A DNA stretch of 64,000 nt from contig CM000151.3 in the NCBI GenBank assembly GCA_000004695.1, positions 3,808,001-3,872,000 on the forward strand, in the 5' to 3' direction. Below, in pieces: positions 1 to 64,000 of this stretch. Source of the stretch: Dictyostelium discoideum (taxonomy: Eukaryota). The notes under the pieces were generated by a model. The model did not search any database. It was given only the letters and a program-made list of their open reading frames with translations, and had not been told where the DNA came from. Positions within the stretch are counted from its first letter, which is position 1, and each line of letters starts with the position of its first letter. The position numbers were made by a program, and so were the translations under genes.

Positions 1-2
1 TA

Positions 3-566
3 TTATGCGATTATGTTGGCGTTGATGAATTTATTAAACTCATTTCAGATGTTGACCCAGATCCAATTTACATTTGTGAAAAGATCAGTGTTTGCAAAAC
101 CAACGATAACGCAGCTGCTTCATTAGATTTAGTTCAAATTAACCCACAAAACGGTACTGTCGGTGGAACATTCACCCTCTCAATTGCTTACACTGTTACC
201 AACACCATCGCCACTGGTCAATTAGCTTTCAATATCATCGATCCAACCGGTAATGCTTTTGGTGATGCCGTTTTATTAGTTCAACAATCACCAGAACAAT
301 ACACCCAACAATTCCAATTCCAAGCTACCCCATCAGAACAAGAATCATTCCCAAATGGTTTATACACTGTCCAAGCTCTCGTTTGTGAAGGTTCATGTGG
401 TTCACCACATCCAAACACTTACACTCTTGCCAACGGTACCACCACTTTCACCATCTCTGGTGCTGATTCTTCATCAATGTCTGGTGCTGGTTCTTTCTCT
501 GGTTCTTCCCAATCAACCCAAACTGGTGCCGCCTCTGGTTCAGGTTCAGGTTTTGCTTTATTTTAA
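3..566 (+). CDS. 3' end (C-terminal ~187 aa) of a secreted saposin-like / lipid-binding protein; the gene starts upstream of the window.
   Basis: The frame is open from position 3 to a TAA at 564-566. Translation reads ...CDYVGVDEFIKLISDVDPDPIYICEKISVCK... (saposin-B-like Cys spacing) followed by a Thr/Ser/Gly-rich tail. The frame was derived by hand; the track's 355..594 ORF is in a different frame. Confidence 0.45.
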   Translation, partial: LCDYVGVDEFIKLISDVDPDPIYICEKISVCKTNDNAAASLDLVQINPQNGTVGGTFTLSIAYTVTNTIATGQLAFNIIDPTGNAFGDAVLLVQQSPEQYTQQFQFQATPSEQESFPNGLYTVQALVCEGSCGSPHPNTYTLANGTTTFTISGADSSSMSGAGSFSGSSQSTQTGAASGSGSGFALF

Positions 567-1243
567 AAAAATACTTATTAAAATAAATATTTAATTTTAT
601 AATTTTTTATTTAATTCTATAAATAACTTGGATTTTTTTATTTTTTATTTTTAAAATTAAAATTTTTTTTTTTAAAACCAATATTCCCTCTCGTTTTTTC
701 AAAAATAAAAAAAAAAAAAAAATAAAAAAAATTAAACGATTTAGATCCCCAACTCTCTATATCTAAAAAATGTTTAAAAAATTAAAAAAAACTTATTCCA
801 TAAAAAAAAAAAATTAAAAAGAAAATCATATTTTTACGAAATCTATAAAAACCGGATTTATAAATCTGTTTTTTTTTTAAACAACCAACCACCCAACTTG
901 TTATTTAAAAACAAAATTAGTTATGTTTTGATTAAAACTAAATAAAAATAAATTTTTATGTTTTAATTTAAAAATTCTTTATGTATATTTTTATTAATTG
1001 TTTTTTTATTTTTTTTTTTTTTTTTTATTTTTTTATTTTAATTCCAAGAATTAAAGTCATGACCAACCAACAAATAATTTTTTCACAATTTGGAAAAATA
1101 AAAAAAAACAGAATGGTTACACTCATTTTTTTGAGTATTTTAGAGCTCTATTTATCTACTAATTCATATTAAAAATAAATAAAATTAGATAATTTTTTTA
1201 AAAAAAAAAATATTTAAATAAAATAATATTAAAATTTGTAAAA

Positions 1244-1281
<38 letters not shown>

Positions 1282-1415
1282 GCCAAATTTAAATTTTTTA
1301 TTTTTTATTTTTTTTTTAAAAAAAAGGAGGTCAAAGAAATAATATTTCATTCAAATAATATTTCATTCAAATAATATTTCATTCAAACAAAAAAAAGAAA
1401 AATTATTTACCGATT

Positions 1416-4603
<3,188 letters not shown>

Positions 4604-4611
4604 GTATGTGT

Positions 4612-4675
<64 letters not shown>

Positions 4676-4775
4676 TAAAAATAATAGTAAAAATAATATT
4701 AATATTAATAATATCAATAATCTTTTATTTTTAATTTTTTTTTTTTTAAAAAAGAATTATTTCATTAGAATATAG

Positions 4776-7112
<2,337 letters not shown>

Positions 7113-7182
7113 AAAACAAATATGTTTGCCCCTTTATAAGGGTATCTTTAAAAAAATGGATATTTTATCGGTTTTTATTTTA

Positions 7183-7868
7183 TTAATATAATGGCATACA
7201 TGGGCTTTCATAAAAACATATAACCTTTACAAAATTTTCAAATTGTGAGGCTGATTTTATAAACTCCTCACGAGACATTCCTTTTTGATAATCTGCAATA
7301 TGACGACACGACGTAATAAAGACTGCTTAGTCAATAGCGTCATTGATTGAATAACCTAAACCTTTACCACAACATACAACTATATTAACTAATTAATCTA
7401 CCTCTTCTCTTTCAAGATAACCACTTTTATCACTATCAAACAAATCAAAAAAGATTCCTAATTAATCTAAAGTTGGCGCTTTGGCCATTAAATATAATGC
7501 TGTTATAAACTCTTTTACATCAATTACTCCATTCTATTTTTTTTTTTTTTTTTTTTTAAACCAATTTTAACAATAATTAAAAATTAATATAAATTAATAT
7601 GTATTTTTAATTATTACACTAAATACTAAAAATTACTTACACCATCAGAATCAAATAATGTAAACATTCTAACCATCGAAGCTTCATCCCAATTACTAAA
7701 ACGAACCTTGAAGAATTTGATAAACTCCTCTTGTGAAAAACCAGATTTTTTATCAGATGCTGCTGCTACTTTAAAGTCTTTAATTAATTGTTCAATATCC
7801 TCTGGAGTATATTTGGTTTTTTTAATTATTTCTTCTTTCTCCTCTTTTGATAGTTTTGAATTTCCCAT
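7183..7868 (-). pseudogene. Paralogue of the NCS/recoverin-type EF-hand gene at 8298-8995. Exon 1 (7641-7868) is intact, but exon 2 (7183-7533) carries three in-frame TAA stops and an ~11-codon insertion.
   Basis: Exon 1 is MGNSKLSKEEKEEIIKKTKYTPEDIEQL...FTLFDSDG, ending at an ACTTAC (rc GTAAGT) donor at 7635-7640. Exon 2 translates NGVIDVKEFITALYLMAKAPTLD*LGIFFDLFDSDKSGYLEREEVD*LVNIVV...AID*AVF... The stops sit where the intact copy has AAA (Lys) codons or no corresponding sequence. Confidence 0.5.
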
Positions 7869-8297
7869 GTTTTAAATGTATTGATTTTAAAAAAAAATAA
7901 AATTTTTTGAAAGTTTTAAATAACAACTTAGAAAGTTTTTTTTTGATTTGTTTTTTTTATTTTTTTTTTTCAAAAAAAACATTTAAAAAATATCTTTTCA
8001 GCAAAATTTTTTGGGTTCAGATTTTTTTTTTAATCATTTTCATTTAACTTTTTTTTTTTTTTTTTTTGGGCAACCCAAAAGTAGTTTTTAATAATTTCAT
8101 TTTGAATAATAAATGATAATAAAAAAATTATTATAAAAATAATCATAATAATAAATTTCTAAATAAATTATTATTGCATAATTTAGTTTTTTTTTTTTTT
8201 TTTTTTTTTTTTTTGAGACCATATATAAGAATATAATCTTTAACCCCATTTTTTTAATAATTAATAGTAAAATAATTTCATTTTTTTTATTATTTTT

Positions 8298-8630
8298 ATT
8301 TTAATATAATAATTGTTTGCAAGGGTTGTCATAGAAACATATCATTCTAACGAACTTGTCTGATTGAGAAGCTGATTTTACAAATTCTTCACGAGAAATT
8401 TTTATGGAAGTGATAGAATAAACAAAATCAATTGCTTCACTTGTTGTGTAACCCATTGCACTGCTACATACAACTACAATATTAACTAATTTTTCAATTT
8501 CTCCAGCTTCAAGATAACCACTTTTATCACTATCGAATAAATCAAATAAAAATCCTAATTTATCTGTAGTTGGTGCTCTTGTCATCATATAAAGAGCTGT
8601 AATAAACTCTTTAACATCAATCACACCATT
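8298..8630 (-). CDS. Recoverin/NCS-like EF-hand protein, exon 2. The full product is ~185 aa.
   Basis: The acceptor (reverse complement of ct at 8631-8632) is followed by NGVIDVKEFITALYMMTRAPTTDKLGFLFDLFDSDKSGYLEAGEIEKLVNIVVVCSSAMGYTTSEAIDFVYSITSIKISREEFVKSASQSDKFVRMICFYDNPCKQLLY*. The EF-hand loops are DSDGNGVIDVKEF and DSDKSGYLEAGE. Confidence 0.7.
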
Positions 8631-8767
8631 CTTTTTTTTTTTTTTTTTATTATTATTTTTTTTAAAATTAATAAGTTTTAAAATATATATATACATATTT
8701 TTAAATTAATAAGTTTTAAAAAACATATATTGGTTTAAATAATTTAATAATATTATAAATTACTTAC

Positions 8768-8995
8768 ACCATCAGAATCGAATAATTTGAACATTCTAAC
8801 CATTGATGCTTCATCCCATTCGTTGAAACGGATTCTGAAGAATTTGATAAATTCCTCTTGTGAAAAACCAGCTTTTTTGTCTGATGCAGCAGCAACTTTG
8901 AAATCTTTTGTTAATTGTTCAATATCACCAGAGGTATATTTGGTTTTTTTCATTATTTCATCCTTTTCTTCTTTGGATAGTTTTGAATTTCCCAT
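8768..8995 (-). CDS. N-myristoylated recoverin/neuronal-calcium-sensor-like EF-hand protein, exon 1.
   Basis: MGNSKLSKEEKDEIMKKTKYTSGDIEQLTKDFKVAAASDKKAGFSQEEFIKFFRIRFNEWDEASMVRMFKLFDSDG, with an N-terminal MGxxxS myristoylation motif. The donor GTAAGT is the reverse complement of 8762-8767. Confidence 0.7.
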
Positions 8996-9434
8996 TTTTG
9001 AATGTAATTATTTACAAAAAAAAGAAAAAAATAATGATAAATAATAATAAAAATTAATAATAAAAAAAAAAAAAATGATTTCTCTTTCCAAAAAAAAAAA
9101 AAATTCGATAAGTTGAAAAATCTAAAATATTCACCACTAAAAATAAAAAATTACAATTTTTTTTATTTGAAAATTTTTCTTCATAAAAAAAAAAAAATCG
9201 CTATCAATTTTAAAATTATTATAATTAAAAATTAATAAAAAAAGTGGAAAACTCAATAATTGACCATATTTTTTGAATCTTATAATTTAAAATTAAGAAA
9301 AAGGAAAGAAAAAAAAAAATATAAAAAAATATAAAAAAAAACCTCTTAACTGTGTGGATTGAGTTTGGTACAAAAATTAGGTTACAAACAATCCTTTTTT
9401 TTCATTATTATTGCGCCATACGTATTTATTAAAT

Positions 9435-9554
9435 TTATTCTTGAATAGCGATATCAGAGCATTGATAAAAATCTGGCTCTGGTTCTCCTGCATTATTACT
9501 TATATATCTAACTCTTAATACACAACTTTTGCAAGTTTGTGTTGGAAGGGTAAC
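9435..9554 (-). CDS. Small secreted protein, exon 2 (39 aa + stop).
   Basis: The acceptor is the reverse complement of ct at 9555-9556. The exon reads VTLPTQTCKSCVLRVRYISNNAGEPEPDFYQCSDIAIQE* with a TAA that is the reverse complement of 9435-9437. The 88-nt AT-rich intron (9555-9642) fits the local intron style. Confidence 0.55.
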   Translation of the reverse strand, partial: VTLPTQTCKSCVLRVRYISNNAGEPEPDFYQCSDIAIQE

Positions 9555-9642
9555 CTATTTTTAGATTTATTTTAATTAGTTAATTTGAAATGAAAAAAAA
9601 AAATAAAAATAAAAATAAAAATAAATATAATAGTAAACTTAC

Positions 9643-10020
9643 TGAAACACTATAATTGGTTTGAGTAACCATATCCCAAGCATTGAAATCATCAATTGTT
9701 GGACTAAGTACAATATAGTCACCATTATCGCCATCGTATGAGAGTGAAACATCTAAATAACCAGGATTTGGTTTATACCAATGATTGTAATTTTGTTGGA
9801 AGAAAACTTGGATGGTAGATTCAGGGCTATATGATTTAACTGGTGCTCCAGTTGTTGTATTACCACAATTACTACTAACTCTATAACATGCGTTGTCACC
9901 TGGTTGAATTGGAACTCCCCAATTTGGTTCTCTTTGTGGTGGATCAAATAAACATAGATGTGCTAAAGCAAAACTATTTAACTGTAAAATTATAATAATA
10001 GCAACAATATATTTTATCAT
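9643..10020 (-). CDS. Small secreted protein, exon 1: a signal peptide followed by a mature N-terminus beginning with His.
   Basis: The ATG is the reverse complement of 10018-10020. Translation: MIKYIVAIIIILQLNSFALA|HLCLFDPPQREPNWGVPIQPGDNACYRVSSNCGNTTTGAPVKSYSPESTIQVFFQQNYNHWYKPNPGYLDVSLSYDGDNGDYIVLSPTIDDFNAWDMVTQTNYSVS. A GTAAGT donor at 9642-9637 (- strand) is phase 0. The track ORF's upstream MMHSN... part is intergenic read-through. Confidence 0.6.
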
Positions 10021-10301
10021 TTTGAACAAATAATAAATAAAAAATAAAATAACTTTTTTTTTTAGTTTTTTTTTTTTTTCAGAACACAACAGAAATTTAA
10101 AAAAAAAAAAAATAAAAAAAAAAAATGAAATGGTTTTGGAAAAATCATTCGAATGCATCATTCGAATAATATCAAAAAAAAAAAATCAAAAAAAATCAAA
10201 AAAAATCAAAAAACCACTGTTTGAAAAAAAACTAAAAAACTAAAAAAAAAAAAAAAACTTTTTTTTATCATAAAACCATATACAAAAAAAAAGTATATAG
10301 A

Positions 10302-10844
10302 ATGATTAAATATTCAATTTTATTAATTTTATTCATTGGTATCCAAAGCATTTTATCATCATACAATTGTTGTGTCCCAAGTCAATGGCAAGGTTCATCA
10401 TTGAGCTATGATGATTCTGGTAGAGAGTTCACAAAGAATTATTATTATGACGCAGATAAATTATTAGTTAGAATCGATATAATTTATTCAGATGGTAGTT
10501 TTAATCAAAGTACATACAGTAGTTATGCAAGTTTAACTCAAACAGGTACAGAATGGGTAATGAATAATTTGGATGGCACTTGTTACCAAACTGGACCAGA
10601 TTTTTGGAATGCTCAATGTTTTGGTGATAAATATGGTGTTCCATTCTCTAGTTCCACCAACAAAATCAATACTTTCTCTAACCCATCCAATGGAATCACT
10701 GTTATTACCGATATATATTGTTTACCAGTTTCAATTACCAATAAACTTGCAAACCTCCAATTTAAATTTTTCAACACTCAAGCTCATGTTTCTGATGAAT
10801 CTGTGTTTAGTGCCCCACCAGCTTGTAGCAGCAGCAATAATTAA
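10302..10844 (+). CDS. Secreted ependymin-related (MERP-like) protein.
   Basis: Signal peptide MIKYSILLILFIGIQSILSS is followed by CCVPSQWQGSSLSYDD ... GTCYQTGPDFWNAQCFGDKYGVPF ... VFSAPPACSS. This matches the ependymin pattern C-x-P-x-QW-x-G ... LSYD ... conserved Cys ... F(S/T)PP(S/A)C. The ATG at 10302 is canonical. Confidence 0.6.
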   Translation: MIKYSILLILFIGIQSILSSYNCCVPSQWQGSSLSYDDSGREFTKNYYYDADKLLVRIDIIYSDGSFNQSTYSSYASLTQTGTEWVMNNLDGTCYQTGPDFWNAQCFGDKYGVPFSSSTNKINTFSNPSNGITVITDIYCLPVSITNKLANLQFKFFNTQAHVSDESVFSAPPACSSSNN

Positions 10845-11066
10845 TTAAAATTTATTAATAGCGTTCAAAATAGAAATAAAAAAAAACTGTTTTAAAAAGT
10901 GATAAAAAATAAAGAATTATTCCTTTTGGAATATTTTCTCAAACTACACTTTCTATTCATTAATGTTTTTGTTTTTTTTAACATCTTTAAAGGGAAATGA
11001 ATTATAAAAACTGAAATTATTTGGATTTGGAATAAAAAAACCTTCTATTTTAAAAATAATAATTTC

Positions 11067-11097
<31 letters not shown>

Positions 11098-11293
11098 GGT
11101 CGAATATAATTTGAAATTTGGTATATGGAAGTAAATGATATTTTTAATGACATAAGATAATTTTGTTATTAATTCTTTTAATTTTCTTTTAATTAAAAAA
11201 ATAAAAATATCGTGATATTTCCAGCAAAGCAAAACTTTTCGAAAAAAAAATATATAAATTTTTTTTTTAAAAAAAAATAGTAAACAGATTTAT

Positions 11294-11325
<32 letters not shown>

Positions 11326-12040
11326 AGAAAGAATATGAAAGAATTAAAATTATTATTTTTATTAATAATTGTTGTATTACAATATTGTATGGTAGATGGC
11401 GCAGTAATAAATTTTGTACCAGTTCTATCAGACTCAAGATAGTAGTGTTGAACAACCAAATTCATCTTCTGCATCATCCTCTTTAGAGGGCTTAAATTGT
11501 ACTGAACCATATCAATATCAATCAAAATGTTATGAAATTGCTTCCGAAGCTTATACTATAAGTTATTGTTATGATCCAAATTATAATTAATTTTATAAAA
11601 AAAACTAATAAAAAATCCATAATTTTGATATCTAAAGTTTTAGGGATTTATTTATGTTTCAGTGAGTTATTAATATATCCCTTTTTTTTTTAAAATGAAT
11701 TTTAAAAACAATTTATAATAATTTCTTATTATTTTTATTGTAATTTACTAAAAATTATTTATTTATACAAAAAAAAAAAATAAATAAACTTGTTTTATTT
11801 TAAGTATTTATTGAATGAAATGATAATAAAAAACAATCAAAATAAATATTATAATATATTATTGACTAAATATATTAATATCTGAATAAATGTTATGAAT
11901 ATAAATAAAAAAAAAAAGGTAGTAAAAATACCTTTTAATAAAATCAAAATAAAACCAAAGTATAGAACAATAAAAAAAAAAAAGTAAATTAAAACTTTGA
12001 ACCTTTTGGGTCTTTTTTATTTAAATTTAAGAAAAAAAAA

Positions 12041-12235
<195 letters not shown>

Positions 12236-12319
12236 ATTTACTATTATGTTTTTTTTTTTTTTTTAAAACTTTTCAATTTCTAGTGATATCATATTTTTGT
12301 GTTTATTTTTTATTTTTCA

Positions 12320-12356
<37 letters not shown>

Positions 12357-12359
12357 TTA

Positions 12360-12734
12360 TTAAAATAAGGTTGCAGATTTAAACTGTTTACTAATTGAAA
12401 GTGTTGGTGGTGGTGAAATTGATAGTAAACCAAGCTCAGCGCCTTGTTGGAATAGATCGCTTTCGGTGAATGCTTGGTTCATAGTTATTGGATTATGAGT
12501 ACGTATTGGAGGTGTCAATGGTTCAGAGCCATTGAAGCAATTCAATGGTGAATAGCTATGAATAAAAAGTGGGATTTTCATGTCAAGTGTTCCATCGCTA
12601 TGATTTTCGGTAATAGTATCTATGGTTTGACTTAACAAAATATTATCATTACTATTACTTTCATCCACTTTGGTGTTAATGTTATTATTATTATCATTAT
12701 TATTTGAATTATTATTATTATTATTATTATTTGA

Positions 12735-12768
<34 letters not shown>

Positions 12769-13553
12769 ATGGTAGTGATGATTTCACTACCCTTTTCACT
12801 ACCACTGATAGCTCCTTGCCCATTATTATATGAAGGCGAAATGGAAACCCTACTTTCAAAGGTATCCAAAAAACTAATTGTTTGTGGTTGGGATGATGTT
12901 GGTGTTTGCGTTTCTAATTTACATTTTAAAATATTATTGACAATATTGTTTGGTGTTATATATTCGGTGTTTATATTTTCATTATCATCGATCTGTATCT
13001 CATTGTTTCGCAAATTTGAACAGGATTCGATATTTATCGCTATTTTACTATTGTTATTGTTAACAAGTGAGTTAATGTTATTTTTACTATTTACTTTACA
13101 TGTCATTATAGTTTTATTATTATTATTATTATTATTAACTTTACTATTATTATTTAAAAAACTAACCAATTTAGGTTTGGTTGGAGTTGGTCTAATGCTA
13201 ACAAGTTGTTGTGGAGAGCTTAATGATTGTCTTATTGGTGGTTGAAAATTGTAGTCATCATTTTTGTTGTTGTTATTATTATTGTTGTTGTTGTTATTAT
13301 TATTATTACTATCTACAGAATCATCGTATATATTAAAAGAATGTAAGATGATAGTTTGAATTTCATTTCCTGCTTCCTCAAATAAACTCTCTTCAACAAA
13401 TTTTGTACAGTTGGTTGATGTTGATCTAGAGTGAGAGGGTTTCCATGGTTTGGGTGCGACAATCTTCTCCAAGTTATTATAATCTATACTTATCCCATGG
13501 TCACCCATAAAGGTACGAGGAGAAAATGACCTGTTTGGCATTATTTTGTTCAT
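12360..13553 (-). CDS. Hypothetical Asn-rich protein (397 aa) with no recognisable domain.
   Basis: A long ORF on the - strand with a canonical ATG and higher local GC than its surroundings. It contains poly-N and poly-T/S low-complexity runs. The antisense + ORFs (12670..13245 and others) are repeat artefacts. Confidence 0.45.
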
Positions 13554-13622
13554 TCCTTTATATTTTTTTGTTTTTTCTTTATTATTTTACTTCTTTATTT
13601 TATCTTTTTTTTTTTGTATTTT

Positions 13623-13653
<31 letters not shown>

Positions 13654-13753
13654 CTTATAATCTTTTTTTTTTTTTTTTTTTTTTTATTTGTTTGTTTGTT
13701 TGTTTATTTACAAAGGTTGGGAGAGTATTTAAATATTTTCTCTTTTCTTTTTT

Positions 13754-13784
<31 letters not shown>

Positions 13785-13996
13785 TTAGTTCTTGTTTCTT
13801 TAAAGTCTGGTAACAATAACGGCGAGGAAAAAAAAAAAAATAAAAAAAATAAAAAAAGAAAATAAAAAAAATAATAAAAAAAAAAAAAAAAAAAAAAAAT
13901 AAAAATAAAAATAAAAAGTTGTTTTTGATGGCACTTACATTTAATTTTTTATTTATTTTATTTAAAAACTAATATATACAATTAAAACTAAAATAA

Positions 13997-14027
<31 letters not shown>

Positions 14028-15029
14028 CCTAAGGTTTATTATTACTATACAAAAAATTTATTTACTATACATATAAAACAAATAAAACTATTATTATTAC
14101 ATAACAATATAAAAAAAAAAAAAACAAATATTTATTACATATATCATATATGTATATAATTTATATTGTACACAAAAAAAAAAAAAAAAAAAATAAAATA
14201 AATAAAAAAATAAAAATAAAAATAAAAAAAAAAATAAAGAAAAAAAAAAGAAAAATTTAATTAAAATAAAATAAAAAATTAAATAAAAAAATAAATAAAG
14301 TTGAAAAAATCTTTTTATGTTACTTTAACACACCACTCACCTTAAAAATTTTTTTTTGTGTGTAAAATTTTTAATGTTGGAGGTGTTTGCTTTGTTTTTT
14401 TATTTTTTTTTTTTTTTATTTTTAATTTTTATTTTTATTATTATAATTTTATTTTATTTTATTTTATTTTTATTTTTGCCCGAAACAATACTAATTATAA
14501 AAAGTAATAAAAAACAACAAAAAAGATGAGAACCCTTCTATTTTGGTTAGATTATATTTTTTTTTTATTATTTTATTAATAGAGTGTTCCTTTGATTGTT
14601 TGAAATTTATCCGATTTTTTATTATTTTTATATTTTTAATTTTATTTTTTTTGATTTTGTCCAAATAAATTAAAGGAAATTGGAAAATATTAAATCCTAA
14701 AAACCTACAAATTTGGATTTTAATTTAAAAAAAAATAAAAAAAAAAAAATCAGGAATAAAAATTTTTTTTTTTTTTTTTTTTTTTTGTTACTTAAAAGTA
14801 ATTAAAGTTTTTGGATGAATTCATTTCCAATAGGACATAAATTACTTCAAAATATCCATAGTAATTACTGTCTCTTCTCAAAAAGGAAATGAATTGTGCA
14901 ATTGTTTTATTTTGATTTTTGATTTTTTTATTTTTTTTCATTTTTTTATTTTATTTTTATTTTTTTTTAATTTTTTTTTTTTCAAATTAAATTTTTTTTT
15001 TTTTTTTTAAATTTCAAAAATTTTTTTTT

Positions 15030-15063
<34 letters not shown>

Positions 15064-15147
15064 CTTATTTCATAAAAATTTTTTATTACTTTTTTTTTTT
15101 TTTTCATATATTTTATTTGGGAAAAATAAATAAATAAATAAATAAAT

Positions 15148-15590
15148 ATGTCAGCTCCAGTTTTAACCACCAGTAGTGGTTCACCAATTGATAACAATTT
15201 AAACTCAATGACCGCAGGTGTTAATGGTCCAATTTTAATTCAAGATTTCACTTTAATTGATAAACTTGCTCATTTCGATCGTGAACGTATCCCAGAACGT
15301 GTTGTACATGCTAAAGGTGCTGGTGCCCATGGTTATTTCGAAGTTCCCTCAAGTGATGTACCAAAATGGTGTAAAGCTAAATTCTTAAATAAAGTTGGTA
15401 AGAGAACACCAATCTTCACCCGTTTCTCTACTGTTGGTGGTGAAAAAGGTTCATCCGATTCTGAAAGAGATCCAAGAGGTTTCGCTGTCAAATTTTATAC
15501 TGAAGAAGGTAACTTTGATATGGTCGGTAATAATACTCCAGTTTTCTTTATTCGTGATCCATCAAAATTCCCAGATTTCATTCATACACA
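15148..15590 (+). CDS. catA: Catalase A, exon 1.
   Basis: [66 protein letters not shown]... includes the catalase proximal active-site signature. A GTAAGT donor at 15591 leaves phase 2 (ca|gtaagt). Confidence 0.9.
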
Positions 15591-15671
15591 GTAAGTAAAA
15601 AAAAAATAAAAAATAATAAAAAAATAAAATAGATGCTAATATATTTTTTATTTTTTTTTTAAAAAAATTAG

Positions 15672-16719
15672 AAAACGTAATCCACAAACAAATTGTAAAG
15701 ATCCAAATATGTTTTGGGATTTTTTAGGTCAAACACCAGAATCAACACATCAAGTATCAATTTTATTCTCTGATAGAGGTACACCAAAATCATATCGTCA
15801 TATGCATGGTTTCTCATCACATACCTTAAAATTTGTTAATGCTCAAGGTAAACCATATTGGGTTAAATTACATTTCACCAGTGAAACTGGTATTCAAAAT
15901 TACACAGCTGAAGAAGCTGCCAAGATGTCAATGAACGATCCAGATTCAGCAACTCGTGATCTCTTTGAAACCATCGCCAAAGGTGGTGAACCAGCTTGGA
16001 AAGTTTCCATTCAATTGATGGAATTTGAAGATGCCTTAAAGTATCGTTTCAATCCATTCGATGTAACAAAGATTTGGTCACACAAAGACTATCCATTAAT
16101 TCAAATTGGTCGTATGGTTTTGAATCGTAATCCAGAGAATTACTTTGCTGAAGTTGAACAAGCTGCCTTCTCACCATCCCACATGGTTCCAGGTATTGAA
16201 CCATCACCAGATAAGATGTTACAAGGTCGTCTCTTCTCTTATCCAGATACTCATCGTCATCGTTTAGGTGTAAACTATCAACAAATCCCAGTCAATTGTC
16301 CATTCGCCGTAAAGGGTGGTGTTAAAAACTACCAACGTGATGGTTTCATGGCTGTCAATGGTAATGGTGGTAAAGGTCCAAACTATCAACCAAACTCTTT
16401 CGGTGGTCCAGAGCCACATCCAGAATTTGCTCAACATAAATTTGACGTCTCTGGTTTCGCTGCTCGTCAACCATACAATCATCCAAATGACGACTTTGTT
16501 CAACCAGGTGATTTATATAGACTCATGTCTGAAGATGCCAAATCTCGTTTCGTCTCTAATTTAGTCGGTCACATGTCCGGTGTCACCATCAAAGAAATTC
16601 AAGTTCGTGCCGTTTCAAACTTTTACAAGGCTGACAAAGATTTAGGTGCTCGTTTATGTAAGGGTCTTGGTATTGATGTTAATGATGTCATCAAATTCGC
16701 TGCTAGATCAAACTTGTAA
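15672..16719 (+). CDS. catA: Catalase A, exon 2. The spliced product is 496 aa.
   Basis: The acceptor ttAG is at 15670-15671, and ca+a = Gln. The exon reads ...KRNPQTNCKDPNMFWDFLGQTPESTHQVSILFSDRGTPKSYRHMHGFSSHTLKFVNAQGKPYWVKLHF..., including the RLFSYPDTHRHRLG heme-ligand region. TAA at 16717-16719. Confidence 0.9.
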
Positions 16720-16914
16720 ATCAATATATTAAAAATAATAAAAAAATAAAAAAATAAAAAAAAATAAAAAATTAAATCTCAATCTTTTTTTAATTATAAA
16801 AAAAAATAAAAAAGAAAAAAATTAAAAAAAAATAAAAAAGAAAAATTAAAAAAAAAAAACAAAAAACAAAAAACAAAAAACAAAAAACAAAAAACAAAAA
16901 AAAAAAAAAAAAAA

Positions 16915-17100
16915 AAAATCAAACAAATGGACCATAGTATGAAAGTTTGATCAAACTTGTTGACATATTTTTGCATCACCTATAGTGTAGTATATGAAAT
17001 GTTGTTGTATGTACAAAATTTAAATAAAAAAAAAAAAAAATCAAACAAATGGACGATAGTATGAAAGTTGACATTTTTTTGCATCACCATAGTATGAAAT
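16915..17100. repeat. Imperfect tandem direct repeat (two ~60-90 bp units, each preceded by poly-A) in the catA 3' intergenic region. Unit 1 contains a perfect 12-bp palindrome, gtttgatcaaac.
   Basis: Unit 1 is 16918-17010 (tcaaacaaatggaccatagtatgaaagtttgatcaaacttgttgacatatttttgcatcacc...tatgaaat). Unit 2 is 17040-17100 (tcaaacaaatggacgatagtatgaaagttgacatttttttgcatcaccatagtatgaaat). Confidence 0.8.
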
Positions 17101-17255
17101 TTTAAAAAAAAAAATTTTTTTTATAATTTTTTTTTTTATAATTTTTTTTTTTTTTTTTTTTTTTTTTTTGATTTTTTTTTTTTTTTTTTAAATTTTTTTT
17201 TTTTTTCTTTTAATTAACACAAAAAAAAAAAAAAAAATCATATACAAATAACAAT

Positions 17256-17310
17256 ATGGGTAATAAACAAGGTAAATCCCCAAATAATAGCAAAGGAGGT
17301 AAAAAATACA
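17256..17310 (+). CDS. Calcineurin-B-homologous-protein (CHP)-like N-myristoylated EF-hand protein, exon 1 (micro-exon).
   Basis: MGNKQGKSPNNSKGGKKY followed by 'a', then a gtaagt donor at 17311 (phase 1). Confidence 0.55.
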
Positions 17311-17352
17311 GTAAGTAATATTATATAATTCACATTTTATTTAATTTTATTT

Positions 17353-17398
<46 letters not shown>

Positions 17399-17443
17399 TT
17401 AAATTTTGTACATACTAATTTTTATATGAATTTCTAAAAATAG

Positions 17444-17488
17444 AAATTGATAATGATGTAGTCAAACAACTCCAAGAATCAACAAATT
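17444..17488 (+). CDS. CHP-like EF-hand protein, exon 2 (45-nt micro-exon).
   Basis: The acceptor aatAG is at 17442-17443. The exon is aa att gat aat gat gta gtc aaa caa ctc caa gaa tca aca aat t (KIDNDVVKQLQESTN), followed by a gtaagt donor at 17489 (phase 1). Confidence 0.5.
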
Positions 17489-17662
17489 GTAAGTAATATT
17501 ATATATATTTATAAATATTTAAAATAAATTAATTATTTATTCTATTTTATTAATTTCTTCTTTTTTGTTTTATTTTTTATTTTATTTTTTTTTTATTATT
17601 AATTTTTTTTATTATTAATTTTTTTTTTTTTTTAATATTTTTTTTTTTTTTAATATTAAAAG

Positions 17663-17923
17663 TTGACAAGGTTGAAGCTAAAAAATTATATGAAGTTTTC
17701 TATGATCTTTCAAATGGAGGTAAAGAACCATTAAATAGGGATAGATTCAAAGAAGGTTTAACCAAATTAGAATCATGTGGTTTAAAGAATCTTGATAATT
17801 CACCATTTGGTGATCGTTTATTCGATTTACTCGATACCAATAAAGATAATACTGTTGATCTTCAAGAATTTATTAGTGGTTTATCAATTTTATGTAAAGG
17901 TACTGCCGAAGAAAAACTCGAAT
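17663..17923 (+). CDS. CHP-like EF-hand protein, exon 3.
   Basis: The acceptor aaAG is at 17661-17662. The exon reads FDKVEAKKLYEVFYDLSNGGKEPLNRDRFKEGLTKLESCGLKNLDNSPFGDRLFDLLDTNKDNTVDLQEFISGLSILCKGTAEEKLE, followed by a gtaact donor at 17924. NSPFGDRLFDLL matches CHP NPLGDRIINAFF. Confidence 0.55.
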
Positions 17924-18079
17924 GTAACTTTCAATTTTATTTATTATATATATTTATTTTTTTTTATTTTTTTATTTTTCCAATAATAATATATATATAT
18001 ATATATTAATACTTCTTTTTTTTTATTTTATTTTATTTTATTATTTTATTTTTTATTATTTTTTTCAAAAAAAATTTAG

Positions 18080-18396
18080 TATCATTTAAAGCATATGATA
18101 TAGATGGAAATGGATATATTACAAAGAGTGAATTATCACAAATGTTTCAACAAGCATGGATTTCAGGTTTCAAAGCATTATCATATCAAACTAATGAAGA
18201 AGTCAACAAGGATGATTTAAATAATTTTTCAGAGGAAATGGCACAAATCTTTGCAGATGGTGCTTTCTCATCTTTAGATGTTAATGGTGATGGTAAATTA
18301 TCTTTCAATGAATTCAAACAATTCGCAATGTCTCATCCAAAAATTACTGCCACATTAAATGGTTCAAAGAGAGACGTGCCAATTACTTTTGATTAA
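18080..18396 (+). CDS. CHP-like EF-hand protein, exon 4 (two EF-hands and the C-terminus).
   Basis: The acceptor ttAG is at 18078-18079. The exon reads LSFKAYDIDGNGYITKSELSQMFQQAWISGFKALSYQTNEEVNKDDLNNFSEEMAQIFADGAFSSLDVNGDGKLSFNEFKQFAMSHPKITATLNGSKRDVPITFD*. Confidence 0.6.
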
Positions 18397-18768
18397 ATTA
18401 ATCATACAACCATTTCTTTATTAATAAAAAAAATCAAAAAAAAAAAAGTATATAAATAAATTGTAATTAATAGATTTTAACTAAAAAAAAAATAAAAAAA
18501 AAACCCTCTTTTATGGTTTAATTTATTTTGTTTTGGAAGAAAAAAAAAAAAAAAAATATCATAAATACTTAGAATAAAAAATAAAAAAAAAAATAAAAAA
18601 AAAAATCACAAATTTTTTTTTTTTTTTTTTTTTCTTTTTTGTTTTTTTTTTTTTTTTTTTTTAATATATATTATTATTTTTTTTTTTATATATACAATTA
18701 CTACTTTTTTTGTCATTTTTTTTTTTTATTATTTTTTTATTTTAAAAAAAATACTCGAATTTTAAAAG

Positions 18769-19055
18769 ATGAGTAAGTGGGGAAATTTTAATTTTGACAT
18801 ATCAGCAGTTGGGAAGGTTATTAAAAATGTTGAAAAATCAATTGACAAGGCAATTGGTATACCAGATCAACCAGAAGGTACTGAAAACAATGATAACAAT
18901 ACATCATTTTCTTCATCTCCGGGTGGAGGTACTAGTTTCTTTGGATATTCATTTTCAACACCAACAAAATCTACTTCAAATAATACACCAATAACATCGA
19001 CACCAACAAAATTACAAAGTGGTCAAACTCTCACTCCAACTCTTACTCCTATTCA

Positions 19056-19131
<76 letters not shown>

Positions 19132-19554
19132 AATAATAATAATAGCAATAAACAAACAAACAATAGTTCAAATAATAGTTCAATATTAAATATAACACCA
19201 ATAAAACCAAAAATAGAACAACAATCCATTCCCACACCTAAATATAGTGAAAATACAAGTGAGGAAATTGGATTAAAAAATAAAGAGGATAATAAAGGTG
19301 AAGATGAGGATGAAGATGAAGATGAAGAAAAACCACTATATCAAATAGATGCTAATTTAGATTCAAAATCTGAAAATATTTTAAAAGAAGAGAAGGTAAA
19401 TAAAAATCATGATAATGGCAACAATCAAAATGAAAATGAGAATCAAAATGAAAGTGAAAATGAAAATGAAATTGAAAATGATAATAATAATAATAATAAT
19501 AGTATGAATATATCAAAATCATTACAAATGGATAAAAGTGAGCTCAACCAAGAG
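18769..19554 (+). CDS. TMF/TATA-element-modulatory-factor-like golgin, exon 1 (N-terminal region). The join to the next exon is a proposal.
   Basis: MSKWGNFNFDISAVGKVIKNVEKSIDKAIGI... resembles the TMF1 N-terminus (MSWF...AKQALSQAQKSIDRVLDI). A GAG|GTAAAT donor at 19555 (phase 0) would join in frame to 19638. If left unspliced, the ORF stops at 19623. Confidence 0.5.
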
Positions 19555-19637
19555 GTAAATGGGTCATGGGTAGATGATGATGATATCCTTATAGATGATA
19601 CAAATATTATTGTTGATAAATAAAAATACAAATATAG

Positions 19638-19805
19638 ATTAATGAAATTGATACTAATAGCCTTCAAATAAATACTGATCATAACAAAGATCTCCTCAAT
19701 ATTGACTCAATTAATAATACAAATGAAATTAATAATAAAGAAAATGATAATAATATAGAAAAGGAGGAAATACAAGAAATAAAACCTATTAATAATGAAA
19801 ATGTT

Positions 19806-19883
<78 letters not shown>

Positions 19884-19938
19884 GATAATATTATTGATTA
19901 TAATAATAATAATAATAATATTGATAATAATAATATTA

Positions 19939-20029
<91 letters not shown>

Positions 20030-21563
20030 ATTAATAATAAAAGAAAATAATGAATTAAAACAAACTATTAAAGAAATGGAAAATAAAATGAATATAGTTG
20101 TAATGATAAATAATGAACAAAAGAGAATAGTAACAGATAAAGAAAAGGTTATAGAGGATTTAACAGGTAAAATGTCAAAATTAGCGATATTGAATGATCA
20201 ATTATTGGGTGATATTAACAAATTGAATGTTGATTCAAAGAAAGAAGATTTAGAGAATTTAAAAGAAGAATTTAGTAGAAGATTAGGTCAAGTAGAGAAA
20301 AAGCTATCAAATGTTACCAAAGAACGTGATCAATTAAGATCTGGTACAACGCTACCAGAGTCAATTCAAATTACAGTGAAAGAAAAAGATGAAAAGATCA
20401 CTCAACTCATTACAGAGGGTACAAATTTAAGTCATCGTATTTTAGCATTGGAATCATCATTAAAGAAATCGAAACAAACCACCAAAGAAAATGAAGATAC
20501 CATTACAATGTTAAATGAAAGAATTAATAACACCGAGCAATTACTTTTAACTCGTTCAGAGAGATTAAAAGAATTTGAAGAGGCTGATAAACGTTATCAA
20601 GATACAATCAATACAATGAAGGAAGTTAGTGATTCTGCCTCAAAGAAATTGGATAAACGTGATCAAGAGGCTGATAAGGCTATTAGACAAGCAACCGATT
20701 TACAGGCAGCTTTAGATAAAGCTTGGAAAGATATTCAAGACTTAAATAAACATCATTCCATTGAGATTGATCGTTACAATAAACAGTTACAAGAGGAGAG
20801 ATCCAGAATTAAAAGTGAATTCCAATTGATTGCAAACAATGAAAAGAAAGAGTTTCTTGATAAAATAGAACAATTGGAAACTTTTATACAAGAACATCGT
20901 TCAACTATCAATAGAAATAATGAGAAACAAACTTGGAAAGAGGAGGAATTAAATAAAGAGATAGCTCATCTTCAACAACGATGTAGAGATGCTGAAATTC
21001 GTAATGATCAATTAAGCTCTTCAATACCTCAAGCAACTCGTCCACTCTTAAAACAAATTGAATCCATTCAAGAACAATTCAATGAAAGACAATCGACTTG
21101 GGAAACTTTAGAGAAACAATTAAATAATCAATTACGTGAAGAACGTTTAAAAGCTGAACATGTAGTTAGAAATCAACAAGAGATCCTCTCTGAATTGGAA
21201 GAGTTAACTCTAAAATTCCAATTATTAGAGAGTGAAAGTAAAATTGATAAAAAGAAATTAAAATCTACAATCACAGAGTTACAACAACTTAAATCCATAC
21301 AATCGGATCATCTTTCAAAAATACAAGATTTAGAATCCTCTTCTTCAACTTTACAATCAAAAATCGATCAACATTTAAATACCATCTCAATATTGGAAGA
21401 ACGTTTAACACTTTCAAATAAAGAACTTAAAGATTTAGAAGATAAAAGACAAAAAGAAAAAGAACTTTATGAAAAAGAAACTTCAAACTTTTTAAAAAAA
21501 CAACAACAGTTATTATTACAACAACAATTACAACAACAACAACAACAAGAAAATCAAAATCAA

Positions 21564-21609
<46 letters not shown>

Positions 21610-22106
21610 GTTCGTCATTATCAAATAGTACAGATAAAATTAATAATGGTTCAATTTCAACACCACCACAACAACAAAATAAAGGATTATTTAGTGGATT
21701 AAAGAAAACACCAAGTAACCATGACTTTTTAAATCATTCAGTTGGAAATGGATTATTACCAGCATCTTTAGAGTATTTACAATCTTCATTATCACAAAAA
21801 GAGGGTGAAGCAATGTCATTACAAGCTCAAGTTCAATCATTAAATCATTCAAGAAAGAAATTAGAGGATGAATTAGTAAAACTTACCACTGATAATGAGG
21901 AATTATTAAGTGAATGTAAAGAATTGAAATTACAACGTCAAGAGATTAAAGATATTCAACAACGTTATCAAACCACTTTGTTAATGTTGGGTGAAAAAGA
22001 AGAAGCTGTAAATGAATTACGTTTGGATATTATGGATTTAAAGGATTTATATAAAAATCAAATTAATGAATTATTATTACAAATTGAAGTTTTAAAAAAG
22101 AAATAA
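19638..22106 (+). CDS. TMF-like golgin, exon 2: poly-Asn, a long coiled coil, and the C-terminal TMF_TATA_bd domain.
   Basis: The frame is open from 19638, just after the tatAG at 19635-19637. The C-terminus LGEKEEAVNELRLDIMDLKDLYKNQINELLLQIEVLKKK* matches the TMF C-terminal domain. The track ORF 20076..22106 is the ATG-initiated subset of this frame. Confidence 0.7.
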
Positions 22107-22151
22107 AAAATAAAAAATAAAATAAAAAAAAAAAAAAAAAAAGTTATTTAT

Positions 22152-23720
22152 TTAAATAAAAGGTCTTTTATTCTTTTTTTTAATTTCTTGTAACTTTAAT
22201 AAATTTTCATGATTATTTGCTTTTTCATATTTTTCAGCATTTTTTATTTTTGATGAAGCTTTTGACTCTTGAATTTGATTAAAATTTGTTGTTGCCACGG
22301 CAGTATTATTTAATTTTGGAGGGATCTTTGAAAATGGGAAATAATTAATTTGATTATTTTCATCGAAAACTATTGATTCTTCTATTTTTTCAAAGTCTTT
22401 ATGATCACGAAATTGGAAATTACCAGTTAGATTTGATTTTGACCAATCATAGAATGATGAATGATTCTTTAGATTTGTATAGAGTGTTTCAGCTAATTTA
22501 TAACCTAACCAAGCGTCTATAGCTGCATATTTATGTTGATCCATATCATTGATGGTTTGAGTTATCCAATCTTCACGATTATTTGGTTTTGCTTTATATT
22601 GACGGTGGAAATTATATTTACCTAAACCAAGTAAATCAATTGCCAATACTTCAAGTGGTAAATAATTATTTGTAATACCACTTCTGAATGCAACACAACC
22701 AACATCCAATGCTGATTCACTCTTTACACTTGGAAATATCTTTGATATACGTTCAAAATCACTTTTAACACCAGTACCTGCTTTAATTATACTTTTATCC
22801 TTTAATAATTTAATTAAACCATCTGTTAATTTACCCATTGCTTTGATGTATATAACAGCTGATACGGTTTTTGTTGATATTTGAATAGAATATGGTATTG
22901 TACCCTCTAAATCAAATCCAACTATTATCCTCTTACTACTTAATGTAGAGTTATATGCTATTGATAACTCTTGATAATAGATTGATGTTATCATATTTAC
23001 AAAGAATTCACATTCTACCTCTTCAAAAATTACAAGAATAGTTGGTGATTCATTTATATTTTTTGACCATATAATATTTGAAAATTTCTCTTTAATACTT
23101 TCAAACCAAGGTAACTTTTTAAAGTCTATCTTTTCCATATCTTCTTTATTATTATATATTAATATTTCTTTTATTATCTTTTCATTATTATCATTATTAT
23201 CATTATTATCATTTTCATTATTATCTTCCAAGTTTTCATTTTCTTTAAATTTATTATCTTTTTCTAATTTTATATTATTATTATTATTATTATTATTATC
23301 ATCTTCAAGTTCATTTTCTTTTAATTTACCAGAGTTTAATTCTTTTATTTCTATATTATCTTTTTTTTCATTTTTATCTTTTTTTTCATTGTTTTCTTTG
23401 CGTTCATCTTTTTTATCTTTTTTATCTTTTTTATCTTTTTTATCCTCGTTGTTTATTTCTTTATTATCTCTACTTTTATCTGAACAGCCTTTATCCAAAT
23501 CATTTTCATCTTTCTTTTCTTTCTTTTCTTTCTTTTCTTTCTTTTCTTTTTTTTCTTTCTTTTCTTTCTTTTCTTTCTTTTCTTTCTTTTCTTTCTTTTC
23601 TTTCTTTTCTTTTTTATTTAATTCTTTTTCTTCATGTTTATCCCTTTTTAATTTTTTCTTTTCTATTTCTTCATCAGATGATTCATTTTCTATATTTTCT
23701 TTTGATCTCTTTTTGGCCAT
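22152..23720 (-). CDS. 3'-5' exonuclease (DEDDy, WRN-exo/RNase-D-like) domain protein with an N-terminal (EKK)n lysine/glutamate repeat.
   Basis: The domain region reads ...RIIVGFDLEGTIPYSIQ...IIKAGTGVKSDFERISK...HKYAAIDAWLGYKL, giving the Exo I/II/III-like motifs (DxE ... D ... YxxxD). The N-terminal KEKKEKK x12 is encoded by a ctttct hexamer repeat at 23515-23610. It is convergent with the TMF-like gene, with a 45-bp gap. Confidence 0.65.
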   Translation of the reverse strand: MAKKRSKENIENESSDEEIEKKKLKRDKHEEKELNKKEKKEKKEKKEKKEKKEKKEKKEKKEKKEKKEKKDENDLDKGCSDKSRDNKEINNEDKKDKKDKKDKKDERKENNEKKDKNEKKDNIEIKELNSGKLKENELEDDNNNNNNNNIKLEKDNKFKENENLEDNNENDNNDNNDNNEKIIKEILIYNNKEDMEKIDFKKLPWFESIKEKFSNIIWSKNINESPTILVIFEEVECEFFVNMITSIYYQELSIAYNSTLSSKRIIVGFDLEGTIPYSIQISTKTVSAVIYIKAMGKLTDGLIKLLKDKSIIKAGTGVKSDFERISKIFPSVKSESALDVGCVAFRSGITNNYLPLEVLAIDLLGLGKYNFHRQYKAKPNNREDWITQTINDMDQHKYAAIDAWLGYKLAETLYTNLKNHSSFYDWSKSNLTGNFQFRDHKDFEKIEESIVFDENNQINYFPFSKIPPKLNNTAVATTNFNQIQESKASSKIKNAEKYEKANNHENLLKLQEIKKKNKRPFI

Positions 23721-24236
23721 TTCGTAAAAATAAAAAAGATTGGATTTTTTTTTTTTTTTTTTTGTCGTTGGAATTTTTTTTTTTTTTGTGTATGAAAATA
23801 TAAAAATAAATAAAATTTATTTATTTTTGGAAAACTCCTGTTTCAAAAAAAAAAACATAACCTTATTATACTGTGTGTAAGAAATTTTTTGATAATAATT
23901 TTATTGATCTTGAATTTAAAAATTGGAAATTTAGATATTTTTTTATTTATTTATTTTTTTTTTTGAAAAAGAAGGTAATTTTCTTTATCATTTGACAGAT
24001 ATCCTTTGGACGAGTTTTGACGCAAAAAAAAAAAAGAAATATTATTCTTTAAATTTAAATGTTATAACTTTTGATTGAATTTGAATATTTCTAGTTAATT
24101 CTAAATTATCATTAGTTTTTTATGAGTTTTGATATCTACAAAGTTTAAATCTAACTATTGATGGAACTGTTGAAAAAAACAATTTCAATATAAAATAAAA
24201 GGAGTTGATAAAAATAATTGTGTTTAAACACAATTG

Positions 24237-24471
24237 TTATAAATCATCCCTTATTGGGATTAAAAATGACATATCTTCAGCAGGGTCTTTATATTTTCCA
24301 TACTTTTCATCAAGAAAATTACTTTTATGATTTCTAGAAAGGTATTCTTTAGCCTCTTCTTTTTCTTTTTCTTTCATTTTTCTATGTTCCTCTATAATCT
24401 TTTTAGTGACTTTACAATTTATTTTTCTTTTTTTTAATATTTCAAGTTTATTTAATTCTTTAGAAAGTTCA
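24237..24471 (-). CDS. Hypothetical basic coiled-coil protein, exon 2.
   Basis: The acceptor is the reverse complement of ct at 24472-24473. ga+t = Asp, then ELSKELNKLEILKKRKINCKVTKKIIEEHRKMKEKEKEEAKEYLSRNHKSNFLDEKYGKYKDPAEDMSFLIPIRDDL*, in the same frame as track ORF 24237..24500. Confidence 0.5.
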
Positions 24472-24611
24472 CTATGAATTAATAAAATAAATATTTTCAA
24501 TTATTATTTATTCAATTATTATTAAATATTGTTATTTTTATAATTTAATTATTAAATTAATGAAGAAGAAATAATAATAAAAATAATTGATAAGAGGGGC
24601 GATATACATAC

Positions 24612-24973
24612 TCTTTTTGAACTTTAATTAAACTACCTAACCATGCATATTGAGATTTAGCATTCACAATTTTCTGATCTAATTCCAAGGATTTCTTTGA
24701 TTGTTGTTTCTCTCCAAGATCTTTTGTTGTTTCTTTATTTTTAGGAGGGTCCAATTTAAACTTTTTATTATTTAATTCGTGTACCAATAATTTTACTATT
24801 CCTGTTGTGTGATCAGTTACTTTTTCATGATCTATTAAATCAATTTCGGCATCCCTAGCAACATTTGCTGATATATGTTCTATAAGTGTTATAACATCCA
24901 TTTTAGATGATTTTGGAATAAAATATGCTTCCATTTCTTTTTCTGAGTTTTTACTTGTTTTTCTTTTACCCAT
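24612..24973 (-). CDS. Hypothetical basic coiled-coil protein, exon 1.
   Basis: MGKRKTSKNSEKEMEAYFIPKSSKMDVITLIEHISANVARDAEIDLIDHEKVT...AWLGSLIKVQKE followed by 'ga', then a GTATGT donor (reverse complement of 24606-24611), phase 2. Confidence 0.5.
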
Positions 24974-25247
24974 TTTGAATTTTATTTTATTTTTAGATTA
25001 GTTGATGGCAATGATGATGATAAGGTTGTGGTTGGTAAAAATAAAATAAAAAAAAAAAAAAAAAGAAAAAAAAAAAAATTTTGAAAAAAAAAAAAAAAAA
25101 CAAAAGGAAAAGTTATTTTTTTTGTTGGAAAAACTTATTAGATTTCCAGAAATCTAAAAAGGTATTTTTTTTTTTTTTTTCATAATTTTTTATTTTTTAT
25201 TATTTAAATATTTTTATTTTTATTTTATTTATTATTATTATTAAATA

Positions 25248-26138
25248 TTAAGGTTCTCTTAAATTTAAAATTGCACGTGGGTATAAATGTAAATCTAATA
25301 AAGTTTTTGAATTATCAGTTAAAGATTCTTTTGGGAAATTGGTTACTAATTCATAGGTTGATAAATTTATTTGAGAGTTTGAATCGAATAAATGAATATC
25401 TACCCAATCACGAATTGATTGAAAAGTGTTATTTACAAAGAATTTTCTAGTGATTCTAGTACCATCAGGTGGTAAACTGATTGAGATTTCACAAATTTTA
25501 ATAGGAGAAGATTTAATTTGATCCAGAGATAATCCAATCGATGGATCCACTGGTAATCTATCTCTTTTTATGGAGATTTGAGTTTGTTGTTCAATTTCCA
25601 TCGATAATTTTAAAGCTCTCTCTAATTCTTCCTCTTCTTTCTTTTCTCTATCTTTTTTCAAAGATTCATTAAATTCTCTCTCTTGTTCCTCTCTAATCTT
25701 TCTTGAATCTTTTATCATTTTCTTATGTTCTAATCTACCTTTATCTATTGATGATAGAAATTGTTGTGCTTCTGGATTATTCTCATAATATTCTTCTTCA
25801 TTATCATCAGATTCATTACTAATATTTAAACAATTATTAACTCTATAACCATATTTATTATTTTGATTATTTTGATTATTATTTTGATTATTATTATTAT
25901 TATTACTACTATTATTATAGTTTCCGCTATTTTGTTTATATTCATTAATTTCATCATTTGGTGATGACCCACCAAATCTAACCTTTCTTCTTGATGGTGT
26001 ATTTGGTGAGCCTAAATTTGGTTTATTTGTTTGATTATTATTTTTTGATTGTTGTGATTGTTGTGGTGATTGTTGTGATTGTTGTTGTTGTTGTTGTGGC
26101 GGTGGTGATGGTTGTCTATGATTATTTTGATTATTTTG

Positions 26139-26217
<79 letters not shown>

Positions 26218-26427
26218 GTTTGCTTTGTTTTTTGTTGTTGTTGTTTTTGTTGTTGCTGCTGTTGTTGTTGTAATCTTATGGATTCATTAATAGCTCTTTG
26301 TAAAGCAATATCTTCATCTTCATCACCTTGATAGTCAGAGAATCTATCATTACGACGACGTTGATTTGATTGTTGTGTAGTATGATCAGTATTATCAGCA
26401 TTATCATCATCATCTTCATATTCTTCT

Positions 26428-26458
<31 letters not shown>

Positions 26459-27236
26459 CGTTATCATTTTCATCATAAATTTCTTCAAGATTTGCTTTAT
26501 TTTCCATTTGTTGTTTTCTTAATTGAGTTTGTTCATAAATATCTTGTGGTCTCATATGACCTAATGGTGCTCTTGGTTGACCAATGATATTATTCATAAA
26601 ATCTTTACTAAGAAAAGGCGTATAATTACCAAAATGACCACCACCATCTCTATTTACATTTGGTGCCATCAAATTATCAACTGATCCTTGTGGATATTGC
26701 ATTCCTGTAGATGATGATAAATTAATTGGACCACCACCAGGTAATGGTTGCATCATACCTCCACTACTACCTAAAAGACCACCAACACTATATACTCCAC
26801 CATTACCATTACCATTATTATTACCATTATTATTATTGTTACTTTGAATACAACTAGATGAAGATGATAATGTTGAGGTTGTAGTTGTATTTTTAACACC
26901 ATTAATTATCTTTTTTGAAGTTACACTTGTGGATCCACCACCACCACCACTACCACCACCACTATTATTATTACCTGATGAATCAAATGTTGATTCTTCA
27001 ATAATTTCTTCACTCATTGATGTACCATTACTACTAATACTACTATTACTACCATTACTATTAGTTCTTCTTGAAGATGATGCTGATGAATAACTTCCAC
27101 CACCACCACTACTATTGCTATCATTACTATAATTATTATTTCTACGATTACGATTACGATTTGTACTCTTATTTATACCACCAATACTTTTACCACTTGA
27201 TGTTGTTGGTCCATTATAATTATTATTCCTACTCAT
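25248..27236 (-). CDS. UBX-domain protein with two ubiquitin-interacting motifs (UIM) and poly-N/Q/D tracts.
   Basis: The UIMs are DEDIALQRAINESIRLQ and EEELERALKLSMEIEQ. The C-terminal UBX domain is ISISLPPDGTRITRKFFVNNTFQSIRDWVDIHLF...YELVTNFPKESL... Confidence 0.65.
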
Positions 27237-27275
27237 TTTTTATTTTTATTTGTTTTAATCTATTATTTATTATTT

Positions 27276-27314
<39 letters not shown>

Positions 27315-27655
27315 TTTTTTTTCTCTTTTTTTTTTTTTTAATTTATATTTTTTTTTTTATTTTTTTATTTTTTTTTAATTATTTGTTATATGGAAAGATA
27401 AAATAAAAGTGATAATATAAAAAAAAAATGTTATATTTTTTTTTTTTAAAAAAAAAAAATTTAATATTTGTTTATTTATTTTTATTTTTTTATTTAATTT
27501 TTAATTTTTAATTTAATATTTGTTTATTTTTATTTTTTTTTTTTTTTTTTTTTTTTTTTATTTTTGGAATTATGTGTGGTGTAATTTATTTATGTTGTGT
27601 GGTAAATTTATTATTGAGGAGGGGATATGTATATACAAATAAAAATATGATAATC

Positions 27656-27707
<52 letters not shown>

Positions 27708-27946
27708 TTATTATTTTTATTATTTTCATTATTTATGTATTTCCTGGATGATGTAATATTGATTTTTAAAATATTTTAATCCATATTGCTATTTTCTAAA
27801 ATGTGTAAATTGAAAATTTATTATTATTATTATTTTTTTTATTATCTTTATTATTATTCATTTTATTTTTTATTTTTTATTTTTTTATTTTTTTATTTTT
27901 ATTTATTTTTATTTTATTTTTTAAATTTAATGAATTAATTTATCAA

Positions 27947-27950
<4 letters not shown>

Positions 27951-28042
<92 letters not shown>

Positions 28043-28050
28043 GATGATGA
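27951..28050. repeat. (GTT)33 microsatellite, read as (AAC)n on the - strand. It lies immediately 3' of the stop codon of the membrane-protein gene.
   Basis: A perfect gttgtt... run from 27951 to 28050. The stop of the 28054..30168 gene is at 28054-28056. Confidence 0.95.
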
Positions 28051-28053
28051 TGA

Positions 28054-28504
28054 TTAATTATCAATTAATTCATCAAATTGTTGTTGATCTAATTGATCTT
28101 GTTCTAAACGTTGACGTTGTAATTCTAAGATTTCAGGTTCAGATTTCCAAGAGATTTCATTGTGAACTTGGTTAATTTTATCTTTTTTTTGTTCAATGAT
28201 GATTAAATTATAGATTGATTTTATTAGAGGAGCCAAAGCGATAAAGATAAAGAATATTTCACCTTCATGAATATGTAAATTTGGAGGAACACCATAAATC
28301 CATAAGAGAGAGGCGGCAATGGTCCAAATGAAAACAATGATAAAGTTTTGGGTTATCAATACCTCTGGTATGAATGATGGTAAAAACTTTACATCCAAGG
28401 AGAATAAATTAAATGAAGAAGGATCAATTTGATTTGATTTTAATCTTTTTGATAATGGATTTGATTGTTGAGAAGTGTTAGAGGTGGTGTTGGTGGTAGT
28501 ATTA

Positions 28505-28535
<31 letters not shown>

Positions 28536-30168
28536 GATGATATTCATGAAATATCGAATAAAGATAACTTGAAATTAAAAATGTATGATAAATAAAAGAA
28601 CCAACAATAATTGTCCAAAGGAAAGAAACCAATTTCATTTGATAAACATTTTTGGTATCGTATAAAGTTGATTGATGTAAAGCCAAAGATTCGATTGATA
28701 ATGGATAGAAATAATTAACCAAACGCATTACAATTCCAACAGAACCCAAGAACAATTCACGAGCAGGTGAAAAGGAACTAATCTCTGATAGAGAATTTGA
28801 AAGATGATTTACACAATAGAATATATCCTCTTGACCATTGACTTGATTACCAATCAATAGAGTTTGAATAAAGTATAAAAGAACCAATGACCAAAACAAC
28901 ATGGATAGCAATGGTATGACCAACAATGTAAGAATACTATGTAAAAATTGTAATGGTAAATTGGATTTGATAATAATTTCCTTTTCAGCTAAACGAGTTG
29001 CAAATAACCAAACCACGAATAAAATCACACCAAACAATATACAAGAACCAAATATTTTTAAATTTTTTAATTCCTGAACTGTTGAGAATTCTTTTGGTAT
29101 TGATGTATTACCACCATCACCACCATCACCACCACCATCACTGTAATCAATTGGATTAAAATTATAATTTGAACAGAGGAAATTTGAAACACCAACAATT
29201 GAGAATCTTCTCCAATTATCTTTGAATGCTGTTAATTTGGTTGCAATTGATGGATTGTTGAAATCGAATTGATCAAATTCACCAGTGGTCTTTGAAGTTT
29301 GAATGGATGGTCCAGTTGGTGACATTATGATATGTTTCAAATGTGGTAATGGTAGATAAAAGATGATAGCCACCAATGAGATCAATAGAGCCATTGATAT
29401 CAATGCTCTAATCCATTGATGATTAATCTTTGTTGTTAAACCAAGTGAGAGGAAATGATAACTCTTTGAAGCCATTGATGGATTACGGCGAATCTCACTT
29501 GACAATCTTTCCAATTGTGCCTCTGTATAATATTTACTCTGAAGTTCACAATTTTGTTTGGAAATTTGTAAACATTTAGATGGCGTATACATATCACCCC
29601 ATGATTGTTCACCCATCTTCTCTATGATGTTCTTTGATGACTTACCACCTGAAACTGTATTCACTGTACCATTAATTTCATTTCTTTTTCTAATTGGTGG
29701 ATTATAAAATATAGTTTCAGTTTTAATTGGTTCTGTTGGTGTATTATTATTATTATAATTATTATTATTATAATTATTATTATTATTGATATTATTATTA
29801 TTATTATTATTATTATTTAAATAATAATTTTCATCACCATCATCATCATCGTCATCATCACTATCAATATATTCTTCTTGTTTATCTTTCTTTTTTTCTT
29901 TCTCTTTATCATTGTGTTGATTTATTGGTGTTGTTGTTGTTGCTGTGGTTCTGATTGAAGTGAATACAATTTCATCTTCATCATCTTCATCATCATCATC
30001 ATCTTCTAGTTCTTCTTCTTCTTCTTGAAATTCATCATTTACTTCATCTCTTTGTTCAACTACTTCTTCAATTTCTTCAACTATTTCTTCAATAATTTCA
30101 TCATCGTCATTGAATTCTTCAACTTGTTTTACTTTTTTAATGGTTTTTTTTGTTGCCTTTCGAACCAT
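28054..30168 (-). CDS. Multi-pass (about 7 TM) membrane protein with a long acidic N-terminal region. Function is unknown, and a nuclear-envelope/NEMP-like fold is only a guess.
   Basis: A 704-aa ORF whose hydrophobic segments include IRALISMALLISLVAIIFYLPLP, IFGSCILFGVILFVVWLFATRLA and LHSILTLLVIPLLSMLFWSLVLLYF. The N-terminus is D/E-rich and the tail is coiled-coil and Q-rich. Confidence 0.5.
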
Positions 30169-31365
30169 TTTAATTTTTTTTTTTTTTTTTATTTTTTTTT
30201 ATTTTTTAATTTTTTTTTTTTTTTTTTTTAATTATTTTTTTTAATTATTTTTTTTTTTTTTTTATTTTTTTTTTTAATTAACCAATTATTTATATATATT
30301 TTTTTTATGTTCGTGAACATAAAATTAATAAAAAAATAAAAAAAATAAAAAAATAAAATTAAAAAAATAAAAAAAAAAAAAAATATACCGGAAAAAATTT
30401 CAAATTTAATAATTAATGAATTAGGGGTAACATTGGAATTTGTAAAATGAATATTTAATTTTTTTTTTATTTTTTTAATTTCAAATAATTCATTACAGTT
30501 ATTTTTAACAATTTTTAAAAAAATGTAAGTGCTACCATATGGATTTAGTATAATTTGATTTTATTTTTTTATTTAGTTATTTTTATTTATACTCCAAACC
30601 TTATTTTTAAATGTTATTTTACATTTAAAAAAAAATAAAAAAAAAAAACAAAAAAAAAAAATATAAAATAAAAGAAATAAAAAAAAAAAAAAAATAATGG
30701 CATGTAAAAAAAAAAAAAAAAAAAAAACTTACCTTATAATTACTAATTAATTTTTTAATTTACAAATAAATAAACGAGAAAATAAATAAAAAAAAAAAAA
30801 AATAAAAAAAAATTAATTCAATAACAATTAAGATGAGAATTGAACTCGCAACTTAATGTTGGTCAATTGTTCAATTCTTGCAAGAATCTATTTTTTTTTA
30901 AATTTTAAATAATAAAATTCTTTATTATAATTTTAATAATGTCCAATCCAACTAAACAAAATAAATTAATTAGGAAATTAAAATAATTTATAATTTTTTT
31001 TTTAATGGTATTAAAAATATAATATCAAAACCATTATAATTTTTTTTTTTTTTTTTATTTTTTTATTTGTGGTGTATTTATATTTAAATTTTTTAATAAT
31101 GATTAATGACACCTGTCATGTCATTTGAAAATTCAATCTGTTTAAATTTTTTAAATGGGGGTAAAAAAAAATTAAAAAAATAAACAATTGACTAAAAAAA
31201 AGCATGAATAAATAAAAAAAATAAAATTTAAATATTATTTAACCGAAAAACGATAAAAAAAAAAAAAAAAACTTTTAAAAAAAAAAAAATTAGTTATACA
31301 ACCAAAAAAAATAAAAAAAAAAAAAATTAGTTATACAACCAAAAAAAAAAAAAAAAAAAAATTAA

Positions 31366-31521
31366 TTGTATATATATTATAATATGGGCAGAAAATTTAA
31401 ATTTATAATATTATCTCTATTTATAATATCTCTTTTTCTTATACTCAATTATTCAATTATAAATAATAAAAATAAATTAAATTCGGATAATTATAATAAT
31501 AATAATAATAGCAATAATAGC

Positions 31522-31579
<58 letters not shown>

Positions 31580-32156
31580 GTAAAAATAATAATAATATAA
31601 ATAATAAAATTAATAAAAATAAAAATATTAATAATGAAAATATATTAAAGAAACAATATAAATATGAAAAAGATAAAATTTCATTATTAGAGAGTAACTT
31701 TTTATTAAGAACCAATGGTTTAATGGAGTTAAAAGAAACTAAAATATTACTTAGAAAATGTGAATATGTGGATTTAGTATATACATGGGTTAATGGTTCA
31801 GATCCAAACCATATTAATAGTAGACGAAAATATAATATAGATCTCGGTAATCAAAATTATCCTTCTTCAAGTGATGATCATAATGTTAATAATAATAATA
31901 ATAATAATAATAAAAATAATAATATTGGAAATTATAGTAGAGATGAAGAAGAATCAAATAATAGTATACCAGAAGATGACACTCAAAGATATAGAGATTA
32001 TGGTAGTCTAAAATATTCATTACGTAGTGTTAGAAAGTACGCCCCTTGGATAAAGAATATTTTTATTGTAACTGCAAATCAAATTCCATCATGGTTTAAT
32101 ACTTCAAATCATCAAAATGTTTATTTTATATTTCATAATCAATTTTTTAAAAATAT
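31366..32156 (+). CDS. Stealth-family (GlcNAc-1-phosphotransferase-like) protein, exon 1: signal anchor plus Stealth CR1 and CR2.
   Basis: CR1 is VDLVYTWVNGSDP and CR2 is RYRDYGSLKYSLRSVRKYAPWIKNIFIVTANQIPSWF. A gtaagtaatt donor at 32157 leaves phase 2 ('at'). Confidence 0.7.
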
Positions 32157-32246
32157 GTAAGTAATTAAATTTAATTTATATATATATATATATATTTTAT
32201 CCATAATATATATTAAAATTATTTAATTTTGAATATATAAAAAAAG

Positions 32247-32916
32247 AGATGATTTGCCAACATTTAATTCAAATTCAATTGAATCAAATTTTTGGAATTT
32301 ACCAGAAGAAGTTTCAAATTGTTTTTTATATTTAAATGATGATTTATTTTTTAGAGAACCAGTAAAAGTTAGTGATTTCTTTGATTCTGAATTTAATCAA
32401 CATATATTTGAAAGTGATGAAATTATATCAAGTTATACAGATATTGAAAATAATGAAAGATTGGATGTTTGGGCTAAATCATTGGTTATGTCAAATAAAG
32501 TATTGGATAGAATTTGGAAAACTCTTGGAAAACCTAGACAAAATGCTCAACATGGTGTTCAAGTGTTTAATAGAAAGATTTGGATCTTAATGAAAAGAGA
32601 ATTGGAGAAAGAACTATCAATGACATCTTCAAATAAGTTTAGAACTGTAAATGATATTCAAATACCATTCACCTATAATCAGTTTGCAAAGAGATACTCT
32701 CAACATATCATTAAAGAACCAAATAATGGCTACTATGGTTTAAATGATAAAAATTTAAACAAAACTTTTCAAGAAGTTTTACTCAATAAAAATAAATCAA
32801 AAACAATTTGTTTAAATGATTTATTGGGTGAAAGTTTAGATAAAAATACAAGTCTTCAAATTTTTAACTTTTTTGAATCTTTATTTCCAATTAAATCACC
32901 TTATGAAAATAATTAA
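32247..32916 (+). CDS. Stealth-family protein, exon 2 (CR3/CR4 region).
   Basis: The acceptor aaAG is at 32245-32246. at+a = Ile, then DDLPTFNSNSIESNFWNLPEEVSNCFLYLNDDLFFREPV..., in frame with the track ORF at 32254. Confidence 0.65.
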
Positions 32917-33236
32917 TTTACTAGTAAATATTGTACTAATTTAGTAAAAATAAATTCTTTTTTTTTTTATTTTCCAAATTTGGGAAAAATGGAAAATAAA
33001 TTAAAAATAAAAATGAAATTAAATAAAAAATATGCTCAATTCTTTTTTTAGTTTTTTTTTTTTTTTTTTCATTTTCAATTTTTTTTTTTTTTTTTTTTTT
33101 TCATTTTTTTTTTTTTTTTTTTTCATTTTTTTTTTTAATTATCACAACTTTTTGTAAATTTAACTCTTTTTTTTTTTTTTTTTTGAAAAAAAAAAATAAA
33201 TAAAAAATAATTATTATTATTTATTAATTTTTAAAA

Positions 33237-33376
33237 ATGGAGAATATATGGGGTAAACCCAATACTTCAAATAACAATAATAGTACCGCCAATACAGGTT
33301 CTATTTTTGGAGTGGGTACTACCAACCCTGTATTTGGAACTCCTACATTTGATAACTCAAATACAACAACACCATC

Positions 33377-33413
<37 letters not shown>

Positions 33414-33782
33414 GACAATCTTGGTAGTAATACAATTAGTTTTGGAAATAGTTCACCATTTTCAATAACTTCGACATTAAATCCAAATGCATCATCATTC
33501 ACTCCATCATTTAATAATGTTGGTAACAATTTAAACAATAATAATACCACCACTACTACTACTAATAATAATAATCAAAATATTAATAATAAAATTCAAG
33601 GAAATAATAAAACCAATATTTTATTTGTTAGTAATGTACCAGCATCAAATATTGCTAATGATATAGTATTAATCAATGAAATGAAAAGACATTTTGGGCA
33701 ATATGGTACAGTTTTATCGGTTGATAACATTAAAAAGAAACCGAATAATACTTTTAATTTATCTTTAACATATTCCAATAGT
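33237..33782 (+). CDS. GANP/SAC3-family (TREX-2 mRNA-export) protein, exon 1: FG-repeat N-terminus and the start of an RRM-like fold.
   Basis: FG repeats SIFGVGTTNPVFGTPTF..ISFGN. The RRM-like segment is ILFVSNVPASNIANDIVLINEMKRHFGQYGTVLSVDNIKKKPNNTFNLSLTYSNS. A GTAATT donor at 33783 is phase 0. The intron contains an (ATTT)n run. Confidence 0.65.
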
Positions 33783-33784
33783 GT

Positions 33785-33853
<69 letters not shown>

Positions 33854-33915
33854 TTACAGAGAGGGTCAAAAAATACTAACAAGTTGTTTTTAATATTAAT
33901 TATTTATTTTTATAG

Positions 33916-35427
33916 AGTGAAGCATCAGAAGCATTAAAGAAAGGAAAGAAATATCAACATACAATACTTATAATTAAACCACATAAAACTTTTCCAACTT
34001 CAACTACATCATCATCAATGCCATCTTTTAGTACTACTTCACAAATATCAAATACTAATAATAGTAATAATAATAATAATAATAGTAATAATAATAACTT
34101 TAACAACAATAACAACAAAAATGATAGTAGTGATATTTCTTTAATTTTAAAGAAAGATGATGAGTTAATGTTAAGATCACATGAAAGAAATTTAAGATTT
34201 CAATTAATGAAAAATGCGCCACAACAACAACCACAACAACAACCACAAGTACAACCACAAAAACAAAAACAACAATCAACACTTTTAAAGAATGAAGAAG
34301 ATAATTTAGATGATGAAGATGAAATTGAAGAAGATGATATTAATGATGATGATGAAGAAGAGGATGAAGAAGATGAGGATGAAGATGATAATATTAATCA
34401 ATCACCACCACTTAAGGCTACACAATCAAATACAAATCCTACATTAGCCCAACAAGTACCAACAACAACAACAACAACAACAACAACATTAGCATTAAAA
34501 AATAATAATGGACATAAAATTGGATTATGTTTAGATTTTATACCATCAAAAGAGAAACAACATAGAACATCATCAGGTGATATTAATATATTAGAGAAAA
34601 CCCCAACCACTGGTGAGTTAATCCTATTGAAAAAGTATAAGAGAAATGTAGCAGATGATAATACAGAGATTCCACCCGATGAAATTAGACCAGTACATGT
34701 GTTATTAAAGGTAATGAATTATATCACTCATGAGATCTCTGATCAAGAATCACTTCAAAGACCTGGTGTAACATTTTCAGAGATTCAAAATTTCATTCGT
34801 GATAGAACTAGATCCATTAGACAAGATTTAACATCTCAACATTCAAAAGATGGTATTTCAATCGATATCCATGAGAGATGTACTCGTTTTCACATTGTTT
34901 CACATCATTATCTTTGTGAACTACCCGATAAGGATTTCAATGCATTTCAAAATCGTGAACAGTTGAATAATTGTTTAACCTCTTTAAAACAATTCTACAA
35001 TGATCATTTCAAACAATCCAATGGTCTAGTGACAACCAACGAACCAGAATTCCGATCCTATTACATTTTAAATAATTTAGAGAATAACTATGATTTGGTA
35101 TCCTATATGATCGATATACCTCGTTCAATCTTTCATCATCCATTCATTCAATATGCAATCGAAGTTTGGAAAGCTTATCGTTCCGACAACTATAGTAGAT
35201 TCTTTATGTTAACTCTATCGGGTACTTATTTACAAATGTGTATACTTCATCGTTATTTCACTCATGTTAGAAAGATTGCAATCAAAAGAATCGCTAGATC
35301 CTATAGAGCTCCGAAACAACCAACTACTCTTTTCCCAATTCAAGATTTTAATAATATCTTAATGTTTTCTGATTCAAATGAAACTAATCATTTCATTTCT
35401 ACAATCAATGGTATTACAATTGATTCA

Positions 35428-35458
<31 letters not shown>

Positions 35459-38400
35459 GTGGTGGTGGTGGAGGTGATCAAATTATTTTCAATCATTCTT
35501 TTAATTTTAATCAAATTAATGATATTTCAATCACTCCTTATCGTTCTTCCATTGTAATGTCACGTGCACCTAAAACTTTTCAACAAACTATTGATGTACC
35601 AGAACCTGTACCAATCGTTCAATATCGAAAATGTTTCATTGATTTTGATCAATCTTTTCAAAATCCTTTAATATATAATAAACAAAATCTAGATGCTGAA
35701 TCTGAACAATCTGAATATAACTATTCAATAGCTGCTTCTGGTCCAATGAGAAGTTTAGTAACTAAAAATGCAATTGCTACTTTTGGTTTAAGTAATAAAA
35801 TAACTCCAGTCCTACCTTCAACAATAACAACAGCAACGACAACAACATCACCACCACCAATAACAACATCAACCATACCAATTAAATTACCAACTATTTC
35901 ACCAACTTTTGTTAAACAAATACCTCAAACTTCACCAAAAATAAATAATACCAACAATATCAGTACGATTGGGTCTCCATCTATTTTTAATAAACAACAA
36001 CAACAACAACAAACACCACTACCAACAACAGCAGCAGCAACAACAAAAGAAATGACAATAAGTCAAAGTCCAACCATAACATCACCATCTACTCCTTCTA
36101 CCTCTTCATTATTTAATAATAAAACAGGTTTTGGAATTAACAACGTAGTTAATTCAAAATCGATATTTCAAACTCAATTAGCACCAACAACAACAATAAC
36201 AACAACAACAACATCAATACCAACCATACCAACTCCTTCTACATTAAAAACAACAACCATTGAAAACAAATCATCGATAACATGTGTTTTTCCAACCTCT
36301 TTTCCTGATAAGAGTATCTTTGGTGCAACTTCTAATAATAAACAAACACTTCCAACTTCTTCTTCTTCTTCAGTCTTTGCAACCACAACACCACCTTCAT
36401 CTATATTCTCCAATACTCCTTCTTCTTCTTCTCAACAAAAATCATTCAACACTAACATTATCTCACCATCTCAATCAACACCACCATTGGGTGGCAATGA
36501 TTCACTTAAAATCACTACACCTCCAAATAAAACCATTGAAACCACGCCCAATATAACACAATCATCAAATTTATTAAATAGTGGTAGCAGTAATTTATCC
36601 TCAAATTCATTATTTTCACCAACTATTTCTAATACAACACCAAAAACACCAACAATCTTTAATAATGAAAGTAATAATAACAATAACAAAAAAAACATCT
36701 TTGGTGATACAAAAATAGTCACACCAAAACATTCATCATTACCACAAGATTTATTTGGTTCACCAATTGTAAAAGAGATACCATCAACACCAATGAGCAT
36801 TTTACCAGGTAGTAAAAGTACATCTCTTATAGACTCTTCAACAATAACAACAACTGAAAGGGATAAAAAAAGAAGAAATAGAAATGATCAACAAGAAGAT
36901 AATGTCAACTTAAATACACCAATACCAATATCAACTGTTAAACCACAATTCACTGATTTCCCATCATCTCCAATGAATTTATCAACACCATATGTTAATA
37001 AACAATCTAATTTCAGTCTTAATCAACATCAACAGCAACAGAAACAACAACAACAACAAATTCCCTTCCCTTCAAATCTAATTGAGCTCGAAAAATCTAC
37101 ATCCAAAGTTCAATCACTACCACAACAACCACAAATACTACAAACAAAACCACCTCAATCATCAATGCCTATTGTTAAAAAACAAACAAAATCCTATTCA
37201 GAGAAATCGAATAAAACATTACTTTCCTATATGTTTAGATGTTGGAGATTTCAATTATTACGTTTTAAAAATCAACAAAAACAAATTCAAGAAATTGGTG
37301 ATGAAATTCCACTAGATTTAGATAATGAAAATACTTTAGACCCTATTATATTATCACAATCTTTAATAACACCTAAAAAACTATCACCATCAATTCAGCC
37401 TCAATCAATTTCAAAACAACAACAACTACAACCACAATTACAACAACAACAACAACAACAACAACCACTACTACTACAACAACAACCAATTAAAATTGAT
37501 TTATCACCAATAAATATTCCATTTTATATATACGATAATCTAGATAAAATTAATAGACAAAATCAAAAAGGCAAACCCCTATTTTGGAAACTTTTATATT
37601 GTTGTCCAGATCCTCAATTTAATAATAATAATATTAATGATAGTGAAAATAACATTAAACAAATTATTGAAATTATTTCAAATAAATTATCATACGAGAG
37701 AAATAAATTACAACAACAACAACAAAACTATATTACAACATTATGTCAAATTCAAAAATATCATATAGAATACAAAGATCAAAATTCACAAATGAAAAGT
37801 AAAACTGCTGATAGGTCAATAGGTATTTGCGTAAATAGAGTTTTCAATACCAATACTAATAATAGTAATAATAATAATAATAATATGGAATTACAACATA
37901 TTCAAATGACTAGAGGTCTCTCTTCGATATTATTTCAAATATCAACAAGTATTGGATTCGATTCTAATTGTAAATTACAATTGTCTAGAATTTTAAATTC
38001 AATTCAAATTGAAGATCCTATTCAACGTATACCAATATTATTTTTAATTATAAATGATAATGGGGATAATAATAATAATAATAATAATGATAAAATTGAA
38101 AGATCAATTGAAGAATATATTATCAATAATCAAAGAATTTGGGGTGAAATTATAAATCAAATTAAAGTAATCAAAGTAGATAGAATTGATTCAATAGTCT
38201 ATAATAGTTTTAATGGTGATTCTGATAATATATTGGTTAAATCTTTACAATGGTTAAGTAGTAATACCCCTCCAATTCCATTCACAGAGATAAGACCTTT
38301 ATCCTCGGTATTTGATTCAGTAATTGTCAATAAATTTTCAAGTAGTATCTTTAGCCATTATTCAAAACAATTCCAAAATCCAATAATATATAATCAGCAG

Positions 38401-38854
38401 CAGCAGCAGCAACAACAACAACAACTCCCAACACCACAAACTATTGTTAGTTATTTCAATTTTGTAATTAATCAATTGATTTCTTTTATAACAAATCCTG
38501 CTTTGAAATCTATTCAATGGCCAATACCAGAATTTAGTGGAAGTTTTAATACTTCTTATTGGAATAGTGATCAAGTGTTCAACTCTATAAAAATATCACT
38601 AAATTCAATTCTCTTAAATAATTTACCAAATGAATTAAAAGATTTAGTTGGTGCAATATCTAAAATTGCTGATGACACAACAAATAATTTAACATCATCA
38701 TCACAACAAAATCAAACACTCTATCAAGCAATTGAACCAATAATTAAACAATGCAATAATTGGATATCATCTCATCAAAAAGATAAAATCGAATCAATTA
38801 ATATTGATAACCAAGTTAGAGAAATTTTTAATGATCAATTTATTGAAAAATTTG
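33916..38854 (+). CDS. GANP/SAC3-family protein, exon 2: the SAC3/GANP domain plus a very long low-complexity S/T/N/Q-rich region.
   Basis: The acceptor tatAG is at 33914-33915. The exon begins SEASEALKKGKKYQHTILIIKP. The SAC3/GANP domain is IRPVHVLLKVMNYITHEI...IRQDLTSQHSKDGISIDIHERCTRFHIVSHHYLCE...NREQLNNCLTSLKQFY. The track ORF's tail ...GNFHLHFFFFFFFFF is read-through of a GTAATT donor at 38855. Confidence 0.7.
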
Positions 38855-38946
38855 GTAATTTTCATTTACATTTTTTCTTTTTTTTTTTTTTTTTTTTTTC
38901 TTCTCCTAAAATTTATTACTAACATTTAATTTATATATATATATAG

Positions 38947-39770
38947 AGAAATTCAATAAAATTAATAATGGATATTTTATAGTAATACCATGGCATTTAA
39001 TATTTGAAACAATATTTTCTTATCAAATTAGTAAGATTCCATTCATTCAGTCATTTTATAGCGATTCAATGATTAATGACCTTTTAGATTTTAATAGTTT
39101 TATTGGAAATTATAATAATAATAATAACTACAATATTAATAGCCAATATCAAAATCAAAAGATTATATCATTACCAATAAAGAGTCTTAATAATAGTATT
39201 TTAATTTCACCATCAAAGAAAAGACAGACCAATTTTAATAATAATTTATCCTCTCCTTCAAAGTATCATAGAGTTCATTTTGATGAAATGAAAATTAATG
39301 ATCTTGATACTATTACCACCACCTCCACCGCCACTACCTCATCCAACCCAATGAAAAGAAAACAAAATATTATAAATAATAATGTAGGCATCAACAATAA
39401 TCAAATGTCGGCATCATTATCATCAACTCGTAATAATAATAATATACTAAATAGCCAAATCCAATTAAGTAAAAGTTTAAATTCCAAAAATCAAAGTACC
39501 TCTAGAACTTTGGATCAATTATTGTTAAGTTTACAAAATGAAAAGAAAAAGACAAAAGCTATAAATAGATCTCTTATTTCCACTATAAATACCTACAACA
39601 ACAGAGATAATAATAGTAATTTTAATTATGATGATCAATTAATTAACTCAACTTCAAACTCTAAAGATATGATTTCAAGTACAATTACATTTAAAAACCA
39701 TAAATTGACTGGTAGTGTTTTGGATGTATCCGAAAAACTATTGTTTTTGATAAACAATAGTAATAATTAA
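38947..39770 (+). CDS. Proposed terminal exon of the GANP/SAC3-family gene. The alternative is an independent Asn-rich ORF beginning at 39069.
   Basis: The phase-1 donor at 38855 joins in frame to the acceptor tatAG at 38945-38946, or alternatively to 38981-38982. The downstream frame is open from 38910 through the track ORF 39069..39770 (MINDLLDFNSFIG...). No separate upstream ATG context is visible. Confidence 0.35.
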
Positions 39771-40102
39771 ATAAAGAATTTTATTATCAGCAATATAAAT
39801 CGTTTGTTGTTTTTTTGGATTTTTTGACTTGTTTTTTTTTTTTGGATTTTTTGGTTGTGGGTTGACATTGAATCTTTTCTTTTTAACCTTCTAAAACTGT
39901 ATTATCATTAATATTTGATTTTTAAAAAATTAATAAAGTTATTGATTCTAAAATTTGAATTTAAAAGATTTTTTTTTTTTTTTTTTTTTTTTGATATAAA
40001 TAAACTATTGTAGTATACAATTAGTATGTTATTTTTATTTATTTATTTTAGGTTTTTTAGTTTTTGTGAATTTAAAATAGTATGTTATTTTAGATTAGGT
40101 AA

Positions 40103-43100
40103 TTAATAATTAATTGGTGGTGTAATTGTTGGAATTGGTTCATTTGTGTTTATGCTCCATTCTTTTTTAAATTTTTTGATGGTTTCGGACCATTGGGTTT
40201 CTTTTTGAGTTTTTGTGAGGTTGTTTTTAATTGAGTATTGGTTAAAGTTTGATAAAGTTCTTGAATATTCCAATCTTATTAGCTTGTGCCATTTTGATTT
40301 TAATATATCATAATCTAGTGTTGTGTTGTTTATTTGGTTGTTCCAATTATCAATTGATTGAGTTATATTGATGTCAAATAATGATTTGCATAACCATATC
40401 CATATTTGGTGAATAACTAATGAGATTATGTTCCAATATGCATGTGTTCTGACTAGATCAAGATTTGTGTTTATATAATTCCAGTTGAACCTGTATTTTT
40501 TATATTGTGCGTTTTCTGCAAAATGAAAATTAATATTGATAGTTGGATCTGGTTTAAATGCTTTGTTGTTTGTTTGTGGTTTATAGATGAGTGTGTATAA
40601 TTTTGTTGTTTGGTTTTTTGTTAGTGACCAGTTTTTGTTTCCATTGCAATTTTTATATATAAAATATTTTAATTTGTCGTGGTTAATGAAGTTGATTGTG
40701 CGCTGACAATTGAAAAACAAATGCCCATAGGGATCATTATTCATTTCATTGTTGCAAATGGGGCAAACTTTGTTGTGTAGATGATTAATCGGAAGACATC
40801 TAGCATGGAATCTTTGCATTGTATCACGGCCTTTTGGATCTTTTAATTTTTGAATTTTGACAAAAAGTTGGTCGTATGTGTATTTCCATAATAGTTGTAT
40901 TGATTGTTGGTGCGAAGTAAGAAGTAGATCTGAATATTTCTTGCCAATATAGTCTTTTGATTTGCATTGGTGATTGTTTAGTATTGTCGAGTAGATTTCT
41001 TTGAGTGTTGGTGGTAGTGAAATATTATTTGTGTTTAATGTTTGAGAGGGTTGGTTTTTTGTTAATATTGGTTGTAGGATTTGAACTTTATCTTTTAGAT
41101 GTCCAATTTGAGTTGCATAGTTTTCCCATTCTTTTTTGATTTTTATAAGGTATGGAGAAGAGATTGATTTGTTGATGATTTGATCCATCCAACTTATCAT
41201 GTATATTGAATTGTTTGCAGATTTATGCATTTGTAAAAATCTGTTGTATATCCAAATCTTTTGAGCAACTTGTCGTAATTGTATATTCCACATACCCCAA
41301 CCACCTTCTTTTAATGGTTTTAATGATCTATCATAACACATCAAAGGTATTTTTGCACGTGAATGGATGGTTGATGTGTTGTTTTCAATGGAATTGGTAT
41401 TGAGAGTTGGTGATTCAGAATTTGCGGGAGAATTCATAAACCATGAGATTAATTTATTAATTTGAATTTCTTCATCTTTTGTAAATTCTTCAAGGTATGA
41501 TAAATATGTTATTGGTGATAGTGAGTAGGTGTTTATGATGGTTGTTTTTGTTTTTAATGTTGTGCCACTAGTTTTCCATAGCACTAATGATTTAATCAGT
41601 GTTTTCATTGTTTCTGGTAATTTCCTATGTAAACCATTATGATTAAAGAAATAGCCAAGAACTCTTTCTGATTGATCTTTTTTGGTTATTGGTATTCTTT
41701 TTGATTGTGGAATGTTGTTTATTATGTGTTTATCAGTGATTTTGTGGGGGTTGATTTCTATTATTGCACTTTTGTCAAAATTTAATGATGATGATGTTGA
41801 AGCGCAGAAATTATCGAAATGTTTGATTGATTGTTGTTGTTGTTCGTAGTTGATGTTGTATGTTGTAGAGTCGTCTGCAAATTGGGTAAATTTGATTTTA
41901 ATTTGTGGATTGGGTGAAATTGGTAATCCAATTATTGAATTGTCTGCATTTATTGTTCTTGCTAATATTTCAATTACAATTACAAATAAAGTGGCTGAGA
42001 TTGGGTCACCTTGTTTTACACCTCTTTTAATATCGAATTTTCTGGTCGTTTTACCATTAATTGAAATTTTTGCTTGTGAGTCAGATAATAGCTTGTGGAT
42101 TAAATTTATTAATTTTATTGGTATACCAATATGAATTAATGTTCTTTTAATGCTATCGTGAGAGATAGAATCAAATGCTTTAAAGAAGTCAAATAGTGTG
42201 ATGATACCAGGGAGGTTTTTAGATTTGAGGTAGTTGATTAATTCATTGATGTTGATGATGTTGTCTATGATGAATCTGTGGGGTACGAAACCAGTTTGGT
42301 TGTTGTTGATGATGAAAGGAAGTATTCTCAGAAGACGTGCATTGATTACTTTTGAGAGGATCTTGTAATCAGTGTTTAGAAGTGTAATGGGACGACGATT
42401 TGATATGAGTAAGGGGTTGCCTTTCTTGTATATTGTGTGTATAAGACCTTCTGTGAATTCTGTTGTGATGTGGTGAGGATTTTCTAGTATATCGTTGAAT
42501 AATGTAGTGAGAATTGGTTTAACTTGGTTTAAATGATTAATGTAGAATGCATTTGTAACGCCATCTGGACCGGGTGATTTGTTGGGGTTACAGGTTTTAA
42601 TTGCAGCTTCAACTTCATCTTGTATAAATGGTGAGTCTAAACCATTCCAATATTCATTTTTTATGATGGGCCATGTGTTTAGCATGAGCTGGTGAGTAAT
42701 TGGACAACATATTTGTAAGCTATATAGATTTGTGTAGAATTCAACAAACGCATTTTCAATTTGGTCGGGGTCGGATGTAATGATGTTACCATATTGGATT
42801 GATTCAATTTTTGCATCTTTTGATCTTTTGTTTAGTATTGCTGATAGATACTTGCTAGGTATTTCTCCATTTATATGTTTTTTTAATATGTTTGTGTGGT
42901 TTTGATGTAATTTGTTTTTGTTACATATAATATTGTATTCAGCGATGCATTGTTCTTCAAGATGTTTGAATTTTGCTGCTTTTTCTAATAGTATTTGTTT
43001 TGCACGTTGAGTTTGTTTGTCTTTGTTATATTGATAGTTTTTTAGAGTTTTAATAATTTTTGATTTTACTTTTGACCAGTTTGTAAATTGATTGATTGAT

Positions 43101-43459
43101 GTGTTATTGTGATTAGTTATTAAATGATTGATAATATTGATTGCTTCATGGTCATTTGCAGTACCAGGTGATAATATCCATCTTTTCTTATGTTTATTTA
43201 TTTGAAAAGGTGAAGAAATTGTTGTTGATATTGGATTATGATCTGATAATGAAGATGGAATTTGGTGGACTTGTGTATATATATTTTCAGGGTCTATTCT
43301 ATTGTATTGAGTATATATTCTATCTAATCTGTTGCCATGTGTATGAGTTGGAGTGTTTTTAAATTCACCTTGATCAATTAGATGGTGTTGGTATGTGTAG
43401 GATTGGATAATATCATCTAATAGTGAATTGTCGTTGTGGATACGATTTTTTCTTGCCAA
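40103..43459 (-). CDS. Retrotransposon ORF2 remainder: the APE C-terminal half (SDHNPI), the reverse transcriptase and a Cys-rich C-terminal domain. The frame is open but has no ATG; the track's M is a TTG.
   Basis: ARKNRIHNDNSLLDD...SLSDHNPISTT is the APE C-terminal motif. RT blocks include ...PDGVTNAFY..., LLNTDYKILSKV, FTQFADDSTTY and a CCHC-like CPICNNEMNNDPYGHLFFNCQ. Confidence 0.7.
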   Translation of the reverse strand: MARKNRIHNDNSLLDDIIQSYTYQHHLIDQGEFKNTPTHTHGNRLDRIYTQYNRIDPENIYTQVHQIPSSLSDHNPISTTISSPFQINKHKKRWILSPGTANDHEAINIINHLITNHNNTSINQFTNWSKVKSKIIKTLKNYQYNKDKQTQRAKQILLEKAAKFKHLEEQCIAEYNIICNKNKLHQNHTNILKKHINGEIPSKYLSAILNKRSKDAKIESIQYGNIITSDPDQIENAFVEFYTNLYSLQICCPITHQLMLNTWPIIKNEYWNGLDSPFIQDEVEAAIKTCNPNKSPGPDGVTNAFYINHLNQVKPILTTLFNDILENPHHITTEFTEGLIHTIYKKGNPLLISNRRPITLLNTDYKILSKVINARLLRILPFIINNNQTGFVPHRFIIDNIININELINYLKSKNLPGIITLFDFFKAFDSISHDSIKRTLIHIGIPIKLINLIHKLLSDSQAKISINGKTTRKFDIKRGVKQGDPISATLFVIVIEILARTINADNSIIGLPISPNPQIKIKFTQFADDSTTYNINYEQQQQSIKHFDNFCASTSSSLNFDKSAIIEINPHKITDKHIINNIPQSKRIPITKKDQSERVLGYFFNHNGLHRKLPETMKTLIKSLVLWKTSGTTLKTKTTIINTYSLSPITYLSYLEEFTKDEEIQINKLISWFMNSPANSESPTLNTNSIENNTSTIHSRAKIPLMCYDRSLKPLKEGGWGMWNIQLRQVAQKIWIYNRFLQMHKSANNSIYMISWMDQIINKSISSPYLIKIKKEWENYATQIGHLKDKVQILQPILTKNQPSQTLNTNNISLPPTLKEIYSTILNNHQCKSKDYIGKKYSDLLLTSHQQSIQLLWKYTYDQLFVKIQKLKDPKGRDTMQRFHARCLPINHLHNKVCPICNNEMNNDPYGHLFFNCQRTINFINHDKLKYFIYKNCNGNKNWSLTKNQTTKLYTLIYKPQTNNKAFKPDPTININFHFAENAQYKKYRFNWNYINTNLDLVRTHAYWNIISLVIHQIWIWLCKSLFDINITQSIDNWNNQINNTTLDYDILKSKWHKLIRLEYSRTLSNFNQYSIKNNLTKTQKETQWSETIKKFKKEWSINTNEPIPTITPPINY

Positions 43460-43489
43460 TATATTCTTTTGATTTGCATTGGTGATTGT

Positions 43490-43930
43490 TTAGTATTGCG
43501 AGTAGATTTCTTTGAGTGTTGGTGGTAGTGAAGTTGCATATGAATTCTTTTTGATGGTATTATTTGATGCTGGTGCGTAAATTCCAAGAATACCAATTGG
43601 TAATTGATTTGGAAATATAACGTCTGCTAAAATAGCTCTACCATCAATTGTTGATATGTGTTTGAGTTTGAGTGTGTTTGGGTTATGGTTAATGATGATT
43701 ACACCATTTCCTCGTTTGGTGACAGAGATGATGTGATCGGGAAAATCATGTTTAAGTTGTAATGGTGATGAATTGAGTTCAGTGAGTATTGAGATTGTTG
43801 GACGAGGTGGAAGTTTTGATATAAGTAGTTGTAGTGTGTCAACAGCTTTTTGGTAGGAATTGTGTTGATTGTTTGGGTTTTCAGTGAATCCTCTACAATT
43901 CCATGTTATAAAGTTGATTTTTGAGCTCAT
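43490..43930 (-). CDS. Retrotransposon ORF2, N-terminal half of the apurinic/apyrimidinic-type endonuclease domain. It is truncated by a stop inside an inserted 84-bp duplicate.
   Basis: MSSKINFITWNCRGF...LTELN... then ...SLPPTLKEIYSQY*. The last 12 codons come from the duplicated segment at 43452-43545. Confidence 0.65.
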   Translation of the reverse strand: MSSKINFITWNCRGFTENPNNQHNSYQKAVDTLQLLISKLPPRPTISILTELNSSPLQLKHDFPDHIISVTKRGNGVIIINHNPNTLKLKHISTIDGRAILADVIFPNQLPIGILGIYAPASNNTIKKNSYATSLPPTLKEIYSQY

Positions 43931-45135
43931 ACCTTACTAGGTTTGGCAGCACCAGTATTGACTGGTTGTGTAGTCAGGGCATTGCTGCTTCTTCTTGTAT
44001 TTATTGGATTTGGAGTTGGTGCACTTGGTTTGTTTGGTTGAGATTGTAGAGGTTTTTGTGGTACAATTGTTGGATCGGTTGGATTGCTCATTGATAATGA
44101 GTTTTTCCCGTTATTATTATTTGAAGAATCACTTTTGTGTGAAATTTCATTATTGTTTTGGGATTGATTGTTAATATCAAGTGATTCATTTAGTATAGCT
44201 TTTGAACCACTATTTTGAAGTGAGTTTTTATTGCGATTGGAATTTGCAATTTCGTTGATTGGTGGGGTGTTAATGTTGTTTTTTGGTGGTTGATTGTTTT
44301 TGTTCATGTTTGGGTTTGTGATGGCATTTTTTATAGTTGTTGCCATATCTGCATTTTTTGCATGTTGAATTTTGTGTTTAGTGACACTACGTGTTGCAGC
44401 TTTGATATATCTTGTGATACCAGATGGTTGTTCGATCTTTTGATCAACAATGTTGTGTGTGTGATCAATTAGATGATATGTTATAATGTAGCTTTTAAAC
44501 GCAACAGCATATGAGTATGTGACAGTAAATGATTCAATTGATGTACAACTGGTGAATTTAGTGAGGTTGTTTGTAATTGCATCGTTTGCATGTTTGGGTG
44601 AGTACGTTTTAATGAATGTTTTAATGATTGCATAATCATTTGATGATATATCGAATCTATAGTTGAGTTTGTCGATATTTAGTGCAAGTTGGTTTTGAAG
44701 GTTGATTATTGAAGTTAATTTATCAACGTTGCAATTTACGAAGGCAGTTGCACCAATTATTTTGAATGCTGATGGCGACAGTATATCTTCGAAGAGTTTG
44801 TGAATGTTTTTGTGAATTTGTTGAATTCTTGTGTCATCTTTTGAGGTTAATTCTTCACGGATGTGTGGTTGATTAAAGTAACACTTAATGTTGATGGTGT
44901 TATTGTTTTTTTCTAAGAAAGAGAGTGGTCTTGTGATTGATGGAGGTGCAATGATATCTAATTGATTATCAAGTCCTTTGTTTAGTGAGAGTTGGTTTGT
45001 TGGGGTTTGTTTTTTAGGTGTGTCGATTTTTGCACTTTTGTTTTTTGTTGTTGAGGTTGTGGAGGTATTATTTGTATTGGTTGTGTTGTTATCTGTATGA
45101 TTTAACTGTAATTCAGTTGAGTGATCATCAGCCAT
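43927..45135 (-). CDS. Retrotransposon ORF1 (402 aa, a T/N/S-rich nucleic-acid-binding protein).
   Basis: Canonical ATG at 45135. The TGA stop overlaps the downstream ATG in an ATGA arrangement (43930-43927), typical of ORF1/ORF2 termination-reinitiation. Confidence 0.7.
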   Translation of the reverse strand: MADDHSTELQLNHTDNNTTNTNNTSTTSTTKNKSAKIDTPKKQTPTNQLSLNKGLDNQLDIIAPPSITRPLSFLEKNNNTINIKCYFNQPHIREELTSKDDTRIQQIHKNIHKLFEDILSPSAFKIIGATAFVNCNVDKLTSIINLQNQLALNIDKLNYRFDISSNDYAIIKTFIKTYSPKHANDAITNNLTKFTSCTSIESFTVTYSYAVAFKSYIITYHLIDHTHNIVDQKIEQPSGITRYIKAATRSVTKHKIQHAKNADMATTIKNAITNPNMNKNNQPPKNNINTPPINEIANSNRNKNSLQNSGSKAILNESLDINNQSQNNNEISHKSDSSNNNNGKNSLSMSNPTDPTIVPQKPLQSQPNKPSAPTPNPINTRRSSNALTTQPVNTGAAKPSKV

Positions 45136-45321
45136 TGTTGAAAAGTATATAGGACGATAGCCCTTGCTTTAATGAGCAAAAATAGGGTAAAATTAAGAGG
45201 AATGAATGTGGCGGTGAAGATATAACAGTGATTTATTTATTATATGTATAAATTCTCGTTTATTTCTTTGTTTTTTCGGTTTTTTGTTTTTCAAAAGATT
45301 TTTTTTTAAATTCTATACAAA

Positions 45322-45332
45322 GAATCGAACCT
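45322..45332 (-). promoter_or_regulatory. External B box (exB): an extra pol III B-box-like element GGTTCGATTC about 28 bp downstream of the tRNA-Gln gene.
   Basis: The reverse complement of gaatcgaacc at 45322-45331 matches the B-box consensus GGTTCGANTCC. This layout is characteristic of Dictyostelium tRNA genes. Confidence 0.55.
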
Positions 45333-45358
45333 ACGATCTAATATTTCCGATTTAAAAA

Positions 45359-45431
45359 TGGTTCTACTGAGACTCGAACTCAGATTACAGGATTCAAAGT
45401 CCTGGGTGCTAACCAATTACACTATAAAACC
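45359..45431 (-). tRNA. tRNA-Gln (anticodon UUG), 72 nt plus discriminator.
   Basis: The reverse complement is GGTTTTATAGTGTAATTGGTTAGCACCCAGGACTTTGAATCCTGTAATCTGAGTTCGAGTCTCAGTAGAACC. It folds with a 7-bp acceptor stem (one G-U), a D-stem GTGT/GCAC, anticodon stem CAGGA/TCCTG with loop CTTTGAA (anticodon TTG), and a T-arm CTGAG-TTCGAGT-CTCAG. It is very similar to eukaryotic tRNA-Gln-TTG. Confidence 0.9.
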
Positions 45432-45863
45432 TTGATGTTTTTATAATTTTATATAGTAACTATTATGCTTAAAAAAAATTTTGATGTTTAAATTTATTAT
45501 TTTAAATCTGGATAAATGAAAGAAAGTTGATCAAGTTACACTTAAGCCTAAAAAAGAGGTAGGGCTACAATAAAAAATTCAAAAAAAATTGAATTAGAAT
45601 AGATAATAAACTCATTTCAATCTTAGGTATTTAGAATTTAAAGTTATTGGTTTATAAAAACATAATTAAAAAAATCATTTATTCACGATTACCTATGTTT
45701 TGTTTGGTTTTAGTGTTCTCATCATGATTATTGAACTTTATATATATATATATATTACATTTATTCATTAAATGTAACCAAAATATAAATACATATAAAA
45801 AGATTTTAATAAATTAATATTAATCTTTTTTTTTTTTTTTTTTTTTTTATCATATTATATTAT

Positions 45864-46143
45864 TTATTTATTTTCTAATTTTGAAAGGATTTGAATTTGT
45901 TCTAAATCTTCCAAATCTTTTAATAATTTTGCGGCATTGTAACGAAGTTTATGAAAATTATCGATTGAAACTTCAAATACTTTTGATTTACCATTGGTAT
46001 CGTTCATTTCCATTAAAATTACAGGATTGAGCACTCTAGATGTAAAACTACTGCTAATGATTACATCAACTCTCCATTTAAAACTTGATAACTGAGGGAA
46101 TAATATCTTATCATTATTTGATCTTTCTGCTAAATCTTTACTC
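45864..46143 (-). CDS. COMM-domain protein, exon 2 (COMM domain).
   Basis: The acceptor is the reverse complement of ct at 46144-46145. ca+g = Gln, then SKDLAERSNNDKILFPQLSSFKWRVDVIISSSFTSRVLNPVILMEMNDTNGKSKVFEVSIDNFHKLRYNAAKLLKDLEDLEQIQILSKLENK*, which gives the COMM signature (W-R-V-D-V ... L ... F). Confidence 0.65.
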
Positions 46144-46312
46144 CTATTTATTGTAAAAAATAAAAAATAAAAATAAATAAAAATAAATAAAAAGTATTAA
46201 TAAAATTGACTGTTATTAATACTCTCTAATTTTATTTATTTAAAACTTTCATGATGGGGGGTTCTCTTTATAAATAAAAATAATAAATAATAATAATAAA
46301 TAATAAACTTAC

Positions 46313-46722
46313 TGAGTGTTATAAATATTTGTTAAATCAGTTATTAAGTTTTGTGGTAATTTAAGATCAGTTATATCAGCGACGAATATTTGATTTGAAA
46401 CTTTCTTCTTTAAGGCAACCTTTAAAATATAATAGAGACCAGTGAAAACGATTGATGATAGATTTGGATCTACTTTATTATCATTTGATGATACTGTTAA
46501 TTTATCATGAATAGATTCTGTTATTTGATTTAATTTATCCTCTTCTTCTTTTTTTACTAAATTAATCATTTTGGTTTTCATATATAGAACCAACAATGAT
46601 AATATATCCTTAATAAATGTTTGTTCAAACTTTTGACAAACTGGTATCATATTCTTTACCTCTGATGGTATATTATAACCTAAATATGAGACTCTTTCTG
46701 TCAATTTCTTTATTATAAACAA
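46313..46722 (-). CDS. COMM-domain (COMMD-family) protein, exon 1.
   Basis: MFIIKKLTERVSYLGYNIPSEVKNMIPVCQKFEQ...DLTNIYNT followed by 'ca', then a GTAAGT donor (reverse complement of 46307-46312), phase 2. The track ORF's stop codon is the TAA inside that GTAAGT. Confidence 0.6.
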
Positions 46723-47207
46723 ATAAATAAAATTAATAAAAAAAAATAAAAAAAATAAAAAAAAAAATAAAAAAAAATAAAAATAAAAAAAAAGATTTTT
46801 TTTTTTTTTTTTTTTTTTTGGTCTTCTGATTGTTCCTCTGAAATTTTTTTATTTTTTATTTTTTTTTTATTGTTTAATTTTTAATATTTTCATTTTTTTA
46901 TTTTTATTTGTAGATATCTTTATTTTTAGAATTTTTTTTTTTTTTTTTAATCCTCCAATAGTTAATCTACAAAAAAAAAAAAAAAAAAAAAGAAAAAAAA
47001 AGAATTAAACTTATAATCTTATAAAAAAAAAAATAAAAAAAAAAAGAGATATCTCTATTTTTTTTAATCAAAAAAATTTAAATAAATTTAGAGATAATAT
47101 TTAATAAATAAGTAATCTTTTGGTATTTTATTAAAAAAAAAAAAAATTTTAATTATTTATTTTCAATCTTTTTTTTTTTTTTTTTATTATTTTTTTTATT
47201 TTTATTA

Positions 47208-48917
47208 TTATAACCAATTATATGACTTTTTATTTCCATATTTTAATATTATTCTTTTAATTCTTGATTTTAAAATATTAATAAAAATTTGATAAAAATA
47301 TTTCAAGATACGAATATTATTATTTAATACATTTTGTTTTATATGTTCAACTTTAATTTCGACAAATATTGGATGTAAACGCATAATTAATTTACATAAA
47401 TATAAATTTGGTTGAAGAAATGCCATTGCAAATATCGAAAATTTAGAAGTTAATAAACTATCAAAAATTAATTGATGGTGATTTCTTAATAAAAATTCTG
47501 CAATATCTTGTGGATTACTATTAAAACTACTACTATTATTACTATTATTACTATTATTACTATTATTACTATTATTATCAAATTCACTTTCATTTTCACT
47601 CTCATTTTCATTTTCATTTTCACTTTCATTATCACTATCAATAATTTTATATTCATCGCAACTAAAAATTGATTTTAATAAATCTTCATTAATTCTTTTT
47701 ACTTTACAAGTTGATAAAATGAATTTCACTAAATCTAATCTTACTCTTTCCAAAGCAAATTCTAATAATAATCTATTTTTTAATAATTTTAAAGAAACTA
47801 TTGATTTAAATAATTCTAAATCATTATTACCATTATTATTATTATCAGTGATATCCATTTTATGATTTAAACTAAAATCATCACCATCAGAAATATTTAA
47901 ATTGAGTAAGAAACCTAAATAATTAATCTTTTTAAGATTAAAACCATCTGAATGAATTTCTTTTAAAAGATTTATAATTGTTGAACTTTCTTTAACATTT
48001 ATTAGATATTGCATATCAAAATAAAATCTAGTTTTAATTTTACTATCTATATCTTGATCAAACATTGAATCCTTTTCTAATGAATCAATATAATTATTAA
48101 TTAATCTTCTTAATTTTAAAAATATCTCTTCAAAATTTAATTTTAATATTAATTTAAGTGTAATTATTTCTTCATTTTTTTGTAATTTTTGTGGTTGTTG
48201 TGATTCTGAATCTTCTGTTATTAAAATTGTATTGTTTTTATTTTTACTATTTGTAGTATTTGTAGTATTTGTAGTATTTGTAGTATTTGTATTTGTTGTA
48301 GTTGTTGTTGAATTTGAAATTTTAGTTGTAGTTGTTGAAGAAAAGAATTTATTATAATTTTCAAGATTACTATATTTAAAATTAAAATTTTTTACTCTTG
48401 ATAAGAAATAATTTGATAATTTCCAAGATTTATGATACAAATAATAAAACATTTTAAAAAAGTTTGGAATTGAATTATAAAAAGACATTGAGATATTATT
48501 TCTTTTAAAGAGTTGATTCAATTTTTCAATATTAATTAATTTAGTTGAACTTTGTAAACCAATGATATATAAATGTTTGAAAAGGTGATTAATTGAATTG
48601 AATGTACTATTTTTAAATTTAATTGATAACATTTGTTTTAATTTAATTAATTCATCAGATACTAAATAAACATCTTGAAATGAGATATCGTCTCTAATGA
48701 ATACTCTATTCTCTATTGGATCTATGATTTTATATAAACTATCATAATATTCTATACTAAATTGATTATCAATATCTCTTTTCAATTGTTGATCATTAAA
48801 TGAATCTTCTGTAATATTTGAAAATTGTAATAATATAACTTTTGAAACTTCAAAATTACATTCTAATATTGAAAATGCTAATAATCTAATTGATGATTCA
48901 TCATAATTTGTATCCAT
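47208..48917 (-). CDS. Hypothetical 569-aa protein with poly-T/N/S tracts and no recognisable domain.
   Basis: A long uninterrupted ORF with a canonical ATG at 48917. It contains a TNTNTTNTTN-type repeat and an acidic NESENENENESE tract. Confidence 0.45.
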   Translation of the reverse strand: MDTNYDESSIRLLAFSILECNFEVSKVILLQFSNITEDSFNDQQLKRDIDNQFSIEYYDSLYKIIDPIENRVFIRDDISFQDVYLVSDELIKLKQMLSIKFKNSTFNSINHLFKHLYIIGLQSSTKLINIEKLNQLFKRNNISMSFYNSIPNFFKMFYYLYHKSWKLSNYFLSRVKNFNFKYSNLENYNKFFSSTTTTKISNSTTTTTNTNTTNTTNTTNTTNSKNKNNTILITEDSESQQPQKLQKNEEIITLKLILKLNFEEIFLKLRRLINNYIDSLEKDSMFDQDIDSKIKTRFYFDMQYLINVKESSTIINLLKEIHSDGFNLKKINYLGFLLNLNISDGDDFSLNHKMDITDNNNNGNNDLELFKSIVSLKLLKNRLLLEFALERVRLDLVKFILSTCKVKRINEDLLKSIFSCDEYKIIDSDNESENENENESENESEFDNNSNNSNNSNNSNNSSSFNSNPQDIAEFLLRNHHQLIFDSLLTSKFSIFAMAFLQPNLYLCKLIMRLHPIFVEIKVEHIKQNVLNNNIRILKYFYQIFINILKSRIKRIILKYGNKKSYNWL

Positions 48918-49019
48918 ATTTTAATATAAATATAAATATAAATATATATATATATATGAAATAATAAAAGAAAAAAAAAAATTATTAAAAAAAAATTTAA
49001 AAATAAAAAAAATTTGGAG

Positions 49020-49059
<40 letters not shown>

Positions 49060-49137
49060 GAAAGAAAAACAAAAAAAATTATATTTTTATAAAAAAAAAA
49101 AAAAAAAATGAAAAAACGATGTTGAAGTTCGAATTTT

Positions 49138-49445
49138 TTATTTATTAAAAACTGTTCCTTTAAAACCAGTTTCATAATTTGATTCTTCAATAAAATCATC
49201 AAAATAATCTTCATTTTCAATAACTTTCAAAACTATAATTTGATTTGGAACTAATTTATACCAATTTAATTGAGCACAAGATTCCTTGAGTTCAATAACA
49301 GAATCTGGATCACCAGGTTTCCTATCTTGTGTGAGAATAAATAATCTTTGTTTAAAAGGTGGTACATCCATTATTGAAAAAATTGTTAATTTAAGTCCTT
49401 CTACTGTATAATCACTATTAATTGGTGAAATTTCATTTCTGAAAA
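49138..49445 (-). CDS. USP48-like deubiquitinase, exon 3 (C-terminal ubiquitin-like domain).
   Basis: The acceptor is the reverse complement of ct at 49446-49447. t+tt = Phe, then FRNEISPINSDYTVEGLKLTIFSIMDVPPFKQRLFILTQDRKPGDPDSVIELKESCAQLNWYKLVPNQIIVLKVIENEDYFDDFIEESNYETGFKGTVFNK*, in the same frame as the track ORF 49138..49371. Confidence 0.65.
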
Positions 49446-49524
49446 CTAAAAAAGATAAATAATTAATAAAACTTCATTTTTAAAATCTAAAAATAATAAT
49501 TAAAAAAATATTAAATAAACATAC

Positions 49525-51833
49525 ATCTTGAAGTTCTAAAAGTTGTTGGAAATGAATAATATTTTAAATCTTTTTCATTTTCTTTATCATTAATTCTATG
49601 AATGAATAAAGAAGCATTATTAAAATTTAATTTCTTTTTTAAATGAATTTCTTGTTGAATTAAAAAACATTGTTGACAAAAAGTAAATGGTTCTAATAAT
49701 CTATTATTTTCAAATGAAATATTGATATTATCTTTTGAGCCATACTTTGTAATCAATTTATCATAGATTTCTTTTGGAATCAATAGAAATGGTAAATTAA
49801 TTTCTGAAAGGCGACTAGTTTTATCAGTCAATGAAAAAGTTGATAATTGATTTAAAAATTGTTGATCTGATAAATCATATTGAAATTTAGAATGTTCACA
49901 AAGAAAACCACTATTATCAATAATACCAATAAAAATTTTCAAATCCTTAGTAGTGGTGGTAGTGTTTGAGATTGATTCGTCGATTGAATCACTTTGAAAT
50001 TCACTACCATCTTGATCTTGCTCTTGATCTTGACTTGGGTCAATAACAGTGGATCTCCAATTTATTAACCAATCTTTTGAAATTACATTATATTGACCTA
50101 CTGAAAGATTTGGTTTTTTCTTTTTATTGGTTAAAGATAAAAGTGCAAGTAAACCTTTCATATCTTTTTTCTCTTGTTTTGCCAATTCTAATTTCTCATT
50201 GAGTTTATAATCCAACTCTCTACAAATTAAACATTCTGAATAATCTTTAACTGCAAGAGTTTTAGACATTGGATATAAAGAATAAAGATATTCCCATGTT
50301 TCTCTTGTAATTGGTAATCTATCTTTTTCTTCAAGATTGAAACCATCATGAGGACAAATTAAATCATTTGTTGGAGTTATTGATAGACGTTTTTCAATAT
50401 TTGATATCTTCCATCTCTTGAACCACTCATATGATATATAATATTCCTTTAAATTTGATTTAGTGGTGGTTGTGGTTGTGGCTGCTGCTGTTGTTGTTGA
50501 AGAATTTTTTGATTTTGGTATTACTTTTTCAAGGGAAATACAATAATCTTTTAAATTTTTATTTGTTGCCAATTCTTCTGTTTGAAAGAAAATTGAATAG
50601 AGACATTCAGTACAAACACTTGAACTATCAAAAGCTGGTCCACCACCACCTACTGAATTATAAATCATTTCCCAAGCTATTGGTGAAATTCTTTTCATTG
50701 ATTCCAATTTATTTGGGTCTACACTACCATGAGAACATTGAATATTTGAATTATCAATTGGGAAATTTAAACCTTGAATCCAACCTTTTAACCAATTAAC
50801 ATCAATCCAATAATATTTATTTTTACTTTCAAATTCTAATAATGATTTTTCTTTAACTCTCTTTAATAATTCATCTTCATCATCATCATTATAATGATCA
50901 TCTTCGTCTTCGTCTTTGTATTCTTCTTCTTCTTCTTCATTTATATTTGCTTGTAATAATGGTTCAATCTCTTTAAAAAGTTCAATTCTTTTTGTCCATT
51001 CAAATTTAAGTTTTTCAAACTGAGAACCAAAAGAATCTTTTTGTTGACTAAATGAGTTCTCAATCTCTTCTAATCTATCTAATAATCTATTTGATAAATT
51101 ATTAAAAGATCTCAAAGGATTCGAGATATCCTCTGAATGAGTGATTCTATTCATTTTAGAATAAACTACCATATAAGCTGTTGATGATGATATAGTTCCA
51201 TTTTCAATCTCTTTCTTTTTTCTTTTCTCTTTATTATTGTTTTTACCTAAACTCTTAATATCTATCTCCTCTACAGTTTCATCATTAAATGTAAACCATC
51301 TACCAGTTATATCATCTTTAATTTGACAAATATAATGACCCCCACTAGTACCAACACCTTGATGCATTAAAATTCCAGTTAATTCATATTCAAAATCTCC
51401 TTCATTTTCAAATTGAATTGAATTTGAGTCTAAATTTGAAATTGTAATTGATTTTGAAATTTTATTAAAATTATTTTGATTATCATTTGTTTTTGTTACT
51501 GTTGTATTATTTGTATTTGTGTTTGATGTATTAGTAGATGTATTAGTTGAGGTTGTTGTTGTTGTAGTAGTAGTTGTTGTTTGTGGTATTGTTTTAAAAT
51601 TTACAATTTCACTAAAAAAACTCCTATACTTTTTTAAAAATTGATCGGATGAAAGTAATTGATCTAATTCTACACTTGTTAAAGTTTTACTATTTACAAT
51701 TTTTTGGACAACTCTATAAAAGTTTACTTGATTATATAATAATTGATTTTCTTCATCCTCCTCAAATAAAGAATCCTTTATACAATAAAATAAATCTTTA
51801 CAATCATTATCACTATTATTATTTTTATTATTA

Positions 51834-51913
<80 letters not shown>

Positions 51914-53085
51914 ATTATTCGATTTTAATTTATTTTTATTATTATTATCATTTTTGAATTGCATTTCAGATTCAGATTCAGTTTCTGAACCAGAGTCTCT
52001 ATCATCATCATCGTCGTCGTAATCGTCATTTTTATTATTATTATTATTATTATTGTTATTCATTTGTTGTTTAGTTTTTTGTTGAGTTTTATCTTTTGGG
52101 ACTAAATACTTTAATAAATTTAATTTTAAGGGAAATGTGAATGAATTATGAAGCTTTTTCTTTTTCAATTGTTGTCTATCGAAACTATATCTAAGTATTT
52201 GAAAACAAAGAAAAGGTGGTATTGTTGTGAGTTGTGTTGAACGTGAACAATCCGTTTTCTTATTGCAATTTTTACAAAAATATTGATCATCACCAGTTAA
52301 ATTTTCATTTGAGAGGAAACCTTTTAAAGATTCCTCTAATCCTTCAAATCCATTTAATTGCAATGGAATTTCATAAAATGAACTTGGTGATCTATATATT
52401 GTATTACAATCTGAACATTGTGTAGTATAATCATAATTTCCTTGAAATAACTTTTTTAAAATATTAACACTATTATTATTATTTTTATTATTATTATTAT
52501 TACTATTATTATCGAGAGAAATTTCTAATTTTGATTCGATTAAATCAAAAAATAAAATAAAAAATTCTTGGATATCTTGATGTAAAGAATTTGAAAGTTC
52601 TAATGAATTTACAAATTCACTTGGATCAAATACTTTAATTCTATTAAACCTCATATTCAAAAATAATAATCTTAACTGATCAATAATAAAATCCTCATTA
52701 TGAATATTATTACTATTATTGTTTTTGCTGTTGTTGTTGCTTTTGCTGTTACTGTTGTTGCTATTATCTTGATTGATATCAGATGGTAATTTAAATTCTA
52801 ATACCAACTTTCTAAATTCAGTATTCATATATAAAAGTTGTAATAATGAATTTACATAACAGGTTGCACCAAGATTCTTTAAACCTATGGGTTGTTCTGA
52901 TATATCTCTTTCTTTGAATTCTGAAAGTGATTCCTTATTATTATTTTCATGTGGTAATGATTGATTATTTATCAAATCTTTCATTAAGTTCTCTTTAACA
53001 TAAACATCTGGTTCGATTTTTAAACATTTTTGACCTAAATGGTGGAAACAATTTGGATTATCTGAACAATTTTTTAATAATTTCT
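49525..53085 (-). CDS. USP48-like deubiquitinase, exon 2: USP catalytic domain (Cys and His boxes) with large low-complexity insertions, followed by three DUSP-like repeats.
   Basis: The acceptor is the reverse complement of ct at 53086-53087, and the frame is open upstream of the track's ATG at 52984. The Cys box is GLKNLGATCYVNSLLQ and the His box is GGHYICQIKDDITGRWFTFNDETV. DUSP-like segments are YWIDVNWLKGWIQG, YISYEWFKRWKIS and YNVISKDWLINWRS. A GTATGT donor (reverse complement of 49519-49524) leaves phase 1. Confidence 0.8.
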
Positions 53086-53184
53086 CTTAAAAAAAAAAGT
53101 TTAAATGTTAGTAAATAAAAAAAAAAAAAAGGTAAAAAGTAAAAAGTAAAAAAAAAAAAGTAAATGAAAAATTAAATATTTTAC

Positions 53185-53389
53185 TTTTATTACAAACCAA
53201 ATTGATATTTAATGTTTTATTTAATAAATTTGAAAAAAAATTAGATTCATTATTTGATTTGGTTATTTCCTTTAATAAATCTGTATCATTATTATTATTC
53301 GTGACTGAAGAAACTCCATTTACTTTTTTCTTTAATGAATTGATTAGTTCAATATTACTTTCAAAGTTTCTTTGTGTTCTTTTATTCAT
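53185..53389 (-). CDS. USP48-like ubiquitin carboxyl-terminal hydrolase, exon 1 (N-terminal 68 aa).
   Basis: MNKRTQRNFESNIELINSLKKKVNGVSSVTNNNNDTDLLKEITKSNNESNFFSNLLNKTLNINLVCNK followed by 'a', then a GTAAAA donor (reverse complement of 53179-53184), phase 1. It joins to ...KKLLKNCSDNPNCFHHLGQ, which parallels the human USP48 N-terminus ...GVCRRNCKGNPNCLVGIGE. Confidence 0.55.
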
Positions 53390-53451
53390 AACTGTTTTTT
53401 TTATCCTTTTTTTTTTATTTTTTATTTTTTTTATTTTTTTTATTTTTTTTG

Positions 53452-53460
<9 letters not shown>

Positions 53461-53530
<70 letters not shown>
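53461..53530. repeat. (TTA)23 microsatellite in the divergent intergenic region between the USP48-like gene and the MST-like kinase gene.
   Basis: A perfect ttattatta... run. A (CAAAAA)n-like tract at 53950-54010 lies just upstream of the kinase ATG. Confidence 0.9.
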
Positions 53531-53534
<4 letters not shown>

Positions 53535-54025
53535 TTATATTATATAATAAATAAATAAATAAATAAATAAAAAAAGTGTAAAAAAAAATAAATAAAAAAA
53601 ATTAAAAAAAAATAAGAGAAGAGATATTATTTTGGAAAAAAAAAATTAAATAAAATAAAAATAAAAAAAAAAATAATTAAAAAAAATAAAAAAAATTAAA
53701 AAAAATTAAAAAAAAAAAAATTTCAATTTTTTTTTTTTTTTTTTTTTTTCCACCAGTCCACACAAACAATTATTATTATAATTTAATTTAAAATTTATAT
53801 AGAAATACTAAGGTTATTATATACATATTTTTAGATAAAAATAAAATTTTTTTAATAAAAAAAAATAAAATTAAAAATTAAAATAAAAAAAAAAAAAAAA
53901 AAAAAAAAAGAAAAAGAAAAAAAAAATTGGGATTATTATTTAAAAAAAACAACAACACAACCGACAAAAACAAAAACAAAAACAAAAACAACAGAAACAA
54001 AAACAACAATTGTTTATATATATAA

Positions 54026-54521
54026 ATGGCAATTAAAAAGCCAATTAATGTTAAACAATTATCAGATAAATTGGGAGTACCAATTTTACCAGATGATCCA
54101 CAAACCATTTATCATATTCAAGAGAGATTAGGTAAAGGATCATTTGGACAAGTATTTAAGGCAGTTCATTTTGCTAATGGTAAGGTTGTAGCAATTAAAA
54201 TCATATCATTGGATGATCAAGAGGCGATCAAAGATGTAAGAAAAGAGATATCAATTCTAGCAGAATGTAATTATCCAAACATTGTTCAATACTTTGGAAG
54301 TTATTTTAAAGATCATCAACTTTGGATCGTTATGGAGTATTGTGGTGGTGGTTCAGTTAGTGATTTACTTCAAGTGATTGATACCATCTCTGAAGATGAA
54401 ATTGCATTAATTTGTCGTGAAGCTTTAAAAGGTTTAAATTATTTACATGAATTTAAAAAAATTCATCGTGATATTAAAGGTGGTAATATACTTTTAAATG
54501 ATAGAGGTGAAGTTAAATTAG
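54026..54521 (+). CDS. STE20-family MST1/2 (Hippo)-like serine/threonine kinase, exon 1 (kinase subdomains I-VII).
   Basis: GKGSFGQVFKAVHFANGKVVAIKII...WIVMEYCGGGSVSDLL...HRDIKGGNILLNDRGEVKL followed by 'g', then a GTAAGT donor at 54522 (phase 1). Confidence 0.8.
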
Positions 54522-54525
54522 GTAA

Positions 54526-56217
<1,692 letters not shown>

Positions 56218-56260
56218 AATAATTAACACAATTTTAAATCATTTCTAAAATTATATTTAG

Positions 56261-56431
56261 TTAATATCATCAAAATTATCATTTAGTCCTTATATTGGAA
56301 ATTTAATTAAATCACTTAGTTATCATAAAGATATCCAAGAGAATGAATTAATGACACCAAAAGAATCAGTTCAAAATACTAAAATTGTAAATGATCTTAG
56401 TTCAACTGTTAAAACTATTTTTAGACTTTAA
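56261..56431 (+). CDS. Proposed C-terminal exon of the MST/Hippo-like kinase.
   Basis: The canonical GTAAGT donor sits right before the track ORF's short read-through tail (VSFHKTYIY*). The acceptor ttAG at 56259-56260 gives the in-frame LISSKLSFSPYIGNLIKSLSYHKDIQENELMTPKESVQNTKIVNDLSSTVKTIFRL*. An alternative acceptor at 56290 is not in frame. Confidence 0.4.
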   Translation, partial: LISSKLSFSPYIGNLIKSLSYHKDIQENELMTPKESVQNTKIVNDLSSTVKTIFRL

Positions 56432-56573
56432 AAAAAAAAAAAACAAATAATAATAAAAAAAAAAAATAATAAAAATAATAAATCAATAATAAATAGTATA
56501 ATAATAATATATTATATTATATTAAAAATAATAAACACAAAAATAGTTTTTATTTGATTTTTTTAAATTTATT

Positions 56574-57010
56574 TTATTTAGTTTTAATTGGTTTAGTTTT
56601 ATTAATAGTTTTAACTTTATTCATTACATTTGTATATTCGAAATTTAATAAATCTTCAATCTCTGAAGAATCACGAAGATAAAAGTATTTTCCAATTGGG
56701 TGATTGATAATGATTGGGAATAAGTATGGTCTAAAAATATATTCTATAACTCCATACCAAATGAAACCTAAACAAATACCAATAAAAGATCCACAAAATA
56801 CTTGTTTAGCTGTATGATAATATAAATGAACTCTAGAGTATGCAACACCAGCTGCTAAGAAAAATAAAAATGTAACACTAATAATTGGTAAAATCTTTGA
56901 CCCAAATCTAATTCTTTTCTTTAAATAAAATAATGTCATTAATACTGCAAAAAAAAACATAAATTGACTATGACTTGATGGCATTCCATAACTTTGTTTT
57001 CTTAATTCCT
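56574..57010 (-). CDS. Dolichyldiphosphatase, exon 2. The spliced product is about 239 aa.
   Basis: The acceptor is the reverse complement of ct at 57011-57012, and a+ag = Lys. The exon reads ELRKQSYGMPSSHSQFMFFFAVL...VAYSRVHLYYHTAKQV... The PSSH and SRxxxxxHT motifs are PAP2 motifs 2 and 3, and YGMPSSHSQFM matches DOLPP1. Confidence 0.75.
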
Positions 57011-57065
57011 CTTTTTTTTAAATAAAAAAAAAAAAAAAAAAAAAAAAAAAAGATTAGTTTGAGAT

Positions 57066-57101
<36 letters not shown>

Positions 57102-57124
57102 CTATTTATATTTTTATAACTTAC

Positions 57125-57407
57125 TCCACATTGTTGGTCTATGTTCTTTAATTGATTTTTTTAAAACATAATTTGTACATTCACTAAATAATAAACCAAG
57201 AAATATTGAAATGGTTCTAACATCTCTTCTAAATAAAATTAATGTAATTACACCAATTGCAATTGCAATTGGAATTAATGTAACATATGCATTAAATAAT
57301 CCAAATGGATCATCATGTTGATAATGAACTGTTGTTAATTCAACAAATGTTAATGCTGTGTAAACTTCTTGTTCCATCTTTTTATCTTTTGCTTGAAACA
57401 ATGCCAA
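57125..57407 (-). CDS. Dolichyldiphosphatase (DOLPP1/Cwh8-like, PAP2 superfamily), exon 1.
   Basis: MALFQAKDKKMEQEVYTALTFVELTT...NYVLKKSIKEHRPTMW followed by 'a'. This carries PAP2 motif 1, KxxxxxxRP. The GTAAGT donor is the reverse complement of 57119-57124. Confidence 0.75.
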
Positions 57408-57833
57408 TATATCAATGAAAAAAAAAAAAAAAAAAATTTTTAATCAAAAAAAAAAAAAAAAAAAAAAGAAAATTTTTAGTCAAAAAAAAAAAAAAGTAAT
57501 CGTTTTTTCCATTTTGTTTATAATTTTTTTTTTTTTTAAAAAAATGATTTAATTTTATTTATTTTTAATATGGATTTAGTATAGATAAATAGAGCACTCA
57601 AAAATACTTAAAAAATATATTGATTAGGGAATAAAATTGTTTTTTTTTTTTTAAAAAAACAAAATGGAAATAAATTTAAAAACAAGATTTTATTAGATTA
57701 GAAATTAATAATAATTGGTTTTTTCTTTTGTTTACTTTTTTATTTTAATTTTAATTTTATTTTCTATTTTTTTTATTTTATTTTTTTAAATATGTTGTTT
57801 AAATTTAATTATTTTATTATTTAAACAATTTTC

Positions 57834-57876
<43 letters not shown>

Positions 57877-57901
57877 TTTTTTTTTTTTTAAAAAAAAAGT
57901 A

Positions 57902-58270
57902 ATGGAGAGTAGAATTATTGAAATAGACCCAAATTGTGTTAATGAATTTGAAAAACTCAAAAAAAAATATAAAATAGAATCAATTTTTTTAAAATTAAAT
58001 GATAATTTTAATTTATTATATGTTGAAAAAACTTTATCTAAAATATCTCAAGATGATTTTTTAGAATCAATACCAGTTGATCAACCAAGATTAATCATTT
58101 ATAAAAAATACTCAAATAATAAAATAATATTCATTAGATGGATTCCCGAAATTGTTCAAGATACAATCGAATATTCTTATAGTAACGCTTCAACAGCAAT
58201 ACTTGAACTTTTAATTGGTATAAATGAATATATGGAAGTAAAAGATTTAATTCAACTTTCAAATTTATAA
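57902..58270 (+). CDS. ADF-H domain protein, closest in shape to glia maturation factor (GMF) and cofilin.
   Basis: IIEIDPNCVNEFEKLKKK...QPRLIIYKKYS...KIIFIRWIPEIVQDTIEYSYSNASTAI parallels GMF: VCEVDPELTEKLRKFRF...QPRFVVYSYKY...[26 protein letters not shown]. Confidence 0.5.
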   Translation: MESRIIEIDPNCVNEFEKLKKKYKIESIFLKLNDNFNLLYVEKTLSKISQDDFLESIPVDQPRLIIYKKYSNNKIIFIRWIPEIVQDTIEYSYSNASTAILELLIGINEYMEVKDLIQLSNL

Positions 58271-58511
58271 AAAAGAAAAAAAAAATTAATTATTAAAAAA
58301 TAAATATTTTAATAGAAAATATTTTTTTTCAAGTTTGGAAAATCAATCAAATAAATTAAATCCTTTGAATTCCAAAATAAAAATGAAAATTAAAAATAAA
58401 AAAAAAATTTTCTTTTTTTTTTTTTTTTTTCAATTTTTTTTTTTTTTTTTTTTTCACAAATCATTGTCGAATTTTCATTTTTAATTGTTGTGATAAATTT
58501 ATATTTAAATA

Positions 58512-60212
58512 ATGTCAAACAATTTATTTGGTACAGGTTCATCAACTTCATCATCATTATTTGGTTCAACACCTTCAGCAGGTGGATTATTTGGTGGTGG
58601 TAGTTCAACAACACCAGCAACAGGCGGTGGTGGTTTATTTGGAGGTGCCTCAACAACACCAGCAACAGGCGGCGGTTTATTTGGAGGTGCCTCAACAACA
58701 CCAGCAACAGGTGGTGGTTTATTTGGAGGTGCCTCAACAACACCAGCAACAGGTGGTGGTGGTTTATTTGGAGGTAGTAGCACTACAGCACCAGCAACAG
58801 GTGGTGGTGGTTTATTTGGTGGTTCTACAACAACTGCACCAGCAACTACTGGAGGATTATTTGGAGGTAGTAGCACTACAGCACCATCAACAACAACTGG
58901 TGGATTATTCGGAGGTTCTTCAACAACTACACCATCAATAACAACAACAGGAGGATTATTTGGAGGTGCTTCAACAACTGCACCATCAACAACAACAGGT
59001 GGATTATTTGGAGCAACTACACCAGCAACTACAGCAACAACAACAACAGGTGGATTATTTGGCGGATCTACAACCACACCATCATTAACAAGTGGTGGAG
59101 GTTTATTTGGAGCAACTACACCAGCAGCTACAACAACAACAACATCCTCAGCTATACCATCATTAACTAGCGGCGGAGGTTTATTTGGTGGATCTACAAC
59201 TACACCATCATTAACTAGTGGTGGATTATTTGGAGCAACTACACCAGCAGCTACAACAACTACATCTACAACTACACCATCATTAACTAGTGGTGGATTA
59301 TTTGGAGCAACCACACCATCAACTACAGGAGGATTATTTGGAGCATCAACAACAACAACAACAACACCATCAACTACATCTACAACAACTCCATCAACAA
59401 CTACAGGCGGATTATTCGGTGCAACTACACCAGCAACAACTACAACTTCAGGAGGATTATTTGGAGCATCAACAACAACACCATCAACCACAGGAGGATT
59501 ATTTGGAGTGTCAACAACAACACCATCAACTACATCAGCAACCACACCAACAACAACAACTACAGGAGGATTATTTGGCGCAGCAACAACATCAGCAACT
59601 ACACCATCAACAACAACAACAACAACAACAACAACACCAACTACTGGATTATTTGGTTCATCAACAACACCATCAACAACAACATCAGGTGGATTGTTTG
59701 GTTCATCAACTACTCCATCAACAACAACAACAACAACAACAGCAACAACACCAACAACAGGCGGATTATTTGGTTCATCAACTACTCCATCAACAACAAC
59801 AACATCAGGTGGATTATTTGGTTCATCAGCTACACCATCAACAACATCATCAGGTGGATTATTTGGAGCAACAACTACTTCAGCAACAACCACAACTACT
59901 ACACCAACCACTACCTCTGGTGGATTATTTGGAACATCATCAACTACCACCACCACTACAACACCAGCAGCAGTAGCAGCAACTTCATCAAATCCACTCA
60001 CAACATCAATGTTGGGTGGATCATCAACAACACCAAATCCAGTTTCAGCTTCTTTAAATAATAGTGATCCAATTGGAATTAATGAAAGTAAATTATTAGA
60101 ACAACTCTTAAATGAATGGGTATCAGAAATTGAAAATCAAACTAAAAATTTTTATGATCAAGCAAAAACTATTTTTGTTTGGGATCAACGTATAATGGAT
60201 AATTCTCAAAAA
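58512..60212 (+). CDS. Nup62/Nsp1-type FG nucleoporin, exon 1: about 40 GLFG/FG repeats and the start of the Nsp1_C coiled coil.
   Basis: MSNNLFGTGSSTSSSLFGSTPSAGGLFGGGSSTTPATGGGGLFGG... The end of the exon, LLEQLLNEWVSEIENQTKNFYDQAKTIFVWDQRIMDNSQK, matches Nup62 ...KWSLELEDQEKHFLQQATQVNAWDRTLIENGEK. The donor AAA|GTAAAT at 60213 is phase 0. Confidence 0.75.
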
Positions 60213-60321
60213 GTAAATTTATAATTATTAATTTACTATTATTATTCATTTATTATCATTTTATATATTAATCTTAATTTTTTTTTTTTTTTTTTTTTTT
60301 GATTATATTATATATATATAG

Positions 60322-60750
60322 TTAGGTAAATTAATGGATGTAGTAGTTAAATTAAATTCTCAACAAAATGCATTAAATCAATGTATTGATGTAGTTAGAG
60401 ATCAACAAGCATTATTAGAGAGATCATTGAATGCTTTAGATTCAAAGATTAAATCATCACCAAAGGATAATGAAACAACAGCAGATTTAGAGAGAGAAAG
60501 AATCTATTCTTTGGCAACTAAAATAGATGATGATATCATTAAAGTAGAGAATAAATTATTGGGTGTAGTAAATAAAATTAATCAAAATCAAGTTAAAGAT
60601 GATAATCCAAAGGATTTAAATCAAAAAGTTTCTAAAATCTTAAATGATCACTTAAATACTTTACAATGGATTGATAAAAGTACAAATATTCTTCAAGAAT
60701 CTTTAAAAGTAATAGAAAGTACTTCTTTACCTGAAACTTCAAGAAGATAA
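60322..60750 (+). CDS. Nup62/Nsp1-type nucleoporin, exon 2 (the rest of the Nsp1_C coiled-coil domain).
   Basis: The acceptor tatAG is at 60320-60321. The exon reads LGKLMDVVVKLNSQQNALNQ...VSKILNDHLNTLQWIDKSTNILQESLKVIE, which matches Nup62 ICKILNAHMDSLQWIDQNSALLQRKVEEV. Confidence 0.7.
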   Translation, partial: LGKLMDVVVKLNSQQNALNQCIDVVRDQQALLERSLNALDSKIKSSPKDNETTADLERERIYSLATKIDDDIIKVENKLLGVVNKINQNQVKDDNPKDLNQKVSKILNDHLNTLQWIDKSTNILQESLKVIESTSLPETSRR

Positions 60751-61022
60751 ATACAAATGTTAAAAAAAAAAAAAATAATAAAAAAAAATAATAAAAAAAA
60801 AAAAAAAATAAAAAAAATAAAAAAAAAATAAAAATCTTTTAAAACTATAAAACAAATTATATACAATGATTAATCATTTACACTAAATCAAAATTCAAAT
60901 TAAAAACAGAAATCATAATATTATTTTCATTGAAATTTAAAATTTAAATCATTTTCCATACTTTTTTTTTATATTTTTTTATTTTTTTATTTTTTTTTAT
61001 TTTTTTTATCCAACAAATATCT

Positions 61023-61053
<31 letters not shown>

Positions 61054-61122
61054 TTTATTTTCATTTTTTTTTTTTTTTAAACACCCCTTCCTCACAAAAA
61101 AAAAATAATTATATAAATAATA

Positions 61123-61299
61123 ATGGAAAGAATACAAATAATATCAAATCATTTAGTAGCAGGTGAAATTAAACAACAAAAAAAAGCACAACCAAGTGCA
61201 ACAGATTTCTTTGATTTCGATGGACTTTTAACAGAAAAGGAATTAGCAATTAGAAAAAAAGCTGAAAAATTTGCAAAAGAAGAAATTAATTCATTAAAT
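61123..61299 (+). CDS. gcdh: Glutaryl-CoA dehydrogenase, exon 1 (N-terminal 59 aa).
   Basis: MERIQIISNHLVAGEIKQQKKAQPSATDFFDFDGLLTEKELAIRKKAEKFAKEEINSLN. FDFDGLLTEKEL matches GCDH FDWQDPLVLEEQL. The donor AAT|GTGAGA at 61300 is phase 0. Confidence 0.7.
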
Positions 61300-61378
61300 G
61301 TGAGAGATTATTAAAATAATTAATAAAAAAAAAAAAAACTAATTTAAAGTTTAATAATAATAATAATATTATTAATAG

Positions 61379-62494
61379 ATTAATGAATATTATGAAAGAG
61401 CAGAATTTCCATTACCAATTATTGAAAGATTAAAAGGATTAAATTGGGTGGGTGCAAATATAAAAGGATATGGTAGTCCAGAGTTAACATCAATGGAATT
61501 AGGTTTGATTGCAATGGAAATTTCAAAATCAAGTGCAGATATTGCAACTTTTTATACTATACTTTTGAATATTACAATGTTGGCAATTTATTATTCAGGA
61601 TCAGAACAACAAAAACAATATTATTTACCAAAGATGACATCATTGGAAAAGATTGGTGCATTTGCATTAACAGAACCTGAGGCAGGATCAGATGCAGCAG
61701 GTTTAAAATGTACAGCTAAGCAATTACCAAATGGTGCTGGTTGGATATTGAATGGTGAGAAACGTTGGATTGGTAATGCACCAATGGCTGATATAATAGT
61801 GATTTGGGCTAGAAATATTGATACAAATAAAATTCATGGTTTTATACTTGAGCCTTCAAAAGTAGCAAGTGGTGGCGATCAATTAAGAATTGAAACTCTT
61901 CAAAAGAAATTTGCATTTAGAAGTGTTCAAAATGGTCATATCTTTATGAAAGATTGTTTCATAGCAGAGGATCAAAGATTAACCAATGCATTGGATTTCA
62001 ATAGTGGTCCTGGTAAATGTTTATTCCTAACTAGAATAGTGGTTGGTTGGATTGCATTGGGAGTCGCTAGTAATGCCTATGAAAAATGTTTACAATATGT
62101 TAAGCAAAGAAATCAATTTGGTCAACCATTAGCTCAATTCCAATTGGTTCAAGAGAGATTGGTTAAAATGTGTTCAAATATTCAAGCAATCTCTTTGATG
62201 TGTCATCGTGTTTCACAACTTTTCGATCAAGGTAAATTATCAAGTGGTCAAGTTGGACTTTTAAAAGCTTTCTCAACCTCAAAAGCCCGTGAAGTAGTTT
62301 CAATGGCTCGTGAATTATTCGGTGGTAATGGTATACTTTTAGATGATATAGGTAGAAATTTCCTTGATATGGAAGGTATCTATACCTTTGAAGGTACTTA
62401 TGATGTAAATACTTTAATTGCTGCAAGAGAAATTACTGGATTATCTGCTATATCTTCAATAAATCATTCAAAATCACAACAACAACAAAAATAA
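61379..62494 (+). CDS. gcdh: Glutaryl-CoA dehydrogenase, exon 2 (acyl-CoA dehydrogenase N, middle and C domains).
   Basis: The acceptor aatAG is at 61377-61378. INEYYERAEFPLPIIERLKGLNWVGANIKGYGSP...GSEQQKQYYLPKM...FALTEPEAGSDAAGLKCTA...GNAPMADIIVIWAR...IHGFILE...MEGIYTFEGTYDVNTLIAAREITG is colinear with human GCDH (IKGYG, [55 protein letters not shown]). Confidence 0.85.
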   Translation: MNEYYERAEFPLPIIERLKGLNWVGANIKGYGSPELTSMELGLIAMEISKSSADIATFYTILLNITMLAIYYSGSEQQKQYYLPKMTSLEKIGAFALTEPEAGSDAAGLKCTAKQLPNGAGWILNGEKRWIGNAPMADIIVIWARNIDTNKIHGFILEPSKVASGGDQLRIETLQKKFAFRSVQNGHIFMKDCFIAEDQRLTNALDFNSGPGKCLFLTRIVVGWIALGVASNAYEKCLQYVKQRNQFGQPLAQFQLVQERLVKMCSNIQAISLMCHRVSQLFDQGKLSSGQVGLLKAFSTSKAREVVSMARELFGGNGILLDDIGRNFLDMEGIYTFEGTYDVNTLIAAREITGLSAISSINHSKSQQQQK

Positions 62495-62554
62495 AAATAA
62501 AAATGAAAATTATTTATTTAAAAATATTTACAAAAAAAAATTAATTTATTTATT

Positions 62555-62830
62555 TTAATTTTTTAATACCATATTATGGTTGTTATTATCATTATTATTA
62601 TTATTATTATTGTCATCAGTACTATTATTTGATTTATTTGAAGAATTTTGCATTTCTTGGATTTCTTTTTTGAGTAAATGAGTTAATACAAGATAATTGG
62701 CTCCAATAGATTCATAGTCTTCTTCCATTTTTTCTACATAAAGTGAGAGTGAATTAATAGCTGCAAGTGAGTTATCAATAGCTTCGAGTTCATCTTTTCT
62801 ATTTTTAATTATTCTTTCACTTTTGTTCAT
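62555..62830 (-). CDS. Small (91 aa) coiled-coil protein with an Asn-rich tail. Identity unknown.
   Basis: Canonical ATG. The sequence is MNKSERIIKNRKDELEAIDNSLAAINSLSLYVEKMEEDYESIGANYLVLTHLLKKEIQEMQ..., and no domain is recognised. Confidence 0.35.
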   Translation of the reverse strand: MNKSERIIKNRKDELEAIDNSLAAINSLSLYVEKMEEDYESIGANYLVLTHLLKKEIQEMQNSSNKSNNSTDDNNNNNNNDNNNHNMVLKN

Positions 62831-63055
62831 TTTAAATTTTAATTGGATTTTTTATTATTTATTATTTCATTTGAATTTTTAAACTTCTTGAAATTTTGTG
62901 TAAAAACAATGAAAAGCTGTGAAAAATATAAATAGTTTTTTTTTTTTTATTTGGCAAAATCTAATTTTTTTTTTTTTTTTTTTTTTTTTGAATTATTTTT
63001 TTTTAATTTTTTTGGTTTTTTTTTTTTTTTTTAATTTTGTTTTAAACCTTTAAAG

Positions 63056-63334
63056 ATGACAGATGATGTTGTAATGAAAACTGAAAAAGATGAAGAGATA
63101 AAAACAAATGAAACAAATATAGATAAAAGTGATAATAAATATGAAAAAGAGAATAAAGTAAGTGAGTTATATTTGGATTCATTGGAAACTTTATTATTAA
63201 TTCACATAATAATTAAATATGAAGAAGATAAAAATACGTTTAATTGGTCTTCAATAAAAGAATCATTATTAAAAGAAATTGAAAAATTAAAAGATTTAAA
63301 TATAACAAATAATATTTCAATGAAAAGTGAAGAG
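63056..63334 (+). CDS. Hypothetical K/E-rich coiled-coil protein, exon 1.
   Basis: MTDDVVMKTEKDEEIKTNETNIDKSDNKYEKENKVSELYLDSLETLLLIHIIIKYEEDKNTFNWSSIKESLLKEIEKLKDLNITNNISMKSEE, followed by a GTAAGA donor at 63335 (phase 0). Confidence 0.45.
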
Positions 63335-63435
63335 GTAAGAAAAAAAAAAAAATAAGAAAAAAAAAAAAAATTAAAAACAAACAAATAAATAATTATAATT
63401 CTTTATTAATATATTTAAATAATATATTCTTTTAG

Positions 63436-64000
63436 GAAATTAAAATATTTTATGATAAAATTCAAGAAAATTTTGGAAAAGATAATATAATAAATTTAGA
63501 AATTTTATTAAGAAATAAAAGAATAGAAAAAATTAAAAACCAAATTGATCAATATAATAAACAATTAAAAGAAAAAGAAGAGATTATTGATACTATAAAA
63601 CAAAATTATTTAAATGAATTAGAATTAGAAAAACAATTAGAACAAGAGAGAGAAAAAGAAAAGGAGAAAGAAAAAGAGATTGAAAAAGAGAAAGAAAAAG
63701 AAAAAGATGAAGAAAAAGAAAAAGAGAAAGAAAAAGAGAAAGGAAAAGGTAAAGATAAAGCAAAAGATAAAGAAAAAACAAATACTACTACCACTACTAC
63801 TACTACTATTACTACTCCAACAACAGAAAAAGAAAAAAACACATCATCATCATCATCAAAACTAAAAAGAAATCAAAAACAAACACCAACAACAACAACC
63901 CCAGCTACATTAATATCTACAAATACAAACGATGATGATGAACAAAAAAGAAGAGAAGAAGAACACCAAAGAGCAAGTTCAAAGAAAATACTTTATACAT
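63436..64000 (+). CDS. Hypothetical K/E-rich coiled-coil protein, exon 2. It is partial and continues beyond the window.
   Basis: The acceptor ttAG is at 63434-63435. The frame, verified codon by codon, is open to position 64000: EIKIFYDKIQENFGKDNIINLEILLRNKRIEKIKNQIDQYNKQLKEKEEIIDTIKQNYLNELELEKQLEQEREKEKEKEKE...TTTTTTTITTPTTEKEKNTSSSSSKLKRNQ... Confidence 0.45.

Follow-up and report, generated by a model that had tools for sequence, protein, structure and literature searches.

The window, that is, the whole 64,000-nucleotide stretch of Dictyostelium discoideum AX4 chromosome 2 that was analysed, contains two EF-hand calcium-sensor genes in tandem on the minus strand, with the following layout:

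7183-7868, minus strand: gene A, cbpK (calcium-binding protein K, Frequenin2, dictyBase model DDB0237507, AY655132/AAT72748); exon 1 7868-7641, intron 7640-7534, exon 2 7533-7183
8301-8995, minus strand: gene B, cbpK-like ("calcium-binding protein K-like", Frequenin6, Q86IV8); exon 1 8995-8768, intron 8767-8631, exon 2 8630-8301

Both genes consist of two exons, and their ATG codons lie 1127 bp apart. The first exon measures 228 nt (76 aa) in each, the intron starts with a GTAAGT donor in each (107 nt long in gene A and 137 nt in gene B), and exon 2 measures 351 nt in gene A and 330 nt in gene B. The protein encoded by exon 1 of gene A reads MGNSKLSKEEKEE...FDSDG (76 aa), and the exon junction splits an EF-hand loop (DSDG/NGVIDVKE, with the slash at the junction) in both genes. 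A preliminary description, made from the window sequence alone, had reported same-strand, two-exon tandem paralogues about 1.1 kb apart, with conserved GTAAGT donors and an intact 76-aa exon 1 in gene A, and our analysis bore out each of these points. In exon 2 of gene A, the reading frame was found to be held up to the conserved C-terminus (...ICFYESPCM.LY, followed by the terminal stop codon).

The translation of gene A from the window, minus three in-frame TAA codons, was identical to XP_643889.2 / EAL70072.2 (189 aa; AX4 chromosome 2, 8.48 Mb). Gene B, which is intact and encodes 185 aa, was an exact match to XP_643890.1 / EAL70071.1 / UniProt Q86IV8, also from AX4 chromosome 2. The 90% protein cluster of gene A further included UniProt Q86IV7 (CBPK_DICDI, 192 aa) and GenBank AAT72748.1, annotated as "NCS-1/frequenin-related protein" (192 aa). 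Genes A and B are the same genes as cbpK (Q86IV7) and cbpK-like (Q86IV8), from which they do not differ biologically; the window carries uncorrected AX4 reference bases in cbpK, whereas UniProt and AAT72748 give an intact protein of 192 aa. The 90% clusters held no cbpK protein derived from AX4 independently of the reference, and none from the Logan assemblies. AY655132 is said to originate from Coukell et al. 2004. Our search of the literature on cbpK or calcium-binding protein K returned Kollmar 2006 (PMC1634994) alone, where cbpK is listed as Frequenin2 (192 aa, one intron, chromosome 2, AY655132), Frequenin6 is annotated as "cluster with cbpK", and the phylogeny puts both genes in the frequenin class. 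Both are real, functional and already catalogued EF-hand calcium sensors of the NCS/frequenin class.

A search against PDB sequences gave end-to-end alignments of both proteins to NCS-1 and to neurocalcin delta (E-values 1e-14 to 1e-16), in agreement with the NCS/recoverin-type assignment proposed in the preliminary description. Among solved structures, NCS-1, neurocalcin delta, hippocalcin, frequenin, KChIP and recoverin gave the best full-length matches (E-values 1e-12 to 1e-16); Schizosaccharomyces pombe Ncs1 (2l2e) matched at E = 2.7e-15, with residues 3-184 aligned against 5-186, and the values for neurocalcin delta were about 1e-14 to 7e-16. Homology to NCS-1, neurocalcin and recoverin spanned the whole length of about 190 aa, as expected of a member of the NCS family, and Pfam detected EF-hand matches at residues 65-89 and about 99-161. 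By inspection, EF2 (DSDGNGVIDVKE, the intron-split loop) and EF3 (DSDKSGYLExxE) contain canonical loops of 12 residues, the EF1 region (AAASDKKxGFSQEEF) is non-canonical and lacks Cys-Pro, and EF4 is degenerate.

The likeness to the NCS family (NCS-1/frequenin, neurocalcin, hippocalcin and recoverin) covers the length of about 190 aa, the Met-Gly start and, as far as inspection of the loops shows, the non-canonical EF1 and the canonical EF2 and EF3; EF4 is degenerate in recoverin as well. Judged from sequence, a layout with two working sites (EF2 and EF3) corresponds to the recoverin-like pattern and would allow Ca2+ binding. Animal NCS proteins have Cys-Pro in EF1, whereas the products of genes A and B do not, and overall identity to NCS proteins is low. 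N-myristoylation is predicted from the Met-Gly start and appears plausible. Gly2 is present and conserved across all cbpK orthologues, and position 6 of the N-terminus (MGNSKLSK) is Leu, where the myristoylation motif favours Ser or Thr; this N-terminus is two residues shorter than that of NCS proteins, hence the Leu where Ser is favoured.

Alignment of the two copies at the nucleotide level showed that 36 of the 228 nt of exon 1 differ (84.2% identity), together with 11 of the 76 amino acids, and the earlier impression that the first exons are nearly identical therefore did not hold. In exon 2, gene A carries an insertion of 8 codons and, near the C-terminus, lacks 1 codon, a net difference of 7 codons (116 versus 109), in place of the insertion of about 11 codons reported previously. 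Because the 8-codon insertion is common to all cbpK orthologues, it represents a difference between paralogues and not decay. Genomes of D. citrinum and D. dimigraforme have a cbpK-type copy only, which indicates that gene A is ancestral and gene B is a younger duplicate specific to the discoideum clade.

Exon 2 of gene A contains three TAA codons in frame, as follows:

7462-7464, minus strand: TAA 1; AAA (Lys100) in other genomes; tiny intron at chromosome 2 3815462-3815464; change GAT AAA to GAT TAA, with the preceding T duplicated
7393-7395, minus strand: TAA 2; AAA (Lys123) in other genomes; tiny intron at chromosome 2 3815393-3815395; change GAT AAA to GAT TAA
7327-7329, minus strand: TAA 3; TAT (Tyr145) in other genomes; tiny intron at chromosome 2 3815327-3815329; change TAT to TAA, with the preceding A duplicated

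The preliminary description had correctly noted these codons in the sequence as given, the AAA (Lys) codon that gene B has opposite the first of them, and the product of 76+23 = 99 aa that termination there would yield. It had concluded that gene A is either a recent pseudogene or a gene for a truncated 99-aa peptide, a conclusion left unsupported by the intact gene in other strains and species and by the clustering of AX4-only differences described below. Most likely, the three TAA codons are present in the window but not in the organism.

The codons had already been handled by curators. Table S1 of Singh et al. 2017 (BMC Genomics 18:120, PMC5282741) lists tiny introns (<5 bp) introduced by dictyBase curators, and for DDB0237507 on the minus strand of chromosome 2 it gives three 3-bp introns bracketed by 3815461-65, 3815392-96 and 3815326-30. 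Their spacing of 69 and 66 nt equals that of the TAA codons, a single offset of 3,808,000 maps all three base for base and sets the window at chromosome 2 3,808,001-3,872,000, and XP_643889.2 lacks exactly these three codons. The three TAAs of cbpK are curated tiny-intron patches, and the apparent stops were thus noticed and patched before our analysis; in this respect the finding is already known. RNA-seq showed TTA in 100% of the reads at two TAA "introns" of this kind in DDB_G0279477, and the 119 introns below 5 bp, arguably without a single genuine case among them, are regarded as patches for reference errors (PMC5282741). Singh et al. were unable to check four poorly expressed genes that have three tiny introns, and cbpK would appear to be among these. 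Whereas tiny introns elsewhere (DDB_G0279477) were exposed by RNA-seq, the case of cbpK is built on comparative genomics and on a neighbour-copy signature.

We compared the orthologous loci from six other genomes of Holland et al. 2025 (PNAS, PMC12745789). In these genomes, cbpK is uninterrupted, with 228+351 nt, 192 codons and invariant exon lengths. An intact 192-aa cbpK was found in three other D. discoideum assemblies, two D. cf. discoideum, D. citrinum and D. dimigraforme, and also in UniProt Q86IV7.2 and GenBank AAT72748.1; the genomes with the intact gene include a sister lab strain, which we infer to be AX2-214, and two wild D. discoideum strains. The three TAA sites encode Lys, Lys and Tyr in every other strain and species and in AAT72748. 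This comparison of orthologous loci across dictyostelids, which the preliminary description had proposed as a check, revealed an intact gene and no pseudogene. AAA on resequencing, which it had named as evidence against its own reading, is what the closest genome, the inferred AX2-214, has at the first two sites, the three reading AAA, AAA and TAT. Stops are confined to the AX4 reference, with seven other genomes intact, a pattern at odds with the disabling mutations and neutral evolution expected of a pseudogene. Pairwise dN/dS among cbpK orthologues was 0.07-0.31, indicating that cbpK is under purifying selection.

The closest assembly (GCA_054883475.1, hereafter L004) was then aligned to positions 1-17928 of the window (17.9 kb). 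Only L004 was about 99.9% identical to AX4, and another of the D. discoideum assemblies (L005) differed from L004 by about 3% mismatches. The D. discoideum assemblies of Holland et al. 2025 (PMC12745789) are AX2-214, CR116C and OT3A; CR116C and OT3A are described there as "genetically diverged from AX4", and AX2 and AX4 as 99.5% identical at another locus. Since L004 is the sole near-identical one of these three assemblies, we identify it by elimination as AX2-214, which shares the NC4 parent with AX4. The alignment yielded 34 mismatches, of which 23 fell within 381 bp (7105-7485), where an even spread would give 0.7 (P about 8e-31). Outside this cluster, the remaining 11 mismatches were distributed over about 17.5 kb (99.94% identity), and none was found in 1-7104 or in 7486-8068. 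The cluster and the homopolymer runs that bound it are as follows:

7105-7485: putative low-quality stretch of the AX4 reference, covering most of cbpK exon 2 and 78 bp of 3' flank
7082-7111, plus strand: A30 homopolymer run, at the low-coordinate edge of the cluster
7537-7557, plus strand: T21 homopolymer run, at the high-coordinate edge; the coding-strand poly-A tract at the 3' end of the cbpK intron

Three small indels also lie inside 7105-7485, those at 7111-7129 adjoining the A30 run. Changes are denser in the 3' flank than in the coding part, and the highest error density, like the indels, adjoins the A30 run. Between AX4 and L004, dS was 0.066 in cbpK and 0 in gene B only 430 bp away; the value for cbpK is as large as the one that separates AX2 from a wild strain from Costa Rica.

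A seven-way alignment of AX4 and the six other genomes polarised the 15 differences in coding sequence, the other 8 lying in the 3' flank. All 15 were AX4-only bases, and at 14 of them the six remaining genomes agreed with one another; these invariant sites span at least four species and include synonymous sites. Between AX4 and the AX2-like cbpK, 8 changes alter the protein and 7 are synonymous, where random errors would give about 11:4; this slight excess of synonymous changes speaks against miscalling but is not significant. XP_643889.2 accordingly lacks three residues of the AX2-like protein and differs from it at five positions (Ala93, Ile, Phe, Phe and Pro). The 192-aa UniProt cbpK agrees with the AX2-like protein at 7 of the 8 protein-changing sites but has the reference Ala93, which could mean that at least one or two of the differences (7485 and 7483) are real AX4 variants.

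The mismatches in the cluster share a common form. AX4 repeats the 5' neighbour on the coding strand at 19 of the 23, as in GAT AAA to GAT TAA (twice), TAT to TAA, TCT to TTT and CAA to CCA, and all three TAA codons are changes of this kind. For 292 isolated natural SNPs that separate two D. discoideum strains here, the rate at which an allele equals a given neighbour was 28% (P = 8e-8). Together with the curated patches and the intact orthologues, these findings indicate that the three TAAs very probably belong to a set of 23 single-base miscalls in the AX4 chromosome 2 reference of the Sanger era and that cbpK is functional. A plausible course is that all reads of the interval either had slipped at a long homopolymer or were poor tails. 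Slippage of the polymerase in such a run, like a poor tail, would produce a ghost trace one base out of register, and the base-caller may then have repeated the neighbouring base in place of the true one. A base-calling cause, rather than a real lesion in AX4, is an interpretation, as the comparison genome is that of a sister lab strain and not of AX4. The cluster consists almost entirely of substitutions, with indels only beside the A30 run, whereas poor Sanger sequence often has indels, and this counts against miscalling. Some doubt therefore persists, owing to the near absence of indels, the Ala93 in UniProt and the identity of the comparison genome.

That doubt attaches mainly to a lesion in the strain itself. 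If the AX3/AX4 lineage truly carried a 381-bp patch of 23 neighbour-copy substitutions, three of them nonsense, cbpK would be dead or reduced to a 99-aa fragment with one EF-hand in AX4 only, perhaps through one tract of error-prone, dislocation-type repair synthesis between the two long homopolymers. The bases do stand in the deposited reference, UniProt has kept the reference Ala93, dislocation mutagenesis can also yield substitutions identical to a neighbour, and AX3 was derived after chemical mutagenesis. We nevertheless regard such a lesion as very unlikely. A density of 6% in 381 bp against zero substitutions in the adjacent 7.1 kb is beyond any known spontaneous process, and the nitrosoguanidine signature (G:C to A:T) accounts for only 4 of the 23 changes. 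With AX4 mutating at a measured 2.9e-11 per site per generation (Saxer et al. 2012), a 381-bp interval should hold far less than one genuine mutation; about 1,900 differences between AX4 and its own reference have been attributed largely to reference errors. The two long homopolymers bounding the patch point to a sequencing cause, the changes extend, even more densely, into the 3' flank, and the curators handled the stops as errors.

Decay and recoding are both effectively excluded. Decay of gene A at the species level, under relaxed selection after duplication, was the reading of the preliminary description; it draws on the three stops and the indel relative to the paralogue and on the frequent loss of one copy of tandem duplicates, and we consider it highly unlikely. 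Gene A is the ancestral copy, and the sole copy in D. citrinum and D. dimigraforme, and it is intact in seven genomes at a dN/dS of 0.07-0.31. Its 8-codon insertion is common to all orthologues, its frame is kept throughout, the 15 coding changes occur in the AX4 reference only, and the flanks lack neutral divergence. Relaxed selection is also unable to produce 6% divergence in 381 bp, because the neighbouring 7.1 kb is without substitutions. Even less credible is recoding, in which the TAAs would be read through, spliced as true 3-nt introns or edited in the RNA to give a full-length protein. The annotated XP_643889.2 does skip exactly the three codons, and the frame is kept after each stop, but the skipped-codon model loses Lys100, Lys123 and Tyr145, three residues that all orthologues have kept. 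TAA, moreover, is the standard Dictyostelium stop codon. Recoding would also leave unexplained the 20 other changes found only in the AX4 reference in the 381 bp and the intact codons elsewhere, and a 3-nt intron is incompatible with known splicing (PMC5282741).

Other origins of the substitutions were considered and rejected. Gene conversion from gene B does not fit, as the AX4-only residues (Ala93, Ile, Phe, Phe, Pro and the stops) match gene B nowhere and each change tends to repeat the base beside it. A divergent allele acquired by introgression was dismissed since the 15 AX4-only coding bases were found in none of the six other genomes, and nitrosoguanidine mutagenesis of the AX3 lineage since no more than 4 of the 23 changes are transitions of the G:C to A:T type.

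With miscalling as the preferred explanation, the biological weight of the locus is small: the two genes are known frequenin-class sensors, and the stops have already been patched by dictyBase. If the lesion in AX4 were true, cbpK would be knocked out in the world's reference Dictyostelium strain, which could make at most a 99-aa fragment, predicted to be myristoylatable, with one working EF-hand. The RefSeq protein XP_643889.2 (189 aa) is itself wrong on the miscalling explanation. The locus also carries a caution, in that scans of the AX4 reference by sequence alone will report false pseudogenes wherever Sanger-era base-calling failed. We propose that the neighbour-copy signature and flanking homopolymers, combined with the 2025 AX2-214 assembly, provide a simple recipe for finding and correcting such bad stretches genome-wide.

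Outside cbpK, differences between the AX4 reference and the AX2-like assembly (GCA_054883475.1) were noted at three further places in the window:

8388, gene B (Frequenin6) exon 2, a single codon reading GAA (Glu, ...SREEF...) in AX4 versus Asp in the others
13659-14600, a looser patch of mismatches upstream of the minus-strand ORF 12360..13553, where the DNA is intergenic and AT-rich
15346, catalase A exon 1 (ORF 15148..15594)

At 8388, Asp (GAT or GAC) was found in the AX2-like assembly and in the alignable D. discoideum and cf. discoideum outgroups. The AX4 base here is once more equal to the adjacent base (the neighbour-copy pattern), so this position is probably another lone miscall of the reference. 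Such a miscall would change the deposited gene B protein, Q86IV8. The difference in catalase A is likewise of the neighbour-copy type. The sequences compared there were AX4, which reads GYFEVPSSD, the AX2-like assembly, which reads GYFEVTSSD, and human catalase, which carries Thr at the aligned position. In the intergenic patch, which is sparser than the one at cbpK, we counted 8 mismatches and several small indels, and AX4 had the odd base at all four sites that could be aligned with outgroups (13659-13922).

Of the eight protein-changing sites in cbpK, seven carry the AX2-like residue in the curated UniProt entry, Q86IV7.2. Its residue 93 is Ala (GCC, 7483-7485), the AX4 reference state, and this residue is Thr (ACA) in all genomes other than the AX4 reference, as well as in AAT72748. 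From these residues, the entry appears to be a hybrid of AX4-reference and AX2-like states.

Further features concern the tandem pair, its orthologues and its surroundings:

L006 (D. cf. discoideum, GCA_054859205.1) 4949-5793, gene B orthologue, annotated at 173 aa (P0020)
6524-6789, plus strand, long (AAT)n tract that encodes a poly-Asn stretch some 85 residues in length, within ORF 4915..7083
about 17300-18400, third frequenin-class EF-hand gene, plus-strand ORF 18142..18396, also at 1-662 of the AX2-like locus

No counterpart of gene B (185 aa; 8301-8995) was found in the D. citrinum or D. dimigraforme loci. Both contain one cbpK-type gene only (about 5001-5860), with the large helicase gene on one side and the LPMO-like gene on the other, so the tandem duplication would be specific to the discoideum clade, or else gene B was lost elsewhere. 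In D. cf. discoideum, P0020 has a differing C-terminus (...KFLKIT) and its gene span exceeds that of other strains, reflecting either an annotation difference or a genuine change at the 3′ end.

The poly-Asn run lies in the C-terminal part of the helicase gene, whose orthologue has AAA_11/AAA_12 domains and, in the AX2-like assembly, a length of about 1860 aa. Long tracts encoding poly-Asn are typical of Dictyostelium, and this one swamps BLAST output. The third frequenin-class gene adjoins catalase A, about 9 kb from the cbpK/gene B pair, and is probably Frequenin7 (EAL70283), described as a 225-aa protein with three introns on the contig shared with that pair (Kollmar 2006, PMC1634994).

Follow-up and report, generated by a model that had tools for sequence, protein, structure and literature searches.

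A TRE3 retrotransposon downstream of a tRNA-Gln(UUG) gene of Dictyostelium discoideum, with an internal duplication that is most likely an error of the AX4 reference

Introduction

The TRE3 elements of Dictyostelium are tRNA-gene-targeted non-LTR retrotransposons of the L1 clade, for which an oligo(A) tail and a target-site duplication are the hallmarks of target-primed reverse transcription. Internally deleted, non-autonomous non-LTR derivatives are exemplified in Dictyostelium by the deletion variant TRE5-A.2. In L1-type elements, template switching leads to twin priming, internal deletions and chimeras through jumps of the reverse transcriptase (RT) at microhomology. The laboratory strains AX2 and AX3/AX4 arose from NC4 by separate derivations. 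According to the literature, ORF1 of TRE elements has no Pfam match. [quoted passage not shown] The genome-assembly group spanned gaps in the centromere regions with transposon consensus matched to contig ends (PMC2665215).

Sequences compared

The window, i.e. the whole stretch of 64,000 nucleotides analysed, comprises positions 3,808,001-3,872,000 of contig CM000151.3 of the D. discoideum AX4 reference (GCA_000004695.1), and the repeat searches and shuffles were scoped to these 64 kb. The independent comparison assembly was GCA_054883475.1, assembled de novo from Nanopore and Illumina data, in which the locus (L007) lies on a 4.9 Mb contig that is unbroken across it. As the sole NC4-lineage strain of its BioProject, it is inferred to be AX2-214, and it is called AX2-like below. 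Two divergent D. discoideum assemblies (L005 and L006) and D. citrinum served as outgroups at the locus.

The element and its integration site

The element is an already catalogued, ordinary TRE3 non-LTR retrotransposon behind a tRNA gene. At the DNA level it shares 94-98% identity with three other TRE3 copies, one behind tRNA-Thr, one behind tRNA-Gly and one behind an atypical tRNA call, at distances of 40-65 bp, and it probably belongs to TRE3-A, the abundant one of the subfamilies A, B, C and D. It shares with the family the insertion site, the orientation, the external B box, two ORFs with a -1 frame, the APE endonuclease, RT and zinc finger of ORF2, the oligo(A) tail and the target-site duplication, but in its reference form it differs by one stop in ORF2 and the lack of the GDFN endonuclease motif. 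The coordinates of all features are given in Table 1.

Table 1. Features of the TRE3 element and its target in the AX4 reference (positions in the window)
Feature	Position	Strand	Basis or remark
tRNA-Gln(UUG), integration target	45359..45431	-	ARAGORN
External B box GGTTCGATTC, 27 nt past the tRNA	45322..45331	-	read from sequence
Target-site duplication, 5' copy, 15 bp, AAAAAAAAATCTTTT	45293..45307	-	sequence
TRE3 non-LTR retrotransposon, AX4 reference form, 5315 bp including poly(A)	39978..45292	-	
ORF1, 402 aa	43927..45135	-	
ORF2 start and native N-terminal half of APE (ITWNCRG ... GIYAP ... NSYATS)	43533..43930	-	
Copy B: octamer TTCACTAC (43525-43532) and 81 nt of ORF2 C-terminal sequence	43444..43532	-	
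3' junction of copy B: GGCAAGAAAAAATC followed by GTATCCAC			
Only in-frame stop of ORF2 (TAA)	43490..43492	-	made by a 1-nt deletion within copy B
Interval without counterpart in the AX2-like allele, 2511 bp	41022..43532	-	assembly comparison
Reverse transcriptase RVT_1	41735..42427	-	Pfam E = 1.5e-30, residues 345-575 of the 1118-aa ORF
Copy A, ORF2 C-terminal region (...NNISLPPTLKEIYSTILNNHQCKSKDYIGKKYS...)	40932..41021	-	in frame in two other TRE3 copies and the AX2-like allele
CCHC zinc-knuckle motif CPICNNEMNNDPYGHLFFNC	40706..40765	-	sequence
Poly(A) tail	39978..39992	-	sequence; border with the A-run of the target-site duplication ambiguous
Target-site duplication, 3' copy, 15 bp, AAAAAAAAATCTTTT	39963..39977	-	sequence

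The first base of the element (45292) lies 66 nt past the 3' end of the tRNA (45359) and 29 nt past the external B box, all on the minus strand, a distance and an orientation that are those expected of TRE3. Both hallmarks of target-primed reverse transcription are present, with 15-24 A residues at 39969-39992. The tRNA-Gln(UUG) gene also occupies the orthologous locus of the AX2-like assembly, of L005 and L006 and of D. citrinum; in the last three this locus is without any element. A preliminary description of the window had placed a TRE3-type element on the strand of the tRNA-Gln gene, just past its external B box; the measured gap of 66 nt bears this out, and ORFs, poly(A), target-site duplication, position and orientation all agree with the TRE3 call.

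The stop codon of ORF1 overlaps the ATG of ORF2 (ATGA), which places ORF2 in the -1 frame. A Pfam search with ORF1 gave no match, as described for TRE elements. ORF2 consists of 1276 codons (43930 to 40103) with one in-frame stop, and encodes APE, RT and a zinc finger in this order; ORF calls, Pfam and motif reading concur with the previously proposed arrangement of ORF1, ORF2 (APE-RT-CCHC) and poly(A). The APE domain is incomplete here, the match to Exo_endo_phos being confined to profile positions 1-116 of 225. The central 1118 codons are wholly open in the window; the three real TRE3 copies show 4 to 8 or more frame changes and stops.

The repeated segment

The presence of a segment of about 84 bp in two copies within the element, noticed in the preliminary description, is real and beyond chance, as each of the two 34-nt halves of the repeat occurs exactly twice in the 64 kb, with no occurrence expected from 100 shuffles. 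The coordinates first given for the two copies are about 10 nt off those in Table 1. The repeat unit is about 85 nt, or 89-90 nt if the shared octamer TTCACTAC, a sequence found at just two places in the element, is counted. Between copies B and A there are one mismatch and one indel, both recognised earlier, and two further T>A changes at the 3' end of copy B, which had been overlooked. The deletion of 1 nt in copy B and the resulting stop after ...KEIYSQY were seen again in the reading of ORF2.

Copy A is native and copy B peculiar to the present element, as had been supposed: in all three other TRE3 copies the position of copy B is occupied by native APE sequence, with GDFN intact, and two of the three (P0006/L004 and P0007/L003) have copy A. 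The earlier view that copy B was inserted between the APE halves as extra length does not hold. As is directly seen, copy B overwrites the element in register, swapping out exactly 81 native nucleotides (28 codons) for 81 nt, with the flanks still in frame. The native stretch thus replaced encodes QTL...IIAGDFNC, and the catalytic GDFN motif is gone with it.

The allele of the AX2-like assembly

Window positions 47500-43436 correspond to L007 9208-13270 and window positions 41021-38000 to L007 13173-16194. One repeat unit is common to both matches, i.e. the segment is single and 2.5 kb are missing, and the two-copy structure was not reproduced in this long-read assembly of the inferred sister strain AX2-214. 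The allele observed there is a 2.8-kb, internally deleted element, in which the N-terminal half of APE is fused in frame to the copy-A region at the octamer TTCACTAC. The interval of 2511 bp without counterpart comprises one repeat copy, the C-terminal half of APE, the whole RT and part of the C-terminal region, and probably is not truly at the locus in the real genome. Mis-assembly revealed by long reads had been named beforehand as an outcome that would speak against a biological scar; this is largely what was found, with the reservation that the long reads come from a near-identical sister strain and not from AX4. At two further TRE3 loci the gene products of AX4 and the AX2-like assembly are identical (399 and 490 aa), which makes the present locus exceptional.

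Copy B is the first ~81 nt beyond the AX2-like junction, with error-like changes. Compared with the AX2-like segment, it lacks one A and has T>A changes at three sites; these differences become denser toward its 3' boundary, the pattern of a low-quality read end. At the site of the A/B mismatch, copy B has A, the AX2-like allele T and the other copies C; at the indel site the AX2-like allele has the copy-A state.

Like the non-autonomous deletion derivatives, the AX2-like allele is a shortened element: an in-frame deletion of 2511 bp with 8-nt microhomology has removed RT and the greater part of ORF2, and the 5' UTR, ORF1, the ORF2 start and the 3' end are left. Here, one copy with such a junction was found, with no sign of an amplified subfamily or of mobilisation in trans. 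The TTCACTAC junction carries the microhomology signature of an RT jump, as in L1-type template switching, or of a microhomology-mediated deletion; an RT jump accounts for the deletion junction but not for the second copy of the segment, and we know of no citable precedent for a double RT jump returning to exactly the same register.

TRE3 is multi-copy and assemblers fail at repeats, so one may ask whether the AX4 reference is right and the AX2-like assembly wrongly collapsed 2.5 kb between the repeat copies. This seems barely credible. A repeat of 85 bp is far under the scale at which long reads collapse, the contig is unbroken at the locus, and the junction region carries private alleles, whereas an artefact of collapse or polishing would yield consensus alleles. 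Moreover, copy B in the AX4 reference shows that a molecule joining the N-terminal half of APE, TTCACTAC and the C-terminal region existed in AX4 DNA.

Quality of the reference at the locus and origin of the duplication

In about 17 kb of unique flank, all substitutions between the window and L007 are window-specific, with L005, L006 and D. citrinum siding with L007. Most of these reference-only substitutions, which are a direct observation, occur in clusters, e.g. 9 in 137 nt that abolish the ATG of COMM5, and this indicates that the reference is error-prone at the locus. Within the element, past the junction, six differences were found in 320 nt versus none in the next 2700 nt. Upstream of copy B, the window and L007 do not differ over 1330 nt (44863-43533), nor in the ORF2 start with the native APE half, and in ORF1 they differ at 45032 and 44864. 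In the parts of the element shared by both assemblies, the window has the allele that other TRE3 copies share at six of the eight differing sites, where the L007 alleles are private. Tests for poor local quality and for signs of paralogous sequence were positive for the AX4 locus in both respects.

The preliminary description took the duplication for a datable scar of template switching or gene conversion. In this form the claim is not supported, since the segment is an in-register overwrite and the AX2-like allele is single-copy and without the 2.5 kb; a reference error is the most likely explanation and is favoured over a datable biological scar. If a full-length insertion in NC4 had nevertheless carried an old scar of RT template switching or intra-element gene conversion, AX2 would have lost 2.5 kb by recombination between copies B and A. 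The direct repeats of ~85 bp lying 2.5 kb apart could undergo single-strand annealing or unequal exchange, which would give exactly the AX2-like structure, and the 8-nt microhomology at the 5' junction suits a template jump. However, such a crossover predicts sequence identical to the window downstream of copy A, where the six differences in 320 nt lie, four of them AX2-private and one at the A/B mismatch site, with none in the next 2700 nt. The AX2-like allele also combines the copy-A indel state with T, a third base, where copies A and B mismatch, the exact 81-for-81 swap would be due to chance, and the deletion would have to be fixed within ~50 years of culture. We regard this history as very improbable.

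A repair in the opposite direction is also conceivable, in which an ancestral NC4 allele deleted as in AX2 was refilled with 2.5 kb by ectopic conversion in the AX3/AX4 lineage, copy B being the scar of the junction. A break ~85 nt beyond the junction would be repaired from a full-length TRE3 elsewhere: the broken 3' end would pair via the N-terminal half of APE, an unclipped, non-homologous tail of ~81 nt would prime synthesis roughly in register, and the C-terminal half of APE, RT and the copy-A region would be copied from the donor before re-annealing, all within a few decades of laboratory culture. These steps account for the overwrite of equal length, the blurred 3' border of copy B, the intact central ORF, the consensus-type window alleles just downstream of copy A opposite the AX2-like private ones, and the presence of the junction alone in the AX2-like assembly. 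The scheme nonetheless remains unlikely: a rare ectopic repair must be fixed within those few decades, copy B has four extra changes in its 81 nt versus none in the 1330 nt upstream, and the two ORF1 differences need further conversion tracts. The clusters of errors in the surrounding reference are a simpler source for all these features.

We consider it quite probable that, in the building of the reference, a read crossing the junction was placed in register on TRE3 sequence from paralogues or a consensus and that copy B was produced in this way. The genome does contain an ordinary TRE3 copy here, which entered the NC4/AX laboratory lineage by target-primed reverse transcription, 66 bp past tRNA-Gln(UUG). 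The true element at the locus is most likely the 2.8-kb form lacking 2511 bp, with AX4 DNA presumably carrying the same deleted allele as AX2. A Sanger read across the deletion junction may have been aligned via its endonuclease part to a full-length paralogous or consensus TRE3; its last ~81 nt, truly from the C-terminal region, would have been retained in the consensus in register as copy B, past which the reference would continue as full-length TRE3 sequence foreign to the locus.

An equal-length swap of 81 for 81 nt is expected when a read is placed in register on a template; from two independent biological junctions, equal length would be a coincidence. Alleles resembling paralogues within the element are likewise expected if paralogous reads were used, and the fully open central 1118 codons, consensus-like in comparison with the three real copies, also speak for a chimera. 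Against a chimera, copy B does not match the AX2-like junction exactly (A versus T at the A/B mismatch site), and the window-private alleles at 40724 and 40701 are not explained by paralogous reads. Given the separate derivation of the strains, it is possible that AX4 and AX2 really differ at the locus. The case resembles chimeric or consensus-filled repeat copies of the Sanger era in having the end of a locus-specific read in register within family-consensus-like sequence, base-call error clusters nearby and a structure at odds with long-read data from its own lineage. The consensus gap filling described in PMC2665215 counts in favour of a chimera as a documented practice, but it concerned centromeric regions, unlike the present tRNA-Gln locus.

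Consequences for the reference

The import for biology is small, as both TRE3 and its targeting of tRNA genes are familiar from earlier work and there is nothing unusual in a dead, rearranged copy; if ectopic conversion had indeed refilled the element, it would be a dated case of a deleted retrotransposon repaired in a laboratory lineage. The practical interest lies with those who use or curate the AX4 reference: it displays a 5.3-kb TRE3 at a chromosome-2 locus that in the genome is probably occupied by a 2.8-kb, internally deleted element, and reference-based counts of full-length or near-intact TRE3 elements, or dating via the duplication, would mislead. In the flank, the start codon of COMM5 appears to have been lost solely through sequencing errors of the reference.

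The TRE3 element and its tRNA neighbourhood

The window consists of AT-rich Dictyostelium DNA and contains a single tRNA gene in its 64 kb, tRNA-Gln(UUG), downstream of which lies a non-LTR retrotransposon (table). [quoted passage not shown] The element of the window agrees with published TRE3 in position, orientation, B box, ORFs, domains, frame and oligo(A), so that the preliminary description, made from the sequence alone, was right in calling it TRE3, and the element is a member of an already known family. Judging by the target-site duplication, the poly(A) tail and the position, it would have arisen as an ordinary TRE3 insertion by target-primed reverse transcription beside a Pol III-transcribed gene.

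Features of the TRE3 element and window-only differences in its flanks (window positions)
Feature	Position	Strand	Remark
tRNA-Gln(UUG)	45359-45431	-	predicted by ARAGORN
External B box GGTTCGATTC	45322-45331	-	first feature downstream of tRNA-Gln
15-mer AAAAAAAAATCTTTT, target-site duplication	45293-45307	-	second copy at 39963-39977
TRE3 element	start 45292, end in A-run 39969-39992	-	between the two 15-mers
ORF1	43927-45135	-	402 aa
ORF2	43930 to 40103	-	1276 codons; -1 frame start at ATGA overlap
Exo_endo_phos	N-terminus of ORF2		Pfam
Copy B	43444-43532		inside ORF2
Sole in-frame ORF2 stop	43490-43492	-	
RVT_1	middle of ORF2		Pfam
Copy A	40932-41021		inside ORF2
CCHC motif	40706-40765	-	
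Flank difference	53376-53418		5-change cluster upstream of ubiquitin-hydrolase gene
Flank difference	52254		isolated C/G difference
Flank difference	47281-47285		TT.T in window for GG.G, close to 3' end of 569-aa ORF
Flank difference	46568-46704	-	COMM5 gene; 9 changes in 137 nt
COMM5 start codon	46704	-	ATG to TTG in window

A search of the 64-kb window for a second TRE3 copy returned only the internal repeat and low-complexity sequence. No exact protein records were found for ORF1, the 146-aa ORF2 fragment, the 569-aa and 1157-aa neighbours, or the AX4 proteins P0001 (TRE3) and P0015 (COMM domain). A large gene of the SAC3/GANP family (34018-39770, plus strand) ends about 190 bp from the poly(A) of the element. 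Its 1634-aa ORF enters a poly-Phe tail (…HLHFFFFFFFFSSPKIYY) at 38922 and a 233-aa ORF resumes at 39069, the two probably being separated by a short intron.

The repeated segment of ORF2

The repeat noted in the preliminary description is present in the sequence: each half of the segment occurs exactly twice in the window, with no matches in 100 shuffles, and the repeat search and BLAST found the same pair of copies, A and B, about 2511 nt apart. The octamer TTCACTAC opens both copies and is otherwise absent from the element. Relative to copy A, copy B has lost one A and carries one C>A and, at its 3' end, two T>A changes.

The element was compared with TRE3 copies of an independent D. discoideum assembly, one nearly full length (L003, product P0007), one rearranged (L001, P0003) and one 5'-truncated (L004, P0006), and with P0001 of AX4, which spans the same region. 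At the site of copy B all four products have the native sequence ...NSYATSL-QTLLHNHSTNPIPNQSQHVSIIAGDFNC-IHNDNS..., and copy A lies in frame in the ORF2 C-terminal region of those other copies which retain that region. Thus, as had been proposed, the native copy is A, and B is peculiar to this element. A consensus TRE3 with the segment twice is ruled out, since the other copies have native GDFN where copy B lies.

Copy B had been described as an insertion splitting the endonuclease. It is actually an in-register overwrite, in which 81 nt are swapped for exactly 81 nt (28 codons with the partial ones at the flanks included) with no gain in length; the flanks are still in frame and the catalytic GDFN motif is gone. 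Because native APE sequence is overwritten, the Exo_endo_phos match in the window ends at profile position 116 of 225, whereas that of the native P0007 reaches 225. The 5' junction of copy B falls inside the shared octamer, and at the 3' junction, GGCAAGAAAAAATC|GTATCCAC, native sequence is preceded by 5 nt that fit neither source cleanly. The 5' truncation point of the L004 element lies inside the same 81-nt stretch, probably by coincidence.

The same locus in other assemblies

Orthologous loci were fetched from several new assemblies via the 90% cluster of the COMM-domain protein. The COMM5 exon query retrieved them, whereas a homology search with the 569-aa neighbour, swamped by low-complexity words, gave the D. 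citrinum orthologue alone among the matches listed. In D. citrinum (L002) and in two divergent D. discoideum isolates (L005 and L006, probably CR116C and OT3A) tRNA-Gln is present and the element is absent; therefore, among the assemblies examined, the insertion is confined to the NC4-type lineage. In the D. citrinum spacer, an Rfam scan found no tRNA-like gene besides tRNA-Gln. The L005 and L006 loci are only about 83-95% identical to window 38000-47500, and past the external B box their intergenic DNA does not align to the window. Since the empty-site DNA of these isolates and of D. citrinum is too diverged there to show the exact insertion point, the boundaries of the element rest on the target-site duplication of the window.

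The insertion is carried by L007, the same locus in the Nanopore and Illumina assembly GCA_054883475.1, which is practically identical to the window outside the element. The BioProject of this assembly, that of Holland et al. 2025 (PMC12745789), includes AX2-214 as its sole NC4-lineage strain, and we infer that L007 represents AX2-214.

A deleted element in the AX2-like assembly

In L007 the element measures 2.8 kb. Two stretches align, window 47500-43436 with L007 9208-13270 and window 41021-38000 with L007 13173-16194, the overlap being exactly one repeat unit. A three-way alignment gives the order in L007 as native APE-N, the N-terminal half of the endonuclease, then TTCACTAC, then the copy-A region unbroken to the 3' end. 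L007 lacks the 2511 bp that separate the two octamers in the window, and with them the C-terminal half APE-C, the whole RT and part of the ORF2 C-terminal region. From this in-frame loss of 837 codons results an ORF2 remnant of 439 aa, annotated as ACTFIT_003323; the cluster of this fusion protein has a single member. Having lost RT and half of the endonuclease, the deleted copy would be non-autonomous at best. The deletion may stem from a jump of the reverse transcriptase from one TTCACTAC site of the template RNA to the other, or from a microhomology-mediated event after integration; the data, an in-frame deletion at an 8-nt microhomology, fit both.

Since L007 joins APE-N at the octamer straight to the copy-A region, copy B of the AX4 reference is precisely the first ~81 nt after the deletion junction. 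Collapse of the interval in the long-read assembly would also give a short L007 element; it is very unlikely, as the repeat is a mere 85 bp, the contig is unbroken over 4.9 Mb, the junction region has private rather than consensus alleles, and the presence of copy B is itself proof that AX4 DNA contained a molecule with the junction.

Copy B as a probable artefact of the AX4 reference

The rearrangement was initially regarded as a biological scar. With a single junction in the long-read L007, it is most likely an artefact, and we consider it probable that the duplication arose in the assembly of the AX4 reference. The APE-N part of a read across the deletion junction would have been matched to full-length TRE3 sequence, and the unmatched end of the read kept column for column. 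Laying the junction read on a full-length template accounts for the equal-length, in-register overwrite, whereas equal length from two independent biological breakpoints would be a coincidence.

Compared with the AX2-like junction segment, copy B lacks one A and has three T>A changes, mostly toward its 3' boundary, a pattern that resembles the poor-quality end of a Sanger read. Alternatively, the deleted allele could be ancestral and have been refilled in AX4 by ectopic conversion, with a full-length copy as donor. Were an unclipped 3' tail to prime in register, nearly all the features would follow, yet this requires a rare event and leaves four extra changes in 81 nt against none in the 1330 nt of element sequence that the window and L007 share immediately upstream of copy B, so that we regard it as unlikely.

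Within the element, the window and L007 differ at six sites in the 320 nt past the junction and at none in the next 2700 nt. These differences bear on the possibility that copy B is an old genuine scar and that a recombination of copy B with copy A removed the interval in AX2: past the crossover, the AX2-like sequence should then equal the window past copy A, yet it does not. One of the six differences is a third base in L007 at the site that distinguishes copies A and B. The deletion would also need to have arisen and become fixed within about 50 years of culture. This explanation seems very improbable.

Further observations favour an assembly artefact. In those parts of the element that both assemblies contain, eight sites differ; at six of them the window shares its allele with other TRE3 copies and L007 has a private one, as expected if paralogous reads fed into the reference. 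Inside TRE3 copies, agreement between the AX4 and AX2-like assemblies is the rule, the gene products of two other TRE3 loci being the same over 399 and 490 residues, locus-specific variants included. The 1118 codons downstream of copy B are fully open in the window, unlike the three real copies compared, with 4 to 8 or more frame changes and stops, so the central part of the element looks like a consensus. The D. discoideum genome-assembly group reports having bridged gaps with transposon consensus matched to contig ends, although in centromeres (PMC2665215). Differences between the central 2.5 kb and the three paralogues are evenly spread and, with three copies to compare, say little about the source of any donor reads.

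If copy B is an artefact, flank-to-flank AX4 reads will hold a 2.8-kb element with the single junction ...GCAACTTCACTACCACCAACACTC..., and none will hold GGCAAGAAAAAATCGTATCCAC; the readings with a real scar predict the opposite.

Window-only differences in the flanks

Across about 17 kb of unique flank, every substitution difference between the window and L007 is specific to the window, with L005, L006 and D. citrinum siding with L007 at all these sites. Being window-only and mostly clustered, the substitutions show that the reference is error-prone at this locus. All other differences between the window and L007 are homopolymer lengths.

The substitutions in the gene of COMM domain-containing protein 5 (COMM5) are almost certainly base-call errors of the reference. 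The window product matches P0015 of AX4 at residues absent from every other strain, which identifies the window as part of chromosome 2 of the AX4 reference. Because of the changed start codon, the AX4 model is shortened to 205 aa, as against 223 aa in all eight other cluster members (AX2-like, two other D. discoideum, two D. cf. discoideum, D. citrinum, D. firmibasis and D. dimigraforme).

Other TRE3 copies and their annotation

The L001 element (7841-12016; JBTAPE010000039.1 of GCA_054883475.1) follows a tandem pair of tRNA-Thr(AGU) genes, 42 bp behind the second. It is heavily rearranged by several internal deletions and the inversion of 349 nt (element positions 2169-2517), and its stops are numerous. 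At L004 (3737-7365) the annotated gene (AX4 DDB_G0271006, orthologue ACTFIT_007383) is a chimera of upstream exons and the 5'-truncated TRE3 ORF2. ARAGORN assigned an odd 4-nt anticodon, 'gtag', to the tRNA just upstream, which may be intron-containing or atypical.

In P0001 and P0007 (AX4 DDB_G0281357 and ACTFIT_011390; L003) and in P0021 (L007 11570-14091), ORF1 is spliced to ORF2 through an intron invented by the gene predictors (…EISHK|RFTENPNN…), which circumvents the -1 frame change. The ORF1-APE fusion in these three proteins is therefore an annotation artefact and not a deletion.

Follow-up and report, generated by a model that had tools for sequence, protein, structure and literature searches.

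A spliced USP48 gene on the minus strand of Dictyostelium discoideum AX4 chromosome 2 appears, in a prokaryote-style ORF track, as a reading frame cut short at both ends. With high confidence, this locus, located in a 64,000-nt stretch of DNA analyzed here as a whole (the window), is the orthologue of USP48 and consists of three exons that together encode 1357 aa (Table 1). Homology with human USP48 suggests that the two exons hidden from the track specify portions of the enzyme on which its stability and activity depend. The original prediction gave the product as 1256 aa; the assembled product is longer, and the earlier figure probably arose from the product that starts at the internal Met and includes exon 3, which is 1255 aa.

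Table 1. Features of the USP48 gene and its predicted protein (window positions).
Feature	Position	Strand	Description
Exon 1	53185..53389	-	205 nt; ATG at 53389; residues 1-68 and base 1 of codon 69
Intron 1	53086..53184	-	99 nt; GTAAAA...AAG; phase 1; 11% GC
Exon 2	49525..53085	-	3561 nt; residues 69-1256
Intron 2	49446..49524	-	79 nt; GTATGT...TTTTAG; phase 1; 9% GC
Exon 3	49138..49445	-	308 nt including TAA at 49140-49138; residues 1256 (part)-1357
N-terminal USP48 motif	53033..53194	-	C66-x8-C75-x5-C81...G86 (VCNKKKLLKNCSDNPNCFHHLG); split by intron 1
USP (UCH) catalytic domain	51161..52888	-	residues 135-710; Pfam PF00443
Catalytic residues	Cys144 52861-52859; His652 51337-51335; Asp670 51283-51281	-	invariant in alignment A1
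Lineage-specific insertion, ~235 aa	51401..52108	-	residues ~395-630; Asn/Thr/Asp-rich
DUSP domain 1	50630..50821	-	residues 824-887; PF06337 E 8.8e-6, 26.5 bits, isolated segment
DUSP domain 2	50243..50449	-	residues 948-1016; PF06337 E 1.2e-7, 32.5 bits
DUSP domain 3	49715..50095	-	residues 1066-1192; PF06337 E 3.5e-10, 40.6 bits
UBL (beta-grasp) core	49222..49437	-	residues 1259-1330; aligns with ubiquitin residues 12-73
C-terminal tail motif	49156..49173	-	E1347-T-G-F1350-K1351-G1352

The ORF list shows a 1157-aa ORF on the minus strand (49511-52984) whose start codon is an internal ATG and whose translation closes with ...RTSRCMFI*. As had been claimed for this ORF, the frame upstream of the internal Met is open and carries a conserved region: it extends as far as a TAA at 53089-53087 and encodes EKLLKNCSDNPNCFHHLGQKCLKIEPD..., and no ATG, GTG or TTG occurs in the open frame between this upstream stop and 52984, hence none before the NPNC motif. 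Exon 1 (MNKRTQRN...NLVCNK, plus 1 nt) and the 99-nt intron that follows it, both part of the original prediction, give an in-frame join (...VCNK-K-KLLKNC), and the codon of the invariant Cys66 (53194-53192) lies inside this exon. The ORF that contains exon 1 is 93 codons long; when the 715-nt upstream region was shuffled 5000 times, this length was never reached, and 68 codons were reached in 0.26% of the shuffles. At the other end, the predicted GTATGT donor (AGAT|GTATGT at 49525/49524) and the acceptor TTTTAG| join exon 2 in frame to an exon ending in ...GFKGTVFNK*, bypassing the false ORF tail CMFI*, which is a read-through of intron 2. Exon 2 encodes the remainder of the N-terminal region, followed by the USP domain, three DUSP domains and probably the first strand of the UBL; the core of the UBL and the C-terminal tail come from exon 3. 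The GC content of the introns is 9-11%, vs 19-25% in the exons; Dictyostelium introns typically have very low GC, like the 9% of intron 2.

The three-exon gene model is already public and is nothing novel, because the NCBI assembly GCA_054883475.1 (D. discoideum-type) has a called gene whose span, 4252 nt, is identical and whose product has 1357 residues. This agreement was judged on span and length: 4252 - 3x1358 = 178 = 99 + 79 nt, so the non-coding length of the called gene equals the two introns exactly. Neither the 1357-aa model nor its shorter forms (the 1255-aa variant and the 1157-aa ORF) had an exact match in protein look-ups, and the other strain's 1357-aa version had none either; the matches from word-indexed searches of proteins included no orthologue from D. 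discoideum, D. firmibasis or D. citrinum. A literature search for Dictyostelium together with USP48 found nothing relevant.

We infer splicing at both introns from conservation and annotation. The dictyostelid orthologues compared were those of D. purpureum (DICPUDRAFT_31545; P0001, locus L001) and Polysphondylium violaceum (CYY_007377; P0003, locus L002), which share 40-50% identity with the window protein over its whole length. Intron 2 has a counterpart at the same site in D. purpureum (L001 9108/9188, AGAT|GTATGT; at ...R|F/S-FRNE in both genes) and is absent from P. violaceum, where coding sequence continues without a break past the junction point (L002 9029-9580). One alternative for this end of the gene is that a sizeable fraction of transcripts keep intron 2, yielding a real shorter isoform ending in ...RTSRCMFI*, which would lack the UBL core and tail and perhaps serve as a regulatory inactive form. 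The read-through stop occurs only four codons beyond the split codon at the donor, and retention would give a stable ORF; moreover, the human USP48 module shows no activity once its C-terminal tail is missing (bioRxiv 10.64898/2025.12.27.696724), making such an isoform a plausible off-state. However, the intron combines a strong donor (GTATGT) with a strong acceptor (a T-rich tract, then AG) and a GC content typical of Dictyostelium introns, the CMFI tail is without counterpart in any orthologue, and the residues encoded by exon 3 are among the most conserved of the family, so that we regard substantial retention as very improbable. The CAG found 6 bases downstream of the acceptor of intron 2 leads, on reading the sequence, to stop codons.

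Intron 1 likewise has counterparts at the same position and in the same phase, namely GTATGT..TAG at L001 5964-6040 in D. purpureum and GTAAGT..TAG at L002 6182-6254 in P. violaceum; in all three genes, a phase-1 intron follows VC[ND]K. Exon 1 aligns with an unannotated exon in D. purpureum (41% identity, E 3e-15) and with an annotated exon in P. violaceum (E 2e-5). It is improbable in the extreme that the gene has an effectively single-exon 5' end, with transcription from inside or after 'intron 1' and translation from the Met at 52984 (1255 aa with exon 3, 1157 without): although the ORF list has an ATG at 52984, the intron 1 donor GTAAAA is not of the strongest consensus and the public D. 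purpureum model also begins without exon 1, the 34 conserved codons before the Met, with NC-x2-NPNC...G, have no start codon of their own, exon 1 is kept in at least three dictyostelid species with a Cys66 that does not vary even in animals, MIIIILIILFYFLE at the D. purpureum start is translated intron, and the other assembly annotates a 1357-aa product across the whole span. The public D. purpureum gene model needs its first exon added; this exon lies at L001 5705-5963 on GL871020.1, or about 52422-52680 in record coordinates, L001 beginning at 46718 of the record. The GTAAAA donor of intron 1 is weaker than the GTAAGT/GTATGT of the orthologues. Two alternatives for this intron, a GTAATA donor 3 bases upstream and the second AG of the acceptor AGAG, run into stop codons when the sequence is read.

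The identification of the product as a USP48-like enzyme was borne out by comparison with other proteins: the named top matches outside the dictyostelids are all 'ubiquitin carboxyl-terminal hydrolase 48(-like)' (E 1e-50 to 1e-61), while the next D. purpureum paralogue reaches an E of 1.7e-14 only. Judged by these best matches, the protein would belong to the USP48 orthologue group. A family-wide search of representatives recovered 264 proteins at E<=1e-30, with D. purpureum as the best match, which probably stands for a whole 50% cluster. The catalytic domain scores 119 bits against PF00443 (E 3.3e-34; cut-off 23.9), and a PDB sequence search returned the catalytic domains of USP47, USP28, USP12, USP46 and USP7 (E 1e-26 to 1e-15). 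This domain, together with the Cys-His-Asp triad, points to a USP (peptidase C19) deubiquitinase, and by homology with human USP48 the Dictyostelium enzyme would deubiquitinate substrates. As in human and metazoan USP48, the triad is accompanied by an AYM motif, here at residues 705-707 (human Y414/M415).

Overall identity to metazoan USP48 is about 27-29%, and the order of elements is the same: N-terminal motif, USP, three DUSP, UBL and C-terminal E-x-GFKG tail. One difference concerns the large insertions that had been predicted between the Cys and His boxes: owing to Asn/Thr/Asp-rich insertions, 508 aa separate the catalytic Cys from the catalytic His, vs 244-269 aa in the aligned USP48 proteins from metazoans and other non-dictyostelids (about 250 in metazoans). 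The poly-Asn/Thr insertions are low-complexity expansions of the kind usual in Dictyostelium, and they lie on a surface loop of the USP domain. An (AAT)n tract occupies 51806-51952 within the insertion, which also holds a non-repetitive island (residues ~505-560) resembling P0004 weakly (E 0.044). In both D. purpureum and P. violaceum the large catalytic-domain insertion is much shorter, and P. violaceum, unlike the window gene, has a low-complexity insert of ~150 aa that separates the N-terminal motif from the Cys box. The window protein also differs from metazoan USP48 in extra acidic or low-complexity linkers before DUSP1 and inside DUSP3, in a longer leader encoded by exon 1 (residues 1-55, poorly conserved) and in a UBL that is missed by the Pfam ubiquitin model.

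Beyond the catalytic domain, the predicted order USP - 3xDUSP - UBL was recovered, with a Pfam UCH domain, three DUSP stretches and a profile and fold match to ubiquitin. The whole protein scores 51.5 bits against PF06337 over 3 stretches in tandem (cut-off 29.3), with the stretch of domain 1 alone falling below the cut-off, and domain 3 holds an internal acidic and Thr-rich insertion. For the UBL, the Pfam ubiquitin model PF00240 has no match to the single sequence, and the domain is visible only by family profile or fold comparison. A profile of the C-terminal family aligned with ubiquitin in hhalign (probability 96.5%, E 8.5e-10), and a PDB search with the same profile found single ubiquitin chains at about E 1e-7. 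An AF2 model of exon 3 alone (pLDDT 76.5) had as its top Foldseek PDB matches only ubiquitin, ISG15 or the TBCE UBL. The family profile and the modeled fold together argue for a C-terminal ubiquitin-like domain, as in the USP48 group.

The two ends of the protein, encoded in part or in full by the hidden exons, carry conserved motifs. The N-terminal NC-x2-NPNC motif, originally matched to human USP48, is seen in the alignment to be common to metazoan USP48, and C66, N74, C75, P79, C81 and G86 are invariant among 3 dictyostelid and 4 other USP48 sequences (alignment A3). The full pattern C...NC-x2-NPNC-x3-(L/I)G is present in the window protein and also in P0056 (CRQNCKGNPNCLVGLGE); beyond D. 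purpureum and P. violaceum, two sequences with the same motif, starting MSKRK... and MNKRK..., appear to be dictyostelid orthologues. In human USP48 the N-terminal region has been called 'nonstructural', and its role is treated in a preprint (bioRxiv 10.64898/2025.12.27.696724). By homology with the human protein, the N-terminal region, encoded partly by exon 1, would help to stabilise a USP-DUSP1 'enzyme module'.

In the C-terminal tail, E1347, G1349, F1350 and G1352 are invariant and K1351 is nearly so (alignments A1/A2), and the stretch E1347...G1352 corresponds to E1024/E1025, F1027 and K1028 of the human USP48 CTR, residues of a tail that activates the human enzyme in cis (bioRxiv 10.64898/2025.12.27.696724). 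By homology, the very end of the protein, a tail that exon 3 encodes, would fold onto the catalytic groove and the ubiquitin tail, activating the enzyme. If the N-terminal region stabilises and the tail activates, the unspliced read-outs, with the internal Met start or the RCMFI* stop, would give an unstable or inactive protein. A parallel between USP48 and cis-activation of the USP7/USP40/USP47 type, in which the proposed role of a C-terminal peptide after the ubiquitin-like domain(s) is to associate with the catalytic domain and bring the triad into alignment, is drawn in the same preprint (bioRxiv 10.64898/2025.12.27.696724). The tail motif of this C-terminal cis-activation is conserved in the Dictyostelium protein, for which the mechanism would hold by homology with human USP48; USP7 differs in having a five-UBL HUBL array, as opposed to the DUSP domains and single UBL found here. 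The complete USP48 architecture, cis-activating tail motif included, occurs in Dictyostelium (Amoebozoa) as well as in animals and is therefore probably ancient.

Each of the three DUSP domains contains an invariant C-x-H...C-x-x-C quartet. Taken jointly with the N-terminal cysteines, these quartets could be zinc sites, with C66/C75/C81 forming a small metal-binding or otherwise structured knuckle that docks the N-terminal region onto USP/DUSP1, a combined reading that we consider rather unlikely. If true, these structural metal sites of USP48 would be ancient and hitherto undescribed, and folding would require exon 1.

Scans with bacterial-type models, which are irrelevant to a eukaryote, gave 48 promoter-like sites vs 50 expected in shuffles, a chance level, and three terminator-like matches, all within coding sequence. 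The USP48 gene is flanked by a 569-aa gene that ends at 47208 and by a Ste20-like kinase gene that starts at 54026. The surroundings of the gene include a 122-aa cofilin-like gene as a neighbour and, as in D. purpureum, a divergent Ser/Thr kinase gene upstream of the USP48 gene. Elsewhere in the window, 28057-30168 is DDB_G0274347, with catA close by.

The ORF track over this locus is a mechanical stop-to-stop list, to which introns are invisible, and shows a 1157-aa ORF (49511-52984, minus strand) that starts at an internal Met (MKDLINNQ...) and ends in ...FRTSRCMFI*. As the original prediction had noted, its frame stays open upstream of this ATG. It reads EKLLKNCSDNPNCFHHLGQKCLKIEPDVYVKENL-M back to a TAA at 53089-53087, and no ATG, GTG or TTG occurs in that frame between the TAA and the ATG at 52984. 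The start is instead supplied by a separate ORF (MNKRTQRN...), which provides exon 1 and joins exon 2 in frame and in phase 1 (...NLVCNK-K-KLLKNC...). At the other end, exon 2 is likewise spliced in frame to exon 3 (...TTFRTSR-F-FRNEISP...), which continues to ...ETGFKGTVFNK* at 49138. Other nearby GT/AG choices were ruled out by the immediate stop codons read off the sequence. The exons are richer in G+C (19-25%) than either intron (see table). When the 715-nt upstream region was shuffled 5000 times, no ATG-started ORF of 93 codons arose, and one of at least 68 codons appeared in 0.26% of the shuffles. The assembled protein has 1357 aa, and the predicted length of 1256 aa was therefore wrong; joining the internal Met to exon 3 yields 1255 aa.

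Gene structure and DUSP cysteine/histidine quartets of the USP48-like gene (window positions; residues of the 1357-aa product)
Feature	Position	Strand	Length	Details
Exon 1	53389-53185	minus	205 nt	from ATG 53389; ends at donor GT at 53184 (AAAA/GTAAAATATTT)
Intron 1	53184-53086	minus	99 nt	acceptor AG 53087-53086 (TTTTTTTTTTAAG/AGAAA); 11% G+C; phase 1
Exon 2	53085-49525	minus
Intron 2	49524-49446	minus	79 nt	donor AGAT/GTATGT 49525/49524; acceptor TTTTAG/TTTTC 49446/49445; 9% G+C; phase 1
Exon 3	49445-49138	minus
DUSP quartets	49715-50821			C852/H854/C893/C896; C979/H981/C1020/C1023; C1131/H1133/C1205/C1208

The best homologues in a protein search were dictyostelid, namely D. purpureum DICPUDRAFT_31545 and Polysphondylium violaceum CYY_007377, and we read the genomic loci of both (L001 and L002, respectively) against the window gene. 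The annotated P. violaceum protein starts MNKRKLKELE...HIDRVCDK, and its intron 1 (73 nt, GTAAGT...TAG) lies at the identical codon position and phase. The annotated D. purpureum protein starts MIIIILIILFYFLEKPTKNC (also given as MIIIILIILFYFLE), which is the translated 3’ end of an intron. Upstream lies an unannotated exon of 259 nt (L001 5705-5963; GL871020.1) encoding MKNNSSNKRKQRDFE...TLNINLVCDK, directly followed by a 77-nt intron (GTATGT...TAG; exon and intron together, L001 5705-6040) at the same position and phase as in the window. The public model DICPUDRAFT_31545 lacks the conserved first exon. Window exon 1 is 41% identical to this D. purpureum exon (E 3e-15) and 29% identical to P. 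violaceum exon 1 (E 2e-5). Two further homologues from an exhaustive search, taken to be dictyostelid, start MSKRK... and MNKRK... and both carry the N-terminal motif. Intron 2 occupies the same site in D. purpureum, with the same AGAT/GTATGT donor (L001 9108/9188). P. violaceum has no intron 2, and its coding sequence runs colinearly over the junction (L002 9029-9580), direct evidence that exons 2 and 3 encode parts of a single protein; this intron has been gained or lost within the dictyostelids.

The same gene is already called in assembly GCA_054883475.1, which we reached through the neighbouring 122-aa cofilin-like gene. Across the gene, the two sequences differ at 2 of 4252 bases, both altering the protein (T346R and T5K, at window 52254 and 53376); K5 is also the residue found in P. 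violaceum (MNKRK). The called gene lies on the minus strand, covers the identical 4252-nt stretch and encodes 1357 residues, the agreement being one of span and length. Since 4252 - 3x1358 = 178 = 99 + 79 nt, its intron total equals that of the three-exon model. Because this model is already public and the family well known, the finding, which concerns a nuclear gene in a model eukaryote whose genome is well annotated, is not novel.

Pfam assigns a USP/UCH catalytic domain to residues 135-710 (E 3.3e-34) and three DUSP stretches to residues 824-887, 948-1016 and 1066-1192. The Pfam ubiquitin model did not match the C-terminus as a single sequence. Residues 12-73 of ubiquitin were matched by a profile of the family's C-terminal region (hhalign probability 96.5%, E 8.5e-10), and a PDB search with this profile brought up chains of ubiquitin, ISG15 and eS31. 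When the exon 3 peptide was modelled with AlphaFold2 (mean pLDDT 76.5), ubiquitin-fold proteins alone made up the best matches in Foldseek, namely ISG15, the TBCE UBL and ubiquitin. The first UBL strand is probably SLFIHRIN, encoded by exon 2, so that exon 3 alone would not be quite a whole UBL domain. Every named match outside the dictyostelids in the protein search was USP48, and an exhaustive search gave 264 relatives at E<=1e-30. The original observation is confirmed, and its interpretation as a three-exon USP48 orthologue of USP-3xDUSP-UBL order is supported.

A 12-sequence alignment with USP48 proteins of dictyostelids and metazoans shows the catalytic residues Cys144, His652 and Asp670 to be invariant, together with the CxxC pairs of the zinc ribbon in the fingers; the AYM motif (residues 705-707) is nearly so. 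The catalytic Cys and His lie 508 aa apart in the window protein, as against 244-269 aa in sequences from metazoans and others outside the dictyostelids, and about 290-315 aa in three further dictyostelid sequences, bearing out the unusually large insertions predicted. A single insertion spanning residues ~395-630 (about 235 aa) accounts for most of the excess; an (AAT)n tract at 51806-51952 lies within it. This low-complexity insertion also holds a non-repetitive island (window ~51610-51775, residues ~505-560, ...QLLYNQVNFYRVVQKIVNSKTLTSVELDQLLSSDQFLKKYRSFFSEIVNF) that looks helical; it weakly resembles the same position in another orthologue, P0004 (E 0.044), and is absent in D. purpureum.

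Both exons missing from the ORF track carry conserved residues. In the N-terminal alignment, six positions are invariant across Dictyostelium and animals (C66, N74, C75, P79, C81 and G86); exon 1 encodes the first and exon 2 the rest, so intron 1 divides the motif, which cannot be translated without exon 1. According to a recent preprint (bioRxiv 10.64898/2025.12.27.696724), expression of the human USP48 USP domain requires both DUSP1 and the N-terminal region (aa 1-88), which together with it form the "enzyme module"; this module is reported to be inactive without the attached C-terminal region (aa 1010-1035), whose E1024, E1025, F1027 and K1028 touch the tail of ubiquitin as well as the catalytic groove. 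The counterpart of these contact residues is E-x-G-F-K-G (residues 1347-1352, exon 3), invariant or nearly invariant across the family. By homology with these human regions, the truncated products that the ORF would yield on its own are expected to lack stability or activity.

Each DUSP domain also contains a C-x-H...C-x-x-C quartet (residues 852-896, 979-1023 and 1131-1208). Quartets one and two are invariant throughout, whereas the third has three nearly invariant cysteines and a histidine, H1133, that counts among neither the invariant nor the nearly invariant positions. These quartets may be zinc sites and, more broadly, the invariant Cys/His patterns of the N-terminal region and DUSP domains may bind metal. 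Such patterns, the first exon missing from the public D. purpureum model and the gain or loss of intron 2 are minor by-products of the analysis.

The window has 24% G+C and many poly-Asn and poly-Thr coding tracts. Protein look-ups placed DDB_G0274347 of D. discoideum AX4 at 28057-30168(-) (exact match) and part of catalase A (catA, DDB_G0274595) at 15709-16716. A Dna2 nuclease/helicase homologue is broken into two ORFs (1416-4775, Dna2 domain; 4915-7083, AAA_11/AAA_12 helicase), presumably another spliced gene divided by the ORF list. A reverse-transcriptase ORF (40103-43459, minus) and a second ORF (43927-45135, minus), with a gene for tRNA-Gln(TTG) (45359-45431, minus) about 220 bp away, look like a tRNA-gene-targeted (TRE-type) non-LTR retrotransposon. 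Antisense (498 aa) and other-frame ORFs mirroring an FG-repeat, Nsp1-like nucleoporin ORF (58505-60224, plus) look like artefacts of repetitive composition. Divergent from the USP48 gene, and sharing a 636-bp AT-rich intergenic region with it, is a kinase gene (54026-56187) that we read as Ste20-like; its first intron (~54526-54610, GTAAGT...TTAG, phase 1) matches both USP48 introns in type, and in D. purpureum a Ser/Thr kinase gene is likewise divergent upstream of the USP48 gene.
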